Origin: Alphaproteobacteria bacterium
GTDB lineage: Bacteria; Pseudomonadota; Alphaproteobacteria; JAAXGF01
Reading direction: 5' to 3'
Length of the DNA stretch: 64,000 bases
NCBI GenBank assembly: GCA_963555825.3
Contig: CAUVXB020000001.1
Location: forward strand, 1,824,001-1,888,000
Shown: piece by piece, positions 1-64,000 of the stretch
Numbering within the stretch: position 1 is the first letter of the stretch
Layout of the letters: each line of letters opens with the position of its first letter
Notes under the pieces: model-generated
Told to the model about the DNA's origin: nothing
The model's input: the letters and a program-made list of their open reading frames with translations, nothing else
Databases searched by the model: none
Program-made: the position numbers and the translations under genes

Positions 1-892
1 CACGATATGGATTACCCGAGCGCCGGGTGTGCCAGGTCATCGGACAGCCACGCTCGACGCAACGCTATCGACGTGTCGGGGCTGACGATGAGGCGGCGCT
101 CACCGAGGCGATCGTGCGGCTAGCCAGTGAGTATGGCCGCTACGGCTATCGCCGGGTCACGGCGCTGCTCCGCGGAGAGGGTTGGCACGTGAACCACAAG
201 CGGGTCGAACGCATCTGGCGACGGGAGGGGCTGAAGGTGCCTGTAAAGCAACCCAAGAGAGGCCGACTGTGGCTCAACGACGGGTCCTGCATCCGTCTGC
301 GGCCGAGCTGGCCGAACCATGTCTGGGCCTATGACTTCGTCATGGCCCGCACACACGATGGCAGGACGTTCCGCATGCTGACGATCATCGACGAGTGGAC
401 CAGGGAGTGCCTGGCGATCGACGTCGCCCGGCACCTGCGATCCGACGACGTGCTGTATCGCCTGGCGGCACTGTTCGTCGACCGGGGGCCACCGGACCAC
501 ATCCGCTCGGACAACGGCAGCGAGTTCACCGCCAAGGCCGTCCGTGACTGGCTGGCGAGAGTCGGTGTGACGACGCTCTACATCGCGCCGGGGAGTCCCT
601 GGGAGAACGGCTACAACGAATCATTCAACGGCAAGCTCGGAGACGAGCTGCTCGACGGTGAGATATTCTACTCGCTCAAGGAGGCTCAGGTGTTGATCGA
701 GCGATGGCGGCATCACTACAACACGGTCAGGCCGCACAGTGCGCTGGGCTATACACCCCCGGCACCACAGACCATCGTGCCCAAATGGACTGATCCGGCC
801 TTCGCTATTGATGGGCTACAGCCGGATCAGCCCTTCCCAGAAACCGTGCCAGGACTAACATAGGAACTGGTACATAGAATGGGGGCAGGCCA
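1..892 (+). mobile_element. IS3-family insertion sequence, right part (left end outside the window)
   Basis: Carries an OrfB transposase. The sequence ends ...GGGGGCAGGCCA at 892 (IS3-type CA-3' terminus), after which the host DUF1244 gene resumes. Confidence 0.9.
27..863 (+). CDS. IS3-family transposase OrfB (rve/DDE)
   Basis: YGYRRV, W-x-x-D (HVWAYDF), IRSDNGSEF and [12 protein letters not shown] motifs. The true 5' end is probably fused to OrfA upstream of the window. Confidence 0.93.
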
Positions 893-1139
893 ATGCGGTC
901 TGGTTGTTCGATTTCCAGTCGCCGTAGGGCATGCCGTAGACGATCTCGCGCGCCGCGTCGTAGCCGAGCGTCACGCCGCGTTCGGCGGCCGCCGCGTCGT
1001 ACCATTTCGCCAGGCAGTTGCGGCAGAATCCGGCCAGCGTCATGAGGTCGATGTTCTGCACGTCGGAGCGCTCGCGGAAATGGTGCACCAAGCGGCGAAA
1101 CGCCGCGGCCTCGACCTCCGTGCGCGTCTTTTCGTCCAT
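893..1139 (-). pseudogene. DUF1244-family protein, C-terminus cut by IS3 (the frame runs on into the IS to 855)
   Basis: AAAFRRLV..R.DVQNIDLM.LAGFCRNCL.KWY and YGMPY..WK motifs. Similarity stops at the IS end (892). Confidence 0.8.
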
Positions 1140-1177
1140 CGGAACTCCTCGCTTGTCGTGCCTACGGATAGTCTACC

Positions 1178-2323
1178 TCAGCCGGCGTCGAGGCCGTTAA
1201 CGGTATCGGCGACCAGATGGTCGACCACCGCGCGCAACGCCTCTTGCGCGTCGGCGCCGGCATCGCGGGCGGCGCGAAAGACCTCGAGCTGGCGGTCGGC
1301 GCTGGTGCCGCGCGCGGTGATCTCGCGGGCGTGCTCGAGCTCGGCGACGCAGTCGAGCCGCTCGGCGTCCTCGCGCACCAGGTCGATCAACTCGTCGACC
1401 AGGTCGGCGAAATCGACCAGTTCGCCCTTGCCGAAATCGACCAGCGAGCCCTCGACGCCGTAGCGCTGGGCGCGCCAGCGGTTCTCGTTGACCAGAATGC
1501 GCGGGTAGATGCGCCAGCACTGGTTGTTGCAGCGCAGGCGGTAGAGCATGCTGAGTATGCATTGAGTCATCGCCGCAACGGTGACCGCGTCGTCGAGCCG
1601 CGTGCAGACGTCGGCGATGCGCATCTCGAGCGTCGGATAGCGCGCGCTCGGGCGCATGTCCCACCACAGCTTGGTGGCGTCCTCGATCAGCCCGGCGCCG
1701 ACCATCTGGCCGGCCATCCGCTCGAACTCGGCGAAGCTCTCGTAACGGTCGGGCAGGCCGGTCCGCGGCAGGGCGTCGAACACGGTCAAGCGGTACGACT
1801 TCAGCCCGGTGTCCTCGCCGCCCCAGAACGGCGACGAGGTCGAGAGCGTCAGAAGATGCGGCAGGAAATAGGCCATCTGATTTAAGAGGTCGATGCGCAG
1901 GTCGTCGTCGGCGATGCCGACGTGGACGTGCATGCCGCAGATGAGCAGGCGCCGCGCGACGCCCTGCAGGTCGCGCGCGATGACCTCGTAGCGCTCCTTG
2001 GCGACGTGCTGCTGGTCCTGCCAGCGGGCGAACGGGTGCGTCGAGGCGGCGATCGGCGCCAGACCGTGATGCGCCGCGGCCTGGGCGACCATGGCGCGCA
2101 GATGGGCCAGGTCGGCGCGCGCCTCGCGCACGGTCTTGAACGGCCGCGTGCCCACCTCGACCTGGGCGCGCATCAACTCGGGGCTGACCTGACCCTCAAG
2201 CAGCGTCTCGCATTCGGCCATCAGCGAGGCCGGAGGATCGGACGCCAGGTCGCCGGTCTCGCGGTCGACGAGCAGATACTCCTCCTCGATGCCAACGGTG
2301 AAGGCCGGCGCGGCGATCGCCAT
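1178..2323 (-). CDS. ybdK: Carboxylate-amine ligase (GCS2/YbdK glutamate-cysteine ligase-like)
   Basis: FTVGIEEEYLLVD, CGMHVHVG, SSPFW.G.DTG, WWDMRPS and TLEMRIAD motifs. Confidence 0.9.
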   Translation of the reverse strand: MAIAAPAFTVGIEEEYLLVDRETGDLASDPPASLMAECETLLEGQVSPELMRAQVEVGTRPFKTVREARADLAHLRAMVAQAAAHHGLAPIAASTHPFARWQDQQHVAKERYEVIARDLQGVARRLLICGMHVHVGIADDDLRIDLLNQMAYFLPHLLTLSTSSPFWGGEDTGLKSYRLTVFDALPRTGLPDRYESFAEFERMAGQMVGAGLIEDATKLWWDMRPSARYPTLEMRIADVCTRLDDAVTVAAMTQCILSMLYRLRCNNQCWRIYPRILVNENRWRAQRYGVEGSLVDFGKGELVDFADLVDELIDLVREDAERLDCVAELEHAREITARGTSADRQLEVFRAARDAGADAQEALRAVVDHLVADTVNGLDAG

Positions 2324-3145
2324 TCAGGCCTCGGCGGCGCGGTAGATGGCGGGGTCGGCGAGCGGGACGGCGAACGCCGCCGCCATGATGTTGGCCCAGG
2401 CCTCGGCGCCGTGATGCGTGTCAATCAGGTCCTGACGGATTTCGATGGTGACATGCGGCCGATAGGGCGGCAGCGCGTGCGCGGGGATCGAATAGGGCAT
2501 CGGCGCACGGCCCGAATAGGGCTCGTTGTCGCCGACCGAGATCGACGGGTCGGCGGCCAGCGCCGCGATGACCGGCAGCGGCATGCGGCCGTCATCGATC
2601 CACAGAACACCGACATGCCAGGGCCGCTCGTAGCCGTCCATCACCGGGGTGAAACTGTGCATCGAGATCACCGCGGCGGGGCCACCGTGCCGCGCGTCGA
2701 CGCGCGCGATCGTCTCGTCGACCGCCTCGTGGTAGGGCGTGAAGCAGGCCGCCCGGCGCGCCGCCAAGTCGGCCTCGCCGAGCACTCGGTTGCCCGGCAC
2801 CTCGACGCCGTCGCTGACGCGCGGGATCGAGCTGGTTTCGCCGGCCGGCCGGTTGCAATCGATCACCAGCCGCGAATAGCCGGCCAGCACGGCGGGCGCG
2901 TCGAGCAGCGCGGCGAGCCGCCGGGTGACGTCGGCGGCGCCAATGTCCCAGCCGATGTGCCGCTTGATGACGGCGCCGTCGAGGCCGAGGCCGTCGAGCG
3001 CCGCCGGCACCCGACAGCTCGCGTGATCGCAGAACAGCACGACGCGCGCCCGGCCGTCCGCGTTGACGACCTCGAAGGGCGGCGGATCGTCGGCGCCGAG
3101 TAGCGCCGGGCGCGGCGTTTCGAGCTGGACGACGTCGGCGGTCAT
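2324..3145 (-). CDS. N-formylglutamate amidohydrolase family protein
   Basis: CDHAS, HIGWDIGA, SRLVIDCNR, PYH, MHSFTP, GDNEPY and IEIRQD motifs. Start placed at ATG 3145; the longer ORF in the track runs into an intergenic repeat. Confidence 0.9.
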   Translation of the reverse strand: MTADVVQLETPRPALLGADDPPPFEVVNADGRARVVLFCDHASCRVPAALDGLGLDGAVIKRHIGWDIGAADVTRRLAALLDAPAVLAGYSRLVIDCNRPAGETSSIPRVSDGVEVPGNRVLGEADLAARRAACFTPYHEAVDETIARVDARHGGPAAVISMHSFTPVMDGYERPWHVGVLWIDDGRMPLPVIAALAADPSISVGDNEPYSGRAPMPYSIPAHALPPYRPHVTIEIRQDLIDTHHGAEAWANIMAAAFAVPLADPAIYRAAEA

Positions 3146-3209
3146 GGTCGCCACTATAGCGCAAACGGCGGCCAGCGCGAGGCGTTCGAAGCGCCGATCG
3201 GGTGCCCAG

Positions 3210-3477
3210 CCCGGCCTTCTCACCATGGACAGATGCGGCACGGCGGATATCGGACGACAGGCTAGGAAAAGCGCGCGGTGCGATGCTTTCGCATCGGGCA
3301 AGCGCTTTGACGCCGCCTGTCGTCCGAGATCCGCCGCCCTTAAGGGTCGCGCCGGGCGGGCCGCCCGCGGCGTCGAAGGCCTTGACCGTGGCCCAGGCCA
3401 CGCTCGGCGGCCTTCTCCTGGCGGATCGGCGATCCGCCCGACGCGATGACGCGCCTGTCCATGGCGAGAAATCCGGG
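3210..3477. repeat. MITE-like element, family A (full-length copy)
   Basis: Imperfect terminal inverted repeats CCCGGCCTTCTCACCATGGACAG and CTGTCCATGGCGAGAAATCCGGG, flanked by CCAG/CTAG. Internal ~22-bp hairpin (3241-3262 with ~3316-3337). The right half recurs at 43413-43500 and one end at 9763-9785. Confidence 0.75.
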
Positions 3478-3528
3478 CTAGCCGGCCCGGCTTGTACGTC
3501 GCCCGCGCCACCCCTACAATCCGCCCGC

Positions 3529-4793
3529 ATGTCCAGCCCGACGACCGCCCCGCGCACGTTTCTGCGCGCCTTGTTCGACACCGCCGTCGCGGCCGTCGAC
3601 CCGGCGCATTGCGTGCCACCGGCGCTGCCCGAGCCGCCCGCCGGGCGCACCGTCGTGGTCGGCGCCGGTAAGGCGGCGGCGATGGCGCGCGCGGTCGAGG
3701 ACCACTGGTCCGGACCGCTTTCCGGCCTCGTCGTCACGCGTTACGGCCACGCCGTCGCGACCCGCGCGATCGAGGTGGTCGAGGCCGCGCACCCGGTGCC
3801 CGCGACGCCGCCGGCCGCGCCGCCGCCGGGCGCATCCTCGACGCGGTGCGGCAGCTCGGCGCCGACGACCTCGCGCTGTGTCTGATCTCGGGCGGCGGCT
3901 CGGCGCTGCTGGCGCTGCCGGCCGAGGGCGTCGCGCTCGCCGACAAGCAGGCGCTCAACCGCTCGCTTTTGCGCGCCGGCGCGACGATCGGCGAGATCAA
4001 CTGCGTGCGCAAGCATCTTTCAGGCATCAAGGGCGGCCGGCTAGCCGCCGCCGCGGCGCCGGCGCGCGTCGTCGCATTGCTGATCTCCGACGTGCCGGGC
4101 GATGACCCGTCGATCATCGCATCGGGCCCGACGGTGGCCGATCCGTCATGCTTCGCCGACGCCCTCGCGGTGCTCGACCGATACGCCATCGAGACGCCGC
4201 TGCGCGGCTTTCTCGAGGCGGCCGATGACGAGACGCCCAAGCCGGGCGACCCACGGTTGGCGCGCGCCGAGACCCGGCTGATCGCGCGCCCCTCCGATGC
4301 GCTCGACGCCGCCGTTGCCGCCGCGCGGGCCGCCGGCTACACGCCGCACGTCCTGGGCGACAGCCTCGAGGGCGAAGCGCGCGAGGCCGCCACCAAGCAC
4401 GCCGAACTCGCCCGTCAGGCAGTCGCCAGCGGCCGAACGGCCGCGATCATCTCGGGTGGCGAATTTACCGTCACCATCAAGGGCGCCGGGCGCGGCGGGC
4501 CGAACGCCGAATACGCGCTGGCGCTGGCGCTCGCGCTCGACGGCTTGGCGGGCGTCCACGCCATCGCCTGCGACACCGACGGCATCGACGGCACCGAGGA
4601 CAATGCCGGCGCGGTGATCGGCCCCGAGACTCTAACGCGCGCCGCCGCGCTCGGCATCGATGTCGCGGCGCGGCTCGCCGACAACGACGCCTACGGCTTC
4701 TTCGAAGCGCTCGGCGACCTGGTCGTCTCGGGCCCGACGCTGACCAACGTCAACGACTTCCGCTGCATCCTGATATCCCCTGGCACGGCCTAG
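3529..4793 (+). pseudogene. Glycerate 2-kinase (MOFRL/TtuD family), frameshifted
   Basis: N-part (VVGAGKAA..MA, AAHPVP) and C-part (LISGGGSAL, ISDVPGDD, GGE.TV, GRGGPN.E, DTDGIDG, TLTNVNDF) lie in different frames. A 2-nt GC insertion at ~3802 breaks HPVP|DAAG. Confidence 0.85.
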
Positions 4794-4806
4794 GCCCGCG
4801 CGCTAA

Positions 4807-5973
4807 TACCATCGAGCATTGAAGGAGACTCATTTAGGGGATTCCCAAACGGCAAGAAGTCTGAATCAATGAGGCGAACTGATACGGAGGTTCGCTATGG
4901 GCAGAGCGGTTGCGTTACGGGAAGATTTTGATGGTCCGGCGCTTCGGCGGTTAGCCAAGGCGTCGAAGGATGCTGGACAGAGCCGGCGGCTTCTTGCGCT
5001 GGCTGAGATTTACGATGGTGGCCGTCGCACGGAGGCGGCGCGGATCGGTACTGTCGGGCTCCAGGTGGTCCGTGACTGGGTTCTCCGTTTCAACGCCAAG
5101 GGGCCGGATGGTCTGATTGACGGCAAGGCGACAGGCAAGCCGGCCAAGCTCAATGACAGGCAGCGACAAGCGCTCGCTCGGCTTGTTGAGAGCGGACCGA
5201 TTCCGGCGATCCACGGTGTCGTGCGTTGGCGCCGAAAGGACCTGGCGCATTGGATATTCGAAGAGTTCCGCATTTCGGTTGATGAGACGACGGTGGGCCG
5301 TGAATTGAGGGCGCTGGGGTTTCGCAAGATATCGGCGCGACCACGCCACAAGGGGCAGAACGAGTTTGCCGTCGAGGATTTAAAAAAAACTTCCCCGCCG
5401 GGTTGGGGGAGATCCGAGCCAGGCTCCCGGCCAACACCGCGATAGAAATTTGGTGGCAAGATGAGGCCCGGGTCGGCCAGAAAACCATGCTCACCCGGCG
5501 CTGGGCGCGACGCGGCAGCCGACCCACGGCGCTCCGGGACCAACGCACGAAGTCGGCCTATATCTTTGGTGCCATCTGTCCCGCGCGCGGTGTCGGTGCG
5601 GGCCTTGTCCTGCCCCGCTGCAACACTCAGGCCATGCAATGGCATCTTGATGAAATCTCGGCCCTGGTGACACCAGGCGCTCACGCTGTACTCATCATCG
5701 ACCGGGCCGGATGGCACACCACCGGCAGGCTCGAGATCCCATCCAACATCACATTGATGTTCTTGCCACCAAGAGCGCCCGAGCTGAACCCCGTCGAAAA
5801 CATATGGCAGTTCATGCGCGATAACTGGCTTTCCAACAGGATATTCAAGACCTACGACGATATCGTCGCGCTGTGTTGCGAAGCCTGGAACAGGCTCATC
5901 GATCAACCCTGGAAGATCATGTCGATCGGACGCCGAAAATGGGCCCATGGGTTCTGATTAATGCCCGTTGGTA
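4807..5973 (+). mobile_element. IS630-family element (type 1)
   Basis: TACCA...TGGTA ends with TAA duplicated on both sides; two overlapping transposase ORFs. Confidence 0.93.
4897..5957 (+). CDS. IS630 transposase (HTH ORF 4897-5445 and DDE ORF to 5957, joined by a probable programmed -1 frameshift)
   Basis: Slippery TTTAAAAAAAAC at ~5379-5390; WWQDEAR, DRAGWH and PELNPVENIW DDE motifs. Confidence 0.88.
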
Positions 5974-5998
5974 TAAGCTGGCGCGGGGATAGGGAAAC

Positions 5999-7429
<1,431 letters not shown>

Positions 7430-7556
7430 CAGACGGCGAGTAGATCGTCCGCGCCGATGCACCGTCTGGCGCGCCGTGTCGCCATTGCGCACGGCATTCA
7501 CGGCATTCACGAGCCAAAGTGCACCTAAGCCGCATATCAGGTATACAAGGTGTTTA

Positions 7557-7643
7557 TAAGGTGTCAGACACCATTATAATTACATATAGTTAATATGATA
7601 AAAAGGAGTCTGACCCCTTAATAAATATAACTCTGGTACCCAT
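7557..7643. repeat. AT-rich cluster of short REP-like palindromes
   Basis: TAAGGTGTCAGACACC (7557-7572) is inverted to GGAGTCTGACCCCTTA (7605-7620) around a 32-nt AT-rich core; a third degenerate copy lies at 7629-7643. Confidence 0.55.
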
Positions 7644-7661
7644 CATCGACCGCAAAAAGAG

Positions 7662-8216
7662 CTAGATCGCCTCGCCCTTGAGCTTTTCGCGCAGCAGCTC
7701 GATGCGTTTCTCGATCATCGGCATATTGGGATTGACCTCGAACGCGCGTTCGAACCATTCGAGCGCGCGTGCGTCGTCCTCGAGCGCGGTGTAGATCAGC
7801 CCCATGCCCGACAGCGCGCCGAAGTGGCGCGGCTCGAGGCGCAGCGTCGCCTCGACGTCGCGCACCGACGCCGGATACTCCTCGATCAGGTAATAGACCG
7901 TGGCGCGCTTGTTCCAGCCCTCGGCGAAGTCGGGCGCCGCCTCGATGATGGCGTCGAAGCTTTCGAGCGCGGTGTCGAACTGGCCGTTGCCCATGGCGGC
8001 GACGCCGAGCGTCATCAGCTCGTCGATCGTCGCGCTGCCCGATTCGGTCCAGATTCGCCAGATCGTGCCCTCGATACGGCGCGCCGTCTCGCGGTCGTCG
8101 CTCGCCAGCAGCTGCTCGAACAAGGCGTCGAGGCGCGGGTCGTCCTGGCGCGCCTCGGCCGGCGCACCGGCGGCAAACGCCCAAAGCACAGCAATGACGA
8201 GAATCCGGCGCATCAT
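7662..8216 (-). CDS. Tetratricopeptide-repeat protein with N-terminal signal peptide
   Basis: Signal peptide followed by PDFAEGWNKRATVYY and EPRHFGALSGMGLIY TPR motifs; a conserved alphaproteobacterial family. Confidence 0.88.
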   Translation of the reverse strand: MMRRILVIAVLWAFAAGAPAEARQDDPRLDALFEQLLASDDRETARRIEGTIWRIWTESGSATIDELMTLGVAAMGNGQFDTALESFDAIIEAAPDFAEGWNKRATVYYLIEEYPASVRDVEATLRLEPRHFGALSGMGLIYTALEDDARALEWFERAFEVNPNMPMIEKRIELLREKLKGEAI

Positions 8217-8258
8217 GGCAAAGGAATATAGCGCCCGACCCCGCCCCGGGCTAGACCC

Positions 8259-8478
8259 TAGGTGTTTAGTCCCGGCATCTGATGAATGAGATAGGTCGGA
8301 CTAAACCAGCCCGTGCCAATCTTATCCCAACAAGAGGGGGGCCGCCGACCGTTCGGCCAGATTTGATCTCATAAGAACGGCTTGATCCCATAAGATTGGC
8401 ATGCGCGGCGATTGAGCGCAGGTCACCGAAGGTGACCGCACAAATCCTTAGGATATCAATTCTTCGGGACCCAGCGCT
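8259..8478 (+). repeat. Structured intergenic repeat, family B, copy 1 (core 8341-8440; outer limits tentative)
   Basis: Core GCCGCCGACCGTTCGGC...CGCGGCGATTGAGCGCAGG plus hairpin GGTCACC-GAA-GGTGACC, shared with 13001-13080 (-) and 33671-33745 (+). Additional internal inverted repeats GTTTAGTCC/GGACTAAAC and GCCAATCTTAT/ATAAGATTGGC. Confidence 0.7.
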
Positions 8479-9755
8479 CGGGGCCGCGGACCGCCGGTCG
8501 CCCAGTCGACCAACTCGACGGTGTGGACGACCGGCATCCGCGCCGCGCCGGCGAGCTGGGTGATGCAGCCGATGTTGCCGGCGGCGACGACCGATGCGCC
8601 GGTCGCCCGAAGGTTGGCGACCTTGCGCTCGCGCAGGCCCTGGGCGAGCGCCGGCTGCATCAGGTTGTAGGTGCCCGCCGAGCCGCAGCAGAGATGGCCC
8701 TCGGCGACCTCGCGCAGATCGAAGCCGGCGGCCCGGAGCACCTGCCTGGGCTCGGCGGTGACGCGCTGGCCGTGCTGCAGCGAGCAGGCGTCATGGTAGG
8801 CGACGACCGGCCGGGGCGCATCACTGGCCTGGGGCGCGATGTCGAGCCCGGCGAGCACCTCGCTGACGTCCTTGGCGAGTGCCGAGACCGTGGCCGCGCG
8901 CTCGGCCCACGCCGCGTCGCCGCGCAGCATGTGGCCATAGTCCTTGACCGTGGTGCCGCAGCCCGAGGCGTTGATGACGATGGCGTCGAGCCCGGCGCCG
9001 TCGATCTCGGCGCACCAGGCGGCGATGTTGGCCTTGGCGGCGTCGTGCGCTGCTTCGGTGCGGCCCATGTGGTGGACCAGCGCGCCGCAGCAGCCGATGC
9101 CTCGCGCCACCACCACCTCGCAGCCCAGGCGGGTCAGTACGCGCACCGTCGCCTCGTTGATCTCCGGCGCCAGCACCTGCTGGGCGCAGCCCGAGAGCAG
9201 CGCGACGCGCTTGCGCCGCGCGCCGGCTGCCGGGAAGACCTGCGGCGTATCGACGCGCGAGGCGCCCGGAATGCGCCCCGGCGCGAGCCCCGCCATGGCG
9301 CCGAGCCGGCCCGGCAGCAGCCGCGCGAAGGGCTTGAGTACCAGCGCGCCGAGCAGCGCGAGGCGGAACAGGCGAGGGCTCGGCAGCACCCGGGCGAGCA
9401 TGTCGCGCAGGCGCCGGTCGAGCCACGGCCGCCGGTAGGTCTTCTCGATATAGCCACGCGCGTGGTCGACCAGATGCATGTAGTCGACGCCCGACGGGCA
9501 GGTCGTCACACAAGCCAGGCAGGACAGGCAGCGGTCGATGTGGGTCACCACCTTCTTCGACGCCGGCCGGCCGTCCTCGAGCATGTCCTTGATGAGATAG
9601 ATGCGCCCGCGCGGGCTGTCGAGCTCGTCGCCGAGCAGCACATAGGTCGGACAGGTCGCCGTGCAGAACCCGCAATGCACGCATTTGCGCAGGATCCCGT
9701 CGGCCTCCGCGATGTCCGGATCGGCGAGCTGCGCCAGCGTGAAGTTGGTCTGCAT
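8448..9755 (-). CDS. glcF: Glycolate oxidase iron-sulfur subunit
   Basis: MQTNFT start, CVHCGFCTATCP, DSPRGRIYL, CLSCLAC.TTCPSGV, two CCG domains. Confidence 0.95.
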   Translation of the reverse strand: MQTNFTLAQLADPDIAEADGILRKCVHCGFCTATCPTYVLLGDELDSPRGRIYLIKDMLEDGRPASKKVVTHIDRCLSCLACVTTCPSGVDYMHLVDHARGYIEKTYRRPWLDRRLRDMLARVLPSPRLFRLALLGALVLKPFARLLPGRLGAMAGLAPGRIPGASRVDTPQVFPAAGARRKRVALLSGCAQQVLAPEINEATVRVLTRLGCEVVVARGIGCCGALVHHMGRTEAAHDAAKANIAAWCAEIDGAGLDAIVINASGCGTTVKDYGHMLRGDAAWAERAATVSALAKDVSEVLAGLDIAPQASDAPRPVVAYHDACSLQHGQRVTAEPRQVLRAAGFDLREVAEGHLCCGSAGTYNLMQPALAQGLRERKVANLRATGASVVAAGNIGCITQLAGAARMPVVHTVELVDWATGGPRPRALGPEELIS

Positions 9756-9762
9756 TGCGCGC

Positions 9763-9785
9763 CTAGCCCGGAATTCTCGCCATGG
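9763..9785. repeat. Isolated terminal inverted repeat of MITE family A in the glcE-glcF spacer
   Basis: CTAGCCCGGAATTCTCGCCATGG matches the reverse complement of the 3459-3481 end at 22/23. Confidence 0.6.
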
Positions 9786-11012
9786 CTAAACTCCCGCGTA
9801 CATGCGGCCGGGGTTGAGGATGCGGCGCGGGTCGAAGCCGTCTTTTACGCGCCGGGTGAGATCGGCGAGCGCCGATTCCTGGGGCTGGAACACGGCGAAT
9901 CCGCCGCGCAGGCCGGCGTCGGCGCGCACCAGCGTCGCGTGGCCGCCGGTCTCGGCAACGGCATCGCGCACCGTCGCCGCGCCACCGTCGTCGGACGCCG
10001 CCAGCGAGAGCCACACCAGACCGCCGCCCCAGTCGAAGAAGGCTTCCGCGTCGACCGCGGCGGCGATGCGCGCGACCACCGCGGCGCCCTCGGTCGGCGG
10101 CAGCGAGAGCCGCCAGACGACGCGATCGTCATCGCCCGTAAGCGGCGCGGCGTCGCGCAGCTCGCGCCACAGCGTCGCCGAATTCATGCCGTGCAGTTCC
10201 TCGACCGTGCCGCCGCCGGTCGCCAACAGCGCGCGCAGCGCCTGGCAGCGGTGCTCGGTCGACGCCGCCGGGCCCTCGACGCGCACCGCGGTGACCGCGG
10301 CGCCGGGGTCGGCGACGTAACTGACTGCCGAGCGGGCGGCGAGCGCGGCGGGCAGATGCGCCGCCGAGGCGACCTCGTGCGGGCTGGCGAGCGCGGCGCG
10401 CATCGCATCGCCCGCCGCGGCGTCGTCGAGGCCGTAGACCAGCACGGTGCGCGTCTTCTCGGGCGCCGGCAGCACCTTGAAGGTCAGCTCGGTCATCACC
10501 ACGAGCGTGCCCCAGGATCCGGCGAACAGCTTGCACAGGTCGTAGCCGGTGACGTTCTTGACCACCCGGCCGCCGGCCTTGATCGCCTCGCCGCGCCCGG
10601 TGATCGCCTGGACGCCGAGGAAATGGTCGCGCGCCGCGCCGGCCTTGACGCGACGCGGGCCCGAGAGGTTGCAGGCGAAGACGGCGCCGATCGTGCCGGC
10701 CGCCGCGTCGCCGCCCATCAGCGGTCCGAGGTCGGGCGGCTCGAAGGCGAGCTGCTGGTCGTGCTCGGCGAGCAGCGCCTCGATCTCGGCCAACGGCGTG
10801 CCGGTCCGGGCGCTCATGACCAGCTCGGCGGGTTCGTAGAGCGTGACCCCGGCGAGACCCGAGACGTCGAGCAGATGGGCCGCCTGGACCGGCCGGCCGA
10901 GCCCGCGCTTGGTGCCTGCGCCGACGATCTCGAGCGGCGCTGCCTCGGCCACTGCCCATTCGACCGCCTCGCGCGCCGCCTCGGCGTCGCCCGGCGTCAG
11001 CACCTCGGTCAT
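9786..11012 (-). CDS. glcE: Glycolate oxidase FAD-binding subunit
   Basis: G.GTK..LG, YEPAELV, QLAFEPP, SGPRR..AGAARD, GGRVVKNVTGYDL and FDP..ILNPGRM motifs. ATG overlaps the glcD stop (TGATG). Confidence 0.95.
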   Translation of the reverse strand: MTEVLTPGDAEAAREAVEWAVAEAAPLEIVGAGTKRGLGRPVQAAHLLDVSGLAGVTLYEPAELVMSARTGTPLAEIEALLAEHDQQLAFEPPDLGPLMGGDAAAGTIGAVFACNLSGPRRVKAGAARDHFLGVQAITGRGEAIKAGGRVVKNVTGYDLCKLFAGSWGTLVVMTELTFKVLPAPEKTRTVLVYGLDDAAAGDAMRAALASPHEVASAAHLPAALAARSAVSYVADPGAAVTAVRVEGPAASTEHRCQALRALLATGGGTVEELHGMNSATLWRELRDAAPLTGDDDRVVWRLSLPPTEGAAVVARIAAAVDAEAFFDWGGGLVWLSLAASDDGGAATVRDAVAETGGHATLVRADAGLRGGFAVFQPQESALADLTRRVKDGFDPRRILNPGRMYAGV

Positions 11013-12499
11013 CAGAACCGGGGTAGGTCGGCGAACGGCAGTTTGCCCTTGTGCACATGCATGCGGCCCAACTCGGCGCAGCGGTGCAGCGTCGGGAACA
11101 CCTTGCCGGGATTGAGGTAGCCGTCCGGGTCGAAGGCGCATTTGAGGCGCTGCTGCTGGTCGAGGTCGGCCTCGTTGAACATCGTCCCCATCAGGTCGCG
11201 CTTCTCGACGCCGACGCCGTGCTCACCGGTCAACACGCCGCCGACCTCGACGCAGAGCTTGAGGATATCGGCGCCGAACGCCTCGGTCTTCTCGAGCTCG
11301 CCCGGGTTGTTGGCGTCATAGAGGATCAACGGGTGCAGGTTGCCGTCGCCGGCGTGAAACACGTTGGCCACCGCGAGGCCGTACTTCTCGCTGAGCTCAC
11401 CAATGCGTTTGAGCACCTCGGGCAGGCGGCCGCGCGGGATCGTGCCGTCCATACAGTAGTAGTCGGGCGAGATGCGCCCGATCGCCGGGAACGCCGCCTT
11501 GCGCCCGGCCCAGAAGCTTTCGCGCTCGGCCTCGGATTGGCTGACGCGCAGCGTCGTCGCGCCGCACTCCTCGGCGATGCCCCGGACCCGGCCGATCAGC
11601 TCGTCGACCTCGACCTCGGGTCCGTCGAGCTCGACGATCAACAGCGCCTCGACGTCGAGCGGGTAGCCGGCGTGGCAGAACGCCTCGGCCGCCTCGACCG
11701 CCGCGCGGTCCATGATCTCCATGCCGCCCGGGATGATGCCGCCGGCGATCACCCGGCCGACGCAGTCGCCCGCCGCCTCGATCGACGGGAAGCCGACGAG
11801 CAGCGCGCGCGCCGTCGCGGGCTTCTTGAGGATGCGCACGGTAATCTCGGTGATCACGCCCAGCAGCCCCTCCGAGCCCGTGGTGACACCCAGCAGGTCG
11901 TAGCCTTCCGCATCGAGGTGCTTGCCGCCGAAGCGCACGACCTCGCCGTTCATCAGCACCATCTCGACGCCCAGCACGTTGTTCGTCGTGACGCCGTACT
12001 TCAGGCAATGCACGCCGCCCGAATTCTCGGCGACGTTGCCGCCGATGGTGCAGGCGATCTGGCTCGACGGGTCGGGCGCGTAGTAGAAGCCGGCCTCCGC
12101 CACGGCGTCGCTGATCGCCAGGTTGGTGACGCCCGCCTGGGCGACGACGCAGCGATTGCCGTAGTCGATGTCGAGGATGCGCTTGAACTTGCCGAGGCCC
12201 AGCGTGACCGCGTCGGCGAGCGGCAGCGCGCCGCCCGAGAGCCCGGTGCCGGCGCCGCGCGGCACCACCTTGACGCCGCGCTGGTGGCACATCCCGAGGA
12301 TGCGCGACACCTGCTCGGTGGTTTCCGGCAAGACGACGATCATCGGCAGCTGGCGGTAGGCGGTCAACCCATCGCATTCGTAGACGCGCAGCGCGTCGGC
12401 ATCGGCGATCACCGACTCGGCGGGCAGCAAGCCGCGCAACGCCTCGACGAGTTCGCCGCGCCGCGCCAGCACCTCGCGGTCCGGTTTGGGCATCTGCAT
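11012..12499 (-). CDS. glcD: Glycolate oxidase subunit D (FAD-linked oxidase)
   Basis: PRGAGTGLSGGA, YAPDPSSQIACTIGGNVAENSGGVHCLKYG, HAGDGNLHP and GEHGVG motifs. Confidence 0.96.
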   Translation of the reverse strand: MQMPKPDREVLARRGELVEALRGLLPAESVIADADALRVYECDGLTAYRQLPMIVVLPETTEQVSRILGMCHQRGVKVVPRGAGTGLSGGALPLADAVTLGLGKFKRILDIDYGNRCVVAQAGVTNLAISDAVAEAGFYYAPDPSSQIACTIGGNVAENSGGVHCLKYGVTTNNVLGVEMVLMNGEVVRFGGKHLDAEGYDLLGVTTGSEGLLGVITEITVRILKKPATARALLVGFPSIEAAGDCVGRVIAGGIIPGGMEIMDRAAVEAAEAFCHAGYPLDVEALLIVELDGPEVEVDELIGRVRGIAEECGATTLRVSQSEAERESFWAGRKAAFPAIGRISPDYYCMDGTIPRGRLPEVLKRIGELSEKYGLAVANVFHAGDGNLHPLILYDANNPGELEKTEAFGADILKLCVEVGGVLTGEHGVGVEKRDLMGTMFNEADLDQQQRLKCAFDPDGYLNPGKVFPTLHRCAELGRMHVHKGKLPFADLPRF

Positions 12500-12547
12500 C
12501 AGGGCGACCCTTTCAGCGCCGCATAGTGCGGCACGCCCCCGAGCGCG

Positions 12548-12979
12548 TCAACGCGGCGGCGTCGGCACCACATCGGGACGATCGGAGCGCACGCGCGGCA
12601 GGGTGTCGCGCAGGTCGCACCAGGGCATCTTGCTCTCGGCGCAGAGGTGCCATCGGGGCGCCAGATCGTCGGGCCGATCGAGGCTGCCGAAGTAGACCCA
12701 GAGCGTCGCCTCGCCGTCGTAGCGGCCGAACAGCGAACAACCGCAGCCGTCGCAGAAGCCGCGCTCCATGACGTTCGACGAGCCGTACCATTTGGGTTCA
12801 CCGCGCTTCAACACCAGGGCCTTGCGCGGCCACTCCCCCGAGACGCTGAAGATCGACCCTTGCGACCTCTGGCACATGCGGCAGTGGCAATAGCCGACGT
12901 CGCGCGGCGGTTCGGTCAGCTGGTAGACGATGGCGCCGCATTGGCAGGCACCGGTGATCGGTCGCGTCGGATCGCCCAT
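12548..12979 (-). CDS. GFA-family (glutathione-dependent formaldehyde-activating/CENP-V) zinc protein
   Basis: GACQCGAI, CHCRMCQR and RGFCDGCG motifs. Confidence 0.88.
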   Translation of the reverse strand: MGDPTRPITGACQCGAIVYQLTEPPRDVGYCHCRMCQRSQGSIFSVSGEWPRKALVLKRGEPKWYGSSNVMERGFCDGCGCSLFGRYDGEATLWVYFGSLDRPDDLAPRWHLCAESKMPWCDLRDTLPRVRSDRPDVVPTPPR

Positions 12980-13000
12980 CGCATCCCCCTCGTCAATTTC

Positions 13001-13080
13001 CGGTCACCCTCGGTGACCTGCGCTCAATCGCCGCGCATGCCAATCTTTATCCCACAAGGACTGGCCGAACGGTCGGCGGC
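13001..13080 (-). repeat. Structured intergenic repeat, family B, copy 2
   Basis: Reverse complement matches 8341-8438; hairpin GGTCACC-GAG-GGTGACC. Confidence 0.75.
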
Positions 13081-13239
13081 CCGCAGTCGCGGGCTGGCAA
13101 AACCCTGTCGAATTGCCGAGAGGCGCGCATGCTCGCGCAATTGCGGCGACGACGCAAATCGCGCGGTGGGCGTGAGATTTCGGGTGTCGGGGGGCGCCGC
13201 CGCGCGGATGCGGCGACGCGCGGTGTCAGCCCTGGCGCG

Positions 13240-13371
13240 GGCATTGTCAAGTTAACTGATTGTAGGCTGTTTTCGGCATTTTTCCACGAGGCTAAGCCAT
13301 TGAAATTGCGTAAAGCAGCCATCGACAATTTACCGAGATTTTGGAGTGAATCCAGTTAACTTGACAAAGCC
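13240..13371. mobile_element. 132-bp MITE with ~22-bp terminal inverted repeats
   Basis: GGCATTGTCAAGTTAACTGATT ... AATCCAGTTAACTTGACAAAGCC; AT-rich interior, no ORF, no target duplication. Confidence 0.75.
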
Positions 13372-13922
13372 CCCGGCCGTCATCATCTCGGCCGGCTTCA
13401 TGTATTGCGTCGAGTTCTTCGCCGACAAGATGCCCGGCGTCGACAGCGGCTGGGACACGATCCACACCTTCATCCGCATCCCGGCCGCCGCGGTCCTGGC
13501 TGCCGCTGCCGTCGGCGACGTCGACCCGGCCATCATGCTGGTGGCTGGCATCCTGGGCGGCACCCTGGCGGCGACCAGCCATACCATGAAGGCCGGCAGC
13601 CGCGTTCTCATCAACGCCTCGCCCGAGCCCTTCAGCAACATCGGTGCCTCGTTTTTCGAGGACGCCTTGGCGATGGCCGGCCTGCTCGGCGCGATTTACT
13701 ACCCCGATGCTTTCCTGGTCGGCGCTTCCTGATGCTTTCCTGTTCATCCTGCTGGCGATCTGGCTGCTGCCGAAGATCTGGCGCGGCGTGCGGATGCTCT
13801 TCGCCCGCTTGCGGGGCCTCTTCTCCGGCGGCGCGGCGCGCCAGCCTTCGGGCGTCACCCTGAGGCCGGTCGAGAGCGGGCGGGCGCCACGGGTCGAGGG
13901 CCAACCCACGTCTTTAGAGTAA
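13372..13922 (+). pseudogene. DUF4126-family membrane protein, 5'-truncated and frameshifted
   Basis: VEFFADKMPGVDSGWD.IHTFIRIPA and INASPEPFSN motifs. The N-terminus is replaced by the MITE and the frame changes at ~13720-13735. Confidence 0.8.
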
Positions 13923-15245
13923 GCGTCGCGCGACCTCCTCGGCCCTTTCAATGCCCGTCAGGTAGGCGCCGGCGCAGGTCGCCCAGAGGCTCGGGTGACA
14001 GGCCTCGCCGGCGAAGAAGACGCGGTCGCCGAGCGGCCGGCGCAAGGCGGCCCTCAGATGGCTATGGCCGGGCTCGGCGGAGGCGTAGGAACCGCGCGTC
14101 CAGGGGTCTTCGCCCCAGCGCGTCATGGTGCCCTTGATGAAGGCGCGGTCGATCCGGCTGCCGAAGATCGCCTTGAGCTCGGCCCGGGCGAAGTCGACCG
14201 CCGCCGCGGCCCCGGCCAGCTCCAGCTCGCGCCCGAAACTGCCGCCGACGACGCCGAAGGTCAGGCGCGTGCCCGAAATGTTGGTGAGCAGGCCCATGGA
14301 TCGCTTCGAAGCGCTTTTGTAAGCGATGGTGGCATCGTCGCCCCGGCCAAAGACATCCTCGGAGAACAAGAGGGCGATGTGGTTGTAGGTGCCCATGGAG
14401 ATACGGGCGAAGGCCTCTTGCTGCTCTGCCGACGGCGGTGGGTCGAAGGTGATCCCGCCGGCAGCCAGGACGCCAGTCGAGACGGTGACGACGGCGGCTT
14501 TGGCCTTGAGCGTGCCATCGTTGGTCTCCACGGCCACGCCACGGCTATCCCAGAGAATCTTGCGGACCGGCGTTGCCAGGCGGACCGGCAGGCCGCGACC
14601 GTAGTGGGCGACCAGGCTGCCGAAGCCTTCGGCGCAATACCAGTCGGCGCCGTCCTCGAAGCTCCACCAATCGAGGCAGGAAAAGTCCGTCAGGTCCTTG
14701 CCCATGTCCCAGGGGCCGAGCCAGGCGCCGGCCAGACGCACCCAAGGGTCGGCGAGGTCGAGTTGCGAGGCGGCGCTGACGTCTTCTCCGGCCCGCCCGG
14801 CGCGGCTGATGGCGCCGACAGTGGTCTGCCAGGCCTGGTCGTAGGCCCGCGCCTCAGCCTCTGTTGCCTGTCTCGGGCCGACGTAGAGAGTTTCTGCCGA
14901 TGGCGCCGGATAGACCGTGAACCCATGACGCCGGGCGTAGTCGACCCAGGGGTTGAGATGGGCGACGTGGAGCCAGTGGCAGCCGTGGTCATAGGGCACG
15001 CCGAAGGTCTCGGTTTCGGTATGGGCGCGCCCGCCGATGCGCCCGCGCGCTTCGAGGACGATGACCTCCAAGCCGAGTTCGCGCAAGCGACGGGCGGCGG
15101 CGAGGCCGGCCGCCCCGGCGCCGACGACGACCACGTCCGGGTTGCCGGGCAGGGCCGTGTCCAGGGGCAGGGGGGCGACGGCGGTTGCCGCCGCGCCCGC
15201 CAGGAAGGCGCGACGGGTCCATGGGGGAATGCGAGTTCGATGCAT
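13914..15245 (-). CDS. Flavin monoamine oxidase family FAD-dependent oxidoreductase, Tat-exported
   Basis: TRRAFLAG twin-arginine signal, [33 protein letters not shown] and GAYLTG motifs. Confidence 0.9.
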
Positions 15246-15299
15246 CGCGGACTCCCGGGGCCAAGATTTGACGGCTATCATACTGCGACGGCAGGCAAA

Positions 15300-16001
15300 G
15301 GCGATGTCCCTATCTCTGTTGAAATTCGTGGGGCAGGCGTCGCTGGTTGATGATGCTATGCTGCCTTCATGATGGTTTCAATGGCACTGTCGGCCTGAGC
15401 CTTTCTCAAGTGTTCCTGGAGAGCATTTCGGAGGATGGGCAGCTGGCGATAGGCCTTGAGGCGACGGAAGGTTTTCTGGGCCTCCAGCAGGCCGGCGGCG
15501 GTCCATCTGAGCGCCATCTCGGCGTGTCTCCAGCGTTTGACGTTGCGGGTGACCTGGCGCACCGTGCCGAGCGCGTTCTCGACGATGTTGGTGCAGGCGA
15601 GCGAGCGCCGGAGTTCGTGCGGCAGGCCGAGGCGGATGACGGTGAGGATCTCCTCCAGCCCCTCCAGGATGCTGCCCGAGACGCCCGGTTCCTCATGCTC
15701 CAGACGCCGGACCAGGTTGCGCAAGAGCCGCTCGGCCTTGTTTGCGTCGTCCTGGTCCCAGGCCTGACGGAGCGCCTTCTTGACGCTCGCGTGCAAATGT
15801 TGGGGCAGGCGCTCGATGATGTTACGGCCCTTGTGGACCTGGCAGCGCTGGATGGCGGCGGCCACACCGAAGGTGTTTCGGATCGCTTTGCTGAGTGCCT
15901 TCGCGCCATCGACGATGAACAGCCGCGGCAGTGTCGGATCGAGCCCCCTGGCGAGGAGATTGTCGATCAAGGCCTGGACGACGACCGTGTTCTCCGTCGC
16001 C
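15300..16001 (-). mobile_element. IS256-family element, truncated 3' half
   Basis: Nearly identical to 43574-44275. Starts with the GGCGATGTCCC end, and identity stops at 16001 where a TGT-ended element begins. Confidence 0.93.
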
Positions 16002-17116
16002 TGTGGCTCCCATAAATCCTATCTGCCGCAGAAATCCTAGTATTCCCGGCTTGTGCCGGATAGCGTCTCCGACATGTGCACGACCATTCGAATTGTCCTT
16101 GCCATGGTCCATGAGGCTTTCCTCAGCCGCGCGGCGTTGCATCTTGAGAACCTTGCCCTGCGACAGCAGCTTGCCGCCAGGCGAGCCAGGCCTTAGATCG
16201 GAAAGGAGCCAGGCCATCGCTTCGGATGGCCGATCGCCTTTTCTGGGTCGTCCTGTCTCGGCTGTGGTCGGGTTGGAGGGAGATCCTGGTGATCGTCAAG
16301 CCGGAGACGGTTATCGGCTGGCATCGAAAGGGCTTCCGACGTTTCTGGACCCGGAAGTCGCGACGGGGGAAGCCGGGACGACCGCCCGTGTCGAGCGAAT
16401 TCCGAGGGCTTATCCGCCGGATGTCTCGGGAGAATCCGTTGTGGGGCGCTCCCCGAATCCACGGTGAGCTCAGGATGCTCGGCTTCGAGGTCTCCGAGGC
16501 GGCCGTGTCCAAGTACATGCCGCGCCATCCAAAGCCACCTTCGCAGACATGGCGGACGTTCCTCGAGAACCACGTCGGGTGCCTAGCGTCGACCGACTTC
16601 TTCGTCGTACCCACCGCGACGTTCAGTCTTCTATTCGTGCTCGTTGTGCTGCGGCACGAGCGTCGGCGGATTGTTCACATCGGCACCACGGCACACCCGA
16701 CTGCGGCGTGGGTCGCGCAACAGATCCGGGAGGCCTTTCCGTGGGAGACAGCACCACGGTATATGATCCGAGATCGGGATCGTGTGTACGGTATTGCCTT
16801 TCGTTCGCGGATAAAGGCGATGGGCATCGAAGAGGTCGTGACGGCGCCGCGATCGCCGTGGCAGTCGCCGTACGTTGAGCGCGTGATCGGGTCCATCAGG
16901 CGAGAGTGTCTGGATCACGTGATCGTTCTAAACGAACGGCATCTGCGGGCGATACTCTTGTCGTACATCGACTACTACCAGCGATCCCGCACGCACCTGG
17001 CGCTAGGCAAGGATACCCCTGAACGGCGATCGGTTCAGCCGGCTGGCGCCGGGAAGATCGTGGCGTTTCCACAGGTCGGCGGGCTGCATCATCGGTACCA
17101 GCGGTTGGCGGCCTGA
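16002..17116 (+). mobile_element. rve integrase-core transposase element (IS481/IS3-like), N-terminus frameshifted; right end not located
   Basis: Begins TGTGGCTCCCATAAATCC. LENLALRQQL (from ~16104) is separated from ..RMADRLFW by a ~14-nt insertion. Then KPETVIGWHR, NPLWGAPRIHGEL, DFF, IRDRD, ERVIGSIRRECLD and GGLHHRY motifs. Confidence 0.8.
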
Positions 17117-17289
17117 CTGGCACCGGCTATCGTATAATCGGCTTGCGGCGATGATTCTGACGCCGTCGGGGTCGCCGTAACCTCAGCAATCCGTCTTACT
17201 ATGGCAAGGCCCCCCAAGCCGGTTGCCGATCGATGTGGGCGTCGTTTCCGAAGATGACTATGCCCGCCTCACAGCGAAGATGGTGCCAT

Positions 17290-17884
17290 CACCAGTGCCG
17301 GCGGACCGGTCGGCGTTCTTGATGCACCCCGGATGAGATAAATGGGAGGCACAGGCGCCTCGGACGCCTCGAAGGTGACCGCGGTTCCATGGGGCCAGGA
17401 GGGCGCTGATCGTCCAAGGATGCCGACATGCGCCGGCATCGCGGCCGAGCAAAGTGAGCGGGTTCGAGCACCAGGCGGTAGCCGGGGCTTGGGTCCCTGC
17501 CGGGGAGCGCGCCAGCGCAAGGTGCAGCCCCGTCGCGAGAGACGCGAGAAGCCCGGAGCGGTCACCCGGCGGGATCTTCCGCCTCAGTGATGCCGGCCTT
17601 CCAGTTGCTTTGGCCGAAAGTCAGCAGGATTGCGGGATCGGCGATCCCGTCGCCGTCGTCAGTGATGGTAACGCGGGTGGTGTCGCCATCCTGCTCGATG
17701 GTTGCGGCGACGCGCGGTTGGCCCCGCCACGGCGTGAGTTTTGCAGCGTCTCGGTGAAAATATCGGCGAGGCCAGCCGAGAACAGCCGGGTCACCTTGTC
17801 GATGGCGCTGTCGCCGACGCGGGCGCGGATCGTGGCCGAACCGTTGCCGGGCTCGGCGATAACGGGATTCTGTGCAGTAGACAT
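17290..17884 (-). pseudogene. Degraded GHKL/HATPase ATP-binding protein of plasmid/ICE type (3' limit approximate)
   Basis: IFTETLQNSRRGGA (N box), then after a frameshift VTITDDGDGIADP (G1 box) and FGQSNW...EDPAG. Confidence 0.6.
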
Positions 17885-17975
17885 GGGGAATCTCCTGGTT
17901 GTCGATACGGGAACGAAAGACGCCCCGCCGGTATGGAGCCAGCGGGGCGTTGTCGTGAGGGAAGAACGCGGTGGT

Positions 17976-20564
17976 TCAGCCGCGGCGCAGGAACGCCGGT
18001 ATCTCCAGCAATTCTGAACCGTTGTCGTGGCCGTTGCCGCGCAGCGGGGCCAGGACCTGTTCCCGCTCTACGGACACCTCATGGCCGCCGCCAGCGATGG
18101 TAATGCGCACGGCGTCATGATCGGCAAGGTCGGTGTCGCCGGTGGGAGAGTCGGCCGCTTCCGGCACAGACGCCGCGACAGGAGGCACGGCATCGCTGTT
18201 CTTGGCCGAGGCGAGTGCGCCGGCGCGGCGTTCGGCCACGGCGGGAGCATCGATGCTCTCGACGACGGAATGAAGGCGTGCGTTCATGGGTTTCTGTGCC
18301 TCCACCGGAGCGGGATCAGCGTCATTGTCCGACAGTGCATCGGCCTGAGGAGCCTCGGATTGCGAGGTGTCGTCGTCGACGCGCGATGGATCGGCGCCAC
18401 CGTTGACGTCATCGCCATCATCTTCCGGCGCACCACCCAGCGGCGTATCTGCCACAGTCGGTTGCGGTTCGGGGGCGGTTGTCCCCTCGTCATCAGCCGA
18501 GGCGCTGTCGTCGACGGTGCCCGTATCGAAGGCGCGGAACCCGGGCGGTGTCCAGGCGATGGCCGCGGCGCGGCCCTCGGCCGTGACCCCGGCGGGGACG
18601 CCGCCGCCGTGGGCGAATGCGTCCTGCATCGCCTTGGCGATCTCCGCCTTCTTCTGCTTAGCCTCCGCTTGCGCCCAGGTCTCACCCAGCGTCTCGCGGG
18701 CGATGGCGAGGATGCGGTCCTTGCGCAGCCGCGACCACAGCAGATCGGCGGTCCAGACCTGATCGCGGTTGCCCCGGACAGCGGCGGCGAAATCGATGTC
18801 GAGCCGGGCCACGGTCGCTTCGACCTCGGGCCGGGCTTTGGGTTCGAACGCCAGTTGACCCTTCAGCGTGCGCGCGACGCTGGACGCGAACAGGATCTGC
18901 TTGTCCCGTTCGGGAAGCGCCCGCAGTTCGGCGAAGGCCTCGGCATCGGGCAGGCCGGCCCAGTCGAGTTCTTGCGCGGCACGGTCGATCTCGAGGTGCT
19001 TTTCACCAACGTTGATGGTGCCGAAGGCGTCGTCGTTGACCCGCATGGCCGGACGGTCCGGGGTCTCGGCCGCCCTGATGTCGAGCGCGTCATCATGGTA
19101 GCCGTTGGTGAACACGCCGCGGGCAAGCTGGAACAGCAGCAGATCGAAGGCCGCCTCGAAGTCGCAAGCGAGCTGGCTTTTGACGATGGCCGTGCGGATG
19201 GCCCGCAAGTCGTCGGCGATGCCGATGCCGACGCCCGCTTCCTTGCGCGCCTCGGCTTCCGCATCGCCGGGCGAAGCGAGGGGAGCCGCAAGCGTTGGCG
19301 CCTCAATGCCGGATATGGTGTACTCCCCGTCGCCGGTATCGTCGTGTCCGGCGGCGTCCGCATCGCCTGCTTCGCGCGCGGGCATGTCCTCGGGGCTGAC
19401 CAGGCCCTGGATCAGTTTGAGTTCGCCATCGTTGCCGATGGTGGCGATGCACCCGGCGATGGCGATATCCTCGCGACGGTAGACCGCGCGGGCCTCGATC
19501 GTGGCTTCGATCCCGTCGAGCGGGGTCTCGTTGGCATCGGCTTCTTCGACCAGCTCTTCGGTCCAGCCGTCGTCGTCCATGTTGGCGAGTTCGTCGTTGC
19601 GGGTCCTCAGGCGTTCGATCTCGGCCTTCTCCCCGTCCGTCGGCTCGGCCGGTTGCGGGCGCACCCGCCCGAAGCTCGCGGTGGCGTTCCAGTCCACATC
19701 GAACCGCGCTCGGCCCATTTCCAGCGCGTCTCCAGTTCCCTCGCCGCGACCTGGAGGCTGTCCATGGCGAGCTTGTTCAAGAGATCGGGATCGTCGAACC
19801 ATATCCCCCGCTCGTCCTCCTCGGCGAACAGGTCGCGGTCGATCCTGCCGCCCGCCGCCTCGTAAGCCTCGATGCCGACGAAACGTGCGATGGCGGACGT
19901 GGCCAGAACCCGGCCCTCGGTCAGCAGGCGCTTGATCTGCCAGGCGCCGGGGGCCGGTAGCCCTGCTGGCTCACCGTCTCCCAGACCGCGTTCTGGCGCG
20001 CCTGATCCGTGGTGACGGCGAAGGCCATCAATGTGTCCAGATCGATTTCGCCCGCACGGTAGGCCTCAAGCAGCACCGGTGCTGCATTGCCGAGACGCAG
20101 CCGCTTCTCCACGGTGCGTTCCGAGACCCCGAATCGTGCCGCGATGGCGGCCGCCGGGCTGCCCGCATCGGCCAGGCGGCGGAACGCCTCGACCTGATCG
20201 GCCGGGTGACGGCTTACATGGCGGCGCGGACACTGTTCTCGGCCAGCGAAACTTCTTCGGCCGCCACGATATCTCCGATCATCCGGCAGGGTACGGGGTG
20301 GTTTTCGTCCAGCGCGCCTTCGGCGGCCAGCGCCTGCATCGCGGCCAGCCGCCGTCCGCCGGCGATCACCGCGTAACGCCCGGGGCCATCCGCGCCGGGT
20401 TCCATGGAACGGGTAATCAGGTTCTCGAGCAGACCCTGGGCTGCGATCGAGGCCTTGAGCTCGGTGAAGGCCGAAGCGTCGGCCGGCGTCTTGCGCACAT
20501 TGCCGGGCGAGAGTTCGAGTTGGGACAGCGGGATGTCGCGGATATCGCGTTCGGGGTCGTGCAT
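17976..20564 (-). pseudogene. Long ParB/RepB/Spo0J-like protein of conjugative elements, multiply frameshifted
   Basis: IPLSQL..SP.NVRKT, LKASIAAQGLLENL, VIAGGRRL.A, SLAEN..R.AM|HPADQ.EAF and AIAARFGVSERTVEKRLRL motifs are spread over at least 4 frames; an 8-nt insertion with TAA lies at ~20209-20216. Confidence 0.85.
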
Positions 20565-20766
20565 GTCAGTCTCCGGGATTGCGTGAATGCGGAACCGGGC
20601 GGGGACACCCTCTTCGGCATCCGCCCTCGCCCGCCTTCGGCTAAAGCTCTCGCTCTCAGGGGCGTGACGGAACCGGATGGGTCCGAAACGGCTGGACGGT
20701 GCAAGGACAGTTGAATCAATTGCCGCCGTTACTGCGCCGGGAAGGCCGCCATGGGCAGACGCGGTG

Positions 20767-21178
20767 CTAGTTCGATACCCGCCACGCGCCGCCGGGCTGG
20801 CGGCAGGCGCTGCCGTGGGCTTGCCCGGTGCACCCGCCGGCGGTCACAGTGAGTTGGTATTCCCTGCAGTAAATTCCGCCGGCCGATCTGTAGGTGCGGG
20901 TTGGCGTAATCGTCCCTGCGTTGCCGGTATTGGAATTGTGCCAGCGCAAAGGCAGCCTGCCTGGACGGGTCTCCAGCGCCGCTTGCCGTGTGCGGCCCGC
21001 TTATAACTTGTCGAGCGAGGCGCCGAGCCCGCTGCCGGGAAACAACCCCGCCATGGTTCCAGCCACCGTGGCTGCGATCCCGAGCTTGCCGCTTCTGGCC
21101 GTGGGTCCGTGCTCGCCCCCGGCGATGCCACCGAGCCGCCGCGCCGGCCATCCGCTTCACCCCGTGATCGCCGGACAT
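20767..21178 (-). pseudogene. 17-kDa surface antigen (RT0821/Lpp0805-like, glycine zipper) remnant
   Basis: Glycine-rich segment ..GSGLGASLDKL* with an internal stop, then WHNSNTGNAG.ITP..TY....YCREY..TV......AHGSACRQPGGAWR. Confidence 0.7.
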
Positions 21179-21885
21179 GCAACCGGCCGGAAACAGGGCA
21201 GCGATTACCCTGATCGCCGACCTGTTATTCGGCGCGCAGGATCGACGCCGATCGGCGCGCTAACCCTTTGAGATCACTTGATTCTAGGGGGTAACAGCAC
21301 AGGCTCAGAGCCCGCTTCGACTCCCAATTGGCACCGTAGCTGTCTGACAGACACCTCCCTGCAAGCTGCTCCTCCCACGCCAGAAGCCCAAAGCGATTCA
21401 CATCTACTGCCCCATGTGGCACAAGGTGTCAGTCGATCGCCAAGTCAGGATCTTCCATGGAAGCCAATGCATGTGAGCAGGTCATTCCGAGAAGTGCCGC
21501 TTTGATCTTGAACAACTGAAAGCCAACCACGAATTAATCAAACAGGGAGAACCATATCATGGCGGGATTCGAGGGCGGATGCCTTTGCGGTGCGGTGCGC
21601 TACCAGTCGAAAGCCGATCCACAGGTCGTCGGGCATTGCTACTGCGTTGATTGCCGGAAAACCAGTGGCACGGGCCATTGCACCCATATCGGGGTGCCCG
21701 CCAACGGATTTTCCGTCACCGGCGAGGTGCGGTTCTTCGACAAGCCGGCCGATAGCGGCAACATGGTCAGTCGCGGTTTCTGCCCAACCTGCGGTTCGGC
21801 AGTCTACTCGACCAATTCGTGAGTCGGACCCGATTTCCTTGGACACAGAATTGGCTTAATCGAAGTGTCCAAGGAGGACCGGAAC

Positions 21886-22296
21886 ATGACCGACAATTTT
21901 GAGAACAAAGTTGCTGTTGATGGGCCTGTGGTAAACGAGGGCGAGCTTGGCTCGTCCACGTTTTCCCCGGGCCAGGTTTCGCCGGCAGGCCCGCTGGGAC
22001 TTGGCCAGCGGTGGACGGTGACGCGCAAGCGTGAGGTTGCCCTGCGGCTTTTGCGTGGCGAGCCGGTGGAACTTTTGTCGCGGCAGTTGGGCGTGGAGAT
22101 TTTCCGGCTCGAGCAGTGGCGTGAGAAGGCGATCGCCGGGATCGATGCCTCGCTCAAGGAACGCAAGGGCGATCCGGTGAAGGCGGAACTGGACATCGCC
22201 ATGAAGCGGATCGGGGAGTTGATCATGCAGGTGGAACTGCTGGAGGCCAAGACGGAGACGTCCGGCCCTTTGGGGCGGCGGAGGTCGCGGCGATGA
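21886..22296 (+). CDS. Transposase OrfA (HTH)
   Basis: RWTVTRKREVALRLLRGE HTH plus a coiled-coil tail; its TGA overlaps the OrfB ATG (ATGA). Confidence 0.8.
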   Translation: MTDNFENKVAVDGPVVNEGELGSSTFSPGQVSPAGPLGLGQRWTVTRKREVALRLLRGEPVELLSRQLGVEIFRLEQWREKAIAGIDASLKERKGDPVKAELDIAMKRIGELIMQVELLEAKTETSGPLGRRRSRR

Positions 22297-23204
22297 GTGC
22301 CGCCACCTCTCCCGGCACGGGTTTGGCCTACGGCCTCCAGCGGGTCTGTGCGGCCTGGGGTTTTGCCCGTTCCTCGTTCTACGCCATGAAATCCCGGCAG
22401 CAGGCCACCGCTGAGCGCCCACCAGCAAAGCGCCGGGGACCGAAGCCCTCGATCTCGGACGAGGCTCTGCTGGTGGCCATCGAGGCCGACCTGGAGGCAT
22501 CCCCCTGGGAGGGCGAGGGACACCGCAAGGTCTGGGCTCGGCTTCGGGTCTGTCGTGGCATCCGTGTTTCCCGCAAGCGGGGGCTCCGGGTGATGCGCGA
22601 GAACAACCTGCTCTCGCCCCATCGCTGCCGCCGCCGTGGCGGAAATCCCCATGTCGGTGAGATCATCACCCATGCCCCCAACCTCATGTGGGGCACGGAC
22701 GGCGTTCGGGTGTTCACGGTGGACGACGGCTGGGGCTGGATATTCACCGCCATCGAGCATTGGAACGCCGAGTGCGTCGGCTGGCATGTGTGCAAGCGAG
22801 GCGACCGCTTCGCCGCCCTTCAGCCGATCTCCATGGGGCTTGCGAGGCTGTATGCCTCGACCTCCGCCGGTGCGGCGCGGGGGCTGGCCTTGCGGATGGA
22901 TCACGGCTCCCAGTATCTGTCGGACCACTTCACCAACCAGATCAAGTTCTGGGGCATCCAGCCGTCCTACGCCTTCGTCGAACAGCCCCAGACCAACGGC
23001 GTCGCCGAGAGGTTCAATCGCACGCTCAAGGAACAGATCATCCATGGCCGCATCTACCGCAACATCGCGGAGCTGCGGAACGCCGTCCGCGGGTTCGTCG
23101 AACAGTACAATGCCCAGTGGATCGTGGAGAAGAACGGCTACCTGAGCCCCGCTCAAGCTCGTCAGGCGTGGCACACCGCGATGTCACTCAGGCCCGCCGC
23201 ATGA
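22293..23204 (+). CDS. Transposase OrfB (rve DDE)
   Basis: GHRKVWARL, MWGTD, RMDHGSQY and PQTNGVAERFNRTLKE motifs. Confidence 0.9.
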   Translation: MSAATSPGTGLAYGLQRVCAAWGFARSSFYAMKSRQQATAERPPAKRRGPKPSISDEALLVAIEADLEASPWEGEGHRKVWARLRVCRGIRVSRKRGLRVMRENNLLSPHRCRRRGGNPHVGEIITHAPNLMWGTDGVRVFTVDDGWGWIFTAIEHWNAECVGWHVCKRGDRFAALQPISMGLARLYASTSAGAARGLALRMDHGSQYLSDHFTNQIKFWGIQPSYAFVEQPQTNGVAERFNRTLKEQIIHGRIYRNIAELRNAVRGFVEQYNAQWIVEKNGYLSPAQARQAWHTAMSLRPAA

Positions 23205-23628
23205 GACAAACTTGTGTCCAAGGAACCGGGTGCGATACAACTCGACCAATTCGGCAATGGACGGTCTGGTCTTCCTGCGCGCCTCCAGCCTCGACGATCC
23301 GAACGTGATCACCCCGGGCCTCATCGTCTATGCCAGCCGCGCCGCCGCCTGGGATCACCTCGACCCCGCTCTGCCGGCCTTCCCCGAAATGCCCGAAGGC
23401 GGGCCGCAGAGCGTGAACAGAGGGCACGGGCTGACGACTGTCCGTCGTCAGATGATTTGGGCCAAGTGAGCTAATGTCACTACGATGAGCCAGAAACCCT
23501 CCGTTACGCAATCAACTCAATCTGTCCCACAGGCGCTGATGTCAGCACCATGGGGCCGGCGTCCCTACTGGCGCAATACTGGGTATATGGCGCGAAGATA
23601 TCCATGTGCCTGATTTAGATGGAGATCC

Positions 23629-25420
23629 TTGGTGGAAGAGAGAAAAATAGATCTCAAACGCATGCGAGAGATATGGAGGGAATTTGGTGCGTACTATGAT
23701 GGACTTCACGCCTTCTATCACGACGCTGTTGCCGGCTTCGTTTGGTTTAGAGAGAAGATGGTGTCCGATCAAGAGGCTGAGCGTGCCCGCTACAGAGGCA
23801 CGGAGCTCGATACAGACGAGTTCTGGAATGGGAAGCGCCTCGCCTATGACAGGCTTTTCGGACAGGATTTTATTGCCTCCGGCTTGCATATTGGTACCTT
23901 ATACCAACGGCGCAAAATTCTGACTCGCAAGGGTTTCCCTTTTTGGGCTGGATGTGATTCAAGGCTGGCGAAGGAGATTCGCCATGTCAGTATGCATTGC
24001 TCTTCGGGACGACTACGACAGCATTGAGCTCCGGTGTTTGGCCAAGCACAGTCGCGATCCCCGCCAAGTTCGCCGGCTTTTGGCCTTGGCGGCGGTTTAC
24101 GACGGCATGAGCCGAGCGGAAGCCGCTAAGGTCGGCGGCATGGATCGCCAGACGCTGAGAGACTGGGCGCACCGCTTCAACGATGAAGGGGCAGACGGCT
24201 TGAAGAACCGTCCCGGTGCGGGCCGCCCCCGGCTCTTGACCGACGAGCAGATGGGCGAACTGTCGGTGATCGTCGAAACGGGCCCCGATCCAGAGATTGA
24301 CGGTGTGGTTCGCTGGCGGCGGGTTGACCTGAAACGGGTGATCGAAGAACGCTTTGGCGTGATCTATAGCGAGCGGGCGATCTCCGACCTTCTCGTCGCG
24401 CTGTCCTTCTCCCACATCAGCGCCCGGCCGCAGCACCCCAAGCAGGACCAGCGGGTGATCGAGGCGTTCAAAAAAACTTCCCCCGCACGCTCGCTGCCCA
24501 CCTAGCCGGTCTGCCCAAGACCAAGCGGGTCGAGATCTGGTTCCAAGACGAGGCCAGGCTGGGACAGAAGAACGGGCGTGTGCGCATTTGGGCGAAGAAG
24601 GGAACAAGGCCACGCCTGCCCGCCGATCAGCGCTACACGAACGCCTACCTCTTTGGCGCAATCTGTCCCATGGGAGCCAAGGGTGCCGCTCTCATGCTCC
24701 CCTTCGCCAACACAGCCGCCATGCAGATGCATCTCGACGAGATCAGCTGCAACGTCGCCGCCAAGGCCCATGGCGTCGTCCTGATGGACCGCGCCGGGTG
24801 GCACAGCACCGACCAGCTCAAGGTCCCCAAGAACCTCACCATCATCCTGCTGCCATCGCGCTCGCCCGAGCTGAACCCGGTCGAGAACATCTGGCAATAC
24901 CTCCGCCAGAATTGGCTCTCTAACCGCGTCTTCGAAGATTACGACGCCATCATCGAGGCCGGTTGCCAAGCCTGGAACAAACTAATCGACCAGCCCGAGA
25001 CGATCATGTCCATCGGAATGAGAGATTGGGCGATTTCAGGTCAATAATTAGTGCCGTTGGTATTAGAGGAGGCGAAGGTCAGGAACGAACCGAGCGGGAA
25101 CAATTTCACGACCCTAGCCAATTTATGTATCATTGCCTTCTATGACTTTTGGGACGATTACCTTCGCCGCGAGTACTGCAAAGCAAAGGGATACCACGAT
25201 GTTACTCTTGAAGAGCTTCAGAAGCATGCGAGCTTCGACCTGTGGGGTGATATTCGGTATTTGAGGAACTCGATAGTTCATAACCGAGGAATTGCGATTG
25301 ATGGGATTAGGAATTGTAAGCTTATTAAGTGGAGAAAACTCAGCTACGTTCTTGGGATGGAGAATTTTCAGAATGCAGCAATTGAGCCCAAGTTGGATCT
25401 AGTGCTGCATAAATTTCCGC
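23629..25420 (+). pseudogene. HEPN-like (RxxxxH) protein interrupted by IS630; 3' end uncertain
   Basis: Low-GC ORF. Removing IS630 rejoins ..HIGTL|EEAKVRN.. in frame. The C-part has IIAFYDFWDDYLR and DIRYLRNSIVHNRG. Confidence 0.65.
23902..25062 (+). mobile_element. IS630-family element (type 2), 1161 bp
   Basis: TACCAACGGC...GCCGTTGGTA ends with TTA duplicated. Transposase ORFs at ~23984-24505 and to 25047, with a slippery A7 run at ~24470. Near-identical to 61043-62203. Confidence 0.95.
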
Positions 25421-25592
25421 GCCATGGCGACGATGATCGCCTGCGGCGGGGCGTGCGAGCCGGCCGCGGCTGGCGCGGCGATCAGGGGCGAACAGGCGGG
25501 CGGCAAGGCGCGTCATTGGATCGGGCTGAATTCGACCGCGACTCCGCCGCCGACGCCGCGCGCGATCCACTTGATTCCGGCCGCCCGCGGCG

Positions 25593-26354
25593 TCAGCGCC
25601 GGCGCACGAACAGCATCGAAAGCGCGGCGCTCGTCTTGTTGAATGTCTTCAACAGGTCGAAGCCGAAATCGCCGAATAGCCGCGTCATGTTGTCGTGGTT
25701 GAACCACTGGATGTGTTCGATCGGGCAAATGTCGGACCAGTCGCGGATGTTTTCTGGCACCGTCGGATGGCCGGCGTCGGGCGTTGCGACATAAACCACG
25801 GTGCCAATCTTCGATCGCGCGGCGATCATGTTCATGATGCCCGCCGGACCCGGAATGTGCTCCATCAGCTCGGTCGTGAACATGAAGTCGAAGACGATGT
25901 CGCGGCGCGCCATCGCCTCGAAGCTCTCGCAATGGAAGGTGCACTTCGGATAGTGCCGGCGGGCATAGGCGATCGAGTTCTGGCCGATGTCCAGGCCGTG
26001 CGCGTCGGCGCCGAGCCGCCGAAAGGCGTCGACAGTGAAACCGCCGCCGCAACCGACGTCGAGCGCCGTCTTGCCGGGAAGATACTTCAGGAAGCGGAAC
26101 GACTTAATGAAGGCGCGCCGCGCGCGCGAGCGGGCCTTGGGGTAGCTGTCGGCGCTGGCGCCCCGGTAGGCGGTCGCATAGTAGGCGCTGAGGTCGTCCT
26201 CGGACGGATAGGGATCGACGAACAGGAAACCGCAGGCGGCACAACCGACGATGTCGAAGCCGTCCTTCTCGAAGGCAAAACGGCATTCGCCGCCGCAGAC
26301 ATGACAACGCGCCGGATCGGCGTGATCGCGCTCAACGCCCTGCATTCGTGTCAT
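25593..26354 (-). CDS. Class I SAM-dependent methyltransferase with an N-terminal zinc ribbon
   Basis: CHVCG...CAACG, ALDVGCGGG, GLDI, ELMEHI, TPD and EHIQWF motifs. Confidence 0.85.
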   Translation of the reverse strand: MTRMQGVERDHADPARCHVCGGECRFAFEKDGFDIVGCAACGFLFVDPYPSEDDLSAYYATAYRGASADSYPKARSRARRAFIKSFRFLKYLPGKTALDVGCGGGFTVDAFRRLGADAHGLDIGQNSIAYARRHYPKCTFHCESFEAMARRDIVFDFMFTTELMEHIPGPAGIMNMIAARSKIGTVVYVATPDAGHPTVPENIRDWSDICPIEHIQWFNHDNMTRLFGDFGFDLLKTFNKTSAALSMLFVRRR

Positions 26355-26384
26355 CCCGGGTAGCGTGAGGGCTCACCGGCCGCT

Positions 26385-26821
26385 CTACTCGGCGCGCAAC
26401 TTGGCGTAGGAGCCGGGCGCATCCTCGATCGGCGTCAGCTTGCCGTCGCCAGGCACGCGCGCCGCGATCTTCTTGCCCGAGCGTTTGGTGTTCCAGCGCT
26501 TCCAGTCGTGCCACCACGAGCCGGCATGCTCGGTTGCGCCGGCCAGCCATGCGTCGGGCGTCGTGGCGATCTCGTCGCTCGTCCAATGGCCGTACTTGTT
26601 GGCCGCCGGCGGATTTATCACGCCGGCGATATGGCCCGATGCGGCCAGTGTGAAGCGCACCGGCCCGCCGTAGAGCTGCGTCCCGGCATAGGTCGATTTC
26701 CACGGCGCGATGTGGTCGTCGCGCGTCGACAGGAGATAGGCCGGCGTCGCTACCTTGCGCAGATCGATCGGCACGCCGGCGAGCGAGATGCCGCCCGGCT
26801 TCGAGAGCAGGTTCTCTTGAT
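26385..26821 (-). pseudogene. phaC: Class I PHA synthase, C-terminal fragment
   Basis: ENLL..PGGI.L.G.PIDL..V, DDHIAPW, SGHIAGVINPP, GSWW.DW and IEDAPGSY motifs. The N-terminal part, including the catalytic Cys, is missing at the IS1380 junction. Confidence 0.9.
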
Positions 26822-28463
26822 CCGACATTCCCCATATACCATCCAAATTCGTGGAAATCGTACCACTTTCCCACCGCCAAGGGAACTGTATCCCCTATGC
26901 AGCCATCCGATGGCATGATTTTGGTAATCGGCCCGCGCTTGGAAGGCCACTCGGTCATTTTTCTCGCCATCCAGACACACCTCTCCTGTCGCTTTCTCCT
27001 CGCCGTCGATTCCCTCGGCCTACGCCGGAGCGGGTCTTCGTCGCAGATCATCAATCAAGCTCAGGATTTTCCGGAACAGGTCCCTCGGCACCGCCACCTC
27101 AGCCAATTGGAACGTAACGTAGCGGCCATGTCGGACAACCTTGGCCCCGATCTTCACCAGCTTGTCGCGCAACGTCGTCATCGACCAGTGCTCCACCTCC
27201 TTCGGCAAAGCCAGTGTCCTCATGAAGTTGCCCAGATTGTAGGCCAGGGCGTGAAGCTGGAGCCGAACGGCATTGTTGCGGAACTTGCGACATGACAGAC
27301 GGGTCCAGTTGATGGCGTTCTTGCCTTCCTTGATGTGCTGCTCCGCCGTGCCACGGTGATTATAGAACGCCACCACCCGCTTGGTAGGGCGCGACAGATT
27401 AGTGACGATGAAACCGACGCGAGGAACCAGCTCGCCGGGGTGCCACTCCACTTTGGCCACGACACGGCGCTTCTTGTTCCACGATCCGGCCTGATAGCTG
27501 AAGCTGGCGTGGAAACGGCGAACATGGTCGGGCGGGCGACCGACAGGTCGCGTAAGCAGATGGGCAATGTTCCGCTGGAGAATCGCGTTCGCTTTGAGGC
27601 GGATGACGTAGAGTAATCCCTCGGCTTCGAGATATTCGTATATCTCCGGTGAGGCGAAGGCGGCATCGCCACGAAAATACAGCCGCACCTTCCTTTCCTT
27701 ATAGCGCATCACCACCGGCTCCAGAACATTCCGCCATCCGTCGGCACTGTGAACATTACCGGGGCGCAGGGAACATCTCTCCAAGTCGCCGAACTGGTTG
27801 AACAGGAATAGCGGATGCTAGCAGGTACAGCCGAAGTGACCATTGTACGCTGTTCCCTCTTGTTCGCCATGGGTCGGGCTGACGCTGCTGTCCATGTCGA
27901 GAATGATCATCTTCGGCGGATGGCGGTCATGAACCTTGTCGATCCACACCCCGTTCATGTCGACCAAGGCTTCAACGTTCTCGTCGGTGGCCAATAGCTC
28001 CGTCTCGAAGCGTCCCATCTGGCTGGTGGAAGCGGCCTGTCTTTCGATGGCCTTGCCGCCAACAATCCAGCGCATGGCGGGATCGCGTCCCAGACGGTCG
28101 GCGTCGTTCACATCGTCATAGCCGCCAAGGCGCCCGAAAACGGACTGGCGAAACTGACCCGTCATGCCGTGCCATCCGTTCTTGCCGGTACGGCTATCCT
28201 GGAAAACACCCTCGGCCATCTCAGTCAGGCCGAGGGCATCGTCAAGCTCCCGGTAGGCGAGCAACCCGGCATCAGAGGTGATCTTGGAACCGTGGAATTC
28301 AAGCTTCAATCGACGGTCAAAAACGACCCGAAGGCACCCCGGTTTCGATTCACCCATCGGGTGTGCCATATCCGCCGCTCCATGTATGCTACAACTTCAT
28401 GATTCTTATAGCAGAATCGCCTTCTCGCCGCACTGAATATCGACGATACTTGGGAAATGCGGG
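26822..28463 (-). mobile_element. IS1380-family element
   Basis: Imperfect terminal inverted repeats CCGACATTCCCA and TGGGAAATGCGGG; no target duplication. Confidence 0.88.
27020..28369 (-). pseudogene. IS1380 transposase with an internal TAG
   Basis: ITSDAGLL, GYDDVNDAD, LDMDSS, YNGHFGCTC*HPL (stop at 27818-27820), LRPGNVHSA, RGDAAF and YNHRGTAEQHIKEGK motifs. Confidence 0.9.
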
Positions 28464-28881
28464 CTGGGATATTTGCCCGTCGGGGTCAGCCAGCACATCT
28501 GATACGGCGGCCGCCGGCTTCTTAAGTGGCGAAGTTTTTTGTTCATTGGAGACCGGAGAGCCAGTCGACGCCTGCTACGTCGCGTGGAGTTCAAATAAAC
28601 GAGCGGGTCCTCTGGAAATCGAAGGTGCCGTGCGAACGAGCATGGCCGACCTTCGCATCGAGAACGTGTCGTTTCTAGACGAACTTGGGAATGAATTACC
28701 ATGGATAGGTATAAGGAAATTCTCCTCTCCTACGGTTGTGAAACAGCCAATTAATTACGCCGGAATAGAAACCGCGAAATTTAAGGAAAGACTTATGAGG
28801 CAGATAATTAGAAAGCATCTTTTGGAACAAGGGATGCGCATCGACGGCGCCAATGTTGAAATTTGCTTAGCACGAGGTTAG
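28464..28881 (+). pseudogene. Low-GC hypothetical protein, 5' end lost at IS1380
   Basis: Open frame from the IS end to TAG 28881; GC is far lower than the backbone; 7 nt upstream of the next gene. Confidence 0.55.
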
Positions 28882-28888
28882 GGAAACC

Positions 28889-29482
28889 ATGGCCAATGAA
28901 TCAGACACCACCTACGACTGGGCCCAAGCGATCTTTGAGGTAATGATGTCTGGTTCAGAGGTTCTCGACGAACTAGTCAAGAGTGCACATCTAGACGCAA
29001 AAGGCGGCGATCTTCGGGACATTGACCTTACCAATCTCGATCTATCGGGGAAGGATCTATGTGGTTGGGATTTGCGCAACGCAAAATTCGGCAACAGTCG
29101 CTTAAGCGGAACAGATTTTCGTGGGGCGAAGATGGATCCATTTGAACTGGTTCAATCCGTGAATTGGAAAGAAGCTATACTTGACGATAATCTTGTAGAC
29201 GAGGTCGCCAAAATTGAATCGTTGATTCGATTGTATGCCAAATTGCTGTTGCCAATTTCGGACCTCGAATTATCTGTGCGTGCTTCTACCAGTCTAAAGA
29301 ACGTTAAAATAACTTACCTCGGAGATTTGGTTCAAAATACATATAATGATTTGTTAAGAATTCCTAACTTTGGAAGAAAATCGCTTTATGAAGTGAAAAA
29401 CATACTTGCAGACATGGGGCTGCATCTCGAAATGGAGCTTAACGACTGGCGACCCGAAAACTTGGTGTCTGACGAAATTTGA
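28889..29482 (+). CDS. Pentapeptide-repeat protein fused to an RNA polymerase alpha-subunit C-terminal domain
   Basis: Repeats GDLRD/IDLTN/LDLSG/KDLCG/WDLRN/AKFGN/SRLSG/TDFRG, then LLPISDLELSVRASTSLKN..ITYLGDLVQ....DLLRIPNFGRKSLYEVK..LADMGLHL.M....WRPENL. Confidence 0.85.
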   Translation: MANESDTTYDWAQAIFEVMMSGSEVLDELVKSAHLDAKGGDLRDIDLTNLDLSGKDLCGWDLRNAKFGNSRLSGTDFRGAKMDPFELVQSVNWKEAILDDNLVDEVAKIESLIRLYAKLLLPISDLELSVRASTSLKNVKITYLGDLVQNTYNDLLRIPNFGRKSLYEVKNILADMGLHLEMELNDWRPENLVSDEI

Positions 29483-30011
29483 CACAGATTGGCTGGCAGA
29501 AGGCAGCCAGCTGTCCTGGTGCGATTGAAAATGTGTGTGACCTTTGAAGAGAAGCGCGGACGTTGAGGGTGCAGAACTTGCAGGTCGGGCGTTCCCATCC
29601 GGTGAAGACCGAGTAAATGTCCTTTGTTCCGAGCTCGCAAATAGTATCCGTGTCGTTACCGGAGAGCTGTCCTAAAGACTTTCCCAAGCGCTACATGACG
29701 AAGCCGAGTTGGATGATGCCATTTCGAAACTCCTGAGTATCGGGGACAGCTAAGCCAGCCTAAAGAGGAATTGTTCGTGCGGCGGGAGTTCTTCTAGTGG
29801 TAGAAACGTCATTTATTAACGTCGCAGGGTGCGACATCCATATCCCTCAACCCAATCCACACATCTTATCAATTAGCTTCTGAAATCAGCCGAGCGAGGT
29901 TCGAGACGAGTTGCTCGACTCAAAGCCCCAACTGATACTTGGCGCCTTGACGCTACCAACGGGTCCAGCCAATGTGGCGCGCATGATATTACCGCGCCGA
30001 GAGCCCCGCTG

Positions 30012-33000
30012 ATGCCTGACGACCGCTGGCAGTTCTGGATCGACCGGGGCGGGACGTTTACCGATATCGTCGCGCGCAAGCCCGGCGGCGGGCTGGTGAC
30101 GCATAAGCTGCTCTCCGAGAACCCGGGGCCGTACGACGACGCGGCGTTGCAGGGCATCCGTGAGCTGCTCGGCGTCGGCCGGGGCGCCGCGATCCCGACT
30201 GCGCCGATCGATGTCGTCAAGATGGGCACGACGGTCGCGACCAACGCATTGCTCGAGCGCCAGGGTGACCGGACGGTGCTGCTGATCACCGAAGGCTTCG
30301 CCGACGCGCTGCGCATCGGCTATCAGAACCGGCCCGACATCTTCGCTCGCGATATCCGGCTGCCGAGACTGGTTTACGAACGCGTCATCGAGGCCTCCGC
30401 GCGGATGACCGCCGACGGAGAGGAACTCACGCCGCTCGACGAGGCCGCGGTGCGCGCCGGGCTCGAAGCGGCGTTCGGCGACGGCATCCGTTCGGTCGCC
30501 ATCGTCTTCATGCACGGTTACCGGTACCACGGCCACGAGGCGCGGGCGGCCGAGATCGCGGTCGAGATCGGCTTCACGCAGATCTCGGTGTCGCACCGGG
30601 TCAGCCCGCTGATGAAGCTGGTCAGCCGCGGCGATACCACGGTGGTCGACGCCTATCTCTCGCCGATCCTGCGGCGCTATGTCGACCGCGTCGCCGACGA
30701 GCTCGACGAGGTGCGGCTGATGTTCATGCAGTCGAACGGCGGGCTGACCGACGCGCGGCTGTTCCAGGGCAAGGACTCGATCCTCTCAGGTCCCGCCGGC
30801 GGCGTCGTCGGCGCGGTCAAGGCGAGCGAACTCGCCGGCATCGAGCGGATCATCGGCTTCGACATGGGCGGCACCTCGACCGACGTCTCGCACTACCGGG
30901 GCGAATACGAGCGCGCCTTCATGACCGAGGTCTCGGGCGTGCGCATGCGCGCGCCGATGATGCGCATCCACACGATTGCCGCCGGTGGCGGCTCGATCCT
31001 GTTGTTCGACGGCGCGCGCATGCGCGTCGGCCCGCGCTCGGCCGGCGCCCAGCCCGGCCCGGCGTGCTACCGGAACGGCGGACCGCTCACCGTGACCGAC
31101 GCCAACCTGATGGTCGGCAAGCTGATCCCCTCGCTGTTCCCCAAGGTGTTCGGGCCCGGTCGGGCCGAGGCGCTCGACACCGATGTGGTGCACGAAAAGT
31201 TCGCCGCGCTCGCCGCCGAGATCGAGGGCGCGACCGGTGCCGCGCGTACGCCGCAAGAGACCGCCGACGGCTTCCTCGCCATCGCGGTCGAGAACATGGC
31301 GCGCGCGATTAAGGAGATCTCGGTGCACCGCGGCCACGACGTCACCGGCTACACGCTCGCCTGCTTCGGCGGCGCCGGCGGCCAGCACGCCTGCCGCGTG
31401 GCCGACGCGCTGGGCATGACGAAGGGCTTCATCCACCCCTATGCCGGGGTACTTTCGGCCTATGGCATGGGCCTCGCCGACGTGCGCGCGATGCGCGAAC
31501 GCGCGGTCGAGGCGCGGCTCGACGACGGCATCATCGCGGAACTGGCCGACGGCCTCGATGCGCTGGCCGCCGAAGCGCGTGGCGAACTCGAGGACCAAGG
31601 CGTCGCGGCCGACGAGATGCGCCTGCTGCGCAAGCTCCACTTGCGCTACGACGGCACCGACAGCGCGTTGATCGTCGACTTCGCCGACCGCGCCGGCATC
31701 GTCGCCGGGTTCGAGGACGCGCACCGCCAGCGCTATGGCTTCGTCGTGCCCGAGAAGGCGCATATCGTCGAGGCCATCGCGGTCGAGGCGATCGGCGCCA
31801 TGGCCGTCATAGACGAGCCACCGATCGCGCGCCGCGAGACCGGCGCCCTCGCGCCGGTCACGACGACCGAGATGTACTCGGGCGGCGAGACCCACGCGAC
31901 ACCGGTCTATCGCCGCGAGGACATCCGCGCCGGCGACACCGCCGACGGCCCGGCGATCGTCGTCGAGCCGACCAGCACGACCGTCGTCGAGCCCGGCTGG
32001 CGGGCCGCGGTCAACGATCGCGGCCACCTGCTGCTCGAGCGCGTCGTGCCGCTCGAGCGCGCCGCGGCGATCGGCACGGCGGTCGATCCGGTGATGCTCG
32101 AAATCTTCAACAATCTCTTCATGTCGATCGCCGAGCAGATGGGCGTGACGCTCGAGAACACCAGCTACTCGGTCAACATGAAGGAGCGGCTCGACTTCTC
32201 CTGCGCGGTGTTCGATCAGGGCGGCGGGCTGATCGCCAACGCGCCCCACATGCCGGTCCATTTGGGCTCGATGGGCGAGAGCGTGCAGGCGGTCATCGCC
32301 CAGCGCCGCGCGACCATGAAGCCGGGCGACGTGTTCGCGCTCAATGCGCCCTACAACGGCGGCACGCATCTGCCCGACATCACCGTGGTGACGCCGGTGT
32401 TCGACGATGCCGGCGAGACCGTTTGGTTCTACGTCGGCTCACGCGGCCACCACGCCGACATCGGCGGCAGCACGCCGGGCTCGATGCCGCCCGATTCGAC
32501 GACGGTCGAGGAGGAAGGCGTGCTGATCGACGACTTCCAGCTGGTCGAGGCGGGCCGCTTCCTCGAGGCGGAACTGCGCGCGCTGCTGAATTCGGGCCGC
32601 TGGCCGGCGCGCAACCCGGACCAGAACGTCGCCGACCTCAAGGCGCAGATCGCCTCATGCGCCAAGGGCGTCGCCGAGCTGCGCAAGATGGTCGACCACT
32701 TCTCGCTGGCGACCGTCCAGGCCTACATGCAGCACGTCCAGGACAACGCCGAGGAATCGGTACGCCGCGTACTCGACGTCTTGAAGGACGGCGAATTCGC
32801 CTATCCGCTCGACGAGGGCGGCGTGATCCGCGTCGCGATCACCATCGACAAGGCGGCGCGGCGCGCGGCGGTCGACTTCAGCGGCACCTCGGAACAGCGC
32901 AGCAGCAACTTCAACGCGCCCTCTGCGGTGTGCCGGGCGGCGGTGCTCTACGTCTTCCGCACCCTCGTCGACGACGAAATCCCGATGAACGAGGGCTGCC

Positions 33001-33617
33001 TGAAACCGATCGACATCGTCATCCCGGAAGGCTCGATGCTGCGCCCGCAATACCCGGCCGCGGTGGTCGCCGGCAACGTCGAGACCTCGCAGTGCATCGT
33101 CGATGCGCTGTATGGCGCGCTCGGCGTCATCGCCGCGTCGCAGGGCACGATGAACAACTTCACCTTCGGCAACGACCGCTGGCAATACTACGAGACGGTC
33201 TGCGGCGGCGCCGGCGCCGGACCCGACTTCGACGGCACCGACGCGGTGCACACGCATATGACGAACTCGCGCATCACCGACCCCGAAGTGCTCGAATGGC
33301 GCTTCCCGGTGCTGCTCGAGCGGTTCTCGATCCGGCATGGCTCGGGCGGCGCGGGCCGCCGGCACGGCGGCGACGGCACGGTCCGGCGCATCCGCTTCCG
33401 CCAGCCGATGACCGCGGCGATCCTGTCGTGCCACCGCACGGTCGCGCCCTTCGGCGTCGCCGGTGGCGCCAACGCCCAGACGGGTCACTGTTACGTCGAA
33501 CGCGCCGACGGTGGCCGCGACGAACTCCGCGCCTGCGACCAGACCGAGATGACGGCCGGCGACGTCTTCGTCATCGAGACACCGGGCGGCGGCGGCTTCG
33601 GCGCGCCGGATGGTTAG
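30012..33617 (+). CDS. Fused hydantoinase A/B / ATP-dependent 5-oxoprolinase
   Basis: [87 protein letters not shown] and TPGGGG motifs. Confidence 0.95.
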
Positions 33618-33670
33618 GCCATGATACGGTCTATTGAGAGCGGCCGGACCGCCCCAGCGCGCGACCGCGC

Positions 33671-33745
33671 GCCGCCGACCGTTCGGCGGAAGCACGCGCG
33701 GCGATTGAGCGCAGGCCAACTTCACGAAGTGAAGATGGCCGCACA
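33671..33745 (+). repeat. Structured intergenic repeat, family B, copy 3
   Basis: GCCGCCGACCGTTCGGC...CGCGGCGATTGAGCGCAGG, then an alternative hairpin GGCCA-ACTTCAC-GAA-GTGAAG-A-TGGCC and GCACA. Confidence 0.7.
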
Positions 33746-33754
33746 GGTAAACCA

Positions 33755-35050
33755 ATGCTGAACGTTCTGTGGTCGGTTAGCGCGCTGCTCACCGGCGTCG
33801 CCTTTCTGGGCATCGCCAACGGGTTGATGTTCACGCTGTTGGGCGTGCGCATGTCGATCGACGGCGTCTCGTCGCAGATGATCGGCATCGTCGGCTCGGC
33901 CTATTTCCTCGGCCTGTTGAGCGGCACCGTGTTCTGCGGCCGGGTCATCCGCCGCGTCGGGCACATTCGGGCCTTTACCGCCTTCGCCGCGATCGCGGCC
34001 ATCGCGTGCTTGTTGCACATCCTGATCGCGCCGGTCTGGGCCTGGGCGCTGTTCCGCGTCGCCATGGGCTTCTGCAGCGCCGGGCTCTTCATGATCGCCG
34101 AATCCTGGCTGCAGTACGTCGCCACCAGCGATATCCGCGGCCGTATCTATGCCTGTTACGCGATCGCCAGTTCGGCCGGCGCCGGCGTCGGGCCGCTGCT
34201 GATCAACCTGGGCGATCCGGCGAGCTACGAGATCTTCGCGATCGGCGCCATGCTGTTCTCGATCTGCCTGCTGCCGGTGGCGCTGACCCATGTCGGCGAC
34301 CCCGAGCACGAGGAGGATAGCCGCTTCGGCATCCGCGAGCTGTTCGCGATCTCGCCCGTCGCCGTGACCGGCGCCGTCTGCGCCGGGATGGTCAGCGGCG
34401 CCATCGCGACCATGAGCGCGGTGTTCGCCGAGCGCATCGGGCTGTCGGCGGTCTACATCTCGCTGTTCGTCTCGGCGATGCGTCTCGGCGGCTTCTCGAT
34501 GCAGTATCCGATCGGCGCGCTGTCGGATCGATTCGACCGGCGCCGCGTGCTGATCTTCCTGTGTCTCGGCGCGGCCGTCGCCTCGCTGCTCTACCTCGCG
34601 CCGGTCGCCGGGTTGCCGCTGGTCATCCTCGCGCTCGCGGTCGTCTTCGGCGCACTCAACCAGCCGATCCAAGCGCTGATCGTCTCGCACGCTTACGACT
34701 ACGTGGAGCGCAAGGATTTCGTCGCGACCAGCGCCGGGTTGCTGTTTGCCTACGGCCTCGGCGCCATCATCGGGCCGATCGCGGCGGCGCCGATGATGGA
34801 CCTGATGGGGCCGTCCGGCCTGTTCGTCTTCGCCGCCGCGGTGCTGCTCGTCTATGGCGGCTTCGTCGCATACCGCATGCGCCAGCGCGGCGCGGTGCCA
34901 CACGACGTCAAGACCGATTTCGTCGTCATCCCGAAGGAGATCCCGGCCGCCACCAAGCTGGATCCGCGCGCCCAGCGGGAACCCGACGAGCAAATGTCGG
35001 CCGAGGCGCGCGAGATGCAGCGCGAGCTCGACGAGGTCCGGTGGAGTTGA
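33755..35050 (+). CDS. MFS transporter (YcaD-like)
   Basis: About 12 hydrophobic segments; RRVGHIRAF, ESWL, RGRI and GALSDRFDRRRV motifs. Confidence 0.9.
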   Translation: MLNVLWSVSALLTGVAFLGIANGLMFTLLGVRMSIDGVSSQMIGIVGSAYFLGLLSGTVFCGRVIRRVGHIRAFTAFAAIAAIACLLHILIAPVWAWALFRVAMGFCSAGLFMIAESWLQYVATSDIRGRIYACYAIASSAGAGVGPLLINLGDPASYEIFAIGAMLFSICLLPVALTHVGDPEHEEDSRFGIRELFAISPVAVTGAVCAGMVSGAIATMSAVFAERIGLSAVYISLFVSAMRLGGFSMQYPIGALSDRFDRRRVLIFLCLGAAVASLLYLAPVAGLPLVILALAVVFGALNQPIQALIVSHAYDYVERKDFVATSAGLLFAYGLGAIIGPIAAAPMMDLMGPSGLFVFAAAVLLVYGGFVAYRMRQRGAVPHDVKTDFVVIPKEIPAATKLDPRAQREPDEQMSAEAREMQRELDEVRWS

Positions 35051-35058
35051 TCCACGGT

Positions 35059-35994
35059 ATGAGCGCGTTCTTGCGCTGGCTCGCGCGGCACGCCGCCGTG
35101 CTGCTCGCGGTCGGCGTCTTCGCCGGCCTCGCGCTGCCGCCGCTCGCCGCGCTCTTGCGGCCGCTCCTGGTGCCGGCGATCTCGCTCACCCTGGTCGTCA
35201 CCATCGCGCGCCTCGACTGGCGGGCGATGGCCGGCCACGGCCGCCGCATTGGCCTGACCGCGCTAGTCGTCGGCTGGCTGCTGCTGGTCTCGCCGGTGGT
35301 CGTCTGGTTCGTCGCCGACGCGCTCGGCGCGCCGGCCGCGCTGGTCACCGCGCTGACCCTGATGGCGGCGGCGCCGGCGATCATGTCGGCGCCCGCATTC
35401 GCGCTGATCCTCGGGCTCGACGCGCCGCTCGCCGTCGTCGTCGTCACCGTGGCGACGCTCGCGACGCCGTTCACGCTGCCGCCTGTCGCGCTCGCCCTCT
35501 TGGACCTCGACATCGACATCGGCGTCGCCGAGCTGATGCTGCGGCTCGCGGCGATCATCGGCGGCACTTTCGCTGCCGCTTACCTGTTCAAGCGGCTCGC
35601 GCCCGACGGCTGGATCGCCGCGCGCACGGCCGAGCTCGACGGCGTCGCGGTCGTCGCGCTGCTGGTCTTCGCGGTCGGCATCATGGACGGCGTCACGGCG
35701 CGATTGGTCGAGCGGCCCGGTTTCGTCATGCTGTGCATCGCCGCCGCCTTCGCCGCCAACCTGGCGCTTCAAGCCGCCGGCGCGCTGATCTTCGGGCCGA
35801 CGGGCATATCACGCGCGCTGACGCTCGGCCTGGCCAGCGGAAACCGCAACATGGGCCTGGTGCTCGCCGTGCTCGCCGACAAGGCCGACTTCGACGTCGT
35901 CGTCTTCTTCGCCGTCGGCCAGCTGCCGATGTACATCCTGCCGGCGCTGCTGCGGCCGCTCTACCGGCGCATGCTCGGCGCTCGGAACGCGTAG
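35059..35994 (+). CDS. Bile acid:sodium symporter / arsenite-efflux-like membrane protein
   Basis: Highly hydrophobic; AAPAIMSAPAFA..LGLD and GNRNMGL motifs; ATG 8 nt after the MFS stop. Confidence 0.75.
   Translation: MSAFLRWLARHAAVLLAVGVFAGLALPPLAALLRPLLVPAISLTLVVTIARLDWRAMAGHGRRIGLTALVVGWLLLVSPVVVWFVADALGAPAALVTALTLMAAAPAIMSAPAFALILGLDAPLAVVVVTVATLATPFTLPPVALALLDLDIDIGVAELMLRLAAIIGGTFAAAYLFKRLAPDGWIAARTAELDGVAVVALLVFAVGIMDGVTARLVERPGFVMLCIAAAFAANLALQAAGALIFGPTGISRALTLGLASGNRNMGLVLAVLADKADFDVVVFFAVGQLPMYILPALLRPLYRRMLGARNA
35726..35969 (+). repeat. Direct repeat copy 1 (3' end of the symporter gene)
   Basis: Near-identical to 41643-41877. Confidence 0.92.
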
Positions 35995-36196
35995 CCACAA
36001 ACATCAGGCCATCAATCGCACCACCGATGTCGGCAATCAGCCGCAAAGCGGAACGCCGGTGGCACATTCCCCTACGTCCGTTTGCGACCAGGACCGCGGC
36101 AAAACCCCGGCAACCACAACTATTTGAGGAGTCCCCGGTCAATTTTCCAAAATTGCCCTCTGGTCAGATGCTGAACTGGTTGAACTTGGAAATTCG

Positions 36197-36246
36197 AAAA
36201 GGGCTGTCCTAGATAAACCACGTGATCTAGGACAGCCCCACTTTTT
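36197..36246. terminator. Probable bidirectional rho-independent terminator
   Basis: AAAA-GGGCTGTCCTAGAT-N10-ATCTAGGACAGCCC-CACTTTTT; a 14-bp perfect stem ~100 nt downstream of the minus-strand fibre gene. Confidence 0.7.
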
Positions 36247-36672
36247 AACGCCGGTCAGCTTTCGAGTATAGCTTGGACCCTTGTCTACGCTGCGTTTGCT
36301 CGGGGTATCGTCGGTTTATCCGCAATCTCGAGCCCGGCGCGCGTTACATCCTTCGACAAAGAAGAATCGTAATGAATTCAGGGCGGCTATCTACTGTTTC
36401 CGAGGTTCCGGTAATCGTCCCGCCACCGGCAATATCTGTCCTGGCATTGAACTGGGTTCCACCAGCATTGTCATCGACCGGAGGGAAACTGCCATTCCAA
36501 GGCTCGAGATTGTGGCGATGCGCAGAACCCGTGAATGACCCGGCGCCATGGTTGTGTGTGTTCGCGCCGCCCGTGACTCCCACAGTAGCCGCAGCCATCA
36601 AGAATTTTCCATCGAAGGCAGCAACATGAGCGAAACCCGCAGGACAGAAGTTACTGTTACCCCACAGGATGA

Positions 36673-38122
36673 GGGGATGTCCCGGTCGATGTTGAAAAGT
36701 TGAGGTAGGTGTCGCTCTCCTGGAGCCGTTAGGCTCCGGGTGCTGCAAACCCAAAAGGGAGAACGACACCATGGGAAAGAATATCCGTAGTTCCAGCCGC
36801 CCGAAAGCCCTTGCCCCCTCGATTCCTATGCCGCCGCTGGCGGACGCGATGGACGCAGTCCATCTCAGCGTGGATCGGTTTTGTCTTCTGGCCGGGGTCG
36901 AGGCCTTGGCCGAGATGATGGAGGAGGACGCCACGACCGTGTGCGGGGCCCGACATCGCCGCCATGGGGACCGTCGAGGTTATCGCTGGGGCAGGACACA
37001 TAGCGAGATCGGCTACCACGGCGGCAAAGTGAAGGTGGCCCGGCCACGGGTTCGTGACCGGGCGGGCAAAGAGGTGAGCTTGGAGAGTTGGCAGGCGCTA
37101 CGCGATGGCAACCTGCTGCTCGAGTGGGCGCTCAACCTGATGGTGCTGAACGTGTCGACCCGCAAGTACCACCGCGCGGTCCGTCTGCCCGAGGGCGACC
37201 TGGCGAAAGCGCGTGGCGACGGCACCTCGAAGTCGGCCGTTTCCCGGCGCTTTGTGGCGCTGTCACGCAAGAAGATGAAGGCCTGGCTCGCCTCGGATCT
37301 CTCGGAACTCGACCTGCTAGTCATCCAGATCGACGGTCTGCATGTCGGCGACCATGTCCTGATGGCGGCGATCGGCGTCGATGGCAACGGCGACAAGCAT
37401 GTCCTGGCCGTGGTCGAGGGGGCGACGGAGAACACGGTCGTCGTCCAGGCCTTGATCGACAATCTCCTCGCCAGGGGGCTCGATCCGACACTGCCGCGGC
37501 TGTTCATCGTCGATGGCGCGAAGGCACTCAGCAAAGCGATCCGAAACACCTTCGGTGTGGCCGCCGCCATCCAGCGCTGCCAGGTCCACAAGGGCCGTAA
37601 CATCATCGAGCGCCTGCCCCAACATTTGCACGCGAGCGTCAAGAAGGCGCTCCGTCAGGCCTGGGACCAGGACGACGCAAACAAGGCCGAGCGGCTCTTG
37701 CGCAACCTGGTCCGGCGTCTGGAGCATGAGGAACCGGGCGTCTCGGGCAGCATCCTGGAGGGGCTGGACGAGATCCTCACCGTCATCCGCCTCGGCCTGC
37801 CGCACGAACTCCGGCGCTCGCTCGCCTGCACCAACATCGTCGAGAACGCGCTCGGCACGGTGCGCCAGGTCACCCGCAACGTCAAACGCTGGAGACACGC
37901 CGAGATGGCGCTCAGATGGACCGCCGCCGGCCTGCTGGAGGCCCAGAAAACCTTCCGTCGCCTCAAGGCCTATCGCCAGCTGCCCATCCTCCGAAATGCT
38001 CTCCAGGAACACTTGAGAAAGGCTCAGGCCGACAGTGCCATTGAAACCATCATGAAGGCAGCATAGCATCATCAACCAGCGACGCCTGCCCCACGAATTT
38101 CAACAGAGATAGGGACATCGCC
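36673..38122 (+). mobile_element. IS256-family element, 1450 bp, with target duplication
   Basis: GGGGATGTCCC...GGGACATCGCC ends; AGGATGA duplicated (36666-36672 and 38123-38129). Confidence 0.95.
36771..38066 (+). CDS. IS256 (Mutator) transposase
   Basis: VSTRKY, SKSAVSR, IQIDG, FIVDGAKAL, QRCQVHK.RN and TNIVEN motifs. Confidence 0.95.
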   Translation: MGKNIRSSSRPKALAPSIPMPPLADAMDAVHLSVDRFCLLAGVEALAEMMEEDATTVCGARHRRHGDRRGYRWGRTHSEIGYHGGKVKVARPRVRDRAGKEVSLESWQALRDGNLLLEWALNLMVLNVSTRKYHRAVRLPEGDLAKARGDGTSKSAVSRRFVALSRKKMKAWLASDLSELDLLVIQIDGLHVGDHVLMAAIGVDGNGDKHVLAVVEGATENTVVVQALIDNLLARGLDPTLPRLFIVDGAKALSKAIRNTFGVAAAIQRCQVHKGRNIIERLPQHLHASVKKALRQAWDQDDANKAERLLRNLVRRLEHEEPGVSGSILEGLDEILTVIRLGLPHELRRSLACTNIVENALGTVRQVTRNVKRWRHAEMALRWTAAGLLEAQKTFRRLKAYRQLPILRNALQEHLRKAQADSAIETIMKAA

Positions 38123-38762
38123 AGGATGATCGCATTTGTAGGTAAGGCCGGTACCGGTTGTAAACCGATCGTCAGGCTATAGACGTCCTGCCGGTTTTGT
38201 CCGCTGCCTGTTCTGACGCTTAGCAGATAATTGCCGGCCACAAGGCCGAACGGCAAATCCACGACTATCTGGTTTGGCGCTGCAGCTACTATGTCGAGCG
38301 GTGCGGCAAATTCACCAAGGGTCACTGCAAGTCCCGGACCATTGTCGAAATCTTGCCCATTAATCGTTAATTGATCCGGCAGCGGAACATCCACGAACAC
38401 TTCTGTGATGACTACTCGGCCCTCCGCTGTCGATACCGGGCCAAACATAAGCATGACGAGACCAATGATCCCCGCTAGGCTCCGCATTGTCAGCCGACGC
38501 AGCCCTGACTCCGTACGTCGTACATTAAAGATTTTCATCGGTCGACCTCCCATTAAATCGAATTACGGCATCGTAATCATATTTTCTGTGAATTCTAAAC
38601 GACCCCGATGCAAGGATTCCTTTCATGCCTGCAGCGAATCGTGCGTGCAGCCAAAAATGCTGGTTTTTTTGATCATTAAAACAAACGACTAGAATTTATA
38701 TAGGAGTTCAATTTCACAAGAGCTTTCACCACTGAAAAAACCAAACAGCCGGAGGGCAATCG

Positions 38763-41340
38763 ATGTCACTAGCAGCGGATACGTTGAGACAGGTCCACAT
38801 TCGCATCATGACCGAAATCATGATCGAGATCGGGAAGCATAAGAAACTTCAACCGAAGGTTAAAAGCCAATTCAACGCATGGAGACTGAACTCAATCTCC
38901 CCAGCAAGAACGATCCAGCGTGGTACCGGATTTTCCATGGAAACATGCCATCGGACCATATCTTCAACGCGGTGGTTTTCGATTACTTGTGAGGGGAGTT
39001 CAAGGAAGACAGGGAAAATTGGGGCATTTCCATTCAGTCCGAGGGGAACATTGCCGCACATATAAGAAAACTAAAGTTTGAAATGCGAAGGCAAATTACT
39101 TCATCTTCCAATCCATTCTGGGCTATACTTACCGAAGCTGAAGATTTCGAGTATGAGCCGGAGGTTCCACGTCAATTAATTCAAGAATATATTGGATATC
39201 GACGAGAAAGCGAACAGGAAGATTTGATAAGATTTTACCTTCGCATATTTTATGACAAGAAGTCAAAAAGCACGAAAAATAGAGTATATTTCTTGAATAG
39301 ATAATCAAGAATCGAACAAAATCGGGTCGTAAAAGGTGGCGGCATTTTGCTAAAGAAACATTATATTTGTTCGGCCACGCGAGAATTCGCAAAAAAAAGG
39401 AATCTCGGGTATAGGGTGCTGGCGCTAAAGGTGTTGAACGAAAATGGCGTTCTTAGCGGTGTCGTTATATCGATGGATCCGGAGGGCCCTATTTCGGCGA
39501 AAGTCGTATTGATTCCTATCACGCAGCATGTACTTACCACTGTACAGAAAGAAATACCGGGTGAGAGTCCTCTGAAAAACGACGTATTCATAGACTACAT
39601 GATCAGTGAGGCGCACCTGAGAGATAAAAAACGCTATTTGGAAGAGATCGTCGCAAACACCGGAAATTGCTTTAATTCAGATACAGATGGGGTATTTGTT
39701 CACACCTCAAATTGGCGCGGAACAACAACCCTACTCAAGGGTGCCGCGCCGAGCAACCTCGACTTGGTCTTGAGAGAGTTGGAGCTACGAAAAATTGGAG
39801 GAAGTAAGGGGTACGACATTGATGAAAGAATTTGCCTCGCTTTAGAGGATTTCTTCATTAACAGCCCGTTGATTAAGTGGCTTTTTCCGGCTCTCACTCC
39901 CAGATGAGGAATGCGGCGGCGAAAACCGTCTGGCCGCTTTGCGAGACCCCCAGTGCGCCCAGCATGGCCCCGGTGGGCGTGAGCAGCACGAAAATACCGC
40001 CATATCCGCCCGCCACGGCCTCGCGCGGGGTGCCGGCGCCGATGAGTTGGCGCATCAGCAACGATAGGTTGTGGCCGGCGACGTGGAGCAGGTATCGCTT
40101 GTGCACGTTCTCGCGGCCCCGAAGCCAGGTCCGGCGCATGCCGCCGCGATCGAGGTTGTGGGCGAAGGAGCGCTCGACGATCTCGGCGCGCAGCTTGAAG
40201 GCTTGCTTGGCCACCCCCGATAACAGCCGGGTCCGGTTGTTGGTGACCGCGCGCCGCGCCGCCTCGTCGCCGCGCCAGCGCGCGAAGCCCTTCTGCTTGG
40301 GCTCGGCGATCCGGGTCTTCCACGGGCCGTTGTCCAAGGCCTTCAAGACCGCCCGTGAGTGATAGCCTTTGTCGGTCACACATTCGGCCGGGTCCTCTGC
40401 CGTCGGCGCCGCGTCAACGCTCGCAAGGTTCTCCTTGGCCGTCTCCAACGTTTTGGGAAGCGTCGTCGTGTCGCCCTCGTCGGCCGGGTGCAGCTCGGCG
40501 GCCACCACCGCGCCGGTGTCCAGATCCACCGCGTGCTCGGGCTTGTAGGCCAGATGCGTCGTGCCGTCCTTCATCTTGGCGATCTTGGCCTCGGGGTCGC
40601 TCTTCGAAACCCAGTCCTCGTTGGAAAGCTTCTTGCCCTTGCGCTTGCGGTCCAGACGCGCCAGGTCCTCGGCCGTGGGCGTCTCGATGCCGCTCTCCCG
40701 GGCCAGGTGCTCCAGCATCTCGGTAGCCTTCACCCGTGTCGCGCCGCACGATGTTGCGCAGCGCCGCGTTGGCCTCCATGGTCGAGGCATCCACCCCGAT
40801 GCGCTCGCCCTTCACCAGACCCGCCTCGCCGATCAAGGCCAGAACCCAGTCGAAGACCGCCGCGTGGACTTCATGGGGCAGGCGCGCGCGGGTCTTCGAC
40901 AGCCAGGAATGGTCCGGCACCCGCTCACGGCTCCCCAGTCGCAGGAACTCCCGCAGCGACAGGGAATCCGAGCAACGCCACTCCAGACCGCGCTCTGAGT
41001 CGATGCCCTCGAAGTAGCCCACCAGGTGCATGCGGAAATAGCGCCCGGGCGGCACCGAGGGCGCGCCCATCCTGGCCGCGTAATAGGGCCGGCAGCTCGC
41101 CTCGGCAAAGGCGTCGAAGCCGCCCTCGATCAGCACCGACTGCAGGCGGTCGTAAAACACATGACCCGGCGAGCGCGGCATCTCCGCCCAGCCCACCATC
41201 AAGTCCCCCTGACGATCCTTCTGCTGTCCCATCGCCATCGGCGAATCCTCCGGTCAAATCAGAACATCAAAGAATCAGACCAGGCCGCTTGCGTCCAGTG
41301 CCGACTTCGTCAACGGGCTGTTAAGGGTCGGCGCAGGTAA
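38763..41340 (+). pseudogene. Degraded low-GC hypothetical gene (~370 aa) with a frameshift, two internal stops and an IS near its 3' end
   Basis: ORFs 39083-39304 and 39347-39907 share a frame and are separated by a single stop, and the frame extends upstream past another stop. After IS excision the gene ends ..EDFFIKGRRR* at 41340. Confidence 0.5.
39862..41320 (-). mobile_element. IS1182/IS5-like element with a frameshifted transposase (39894-41238)
   Basis: CAGCCCGTTGA...TCAACGGGCTG ends with TTAA duplicated; HVFY.RL, GIDSERGL, PDHSWLS, VDASTMEANA, YKPEHAVD, DKGY and VERSFAH motifs; frame break at ~40722. Confidence 0.88.
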
Positions 41341-41642
41341 TAGGGCGGTTTGAAAGGATATCCTAAGAAACTTCGGGTGGGCCGTGATGAACGTCTCGGC
41401 ATAAGAGTTTTGATGAGAACGATCTTCATCTCATTTTGAGGCGGTGAACGAAAATATGCCGGCGGATTTCACGAGGCTGCGCCAGTGCACGCTCCAATTG
41501 AGAAGTGTTGAAATCTACGGCACCGATTTCCGGCCACGTTTCGCCCCCTGGGCTCGCGTGGGCCCCAATGGCCGGATCGCGACACGACGACGTAGGTCTC
41601 GACATGTGCAACAGCTGGATTTCTGCTGTGGGCTGAAGGCGT

Positions 41643-41877
41643 TCATGCTGTGCATCGCCGCCGCCTTCGCCGCCAACCTGGCGCTTCAAGCCGCCGGCGC
41701 GCTGATCTTCGGGCCGACGGGCATATCACGCGCGCTGACGCTCGGCCTGGCCAGCGGAAACCGCAACATGGGCCTGGTGCTCGCCGACAAGGCCGACTTC
41801 GACGTCGTCGTCTTTTTCGCCGTCGGTCAGCTGCCGATGTACATCCTGCCGGCGCTGCTGCGGCCGCTCTACCGGCG
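41643..41877 (+). repeat. Direct repeat copy 2 (orphan symporter 3' end, runs to TAG 41896)
   Basis: Matches 35726-35969 apart from a 9-nt deletion and a few SNPs; has a different terminus (RLMRSG*). Confidence 0.92.
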
Positions 41878-41892
41878 GCTGATGCGGTCGGG

Positions 41893-42180
41893 TTAGTCGC
41901 GCGCTGCCTGGCGCCGCGCCAGGATCACGTTGTAGAGCCAGGCGATCAGCAAGCCGCCGACGCCGCCGTCGACGAAGCCCCATGCCGCGCCGATCAGGCT
42001 GCCGGCGAAGCTCGGATCGAAGCCCAAATAGACCGACGACATCAAAACGACGACCTCGGTGCCCCAGTCGGCCGCCGCCGCCATGATGCCGAGGATAAAC
42101 ACGCCGAGCGCCCACATGATGCCGAACGCCAGGCCAAGGCTGACCGCATCGAGCCGCGCCGCCTGCAGTTGCTGTGTCAT
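41893..42180 (-). CDS. Small membrane protein (holin-like family)
   Basis: LGLAFGIMWAL...SVYLGF.PSFAGSLIG..WGFVDG..GG.LIAWLYN; backbone-like codon usage. Confidence 0.7.
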   Translation of the reverse strand: MTQQLQAARLDAVSLGLAFGIMWALGVFILGIMAAAADWGTEVVVLMSSVYLGFDPSFAGSLIGAAWGFVDGGVGGLLIAWLYNVILARRQAARD

Positions 42181-42241
42181 GGCAGGTTCCCTCCGAGAGG
42201 TGCCCCCTACCCTATGGAAATGGGCATCGGCAGGCGCCGTT

Positions 42242-43195
42242 TCAACGCTCGACGACGGCCTCGGCGCCGCGCGCTTCGGGTTCGGTGTCGACCATCTCGG
42301 GCGGGAAGCCGGGGGCGCGCAGGTCGCAGCCGCAGGCGTCCTCGAGCCGCTTGACGATCATCGACGACCAGGCGCGCCCGCCGTAGCGTTCGGCGCCGTC
42401 CTTGAAGATGTCGAGCACGATCGGCGAGATCTCCAGCGGCACGTCGCAGCGCTCGGCGAGGCCGTCGAACAGGCCCATGTCCTTGACCACCAGGTCCATG
42501 GTGAAGTTGATGTTGTAGCTGCCGTTCAGGATCACCTGGCTCTCGGTCTCGTGGACGAAGGAATTGCCCGACGAGATGCGGATCGCCTCGTAGGTGGTGG
42601 CGAGGTCCATGCCCGCCTGCTTGGCGACGGTCAGCGCCTCGCCGATCGCCACCAGATGGACCGAGGCCAGATAATTGGTCACCACCTTGAGGATCGACGC
42701 CGAGCCGAGCGGACCGACGTGCAGGATGCGCCGGCCCATCACCTCGAGCGCGGGTAAGGCACGCTCAAAGGCCGCGCGGGCGCCGCCGACGAAGATCGCG
42801 ATGTTGCCGGTCGCGGCGCGGTGGCAGCCGCCCGAGACCGGCCCGTCCATCGGCGTCGCGCCCTTGGCCTCGACGAGGACGGCGAACCGGCGCACTTCGG
42901 CCTCGTCGGTGGTGCTCATCTCGAGCCACATCTTGCCGGTTGTCAGACCGGCGATGACGCCGTCGTCGGCCTCCATGACCTGGCTGACGATTGCCGGCGA
43001 CGGCAGGCAGGTGATCACCAGATCGGCGGCTTGCGCGAGCGCCTTTGGCGTCTCGGCCCAGGCCGCGCCATCGGCCAGGAACGGCTCGGCGGCCGCCCGA
43101 TCGAGGTCGCGCACGACCAACTCGAAACCGTTGCGTTGCAGGCTGCCGGCCAGCTTGCCGCCGACGTTGCCCAGTCCAATGAACCCGACCTTCAT
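42242..43195 (-). CDS. NAD(P)-dependent beta-hydroxyacid (3-hydroxyisobutyrate) dehydrogenase family protein
   Basis: MKVGFIGLGNVG, ITCLPSP, EMSTT, PVSGG, LKVVTNYL and F...LVVKD motifs. Confidence 0.9.
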   Translation of the reverse strand: MKVGFIGLGNVGGKLAGSLQRNGFELVVRDLDRAAAEPFLADGAAWAETPKALAQAADLVITCLPSPAIVSQVMEADDGVIAGLTTGKMWLEMSTTDEAEVRRFAVLVEAKGATPMDGPVSGGCHRAATGNIAIFVGGARAAFERALPALEVMGRRILHVGPLGSASILKVVTNYLASVHLVAIGEALTVAKQAGMDLATTYEAIRISSGNSFVHETESQVILNGSYNINFTMDLVVKDMGLFDGLAERCDVPLEISPIVLDIFKDGAERYGGRAWSSMIVKRLEDACGCDLRAPGFPPEMVDTEPEARGAEAVVER

Positions 43196-43253
43196 CAGAT
43201 ACCGCCCCTCTCTTCGAATTTCATAACGAGTTTTCTCGACCGCGCCGTGCCCG

Positions 43254-43412
43254 CTATCGCTTATGGACCCTGAGCACCTCGTACGTCCAACGGATCGGCG
43301 GCGCAATCGGAAAGTCCTTGGGCGACAGATAGATCGTCGATTCGAAGGACCGCGATTCGTCGGGTTGGATGCGGCCGGCCGGCGAGATGCGCTGCTCGAC
43401 CGCGACCTCGCA
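43254..43412 (-). pseudogene. C-terminal fragment of an unknown gene truncated at a MITE remnant
   Basis: Coding-like frame EVAVEQRISPAGRIQPDESRSFESTIYLSP..WTYEVLRVHKR* begins exactly at the repeat boundary. Confidence 0.4.
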
Positions 43413-43500
43413 GCCCAGGCTACGCTCGGCGGCCTTCTCCTGGCGGATGGGACCCCGCCCGACGCGATGACGCGCCTGTCCATGGTGAGAAGTCCGGGCT
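43413..43500. repeat. MITE family A, right half
   Basis: About 90% identical to 3391-3479. Confidence 0.8.
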
Positions 43501-43573
43501 CGTCGCACATAGCTTCATTGATCAGAGCCCGTTGAAATCAACGTAAAGGGTATATAACCTCACAAACGAGCGA

Positions 43574-45023
43574 GGCGATGTCCCTATCTCTGTTGAAATT
43601 CGTGGGGCAGGCGTCGCTGGTTGATGATGCTATGCTGCCTTCATGATGGTTTCAATGGCACTGTCGGCCTGAGCCTTTCTCAAGTGTTCCTGGAGAGCAT
43701 TTCGGAGGATGGGCAGCTGGCGATAGGCCTTGAGGCGACGGAAGGTTTTCTGGGCCTCCAGCAGGCCGGCGGCGGTCCATCTGAGCGCCATCTCGGCGTG
43801 TCTCCAGCGTTTGACGTTGCGGGTGACCTGGCGCACCGTGCCGAGCGCGTTCTCGACGATGTTGGTGCAGGCGAGCGAGCGCCGGAGTTCGTGCGGCAGG
43901 CCGAGGCGGATGACGGTGAGGATCTCGTCCAGCCCCTCCAGGATGCTGCCCGAGACGCCCGGTTCCTCATGCTCCAGACGCCGGACCAGGTTGCGCAAGA
44001 GCCGCTCGGCCTTGTTTGCGTCGTCCTGGTCCCAGGCCTGACGGAGCGCCTTCTTGACGCTCGCGTGCAAATGTTGGGGCAGGCGCTCGATGATGTTACG
44101 GCCCTTGTGGACCTGGCAGCGCTGGATGGCGGCGGCCACACCGAAGGTGTTTCGGATCGCTTTGCTGAGTGCCTTCGCGCCATCGACGATGAACAGCCGC
44201 GGCAGTGTCGGATCGAGCCCCCTGGCGAGGAGATTGTCGATCAAGGCCTGGACGACGACCGTGTTCTCCGTCGCCCCCTCGACCACGGCCAGGACATGCT
44301 TGTCGCCGTTGCCATCGACGCCGATCGCCGCCATCAGGACATGGTCGCCGACATGCAGACCGTCGATCTGGATGACTAGCAGGTCGAGTTCCGAGAGATC
44401 CGAGGCGAGCCAGGCCTTCATCTTCTTGCGTGACAGCGCCACAAAGCGCCGGGAAACGGCCGACTTCGAGGTGCCGTCGCCACGCGCTTTCGCCAGGTCG
44501 CCCTCGGGCAGACGGACCGCGCGGTGGTACTTGCGGGTCGACACGTTCAGCACCATCAGGTTGAGCGCCCACTCGAGCAGCAGGTTGCCATCGCGTAGCG
44601 CCTGCCAACTCTCCAAGCTCACCTCTTTGCCCGCCCGGTCACGAACCCGTGGCCGGGCCACCTTCACTTTGCCGCCGTGGTAGCCGATCTCGCTATGTGT
44701 CCTGCCCCAGCGATAACCTCGACGGTCCCCATGGCGGCGATGTCGGGCCCCGCACACGGTCGTGGCGTCCTCCTCCATCATCTCGGCCAAGGCCTCGACC
44801 CCGGCCAGAAGACAAAACCGATCCACGCTGAGATGGACTGCGTCCATCGCGTCCGCCAGCGGCGGCATAGGAATCGAGGGGGCAAGGGCTTTCGGGCGGC
44901 TGGAACTACGGATATTCTTTCCCATGGTGTCGTTCTCCCTTTTGGGTTTGCAGCACCCGGAGCCTAACGGCTCCAGGAGAGCGACACCTACCTCAACTTT
45001 TCAACATCGACCGGGACATCCCC
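43574..45023 (-). mobile_element. IS256-family element, 1450 bp, no target duplication
   Basis: Reverse complement of 36673-38122; the flanks do not match each other. Confidence 0.95.
43630..44925 (-). CDS. IS256 transposase
   Basis: Protein identical to 36771-38066. Confidence 0.95.
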   Translation of the reverse strand: MGKNIRSSSRPKALAPSIPMPPLADAMDAVHLSVDRFCLLAGVEALAEMMEEDATTVCGARHRRHGDRRGYRWGRTHSEIGYHGGKVKVARPRVRDRAGKEVSLESWQALRDGNLLLEWALNLMVLNVSTRKYHRAVRLPEGDLAKARGDGTSKSAVSRRFVALSRKKMKAWLASDLSELDLLVIQIDGLHVGDHVLMAAIGVDGNGDKHVLAVVEGATENTVVVQALIDNLLARGLDPTLPRLFIVDGAKALSKAIRNTFGVAAAIQRCQVHKGRNIIERLPQHLHASVKKALRQAWDQDDANKAERLLRNLVRRLEHEEPGVSGSILEGLDEILTVIRLGLPHELRRSLACTNIVENALGTVRQVTRNVKRWRHAEMALRWTAAGLLEAQKTFRRLKAYRQLPILRNALQEHLRKAQADSAIETIMKAA

Positions 45024-45741
45024 TGAAGAACGCGCAGAACGCGTAGACGTCAAGGTTTTAAGGAAATATGAGCCAGCTGTTGAAGTCGTTCCACCTTTCC
45101 AGGCCGTTATAGACGGATGGACATCCATCGATATTGATAGCCAATGCAATATCTTGGGGTTTATGGGTTTGGACTCTGGCTTCCCCGCCGTCCCATTTCC
45201 TGAGGGTGTAGATCAACTTCAGTTGAAAGCGAAGCAGTTCTTTGCAATTTCTCAGATTGCAATCCGCTCGCTGGGGTCGAATTTTCGTTATCTTGATGGA
45301 GGACGAACGGAACCGGACACAGCCAATGGCCCCTTTCGTTTTGATTTCCGAGGTGAGCTTGCCTTGCAGGAGCGGGACGTTGCTGTATCAGCGCATTGTA
45401 CGTCTCAGAAGAGCCCCGTGCGAGCAGAGCAGATTGAGGACTTGGCTGCGCGGTCACGAGCCAGATGCGCTGATGTGACGTTTCTTTTCGCGATTTCGTC
45501 ATTTGCCGAGAACGGACTAAAGCTTGCGAGACAGGCTGGGATCCAACCGATCCTTGTGACCTCCAGAACTCCTCCATTCCGTAATGTCCTTCGGATCGCC
45601 ATCGATTCGTTAGATGGGGAGGTGATTAGATACCCGGCTCATAGCTTTTGGCATCCTGTAGTCGATAATGACATATCAAGATTTGATGAGATACGTCGGC
45701 GAGAGCAGATTCTGGAGACTTTTCCGATCTTCTCGTGCTAA
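45024..45741 (+). pseudogene. 5'-truncated low-GC protein with a C-terminal Mrr-like restriction-endonuclease fold
   Basis: Frame is open back to the IS end; FDF.G....AVSAHCT..KSPV.AEQIEDL......FLFA.SSFAENGLKLARQAGI matches the Mrr_cat layout. Confidence 0.55.
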
Positions 45742-45959
45742 CAATGTGCACAGAAATTTTTTACTGCAAAGAGTACAAATAAATCGATTGTGGGCCTGGA
45801 ATATCACTGCACCAAGTGCACCCGTTCGGCCCGTGGACCCAGTACAACGAAATGTGCACATAATCCAAATCCCACACTTGATTTGTGCCGAAGCAGTCCC
45901 GCAGTTTCGTCAACTGGTTTCAGCTACCCACGAAACCAGGCGACGAGCGCGGGAGACCC

Positions 45960-47144
45960 TCACACCGGCTGGTCGTGCATTTCGAGGTGAAGGCGCTTGC
46001 CGGTGTACGGGTTGGCCTCGGCGACCGCCTCGTCGAGCTCGACGCCGATGCCAGGCGCGGTCGGCGGGATGATGTAGCCGTCCTGCCACTGTAACGGGGC
46101 CTTGAGGATCTCGGCGTGGAAGCCGCCGCAGGTCAGGATGCACTCTTGGATCAGGAAGTTGGGGCTGCAGGCGCCGATCTGGATGTTCGCCGCGGCCTCG
46201 ATCGGCCCGCAATAGAGATGCGGCGCGATCTGCGCGTAATGCGCCTCGGCCATGCCGGCGATCTTCTTGGCCTCGAGGATGCCGCCGACCCGGCCGAGCG
46301 CCATCTGCAGGATCGACGCCGCCTGCTTGGCCAGCACCCGGGCGAACTCGTACTTTGTCGTCAGCCGCTCGCCGGTCGCGATGGGAATAGACGTCTGGCG
46401 CGCGACACACGCCATCTCGTCGACGTTCTCGGGCGGCACCGGCTCTTCGAACCACAACGGGTCGTAGGGTTCCAGCCGCCTGGCGAGGCGGATCGCGCCC
46501 GCCGTGGTCATCTGGCCGTGGCTGCCGAACAACAGATCGGCGCGGCTGCCGACCGCCTCGCGAATTTTCCCGCAGAAGGTCTCGGCGCGATCGAGCGCCT
46601 CGAGCGAGAGCTGGCGCGGATCGAAGGCCGAGAACGGACCAACGGGGTCGAACTTGACCGCGGTGAAACCCATGTCGACGTACTCGGCGGCGCGCTGGGC
46701 GGCGAGGTCGGCGTCGGTATAGACGTCGGCCGCATCGCCCTCGGCCGGGTAGAGATAGCTGTACGAGCGCAGCTTTTCGTGCACCTGGCCGCCGAGCAGC
46801 TCGTAGACCGGCTTGCCGAGCTCCTTGCCGATGATGTCCCAGCACGCCGTCTCGATGCCGCTCAGGACGCCCATCAACGAGGCATCGGGGCGCAGCAGAA
46901 ACCCAGAGCCATAGACGACTCGCCATAGCCGCTCGATCTTGAACGGATCGGCGCCGATGACGTGGAGCTCACAAACGTCCTCGATCATCTTGGCGACGAC
47001 GTCGGGGTGGAACGGCACCGAGTAGACCTCGCCGTAACCGTCGATGCCCGAATCGGTGGTCAGCTTGACGAAGACCCAGTAAGCGCCGCCGAAATGGGGC
47101 GGCGGATTGCCCACCACGAAGACCTTGGCGTCGGAATTTTTCAT
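45960..47144 (-). CDS. Mandelate racemase / muconate lactonizing enzyme family (galactonate dehydratase-like)
   Basis: GYGE, SGIETACWDI.GK..GKPVYELLGG, AVKFDP, WFEEPV, IATGERL, APH and PGIG motifs. Confidence 0.92.
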   Translation of the reverse strand: MKNSDAKVFVVGNPPPHFGGAYWVFVKLTTDSGIDGYGEVYSVPFHPDVVAKMIEDVCELHVIGADPFKIERLWRVVYGSGFLLRPDASLMGVLSGIETACWDIIGKELGKPVYELLGGQVHEKLRSYSYLYPAEGDAADVYTDADLAAQRAAEYVDMGFTAVKFDPVGPFSAFDPRQLSLEALDRAETFCGKIREAVGSRADLLFGSHGQMTTAGAIRLARRLEPYDPLWFEEPVPPENVDEMACVARQTSIPIATGERLTTKYEFARVLAKQAASILQMALGRVGGILEAKKIAGMAEAHYAQIAPHLYCGPIEAAANIQIGACSPNFLIQECILTCGGFHAEILKAPLQWQDGYIIPPTAPGIGVELDEAVAEANPYTGKRLHLEMHDQPV

Positions 47145-47235
47145 GGCCGCAAACTCATGCAATGTCCTGACGTCATAGAGACCAGCGGCGAGCCGGATGC
47201 AAGTGCCGAATCGCGCGCCACCCCATGGAGTTTCA

Positions 47236-47324
47236 CTGTTTACAATAAACATAAGCAGTTTACAATTTATACGCAATCGGACGTACGTGGTCCGCCAGGG
47301 TGGTTTTTAATTGTATACTGCTTA
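47236..47324. promoter_or_regulatory. AT-rich operator-like region with a 16-bp inverted repeat and three GT(A/T)TACAAT boxes
   Basis: TAAGCAGTTTACAATT (47252-47267) versus AATTGTATACTGCTTA (47309-47324), 15/16 match; an extra GTTTACAAT at 47238. Confidence 0.5.
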
Positions 47325-47351
47325 CATTTAAATGGGCCGCCGGACTCTGCT

Positions 47352-49061
47352 CTATCGAAGCATATAGGCGCGGCTCAGCGCGACCGTCTCGACCGGCTCC
47401 GACGCCGCCAAATCGCCGTCGACGAAGACCTCGAAGGTCTGCGAATCGACGCGGATATCTGGGTAGGCGTCGTTGTGCAGCATGTCGCGCTTGGTCAGCT
47501 TGCGGGTCTCGCCGAGCGGCAGCAGGGGAATCGCGATGTCGTGCCGGCCGGCCAGGTCGCCGTCCAGCGCGTGGCGATGCACGAAGGCCGCGTTGAGCGT
47601 CGAGGGCGCCGACCCCGTCGCGCCCCATGACGGCCGCATTATGTTCGGCTCGACGTGGCCGAGCGCGCCGGCTGCGTCGCCCATCGGGCCCCATGCCATC
47701 ATGCCGCCCTTGATGACCATCGCCGGCTTGACGCCGAAGAAGGCCGGTTGCCAGAGCACGATATCGGCCATCTTGCCCGGCTCGAGCGAGCCGATGTAGG
47801 CGTCGATGCCGAAGGTGCGCGCCGCGTTGATGGTGTATTTCGCGATGTAGCGCAGGATGCGTGCGTTATCGGCGTCGGCGTAGGGCTCGTGCGCCAGCGG
47901 ACCGCGCTCGTCCTTCATCTTGGCGGCGAGCTGCCAGGTCCGCAGCACGACCTCGGCGACGCGCCCCATGCCCTCGGAATCGGAGCCCATCATCGAGATC
48001 GCGCCGAGATCGTGCAATACGTCCTCGGCAGCCATGGTCTGGGGCCTCAGCCGGCTGTCGGCGAAGGCGACGTCCTCGGGCACGTCTGGGCTCAACTCGT
48101 GGCACAGCATCATCATGTCGAGATGCTCGTCGAACGCGTTGCGCGTGAACGGGTTGGTCGGGTTGGTCGACGACGGCAGGCAGTGGGGCTCGCCGTTGCA
48201 CCGGATGATGTCGGGCGCGTGGCCGCCGCCGGCGCCCTCGGTGTGGTACATGTGGACTGTGCGGCCGGCGATCGCCTCCATGGTGCGTTCGTAGAAGCCG
48301 GTCTCGTTCATCGTGTCGGCGTGGAGTTGGACCTGGAAGTCGTAATCGTCGGCGACCGAAAGACAGGTGTCGATGGTCGCCGGCATGGCGCCGATGTCCT
48401 CGTGGATCTTGACGCCGATGACGCCGCTGGCGAGCTGTTCGATGATTCCCTCGGGCCGGTGCGCGCTGCCGCGGCTGAACAGGCCGAAGTTCATCGGAAA
48501 GCCTTCGGCGCCCCTGAGCATCCGCGTGTTCGACCAGACGCCGCCCGAATCCACCGCCCAGCAACCGGGATAGCCGCCGCCGATCATCGTCGTGAGCCCG
48601 CTGCTCAGCGCGTGCCAGACCTCGGCGGGCTGGATGTAGTGGGCGTGCACGTCGATGCCGCCGGGCGTCGCGATCAGGCCTTGGGCGGGCACCGGCTTGG
48701 TCGACGGGCCGACGATCAGGCCGTCGTCGACGCCCGCCATGGTCGCCGGGTTGCCGGCCTTGCCGAGGCCGGTGATCTTGCCATCGCGGATGCCCAGATC
48801 GCCCTTCACGACGCCGAGCACGGGATCGATGATCAGCACGTTGTTAAGCACCATGTCGACCGCGCCGTCGGCGGCCGTGTGGCCGGCGGCGACCGCGCCG
48901 CCGTCGCGCATGGTCTTGCCCAGGCCGGTCAGGCACTCCTCGCCGTAGGTCGCGTGGTCGCGCTCGACCCTGGCGAGCAGGCTGGTGTCGCCGAGCCGCA
49001 CCCGGTCGCCGGTGGTCGGTCCGTACATCGCCGCGTAGTCGCGCCGTGAGATCGTCGCCAT
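47352..49061 (-). CDS. ureC: Divergent urease alpha-subunit-like Ni amidohydrolase
   Basis: [63 protein letters not shown] flap, [14 protein letters not shown] and GKMAD motifs. Confidence 0.9.
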
Positions 49062-49064
49062 GGT

Positions 49065-49766
49065 TCAGGTCCCCCGGTAGCCCTGCTCGCGGGCGCGTTG
49101 CAGCGCCGCTTGCTTGACCGCCTCGTCATGCACCGAACCGTCGGTCAGGTTGTTCAGGCCGGTGATTTCGCCGCTGCCGCCAAACGCGACCAGGATGACC
49201 TCCTTGCTCTCGCCCGGTTCGAAGCGGGCGGTGAGGCCGGCGGCGACGTCGAGGCGCATGCCGAACGCCAAGGCGCGGTCGAACTCGAGCGCCTTGTTGG
49301 CCTCGAAGAAGTGATAGTGGCTCGAGACCTGGACCGGCCGGTCGCCGGTGTTGAGCACGACCAACGTCACCCGGGGCCGGCCGGCGTTGAGCGCGATCTC
49401 GCCGTCCTCGGTGATGATCTCGCCGGGCCGCGACGCTGGGGTCTCGGCGACCGCGTCGGCGCCCGGCCGGATCGGGTCGTGGACGGTGATCATCTTGGCG
49501 CCGTCCTCGAAATGTGCCTCGACCAGCAGGATGGGGATCAGCCGGCGAACACCGGGCAAGACGTCGTCGGACGTCAACAGCGTCGAGCCGTATGCCATCA
49601 ACTCGGCCAGGCCCCTGCCGTCGCGGGCGCCCTCGATCAGCTCGTCTGAGAGATAGGCGATCGCCTCGGGATGATTGAGCTTCAGGCCGCGCGCCTTGCG
49701 CCGGCGCGCCAGCTCGGCGGCCATGAAGATAGTCAACCGTTCCATCTCGGTCGGGGTCAGCAGCAT
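49065..49766 (-). CDS. ureAB: Fused urease gamma/beta subunit
   Basis: Gamma half: [32 protein letters not shown]. Beta half: [29 protein letters not shown]. Confidence 0.92.
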
Positions 49767-49803
49767 CCGTCGTCCTCCTTCCCTGGGGTGATCGTCAGCA
49801 GGT

Positions 49804-50688
49804 TCACTTGCGCCGCCGTCCGGGAGGATGTCCGGTCAGCGCGCGGCGCGCGGCGCTCCACAGCGCGCGCATGGCGGCGTTCAACGCGACGCCGTCGCTG
49901 GCGGTGATCCGGGCCCAGGCGCCGCAGTCGTTGGCAAGCGTCGAGGCGGCGCCGTAGACGGTTTCTCCCAGCGCGTCGAGGCCGCCTCTCAAGGCATCCG
50001 CCAAAGGCCCCGCGTCGCGCCCGCGATCGATGACGGCGAACGTGCCGTGGGCGCCGTGGCCGCCGGTGACACCGATGCGCCGCGCGGCGATCTCGACACC
50101 CGTCACCGCGTAGCGGTCGAGCGCCAGGAGCCGGCCGGCCCAATCGACGATGCGAAGCGTGCTCTCCAACGCCTCGAACGGCGTGTCTTCGCCGTCGGGA
50201 TCGTGTCCGATATAGCTTTCGCCGATGGTCACGGTGGCATCGTCGTCGATGGTGACGTCGAGCGTCGAGCTCAGTGTCGCGCCGGGGAACAGGATAGTCG
50301 CATCGGGCATGTATTCGAGATACGCGCCCGCCGCCGCGCTGAGCGCGACGAATTGGCCCGCCCGGTCGGGCGCCGTGCGATGGACGATGGTGGCGGCCTG
50401 AGTCGTGACATGCGTCCGGGCGCCTGTCCGGGCCGTGATGTCGATGCGCTGCCGGTCGCCGGCGAAAAGCCCGCCGGCGGTCGACTGGATGTAGACCGTC
50501 GCCATGCCCGGCGCGTCGCCGTCGAGATAGAGAGCGCGGCCCAAATGGAACGGATAGCCGGCGTGTTGGTCGGCGACATGGGTCCGGCCGTCCGGGTCGC
50601 TTCGGAATTCGAGCTTCAGTCGTCCTTCGCGCAAGCTTCGCTCGGCCGGCGCCTCGCGCGGGGTGCGCTCAATCGAGGAAAAGGACAT
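49804..50688 (-). CDS. ureD: Urease accessory protein UreD/UreH
   Basis: [19 protein letters not shown] and LEYMPD.TILFPGA motifs. Confidence 0.9.
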
Positions 50689-51304
50689 CGCGTGACAACC
50701 GATCGACGACCCGGTCGATGCCTTCGCCGGTCGCGCAGTTGGTCAGCAGGATGGGTTTGCCGTTCCTGATCGCCGTGCCGTCGCAAACCATGACGTCGAG
50801 GTCGGCGCCGACCAGCGGCGCGAGGTCGATCTTGTTGATGACCAGAAGATCCGAACGCACGATGCCCGGCCCCTTCTTGCGCGGGATGTCGTCGCCGCCG
50901 GCCGCGTCGATGACGAACAGCCAGTAGTCGACCAGATCGAACGAAAAGGTCGATGCCAGGTTGTCGCCGCCCGATTCGATGATCACGACCGAAACGTCGC
51001 TAAAGTCGTCGATCAACCGCTCGACCGCCTGGATGTTCAAGGTAGGGTCCTCGCGGATCGCGGTGTGCGGACAGGCGCCCGTCTCAACCGCGAGCACGCG
51101 CGCGGCGTCGATCAGGCCACTCCGCCTGAGACGCTCGGCGTCCCCGCGCGTCACCAGGTCGTTGGTGACCACGGCGACTTCGGCGCCGCGCGCGCCGAGC
51201 GCGGGGATCAGCCGCTCGATCAGCACCGTCTTGCCCGAGCCGACCGGCCCGCCGATGCCGATGCGCGCGACCGAGCGCGGGATGGCTTGGGGCGTGGCGG
51301 TCAT
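50669..51304 (-). CDS. ureG: Urease accessory GTPase UreG
   Basis: [36 protein letters not shown] and INKIDLAP motifs. Confidence 0.95.
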
Positions 51305-51331
51305 CGATGTCTCTCCCCCGGTGTCGCTTCG

Positions 51332-52009
51332 CTAATTCATGAACAGGCGGGTCTCCGCCGTCTCGTGGCGCATGCTGGCGATCTCGGTCTGGGGCACGAA
51401 GGCGGCGATCTCCTCGATCGGACACGGCGGTCGATCGAGCGCCTCGGCGACCGGTTCGGCCACGCGCGTCAGGATGCGTTGCGCGTCGACGTGGCCGATC
51501 ACGCCGAGCCTGACGGCTGCGCCCAAGAGCCCGATGCACAGACTATGCGCCGAAAGCGCGCCCAGCGCGGCGCGCCCGACGCCGGCGTCGCGCCACACCA
51601 TGCCTTGCACGATGGCGAGATGGCCCAGTGCGTCGCCGCGCGCGATGCGCCGCCGGTAGGCGTCGGCCCGCGGCGTGCCGAGCCGCGCGTGGACGCCGAG
51701 CAGGGCCGCGCCAGCACGGCGCGAGCCCACGCGCAGCTCGCACGCCAGCGTCTGCGCCTCGACGCGCGCATCGACGCCACAGAGCGCATCGGGATCGTCG
51801 GCGTGGTCGAAGGCGTGGCGCGTCACCGGCCAGTCGAAGCCCGCCCAGCGGCCCGAGATCTGGCCCGCGACGAAGGCCGAGACATCGTCCGCGTCGGCGA
51901 CGATACCGTCGGCGCAGAGGCCCTCGAGGCCCCAGGAAAACGATGTCGCGCCGCCGGGAAAAAAGCTGTCGCCGTGCTGGAGCAGTGCGAGGAAGGACGG
52001 GTCAGTCAT
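51332..52009 (-). CDS. ureF: Urease accessory protein UreF
   Basis: LLQHGDSFFPGG..SFSWGLE, AAVRL..IG and the C-terminal RHE....RLFMN motif. Confidence 0.92.
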   Translation of the reverse strand: MTDPSFLALLQHGDSFFPGGATSFSWGLEGLCADGIVADADDVSAFVAGQISGRWAGFDWPVTRHAFDHADDPDALCGVDARVEAQTLACELRVGSRRAGAALLGVHARLGTPRADAYRRRIARGDALGHLAIVQGMVWRDAGVGRAALGALSAHSLCIGLLGAAVRLGVIGHVDAQRILTRVAEPVAEALDRPPCPIEEIAAFVPQTEIASMRHETAETRLFMN

Positions 52010-52457
52010 CCGCCGGTCTCCGCGCGCGCCCGTCATCGAGGAACGGTTTGAGGCGCGCGAGGTAGTCGGCCTCCGGACCCTCGAGCGCGATCAGGATATG
52101 CGCCCCATCGAAGCGGACGCGCCAGTGCAGGTTGCCGGCGAAATAGCCGAGCTCGAGCGCAGCCGTCGTATCGCGCGGCGCGAGTTCGAGCCAGCGTTCC
52201 TCGGTCATCTGGACGACGATGGCGCGGTCGTCGTCGAGCGCGACGACCGCGCCGTCCGAGAGCCGCTGGTCGCCGGGCAGCGCGACGGCGCAGTCGGTTC
52301 CAAGGTCGGTCGTCGCCCGCAGCCGCCGGCGGAGAGTGTCGTCGCGCGCGAGCGTTAGATGCTCGACCCGCCCCCCGGCGTGCGCCAGATCGTGGAGTCG
52401 CTGAGCGATCTCCGGCTCGCTGGCAAAGCCGATGATGGTGGTGACGGCGATCGGCAT
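52002..52457 (-). CDS. ureE: Urease accessory protein UreE (no His-rich tail)
   Basis: RRRLRATTD.G, L.DG.V and LGY.AGNLHW motifs. Confidence 0.85.
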   Translation of the reverse strand: MPIAVTTIIGFASEPEIAQRLHDLAHAGGRVEHLTLARDDTLRRRLRATTDLGTDCAVALPGDQRLSDGAVVALDDDRAIVVQMTEERWLELAPRDTTAALELGYFAGNLHWRVRFDGAHILIALEGPEADYLARLKPFLDDGRARRPADD

Positions 52458-52633
52458 TGTGACCAAGGCCTGGGTTGGCGTGCAGGGCGACGGCAAAGGT
52501 TAGATCATCGTAGCATGACTGTCACCCGGCGGTGGCGCCAACGTCTCGTCAGGACTGGCCGCTCGCGGCCGCCCGCCGGATCACCGACGAGATGGCAGGC
52601 GCTGCCGGCTAATGCGATGAACAACGAAGTTTT

Positions 52634-52756
52634 TCAAGATCCACCGCCGAATTTTACCAGGGTTATGGCGAAAAAGAGCAACGCAAACCCGAGCAGCATT
52701 GCCGCAACCGTCAGGTTTAATCGGCGCTTTCGTCTGTGGTGTTCGGTAATCGGCAT
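52634..52756 (-). CDS. 40-aa membrane peptide, CoxF-like
   Basis: MPITEHHRRKRRLNLTVAAMLLGFALLFFAITLVKFGGGS: basic patch, N and one TM helix, downstream of the cox operon. Confidence 0.55.
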   Translation of the reverse strand: MPITEHHRRKRRLNLTVAAMLLGFALLFFAITLVKFGGGS

Positions 52757-52875
52757 CCGGGTCTAGGTTGGGCTATCGAACAGCAGCCGAAATCTGGGTG
52801 TTTCGAAATTGGGCGCCGTGATTAATCAAGGACGGTGCGACGGTGGCGCGCGCATCGAGACGCTTGGCGATGCCG

Positions 52876-53040
52876 CTATTCGCCGCTGTCATCGCGCCTT
52901 AGCCTGTATCTGCGCCACTTCGCCTCGGCCACGAAGACAACAACGAACACGACAGCAATCGCCAGCAGGATCAGTGGCCCTAGGCTCCCCACCGAATCTA
53001 CGCCACTCGCGCCATGTGCCAACGCTGGCGAAATCAACAT
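52876..53040 (-). CDS. 54-aa membrane peptide
   Basis: RBS AGGACGGA; MLISPALAHGASGVDSVGSLGPLILLAIAVVFVVVFVAEAKWRRYRLRRDDSGE has one TM helix and a basic tail. Confidence 0.5.
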   Translation of the reverse strand: MLISPALAHGASGVDSVGSLGPLILLAIAVVFVVVFVAEAKWRRYRLRRDDSGE

Positions 53041-53139
53041 TCCGTCCTCTTAAAAGCAGCCTGGCGGGATGCTACCGCGAACACGGCGACGTGGCGATGT
53101 GTTCCAGCCGGTCGGCGAGGTCGTGCCTGGCGTTAGAGG

Positions 53140-53493
53140 CTAAGATCCCGTCGCGAAGAAGGTGCCCCGCGTGAAGAAGGTGTAGTCCGATTCGAACGTC
53201 ATCATGGCGACAAATATCAACACCAAAATCGGCGGGATCAAAATGGCATAGGTCAGGGCCAGCCGCTCCCAGCGTATGTGCATGAAGAAGGCGACGATCA
53301 GCCCGGCCTTCAACATCATGAACACGAGGATCAGAGTCCACCTGAGGTAACCCTGGAGGTGGAAATAATCGACGGCATACGAAAACCCGCTGAGAACGAA
53401 CAGTAGTCCCCAGACCGTGAAATAAATCCCGATCGGATGCTGTTGGCCCTCTCCGTGCTGGACCGCTGCCTGTTGGCCTTCTGCGTGCGCCAT
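53140..53493 (-). CDS. Cytochrome c oxidase subunit IV family protein
   Basis: QQHPIGIY..VWGLLFVLS and KAGLIVA.FMH.RWE motifs. Confidence 0.85.
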   Translation of the reverse strand: MAHAEGQQAAVQHGEGQQHPIGIYFTVWGLLFVLSGFSYAVDYFHLQGYLRWTLILVFMMLKAGLIVAFFMHIRWERLALTYAILIPPILVLIFVAMMTFESDYTFFTRGTFFATGS

Positions 53494-53501
53494 GTCGCCC
53501 T

Positions 53502-54227
53502 CTACCATAGATAAAATACTGCGAAGATGAAGACCCACACCAGATCGACGAAGTGCCAGTAGAGCCCCATGATTTCGACGCCCTCGTAGTGGCCTTTCCG
53601 GCTGGTGAAGAAGCCAGGCGTTTGGCGGTCGAAGTCGCCGCGCCAAACTTTGCGAGCCGTGAGGATCAGGAAGATCACGCCGATCGAAACGTGTAAGCCG
53701 TGGAACCCCGTGATCATGAAGAAGCTCGAACCGAACTGTGCCGCGCCAAACGGGTTGCTCCAGGGGCGCACCCCCTCCTCGACGATCAGCTTGGTCCACT
53801 CGAAGGCCTGCATGCCGACGAAGGTGGCGCCAAAGGCCGCGGTCGCCAACATCAGAAGCGCCGATTTAACGCGATCGCGCAGATAGCCGAACCGGACGGC
53901 CATGGCCATCGTCCCGCTGCTGCTGATCAGGATGAAGGTCATGATGGCGATCAGGATGAGCGGGATCGGTTCGCCGCCGAAGCTCAGGGCGAAGATCTCA
54001 CTGGGGTTGGGCCACGGCACCGTGGTCGACATCCGCACCGACATGTACGAGAGCAAGAAGCAGGTGAAGATGAATGTGTCGCTGACGAGGAAGATCCACA
54101 TCATCGCCTTGCCCCAGGGGACGCCCTTGAACGCCCGCTGGTCGGACGACCAGTCGGCGACGATGCCTTGCACACCGTCCGGCCGCGCGAGGCCTTCGCC
54201 CGTGGTTATCGTCGCAGGTTGTGCCAT
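53502..54227 (-). CDS. coxP: Heme-copper oxidase subunit III (CoxP-type)
   Basis: WGKAMMWIFL.SD.F.F, ITGFHGLHV and GLYWHFVDLVW motifs. Confidence 0.88.
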   Translation of the reverse strand: MAQPATITTGEGLARPDGVQGIVADWSSDQRAFKGVPWGKAMMWIFLVSDTFIFTCFLLSYMSVRMSTTVPWPNPSEIFALSFGGEPIPLILIAIMTFILISSSGTMAMAVRFGYLRDRVKSALLMLATAAFGATFVGMQAFEWTKLIVEEGVRPWSNPFGAAQFGSSFFMITGFHGLHVSIGVIFLILTARKVWRGDFDRQTPGFFTSRKGHYEGVEIMGLYWHFVDLVWVFIFAVFYLW

Positions 54228-54243
54228 GTGCCCCTCTACCTCT

Positions 54244-54858
54244 TTACGTAAGCAACATCAAAGCAAACACGATCAGCCACACCGCCAACAGAAAGTGCCA
54301 GTAGATGGCGCAAAGCTCGACGCTCGCGCCGAGCCTGGCGATCTCGTACCCGCGCCTAAGCTTGCCCATGGTCCTGGCCCAGGCGACCAGGCCGCCCAAC
54401 AGATGCAGCCCGTGCAGCCCGGTGATCAGGTAAAAGAAGGCATTGGCCGGGTTTTCCGAGGCGTAATAGCCAAGCGTCAACAACTGTTGCCACGCCGCGA
54501 GCTGTCCGACGAGGAAGACGGCGACCAGTGCGCCGCCGGCAAGCATGCCCGTCCGCAGGCCGTCGATGTCGCCCCGGCGCGCGTTCATCACTGCCCAGTG
54601 CAAGGCGATACTGCTCAGAATCAGCACGGCGGTGTTGGGCCACAACAGCCACGGCTCATGCAGCGGGCGCCAGTCGCCCAGCCCCATCCGCCCGGCGTAG
54701 GTCACGACCAGCAGGGAGAAGATGACCGCGACCACCGCGAGGAGGACCTTCAGCCCGAGATATGCCGGCGGCAGAACCTCGCCGTCGCCGACGCCAGGGT
54801 CGACGATCTCACCCTCAACCTCCCAGGGCTTTTCGGTCAGTGCTTCGAACAGGTTCAC
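54244..54858 (-). CDS. coxO: Heme-copper oxidase subunit III-like (CoxO-type)
   Basis: NT.VLILSS, FFYLITGLHGLH and YWHFL..VW motifs. Confidence 0.85.
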   Translation of the reverse strand: MNLFEALTEKPWEVEGEIVDPGVGDGEVLPPAYLGLKVLLAVVAVIFSLLVVTYAGRMGLGDWRPLHEPWLLWPNTAVLILSSIALHWAVMNARRGDIDGLRTGMLAGGALVAVFLVGQLAAWQQLLTLGYYASENPANAFFYLITGLHGLHLLGGLVAWARTMGKLRRGYEIARLGASVELCAIYWHFLLAVWLIVFALMLLT

Positions 54859-54906
54859 GTCTCTGCCGTCTTGGTCGAAATGGCCGTCCCAATCATCGCT
54901 CGGCCC

Positions 54907-56709
54907 CTATTCGGCTGGCTGCGACGCGAGCTCTTCCTGGTCACCGCCGCTCACCTCCGACCCGGTGGGCGGGACGTTCTGCGGCACGAAATCCTCGGCG
55001 GCACCGGGTACGCCGTAGGCATAGGCCCAGCGGTAGACCACCGGGGGCTCGGCGCCGAAGTTGCCGTGGCCGGGCGGAAATTCCGCCGTCTGCCACTCCA
55101 GCGTGGTGGCCTTCCATGGGTTGCGCTCCGAGGCCTTGCCTCTCAATGCGCTCGAGATCATGTTGTACAGGAACACCATTTGAGCGAGGCCGACGATCAA
55201 GACGATGACGGTGACGAACGCGTTGAGCGTGCCCACCGATTCGGGGATGAACGTCGTGTCGCCCATTTCGTAATAGCGGCGCGGCACACCGAGGAAACCC
55301 AAGTAGTGGATCGGCAGGAAGATCGCATAGGCGCCGATGAAGGTGACCCAGAAATGGAACCTGCCCATGCCCTCGTGGAACATTTTCCCGGTGATCAGGG
55401 GGAACCAATGGTAGACCGCCCCGAATACGACCATGAGCGGCGCCACGCCCATCACCATATGGAAGTGGGCGACGACGAACATGGTATCCGATAGCGGCAC
55501 GTCGACGACGACGTTGCCGAGGAACAGGCCGGTAATCCCGCCGTTCACGAATGTGACGATGAAGGCCAGCGCGAACAGCATCGGAACCGTCAGATTGATG
55601 TTGCCCTTCCACAGGGTCAGCGTCCAGTTGTAGACCTTGAGGGCGGTCGGAACAGCGATGATGAGCGTGGTGGTGGCGAAGAAGAAGCCGAACCACGGGT
55701 TCATGCCGCTGACGTACATGTGGTGCGCCCAAACCACGAAGCTGAGGCCGCCGATCGCCACGATCGCCCAAACCATCATCCGATAGCCGAAGATATGCCT
55801 TCTCGCATGGACACTGAGCAGGTCGGAGACGATGCCGAAGGCCGGCAGGGCGACGATGTAGACCTCGGGGTGACCGAAGAACCAGAACAGGTGCTGGAAC
55901 AAGATAGGGCTGCCGCCATCGTACGCCAGCGATTCGCCGAACTCGAGCATGGCGGGCATGAAGAAGCTGGTGCCCAGGACGCTGTCGAACGTCATCATCA
56001 CGGCGCCGACGAACAGGGCGGGGAAGGCCAACAGCGCCAGCACCGTGGCCGTGAAAATGCCCCAGATCGTCAAGGGCATGCGCATCAGCGTCATGCCCCG
56101 CGTGCGCGCCTGCAGCACCGTCACCACGTAGTTCAGCCCGCCCATGGTGAAGCCGACGATAAAGAGCGCCAGGGAAATCAACATCAACAGGATTCCCCCC
56201 TCAGCCCCGGGCGTGCCCGAGAGGATGGCCTGGGGAGGATAAAGTGTCCAGCCGGCCCCGGTCGGCCCGCCGGGCACGAACCAGCTCGCCACCAGCACCA
56301 AAACGGCAAGCAGGTAGACCCAGTAGCTGATCATGTTCACATAGGGGAAGACCATGTCGCGGGCGCCGACCATCAGCGGGATGAGATAGTTGCCGAAGCC
56401 GCCAAGGAACAGCGCCGTGAGCAGGTAGATCACCATGATCATGCCGTGCATGGTGATGAACTGGTAGTAGTCGGTCGGGTCGATGAAGTCGAAGCTGTCA
56501 GGGAATCCCAGTTGCAGCCGCATCAGCCACGACAGGACCAGGGCGACCAATCCGATCGCGAATGCGGTGAACGAGTACTGGATGGCGATGACCTTGGCGT
56601 CCTGGCTGAAGACGTACTTGGTTATAAAGCTCTTCGCATGGTAGAGCTCGACGTCCTCGACCTCCGCGGGCGCGACGAATTCGACTTCGTCGGGTGCGAC
56701 AGTGACCAT
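54907..56709 (-). CDS. coxN: Cytochrome c oxidase subunit I (A1-type, CoxN)
   Basis: TMHG, GWTLYPP, WFFGHPEVY, WAHHMY, AHFH and PRRY motifs. Confidence 0.95.
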   Translation of the reverse strand: MVTVAPDEVEFVAPAEVEDVELYHAKSFITKYVFSQDAKVIAIQYSFTAFAIGLVALVLSWLMRLQLGFPDSFDFIDPTDYYQFITMHGMIMVIYLLTALFLGGFGNYLIPLMVGARDMVFPYVNMISYWVYLLAVLVLVASWFVPGGPTGAGWTLYPPQAILSGTPGAEGGILLMLISLALFIVGFTMGGLNYVVTVLQARTRGMTLMRMPLTIWGIFTATVLALLAFPALFVGAVMMTFDSVLGTSFFMPAMLEFGESLAYDGGSPILFQHLFWFFGHPEVYIVALPAFGIVSDLLSVHARRHIFGYRMMVWAIVAIGGLSFVVWAHHMYVSGMNPWFGFFFATTTLIIAVPTALKVYNWTLTLWKGNINLTVPMLFALAFIVTFVNGGITGLFLGNVVVDVPLSDTMFVVAHFHMVMGVAPLMVVFGAVYHWFPLITGKMFHEGMGRFHFWVTFIGAYAIFLPIHYLGFLGVPRRYYEMGDTTFIPESVGTLNAFVTVIVLIVGLAQMVFLYNMISSALRGKASERNPWKATTLEWQTAEFPPGHGNFGAEPPVVYRWAYAYGVPGAAEDFVPQNVPPTGSEVSGGDQEELASQPAE

Positions 56710-56758
56710 TACTTCACCCTCTCCGTATTTCTCTCTTCAGATATCATCGGCTGGCCGC

Positions 56759-57643
56759 TCATTGCATGACCGCGCTTTCCATGGCGCCCGCCTTGCTCTC
56801 GGTGAGGCGCAGTTCGGGGCCGCCGGTCTCGTCGGTCGCAGCTTCGGCCATCAGCTCTGCGAACGTCGACTGCTCCTGCAGCCATTCCCGATAGTCCGCC
56901 TCCTCGTCGACCACGACGGTGCCGCGCATGTTATAGTGACCGACGCCGCACAACTCGAAGCAAAGGATGTCGAACGTTCCGGTCCGGGTCGGGGTAAGCC
57001 AGAAATAAGTGATCGAGCCCGGAACCATATCCATTTTGGCACGGAATTCAGGCACGTAGAAGTCGTGCAGGACGTCGACGGAGCGGAGCAATACCTTGAC
57101 TGGCTGGCCCAACAGCAGGTGCAGGTCGTCGCCCTCGATCAGGATGTCGTCCTGCCCATTGGCGTCTTTCGGGTTCAAGCCGAAGGTGTTGTCGCCATCG
57201 AAGTTGGCGATGCTGGTCGTGCCCAGCAAGCCGTCCTCTCCGGGATAGCGAAAACTCCACTGCCACTGCTGGCCGACAACCTCCAATTCGACGGCCTCTT
57301 CGGGCACCGTGACGAATTGATTCCAGACGAACAGGCCGGGCGTCAGCATGACCACGACGCCGACCGAGGTCAGCACCGTGAGCCAGACCTCCAGCTTGGT
57401 GTTCTCGGGTTGGTAGTCCGCCCGCTGTCCCTTCTTGTGCCGGTAGCGAATTATGCAATACGCCATGAACAAAATAACGGCGATGAAAACCACCCCGGTG
57501 ACCCAGAACGTGATGATGATGGTGTCGTCGATGTAACCCCAATTCGAGGCGATGGGCGTCCACCACCACCCAATCGTGGGAGCCAGAAAGTGGAACACGA
57601 CCGTGCCAACGGCGACCAAAATCAGCATAATCGCTACATGCAT
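56759..57643 (-). CDS. coxM: Cytochrome c oxidase subunit II (CuA, CoxM)
   Basis: GQQWQW, DVLHDF, KMD.VPG and CFELCGVGHYNM motifs. Confidence 0.93.
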   Translation of the reverse strand: MHVAIMLILVAVGTVVFHFLAPTIGWWWTPIASNWGYIDDTIIITFWVTGVVFIAVILFMAYCIIRYRHKKGQRADYQPENTKLEVWLTVLTSVGVVVMLTPGLFVWNQFVTVPEEAVELEVVGQQWQWSFRYPGEDGLLGTTSIANFDGDNTFGLNPKDANGQDDILIEGDDLHLLLGQPVKVLLRSVDVLHDFYVPEFRAKMDMVPGSITYFWLTPTRTGTFDILCFELCGVGHYNMRGTVVVDEEADYREWLQEQSTFAELMAEAATDETGGPELRLTESKAGAMESAVMQ

Positions 57644-57965
57644 TCGTCAATCATCCCAGGTTCATCGTACCGACAAGGTTTGGTTCAGCGAATGCGACAT
57701 CGTGGACATGAACGTCGCGCACCGCCTGACGCGCCGAATTCTGACACGCCCGAGTTCCACAATCAAGTTTTCTGCCGTCGGAAATCGCAACAGGAGGCCA
57801 TCCCATCCTTCGACCCGTCGTTCGGCAATAGGCACAGTGCCGGGCCGAACCCGGTTCCTATAACACATTCTTGATGACGCGAGTAAGAGGCGTTTGCACG
57901 CTGCTCGTATCTGTGTCATTTTTGGCGCCGCGACCGCCCGAATCGGCGGTTCGGGAGGCACGATC

Positions 57966-58802
57966 ATGACGAATGAAGACGCGACGGTCGACACGGCTGC
58001 GAGCTCCGCTCAACCGGTTATCCACACGATTGGGCCGCGCGACGTTAGAGACGCTATCGTCAAGGGCATCGCCGACTTCGAGGCGATGCCAACCCACGTA
58101 ATTTTCCTTTGCTTGATCTATCCCTTCGTCATGATCGTTATCGCCAGGGTTTACGCTGGATACGACGTGCTGCCGTTGGTCTTCCCATTCCTTACCGGAT
58201 ACACCTTGATCGGCCCGTTGGTCGCGATCGGCATGTACGAGTTGAGCCGACGTCGCGAGCAGGGTCTCGATACCTCCCGGGCGCATGCTTTCGACGTCAT
58301 CCGATTCGCGTCGATCGGGAGCATCGTGGCGCTCAGCGCCCTACTGATGCTGTTCTACATAGCCTGGTTGGGCATAGCTTGGACCATCTACCAGCTAAAC
58401 TTCGGCGGCGCGGCGCCGGAGTCGATCTTGGAGTTCGTCCTCCAAATCGTCGCCACCCCCGCCGGCTGGACGACCATATTCGTCGGCTGCGGCGCTGGGT
58501 TCATCTTCGCCACCGTGGCGTTCACCCTCAGCGTGGTGTCCTTTCCGATGCTCGTGGACCGGGACGTCGGCTTCGTGACGGCGGTTCAAACGTCGGTAAG
58601 AGCGGTTGCCGCGAACCCGGTTACCATGGGGATCTGGGCCTTCATCGTCGCCAGCGGCCTGTTGATCGGTTCCTTGCCCTTTTTCGTCGGCCTCGCCGTC
58701 GTGCTGCCGGTGCTCGGCCATGCGACCTGGCATCTGTATCGCAAGGTCGTGGCGCCCGGCGATCTCTCGGTCGATCAAGGCGAGACAGGCGTCACCGGCT
58801 GA
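57966..58802 (+). CDS. DUF2189 membrane protein, divergent from the cox operon
   Basis: G.ADF, LIGP.VAIGMYELSRRRE, VVSFPML.DR, TS.RAV..NP and PVLGHATWHLYR motifs. Confidence 0.88.
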   Translation: MTNEDATVDTAASSAQPVIHTIGPRDVRDAIVKGIADFEAMPTHVIFLCLIYPFVMIVIARVYAGYDVLPLVFPFLTGYTLIGPLVAIGMYELSRRREQGLDTSRAHAFDVIRFASIGSIVALSALLMLFYIAWLGIAWTIYQLNFGGAAPESILEFVLQIVATPAGWTTIFVGCGAGFIFATVAFTLSVVSFPMLVDRDVGFVTAVQTSVRAVAANPVTMGIWAFIVASGLLIGSLPFFVGLAVVLPVLGHATWHLYRKVVAPGDLSVDQGETGVTG

Positions 58803-58936
58803 ACAGGCCGCGGCGCGCTGCATCTCCAGACTTCCTACAGAGAAGCCGCGCCCTTGGTTCTCCAGTCGCTCGATTGCCCGCTGTTGACATCCAGCGTTCG
58901 GCATATACCGTTTGCGGCAAGGTCTGGAATGCCGCG

Positions 58937-59155
58937 ATGAGCCCAAAAAGACGATCGCTCTTGCTGGCAGTGATCGGCGGCATGATGGCTGCCGCCTACC
59001 TGGACGTCGAAGGCATCGTCGATCTGAGTTTCGGGTTCCCGCAAGGTGGTGTCGTCGCCGGTGCGCTCATGGCGATCACCGGCGCCGCGGCGGGCTGCGG
59101 GGTAATGCTCTCTTTCCGCAAGCTGCGCGGTCTCGTGACCCGTACCAAGAGGTAG
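58937..59155 (+). CDS. Small membrane protein
   Basis: 72 aa with two hydrophobic segments and basic ends. Confidence 0.45.
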   Translation: MSPKRRSLLLAVIGGMMAAAYLDVEGIVDLSFGFPQGGVVAGALMAITGAAAGCGVMLSFRKLRGLVTRTKR

Positions 59156-59470
59156 CGGCCCGCCGAGCCGGCTGCCGCCATTGACGCATCGGCGTCGCGG
59201 CCTTAGGTTGGTTCGCTGATTGCCTCGGCGGGGGTTCGTCGATTCGAGGCAGTGAAACCGAATTTGAATGGGGTCTGGCTGAGATGGCGGAAGCGTTTGA
59301 ACATAAGAATGTGGGATTGGTGGCAGGAATAATTGGATGCGTTGTCCTCGTGTTAGGATTTGCGGGGGTATTGATGAATCTCTTTATTACGTAGTTACTT
59401 CGTCCTCCGCATGGGCCCGCACCCTTCCTCTCAAAAGGCCCATATCTAAATTCCGCCTGGACCGATTTTC

Positions 59471-59489
59471 GGGGGGGGGGGGGGGGGGG
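59471..59489. repeat. G19 homopolymer
   Basis: Directly visible. Confidence 0.9.
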
Positions 59490-61042
59490 CAGGTCGGGTC
59501 CTCGGAGATGGCCCGGGCCGCGCTAAAGTCGATGGGCACGGGCGTTCGCGAACGTCGCGTCTTGGTCGGCATCTGACAGACGTATTTTGGTGATTGCTTC
59601 GGGGCCTTGGCCAGAGCATCTGCGGGCATCGGCCGCGCCGAGCGAAAAGACTGAATTCGACGAGGATCGGCGGCTATGGCTTGGCGGCGTTCATGACCGT
59701 AGTTCTTATTGTCCTTGGCATTCTCGTGGGCGTCCTCATGGCCGTAATTCTGCCGTGGGCGTTGTTGCGAAAACTGGAGGGCAAAGACAACGGCAAGGAA
59801 GAAAGGTGAGGGCCTGGTCGGCTCGATCCGCCGACCGGTTGTTTCGTGGCCGTTCCTCGACATTCACACCCAAATTTCCCAGCGGCGCCAACGAGGTGTA
59901 ATCTCCTCCTCCTAGGGGGCACCGAATGCGCCGCTACCTCGTCGCCACGATCCTACTCCTCGCTCTCACCGGGACCGCCCACGCGGCCACTCCCAGCGAT
60001 GCGTCCGCGTCCGAGCGCCGCACCGCCCTCGTCATCGGCAACAGCGACTACGAGCTGATCAGCCCGCTCAGGAACCCCGTGAACGACGCCCGGGCGATGG
60101 CGCGGGTGCTGGGTGATCTCGGCTTCGAGGTGATCGCGAAGGAAAACCTGGACCAGAAGGAGATGAAGCGGGCGATCAGGGACTTCGGGAGGAAGCTCGG
60201 GCAAGGTGGTGTGGGCCTCTTCTACTACGCCGGTCACGGCATCGAAGTCGGCGGCGAGAACTTCATGGTTCCCTTCAACGCCCCAATCCAGTTCGAGGAT
60301 GATGTCGACGTGGAAGCAGTCAGCGTGAACCTCCTCCTGGCCAAGCTCGCCTCCGCCGCGAACCGCCTCAACATCGTCATCCTCGACGCCTGCCGCAACA
60401 ACCCCTATTCGCGCAGTTTCAGGAGCAGCGCCAGCGGCCTGGCAACCATGGATGCGCCGACGGGAACCTACATCGCTTACGCCGCTGCGCCTGGTCGAGT
60501 GGCCCTGGATGGCGAGGGGAACAACGGCCTTTACACGGGCGAGCTACTCAAGGCCCTGCCCCTCCCAGGCCTCAAGATCGAGGACGCGTTCAAGCGAGTG
60601 CGCGTGGCGGTGCAGGACAAGTCCGGGACACAGCAGGTGCCGTGGGAGTCGTCGTCGTTGACGGGGGATTTCTATTTCAAAATTGACGTCTCGGTCACGG
60701 TGGAGGCACCCGAGACGCCTCAGGCAGCGCCGAAACCGGAAATCGTGCTGTGGCAGTCTATCGAGAACAGTGTCAATCCCGCAATGTTCGACGCCTATCT
60801 GCGGCAGTTCCCTGATGGCACCTTCGCTGACGTGGCGAGGCTCAAGCGCGACACTCTGATCGAAGCTGAGCAGAAGGAGACGCAAACGGCGGTTCTCGTG
60901 CCGCCTCCTGAGCCAAGCATCGTGGTCGAGGAAATGGACGCGACCTTCGTGGCGCTCAAGACCTCGAACGTCCGCGCCGAGCCGACGACGGGAGCCGAGC
61001 GTGTTGGGTGAGGTGGTCCCAGAAAATCGGACAGGGAGCTAA

Positions 61043-62203
61043 TACCAACGGCACTAATTATTGACCTGAAATCGCCCAATCTCTCATTCCGATGGACATG
61101 ATCGTCTCGGGCTGGTCGATTAGTTTGTTCCAGGCTTGGCAACCGGCCTCGATGATGGCGTCGTAATCTTCGAAGACGCGGTTAGAGAGCCAATTCTGGC
61201 GGAGGTATTGCCAGATGTTCTCGACCGGGTTCAGCTCGGGCGAGCGCGATGGCAGCAGGATGATGGTGAGGTTCTTGGGGACCTTGAGCTGGTCGGTGCT
61301 GTGCCACCCGGCGCGGTCCATCAGGACGACGCCATGGGCCTTGGCGGCGACGTTGCAGCTGATCTCGTCGAGATGCATCTGCATGGCGGCTGTGTTGGCG
61401 AAGGGGAGCATGAGAGCGGCACCCTTGGCTCCCATGGGACAGATTGCGCCAAAGAGGTAGGCGTTCGTGTAGCGCTGATCGGCGGGCAGGCGTGGCCTTG
61501 TTCCCTTCTTCGCCCAAATGCGCACACGCCCGTTCTTCTGTCCCAGCCTGGCCTCGTCTTGGAACCAGATCTCGACCCGCTTGGTCTTGGGCAGACCGGC
61601 TAGGTGGGCAGCGAGCGTGCGGGGGAAGTTTTTTTGAACGCCTCGATCACCCGCTGGTCCTGCTTGGGGTGCTGCGGCCGGGCGCTGATGTGGGAGAAGG
61701 ACAGCGCGACGAGAAGGTCGGAGATCGCCCGCTCGCTATAGATCACGCCAAAGCGTTCTTCGATCACCCGTTTCAGGTCAACCCGCCGCCAGCGAACCAC
61801 ACCGTCAATCTCTGGATCGGGGCCCGTTTCGACGATCACCGACAGTTCGCCCATCTGCTCGTCGGTCAAGAGCCGGGGGCGGCCCGCACCGGGACGGTTC
61901 TTCAAGCCGTCTGCCCCTTCATCGTTGAAGCGGTGCGCCCAGTCTCTCAGCGTCTGGCGATCCATGCCGCCGACCTTAGCGGCTTCCGCTCGGCTCATGC
62001 CGTCGTAAACCGCCGCCAAGGCCAAAAGCCGGCGAACTTGGCGGGGATCGCGACTGTGCTTGGCCAAACACCGGAGCTCAATGCTGTCGTAGTCGTCCCG
62101 AAGAGCAATGCATACTGACATGGCGAATCTCCTTCGCCAGCCTTGAATCACATCCAGCCCAAAAAGGGAATCCCTTGCGAGTCAGAATTTTGCGCCGTTG
62201 GTA
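61043..62203 (-). mobile_element. IS630-family element (type 2) nested in the IS3 left end
   Basis: Reverse complement of 23902-25062; TAA duplicated. Confidence 0.95.
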
Positions 62204-62239
62204 TAAGGTGTATTCCACCGGATAACGGAGGAATACGAG

Positions 62240-62521
62240 ATGACGAATCGACGCCGGTTTACGGCGGAATTCAAGGCCCGGGTGGCGCTGGAAGCGCTGC
62301 GGGGCGACAAGACGATCCAGCAGATCGCGGCCAAGCACAAGGTGCATCCGAACCAGGTGAGCGCCTGGAAGCGCCAGGCGGTGGACGGTCTGGGCGAAGT
62401 GTTTTCGAACGGCGCCAACCGCGCTTGCCGGGATCATGAATCCGAGGTCCGCGACCTTCACGCCAAGATCGGCGAGCTGACGGTGGAACGGGATTTTTTA
62501 GCCAGAGGGCTCAAGCGATGA
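62240..62521 (+). CDS. IS3 transposase OrfA
   Basis: RRRFTAEFKARVALEAL HTH, LHAKIGELTVERDFL; slippery TTTTTTA at ~62494. Confidence 0.92.
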   Translation: MTNRRRFTAEFKARVALEALRGDKTIQQIAAKHKVHPNQVSAWKRQAVDGLGEVFSNGANRACRDHESEVRDLHAKIGELTVERDFLARGLKR

Positions 62522-63447
62522 GCCGGGGGGAGCGCAAGGCGATGATCACACGCGACGCCCCCGAGCTGAGCTTGAGCCGTCAATGCCGCCTGCTTTCGAT
62601 CGGCCGGTCCTCGTTCTATTATGCGCCCAGGGGGGAGAGCCCTTCGAGTCTGGCGCTGATGCGTCGGATCGACGAGTTGTTCATGAAGTACCCGTTCTAC
62701 GGCAGCCGCCAGATGGTCCGCCAGTTGCGGCGGGACGGCGTTTGCGTCGGCCGTCACCGGGTTCGCAGGTTGATGCGATTGATAGGCCTGGAGGCGATCT
62801 ATCAGGCGCCGAGAACCAGCGTGCCGCATCCCATGCACCGGATTTATCCTTATCTTCTCAAAGGGATGGCTATCGACCAGCCCAATCGGGTCTGGTGCGC
62901 CGACATCACCTATATCCCCGTCCAGCGTGGCTTTCTGTACCTGGTAGCGATCATGGACTGGGCGACGCGCCACGTTTTATCCTGGCGGCTGTCGAACACC
63001 ATGGACGCTGGATTCTGCGCCGAGGCCTTGGGCGACGCGCTGGCCCGCTACGGCCAGCCGGAGATATTCAATACGGATCAGGGCAGCCAGTTCACCAGCC
63101 TCGACTTCACCGGCGTGCTCAAGAACGCGAGCATCCGCATCTCCATGGACGGTCGGGGCCGCTGCATGGACAACATCTTCATCGAGCGCCTGTGGCGGTC
63201 TCTCAAGTATGAGGCGGTCTACCTACACGAGCTCACCGACGGCTTCCACGCCGAACGGGTCATCGGCGAGTGGATCGGCTTCTACAACACCGAGCGGCCC
63301 CATTCGTCCCTCGACGGTCAAACGCCGGCCGAGGCCTACGGGGCCGGTCAACCTGTGGATATGATGGACAAGGCTCGCGCCTTGCCCACATCCCCACAGG
63401 CTCAACAACAGCAACAGGATGTGATAAAAAGGATTTTGGCAGCATGA
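62518..63447 (+). CDS. IS3 transposase OrfB
   Basis: YGSRQM, WCADITY, NTDQGSQF and DNIFIERLWRSLKYE motifs. Confidence 0.93.
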   Translation: MSRGERKAMITRDAPELSLSRQCRLLSIGRSSFYYAPRGESPSSLALMRRIDELFMKYPFYGSRQMVRQLRRDGVCVGRHRVRRLMRLIGLEAIYQAPRTSVPHPMHRIYPYLLKGMAIDQPNRVWCADITYIPVQRGFLYLVAIMDWATRHVLSWRLSNTMDAGFCAEALGDALARYGQPEIFNTDQGSQFTSLDFTGVLKNASIRISMDGRGRCMDNIFIERLWRSLKYEAVYLHELTDGFHAERVIGEWIGFYNTERPHSSLDGQTPAEAYGAGQPVDMMDKARALPTSPQAQQQQQDVIKRILAA

Positions 63448-64000
63448 TCAAACAACGGAATACACCTTAACCGCGCTGCCAAACTGTCCAACAAAGTGGG
63501 ACCACCTCAGGGCGACTGACACGCGACGATGCTGTCGCGGTGACCGGCAAGGTCACCGACCGTAACTGGTACCGCATCGAGCACGAGGGAGAGACGGCCT
63601 ACATCTTCGGCACGCTGATCAAGGAAGTCGATCCCCGCGAGCTTGCGGCTTGGGAGAGAGTCGCCGACACTTCCGACCCCGCCAATTTTGAGGAGTTCCT
63701 CGCCGAATATTCCAGTGGAATGTTTGCGGAGAGAGCACGGGTAAGGCGTGATGAACTGGCCACATTACCATCATCATCCGCTGCCAACCCCGTTGACCTG
63801 GCGTTCTGGAATTCGGTTGAAGACAGCGTCGACCCAAAGGACTTGAACGCATACCTCTCTCAGTTTCCAAGCGGCGCTTTCGCCGTACTCGCTCGCAACC
63901 GACTAGAGAAGCTGAAGGAGAAACAAGTAGCAGTCGTTGCACCACCTCCGTCAACGATCCCCAGTACTCAGGCAACGCAGCCAGCAGTCGGGGTCTATCC

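Follow-up and report, generated by a model that had tools for sequence, protein, structure and literature searches.

A predicted nickel urease-family gene cluster from a conserved clade with altered residues around the urea site

Does a urease-family enzyme whose catalytic subunit departs from the usual motifs still serve its cell as a urease? To our knowledge, ever since its first crystallisation urease has been regarded as a family with a single substrate, and we know of no member with another physiological substrate, nor was one found in the literature searched. Known urease paralogues are themselves ureases (the iron urease UreA2B2) or inactive (Brucella ure2). The question is raised by a cluster in a 64,000-nucleotide stretch of alphaproteobacterial DNA (the window, meaning the whole stretch analysed), which a preliminary description had read as a urease paralogue with dedicated maturases and a rewritten pocket, acting on a substrate other than urea. 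In the window, catalytic genes and maturases stand together in a single block, a complete example of a conserved, uncharacterised clade.

The cluster comprises six intact open reading frames on the minus strand (47352-52496), forming a 5.1-kb block in the order ureE, ureF, ureG, ureD, a fused ureAB and ureC, in which neighbours overlap by at most 35 nt and are at most 37 nt apart; all six are named by Pfam and NCBIfam profiles. The nickel chaperone gene ureE (52002..52496; NF009752, 179 against a cut-off of 162) may start at a TTG at 52496 (164 aa) or at the in-frame ATG at 52457 (151 aa), where the cluster had at first been taken to end. It is followed by the accessory gene ureF (51332..52036, 234 aa; Pfam UreF, E 2e-28), by ureG, encoding the nickel-inserting GTPase (50669..51304, 211 aa; TIGR00101, 246 against a cut-off of 204), and by the accessory gene ureD (49804..50688, 294 aa; Pfam UreD, E 1e-36). 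The fused gamma/beta subunit gene ureAB (49065..49766, 233 aa) matches Pfam Urease_gamma and Urease_beta and scores 333 against 243 with NF009671. The last gene, ureC (47352..49061, 569 aa), encodes the catalytic alpha subunit, of a divergent 'PGCW' clade; it reaches 740 against 680 with TIGR01792, the curated equivalog cut-off for the urease alpha subunit (EC 3.5.1.5), and 786 bits against 354 with NF009686, while four narrower urease models have cut-offs that it does not reach.

UreE is 63% identical to its orthologue in genome G005, UreF 54% to that of the same genome over residues 2-234, and UreD 45-47% to those of G005 and G010. The alignments of UreE, UreF, UreG and UreD to sister-genus orthologues are nearly full length, and the UreG translation carries the P-loop and a Cys-Pro-His nickel motif. 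Reading frames, profile scores and orthologue alignments thus bear out the earlier view of six intact, closely packed genes, the partner gamma/beta subunits and the UreD, UreE, UreF and UreG maturation proteins all being adjacent and intact beside ureC. The six genes are probably one operon. A promoter-like site upstream of ureE (52995..53022, minus strand) is a weak consensus match only, with 9 of 12 hexamer matches, and the region holds two such sites where shuffled sequence would give 0.9. In two metatranscriptome runs, RNA-library contigs matched ureE, ureF, the ureD/ureAB junction and ureC with zero mismatches, which is weak evidence for a working enzyme because the contigs may stem from DNA carry-over. 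Around the cluster lie identical IS copies and repeated fragments.

UreC was aligned with phmmer to its best solved relative, K. aerogenes UreC (1ejw_C, E 7e-185); a structure search returned no solved structure for any member of the clade or of the whole short-loop family. In K. aerogenes numbering the nickel ligands H134, H136, K217, H246, H272 and D360 are all kept, so that the residues building the carbamylated-lysine di-nickel centre are complete, and the catalytic or urea-contacting residues H219, D221, G277, C319, H320 and R336 are kept too, as had been claimed, and so is M364. The ligands (H139, H141, K218, H247, H273 and D361 in this UreC) are invariant in 29 clade sequences, and so are the catalytic residues.

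The same alignment shows every quoted substitution to be real. The K. aerogenes loop GGGTGPAAGTHATTCTPG gives way to a Trp-containing loop shorter by four residues (residues 161-176, codons 48534..48581, minus strand; a degenerate DNA pattern for the shortened loop matches window positions 48558-48581). HEDWG becomes HEDIG, the flap CHHL becomes CHEL, and SDSQAMGR becomes SDSEGMGR (Q362E, A363G), the codon of the hallmark Glu363, equivalent to K. aerogenes Q362, lying at 47973..47975 (minus strand); EEVKFGGGKVIRDG of K. aerogenes UreC is altered as well. Thus this UreC deviates from all four of the motifs GGGTGPxxGTxATTCTPG, HEDWG, CHHL and SDSQAMGR, which are near-invariant across ureases generally and constant in the 7 canonical sequences sampled. 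Opposite K. aerogenes A167 the HMMER alignment places an Ala, or a Ser in relatives, so the backbone carbonyl of that residue may survive. Judged by alignment, the clade-specific changes adjoin urea-contacting residues and none falls in them; the loop Trp, W222I/L, Q362E and the free residue 321 may tune affinity or broaden the substrate range.

These changes are not peculiar to one genome. In a 128-row UreC tree (FastTree, midpoint root) the protein falls within a separate 45-row clade with support 100, itself nested in a 101-row radiation (support 99) whose sister clades each have their own pocket signature, and 20 type II rows fall outside. Three features mark the clade: a loop Trp that never varies, HED[I/L]G, and Glu in place of Gln at K. 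aerogenes position 362. W168, D171, S172, G173 and G174 of the loop are invariant in 29 clade sequences; at position 362, 98% of 55 clade sequences have Glu, while Gln stands in 100% of the 144 type II and 7 canonical sequences, with Q362E in 0/151. Hence the rewritten pocket stands in part: the loop Trp, W222I/L, Q362E and the variable residue 321 are specific to the clade, whereas the loop shortening and A363G, the Gly of the 'EG' pair, belong to a far larger family that includes the type II ureases. The substitutions are common to 45 of 120 database relatives (66-87% identity), and dN/dS is 0.17-0.18 for ureC, 0.18 for ureG and 0.43-0.50 for ureD. Clade-wide conservation and purifying selection therefore argue that the substitutions are not private decay.

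What, then, would the enzyme hydrolyse? The locus is predicted to encode a functional nickel urease-family enzyme, (UreAB-UreC)n, which would be matured by its own UreE, UreF, UreG and UreD set. Urease chemistry would have a nickel-bridging hydroxide attack the carbonyl of H2N-CO-X, and the residues that polarise and protonate the carbamoyl amide (H219, D221, H320, R336, C319 and G277) are present in the alignment. We place the chance that urea is the physiological substrate here (X = NH2) at about half; the enzyme would then act as the sole urease, salvaging nitrogen from urea that six agmatinase-family ureohydrolases set free within the cell. Genome-wide profile searches found a single Urease_alpha, the sole urease homologue, with no second, canonical ureC, and one ureG. 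The six agmatinase-family genes, 5 of which exceed the TIGR01230 cut-off, encode urea-releasing enzymes, and nothing in the genome scored over the cut-off for urea carboxylase. The proposal of a non-urea substrate keeps the clade-conserved signature in its favour, but these three observations (sole homologue, six agmatinase-family genes, no urea carboxylase) favour urea as at least one real substrate.

If the urea reading holds, no urea importer would be needed, because the urea is released inside the cell. As first reported, no known urea or nickel transporter occurs in the window, according to a Pfam scan of its 33 ORFs, one of which is an MFS gene (33755-35050). The genome-wide transporter searches covered UrtA, UT and HupE/UreJ: UrtA had no match over its cut-off (best 74 against 493 bits), and UT and HupE/UreJ were not found. 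In favour of urea we counted the curated-cut-off scores, the kept residues, dN/dS, the single Urease_alpha and ureG, the lack of a urea carboxylase over the cut-off and the agmatinase genes; against it, the co-occurrence with canonical urease, the changed motifs and clade neighbourhoods whose most frequent families include no urea transporter or Arginase.

Relatives supply much of this evidence. Of 8 genomes that carry the clade, 4 also encode a canonical urease, and two of these 4 are only 2.8 Mb; other divergent UreC types accompany the clade as well, in keeping with the paralogue status first proposed. Five genomes hold 2-3 UreC paralogues with one ureG each, G042 carrying three UreC types. 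In relatives ureEFGD is a separate operon holding the genome's only ureG, and the ureAB-ureC pair lacks adjacent accessory genes in 17/17 related loci. The notion of dedicated maturases has to be given up, since the only ureG of the relatives would serve up to three UreC paralogues, the canonical one included. In 3 of the 7 relatives examined (G005, G043 and G044), the ureEFGD operon has an agmatinase-like gene no more than about 5 kb away, and arginase-family genes often adjoin the loci of the sister type II family, which has a similar short loop. The 98 proteins neighbouring 17 clade loci were assigned to 134 Pfam families, of which the 25 most frequent include neither a urea transporter nor Arginase; the commonest were class-III aminotransferases (7), DAO (6) and the MFS transporter group (6).

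Such neighbours bring in the main rival, held tentatively and at less than an even chance, which is also the reading of the preliminary description: a nickel amidohydrolase that works by urease chemistry but has as its main physiological substrate an N-substituted urea or ureido compound, H2N-CO-NH-R, for example an N-carbamoyl amine. The inner residues, being unchanged, would hold the carbamoyl end, the cavity Trp, the Glu and the free flap residue 321 would accommodate R, possibly cationic, and the released amine would go to a neighbouring class-III aminotransferase. The conserved signature (W168 in 29/29, Glu362 in 98% of 55) agrees with this, as do the sister clades with their own signatures in the 101-row radiation, the five genomes with several paralogues to one ureG, and the canonical urease already present in half of the clade genomes. 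Positions equivalent to 166, 321 and 362 are reported in inhibitor-docking work to line the cavity beyond the urea site; the AF2 model was of poor quality. A class-III aminotransferase adjoins ureAB-ureC in 8/17 loci, and an orthologous MFS gene lies downstream of ureC in 6/17 (directly adjacent in L020 and L155), its copies being 63-72% identical among themselves. Yet the adjacent aminotransferases split between two different subfamilies, the neighbour counts overstate independence since many loci among the 17 are closely related, and in the window no aminotransferase or MFS neighbour is adjacent to the cluster. Moreover, this genome has no other urease for the urea from its six agmatinase-family enzymes, and the family offers no precedent in the literature searched, where no published assay of any clade member and no characterised member of the short-loop family was found.

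A wider form of this explanation, equally tentative, would make the urease family not mono-functional. A paralogue radiation would have arisen from fused gamma-beta (type II) ureases, with one UreEFGD set loading nickel into all, and each clade (PGCW/HED[IL]G/Glu362 for this enzyme; HEDY/VHH/SMG, HEDF/AHx and HEDY/CHL for others) would have a carbamoyl or ureido substrate of its own, drawn from nitrogen-rich organic material of host or marine origin, this enzyme being an N-substituted-urea (N-carbamoyl-amine) hydrolase that feeds the class-III aminotransferase.

It is very improbable that the enzyme is an isozyme differing from urease in metal or maturation rather than substrate, its pocket changes mirroring another metal centre or oxygen sensitivity. 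The precedent, iron urease UreA2B2 of Helicobacter mustelae, is a clear homologue (3qga_C, E 3e-169), and the catalytic pair of the relatives, like UreA2B2, has no adjacent accessory genes. But in this genome the complete ureEFGD set sits next to the catalytic genes and evolves under purifying selection, the Cys-Pro-His nickel motif of UreG is retained, the six metal ligands are all unchanged, and ureG is kept in every searched clade genome at least 89% complete, only G012 (57% complete) lacking one over the cut-off. Least probable of all is a decaying or inactive remnant, akin to Brucella ure2, in an IS-ridden symbiont genome: the IS copies and repeated fragments around the cluster would suit this, but the six genes are full length against orthologues, dN/dS is 0.17-0.5, and the substitutions recur in those 45 relatives.

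Either of the two leading readings would matter. None of the 151 canonical and type II sequences compared has the same residues round the urea site. Preference for a substituted urea would give the urease family its first new activity and nitrogen recycling in the sea and in symbionts a further nickel-dependent step, and would show one UreDEFG set maturing several different enzymes. A plain urease would reveal how far supposedly invariant motifs can shift, with a bearing on ureC-based surveys, annotation and urease inhibitor design.

Compared with K. aerogenes UreABC and UreDEFG (PDB 1ejw, 2kau; EC 3.5.1.5), the cluster shares metal ligands, catalytic residues and the four accessory proteins, but its gamma/beta subunits are fused and its order is E-F-G-D-AB-C. 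The nearest large family is type II, ureEF(AB)CGD, with 61-66% UreC identity: fused ureAB, short loop and A363G are common to both, and the accessory proteins are of the same lineage (UreE 44-61%, UreG 63-74% identical). Type II keeps HEDWG, CHHL, Gln362 (SDSQGMGR) and the loop GGSLGPITVGID, whereas this UreC has none of them. Most type II loci (L026-L093) are ordered E-F-AB-C-G-D, the exceptions being contig-end cuts, a locus with no detected ureE (L060) and one with ureE and ureF about 4 kb apart (L042). Gene order, loop and motif signature and tree placement all set the cluster apart from type II; no biochemical study of type II ureases was found in the literature searched. The ureEF(AB)CGD cluster type of Bradyrhizobium sp. 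BTAi1 and Pseudomonas syringae B728a is described in PMC2492869, which also mentions two-gene ure(AB)C loci in Streptomyces coelicolor (SCO5525/5526). By description, the S. coelicolor pair resembles the 17/17 related loci in having no adjacent accessory genes, whereas the pair reported here directly follows ureEFGD. H. mustelae UreA2B2 (PDB 3qga) is homologous to this enzyme and is likewise a paralogue with a fused small subunit, in a species that also has a standard urease. UreA2B2 uses iron and needs no accessory proteins, whereas a complete nickel maturation set is attached here, and these adjacent, conserved accessory genes argue against an enzyme of the iron-urease type.

The urease-like cluster of the window is one tightly packed block of six genes on the minus strand, all named by Pfam and NCBIfam models. 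It comprises ureE (52002-52496, with an in-frame ATG at 52457; NCBIfam model passed), ureF (51332-52036), ureG (50669-51304; NCBIfam model passed), ureD (49804-50688), a fused gamma/beta gene, ureAB (49065-49766), which scores 333 with the "bifunctional gamma/beta" model (cut-off 243), and ureC (47352-49061), which scores 740 bits with the urease-alpha equivalog model (cut-off 680). A promoter-like site upstream of ureE (53022-52995) is a weak consensus match only, and Rfam searches revealed no riboswitch or other RNA family in the window. Two metatranscriptome runs, each from a different study, yielded short contigs that match the ure genes with zero mismatches and may represent DNA carry-over; they fall on ureE (52223-52480 and 52457-52636), ureF (51881-52080), the ureD/ureAB junction (49767-49918) and ureC (48679-48835). 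These are scattered pieces of 150-300 nt at a depth of 3-10, so that the uncovered parts carry no meaning. Directly after ureC, on the same strand, lies an enolase-superfamily gene (45960-47276) resembling galactonate dehydratase (278 bits, under the cut-off of 311), which was set aside as a candidate partner, none of the related loci having such a gene near ureC.

Alignment of the window's UreC (the query) to K. aerogenes UreC with phmmer (E 7e-185) shows that H134, H136, K217, H246, H272 and D360 are retained, as well as H219, D221, G277, C319, H320 and R336 (K. aerogenes numbering). The loop GGGTGPAAGTHATTCTPG of K. aerogenes is replaced by a stretch of 14 letters, four residues shorter, in which the HMMER alignment still puts an Ala opposite A167; moreover, HEDWG becomes HEDIG, CHHL becomes CHEL, SDSQAMGR becomes SDSEGMGR and FGGGK becomes TGLGK. 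The residues and substitutions that the preliminary description had quoted are thus all borne out. The altered residues adjoin those contacting urea, which are themselves unaltered, a pattern expected if the group on the carbamoyl moiety changes. In inhibitor-docking papers, the equivalents of residues 166, 321 and 362 line the outer cavity. An AlphaFold2 model built from a 29-sequence clade alignment has a mean pLDDT of 55.9, with values below 50 at residues 160-173 and 271-375.

The 120 best database matches to the query are 63-87% identical to it, and 45 among these best 120 relatives have in common the loop GGG[FYW]PG[CA]W and the motif HED[I/L/V]G. In a FastTree phylogeny of 128 rows, those 45 rows, the query counted, form a single clade with a support of 100. 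Across 29 clade members W168, D171-S172-G173-G174 (query numbering) and every catalytic residue are invariant, and Glu363, the equivalent of K. aerogenes Q362, is present in at least 90%. A scan of 55 clade sequences against 144 type II (ureEF(AB)CGD-type fused ureases) and 7 canonical sequences identified Q362E, found in 98% of the 55, as a clade-specific change at an otherwise fixed position, together with L216V, L250M, T308A, I337L, I342M and F193L; a Phe to Tyr change at query residue 142 and a GP to PG swap in the loop are clade-specific in the same comparison. Against two sister-genus orthologues, dN/dS amounts to 0.17-0.18 for ureC, 0.18 for ureG, 0.27 for ureE and 0.43-0.50 for ureD. 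Given this clade-wide conservation and low dN/dS, the substitutions are not the private decay of one genome that the preliminary description had considered as the alternative. In the comparison of the window with loci L003, L005, L116 and L117, ureC differs from its sister-genus counterparts by a dS of 0.49-0.61, roughly half the values for ureE, ureG and ureD (0.98-1.19), which may reflect separate histories of the catalytic pair and the accessory operon.

The query clade is one among several in a 101-row group (support 99, FastTree), whose sister signatures are HEDY/CHL, HEDY/[IV]HH/SDSMG and HEDF/AHx or SHL. Cys319 has been lost in several of these sister clades: among loci L216, L217 and L129 and proteins P0050-P0113, this flap residue is replaced by Ala, Ser, Val, Ile or Gly, and Gln362 by Met. 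Five genomes reached via named loci were each searched in full, and each contains exactly one ureG over the cut-off, yet two or three UreC genes: the clade and HEDY/IHH types in G041, canonical, HEDY/VHH/SMG and clade types in G042, canonical and clade types in G043 and in G044, and HEDF/AHN and type II in G045. All catalytic pairs examined there sit away from the accessory genes. In G041 and G042 the latter make up an operon of their own, ureE-F-G-D; in G045 about 5 kb separate ureE from ureF-G-D, and in G043 and G044 the search detected ureG-D alone. The E-F-G-D order of the window recurs in the sister genus, where ureAB-ureC is on a different contig. The accessory set is therefore common property in the relatives, the "dedicated maturases" initially proposed have to be given up, and the layout of the window is that of two operons set side by side. 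The clade was found in eight genomes (the window's own, the sister-genus genomes G005 and G010, G012, and G041-G044; completeness is 57% for G012 and 89% for G010), of which four also carry a canonical urease and five some second UreC, in agreement with the proposed status of paralogue. The canonical ureABC genes of G043 and G042 also have no adjoining accessory genes (L224 5321-6862, L225 11166-13229) and are flanked by MTTB-family (non-pyrrolysine trimethylamine methyltransferase-like) genes. In G041, a family-5 solute-binding protein gene directly follows the HEDY/IHH-type ureC, and genes for a LysR regulator and an MTTB methyltransferase come farther downstream.

Neighbourhoods were compared at 17 related loci, 16 of them belonging to the clade and one to its sister; many are close kin, and accessory genes occurred inside the fetched flanks of none of the 17. 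Among 98 neighbour proteins of at least 150 aa, the commonest Pfam families were Aminotran_3 (7), DAO (6), MFS_1 (6), GCV_T (5), ECH (5) and TauD (3), while the 25 most frequent families include neither urea ABC transporter nor Arginase families. The MFS genes constitute one orthologous group (63-72% identical), located downstream of ureC in six loci and immediately adjoining it in two; the aminotransferases split into two different subfamilies. Three loci have a "creatinase-like" M24 neighbour, which was rejected as a sign of creatine breakdown, being nearest to ectoine hydrolase and far under the cut-off. In 3 of 7 relatives, the accessory operon has an agmatinase-like gene no more than about 5 kb away. 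Such agmatinase-family genes near the stand-alone ureEFGD operon were located at 5589-6635 of L116 (G005), where a class-III aminotransferase is also present, and at about 4.9-5.1 kb in L220 and L221 (G043 and G044), L220 also having a family-5 solute-binding protein; conceivably, a nickel-dependent enzyme of the arginase family is also served by the Ure accessory proteins.

In the window, none of these partners (MFS, aminotransferase, agmatinase-like) adjoins the ure cluster; its MFS gene, which shares 38-41% identity with that MFS group, is 12 kb off, past two identical inverted IS copies. These copies, with a Mutator-family transposase, occupy 36672-38122 and 43574-45024 (1451 nt each, 100% identical, 5451 nt between), and about 250 nt at 35726-35969 are repeated at 41643-41877 with 91-98% identity. 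The IS pair and the repeat indicate that the DNA separating the MFS/hydantoinase genes from the ure cluster was rearranged recently. The fused hydantoinase A/B gene (oxoprolinase family, 1201 aa, 30012-33617), followed by the MFS gene (region to 35050), has caprolactamase as its best NCBIfam match, far under the cut-off, and was discarded as a link to creatinine breakdown since no homologue is found near ureC in any fetched locus. A 197-aa ORF at 28889-29482, situated where the GC content is low (0.51), combines a pentapeptide repeat and an RNA polymerase alpha C-terminal domain.

When 401 genomes of the class were searched with a degenerate DNA pattern for GGGxPGCW, 8 gave a match, versus 2 of 401 for the reversed control; the match in G057 was left out. 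In four of the five pattern genomes followed up, the match was off the Urease_alpha locus or the genome had no Urease_alpha, indicating chance matches. In the fifth, G340, the match and the Urease_alpha hit are on different contigs, and the match is at best doubtful. Only those in the window's own genome and in G226, whose place is the G044 locus, are clearly real. The pattern therefore gives no prevalence beyond "rare", and an order-level search of 13 genomes added nothing.

The genome (6.04 Mb, 99.3% complete) encodes one UreC and one UreG, so that the suggested check for a second, canonical ureC leaves the query as the sole UreC. Neither urea carboxylase nor the uptake genes UrtA, UT and HupE/UreJ were found in it; the absence of UrtA says little, because it is also missing from four genomes carrying canonical urease. 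Six agmatinase-family genes are present, five of them over the TIGR01230 cut-off. Enzymes of this family release urea, and without the ure cluster no recovery route was found for its nitrogen. Seventeen listed sequencing runs from several studies each contain half or more of the words sampled from the stretch, and the share is 83-87% in three DNA runs labelled sponge metagenome, a distribution in keeping with the abundance of IS copies and gene fragments in the window. As background only, one study describes the use of host creatine, creatinine and urea by sponge symbionts (PMC6742649).

We give roughly even chances to urea being the physiological substrate in this genome. The catalytic machinery is complete, ureC exceeds the cut-off of its family model, and this sole urease coexists with six urea-releasing enzymes; furthermore, relatives have agmatinase-like genes close to the accessory operon, and another substrate would be without known precedent in the urease family. 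That the substrate is instead a urea derivative is a tentative but serious possibility: motifs fixed in all canonical sequences compared are broken in a clade-specific, conserved manner, several such clades exist, paralogue and canonical urease coexist, even where the genome measures only 2.8 Mb, and share one maturation set, and what recurs in the neighbourhood is an MFS transporter and aminotransferases rather than urea genes. That the enzyme is a metal or maturation isozyme, or an inactive remnant, is in either case very improbable.

Type II ureases, whose members include Bradyrhizobium, Aminobacter, Labrys, Methyloversatilis and Dongia soli, form a much larger family than the clade and are 61-66% identical to the query. 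Their ureE-F-(AB)-C-G-D cluster type was already described in 2008 (PMC2492869). We found no biochemical study of such a cluster in the literature and no solved structure within the short-loop family; the genome of Dongia soli contains only a type II UreC, and no accessible record of its urease phenotype was found. In many type II clusters, genes of the arginase family precede ureE by about 1-3 kb (L030 4211-6338, L036 4966-7093 and others), an arrangement that resembles a guanidine-hydrolase module supplying urea to urease; L030 and L036 additionally show a weak UreG/HypB-like match (30-33% identity). Like the query, type II enzymes have a short loop (GGSLGPITVGID), there three residues shorter than the canonical one, and Gly at position 363 (K. 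aerogenes numbering); neither trait is special to the query gene. Unlike the query, they retain HEDWG, CHHL and Gln362, and their gene order differs from the E-F-G-D-(AB)-C order of the window.
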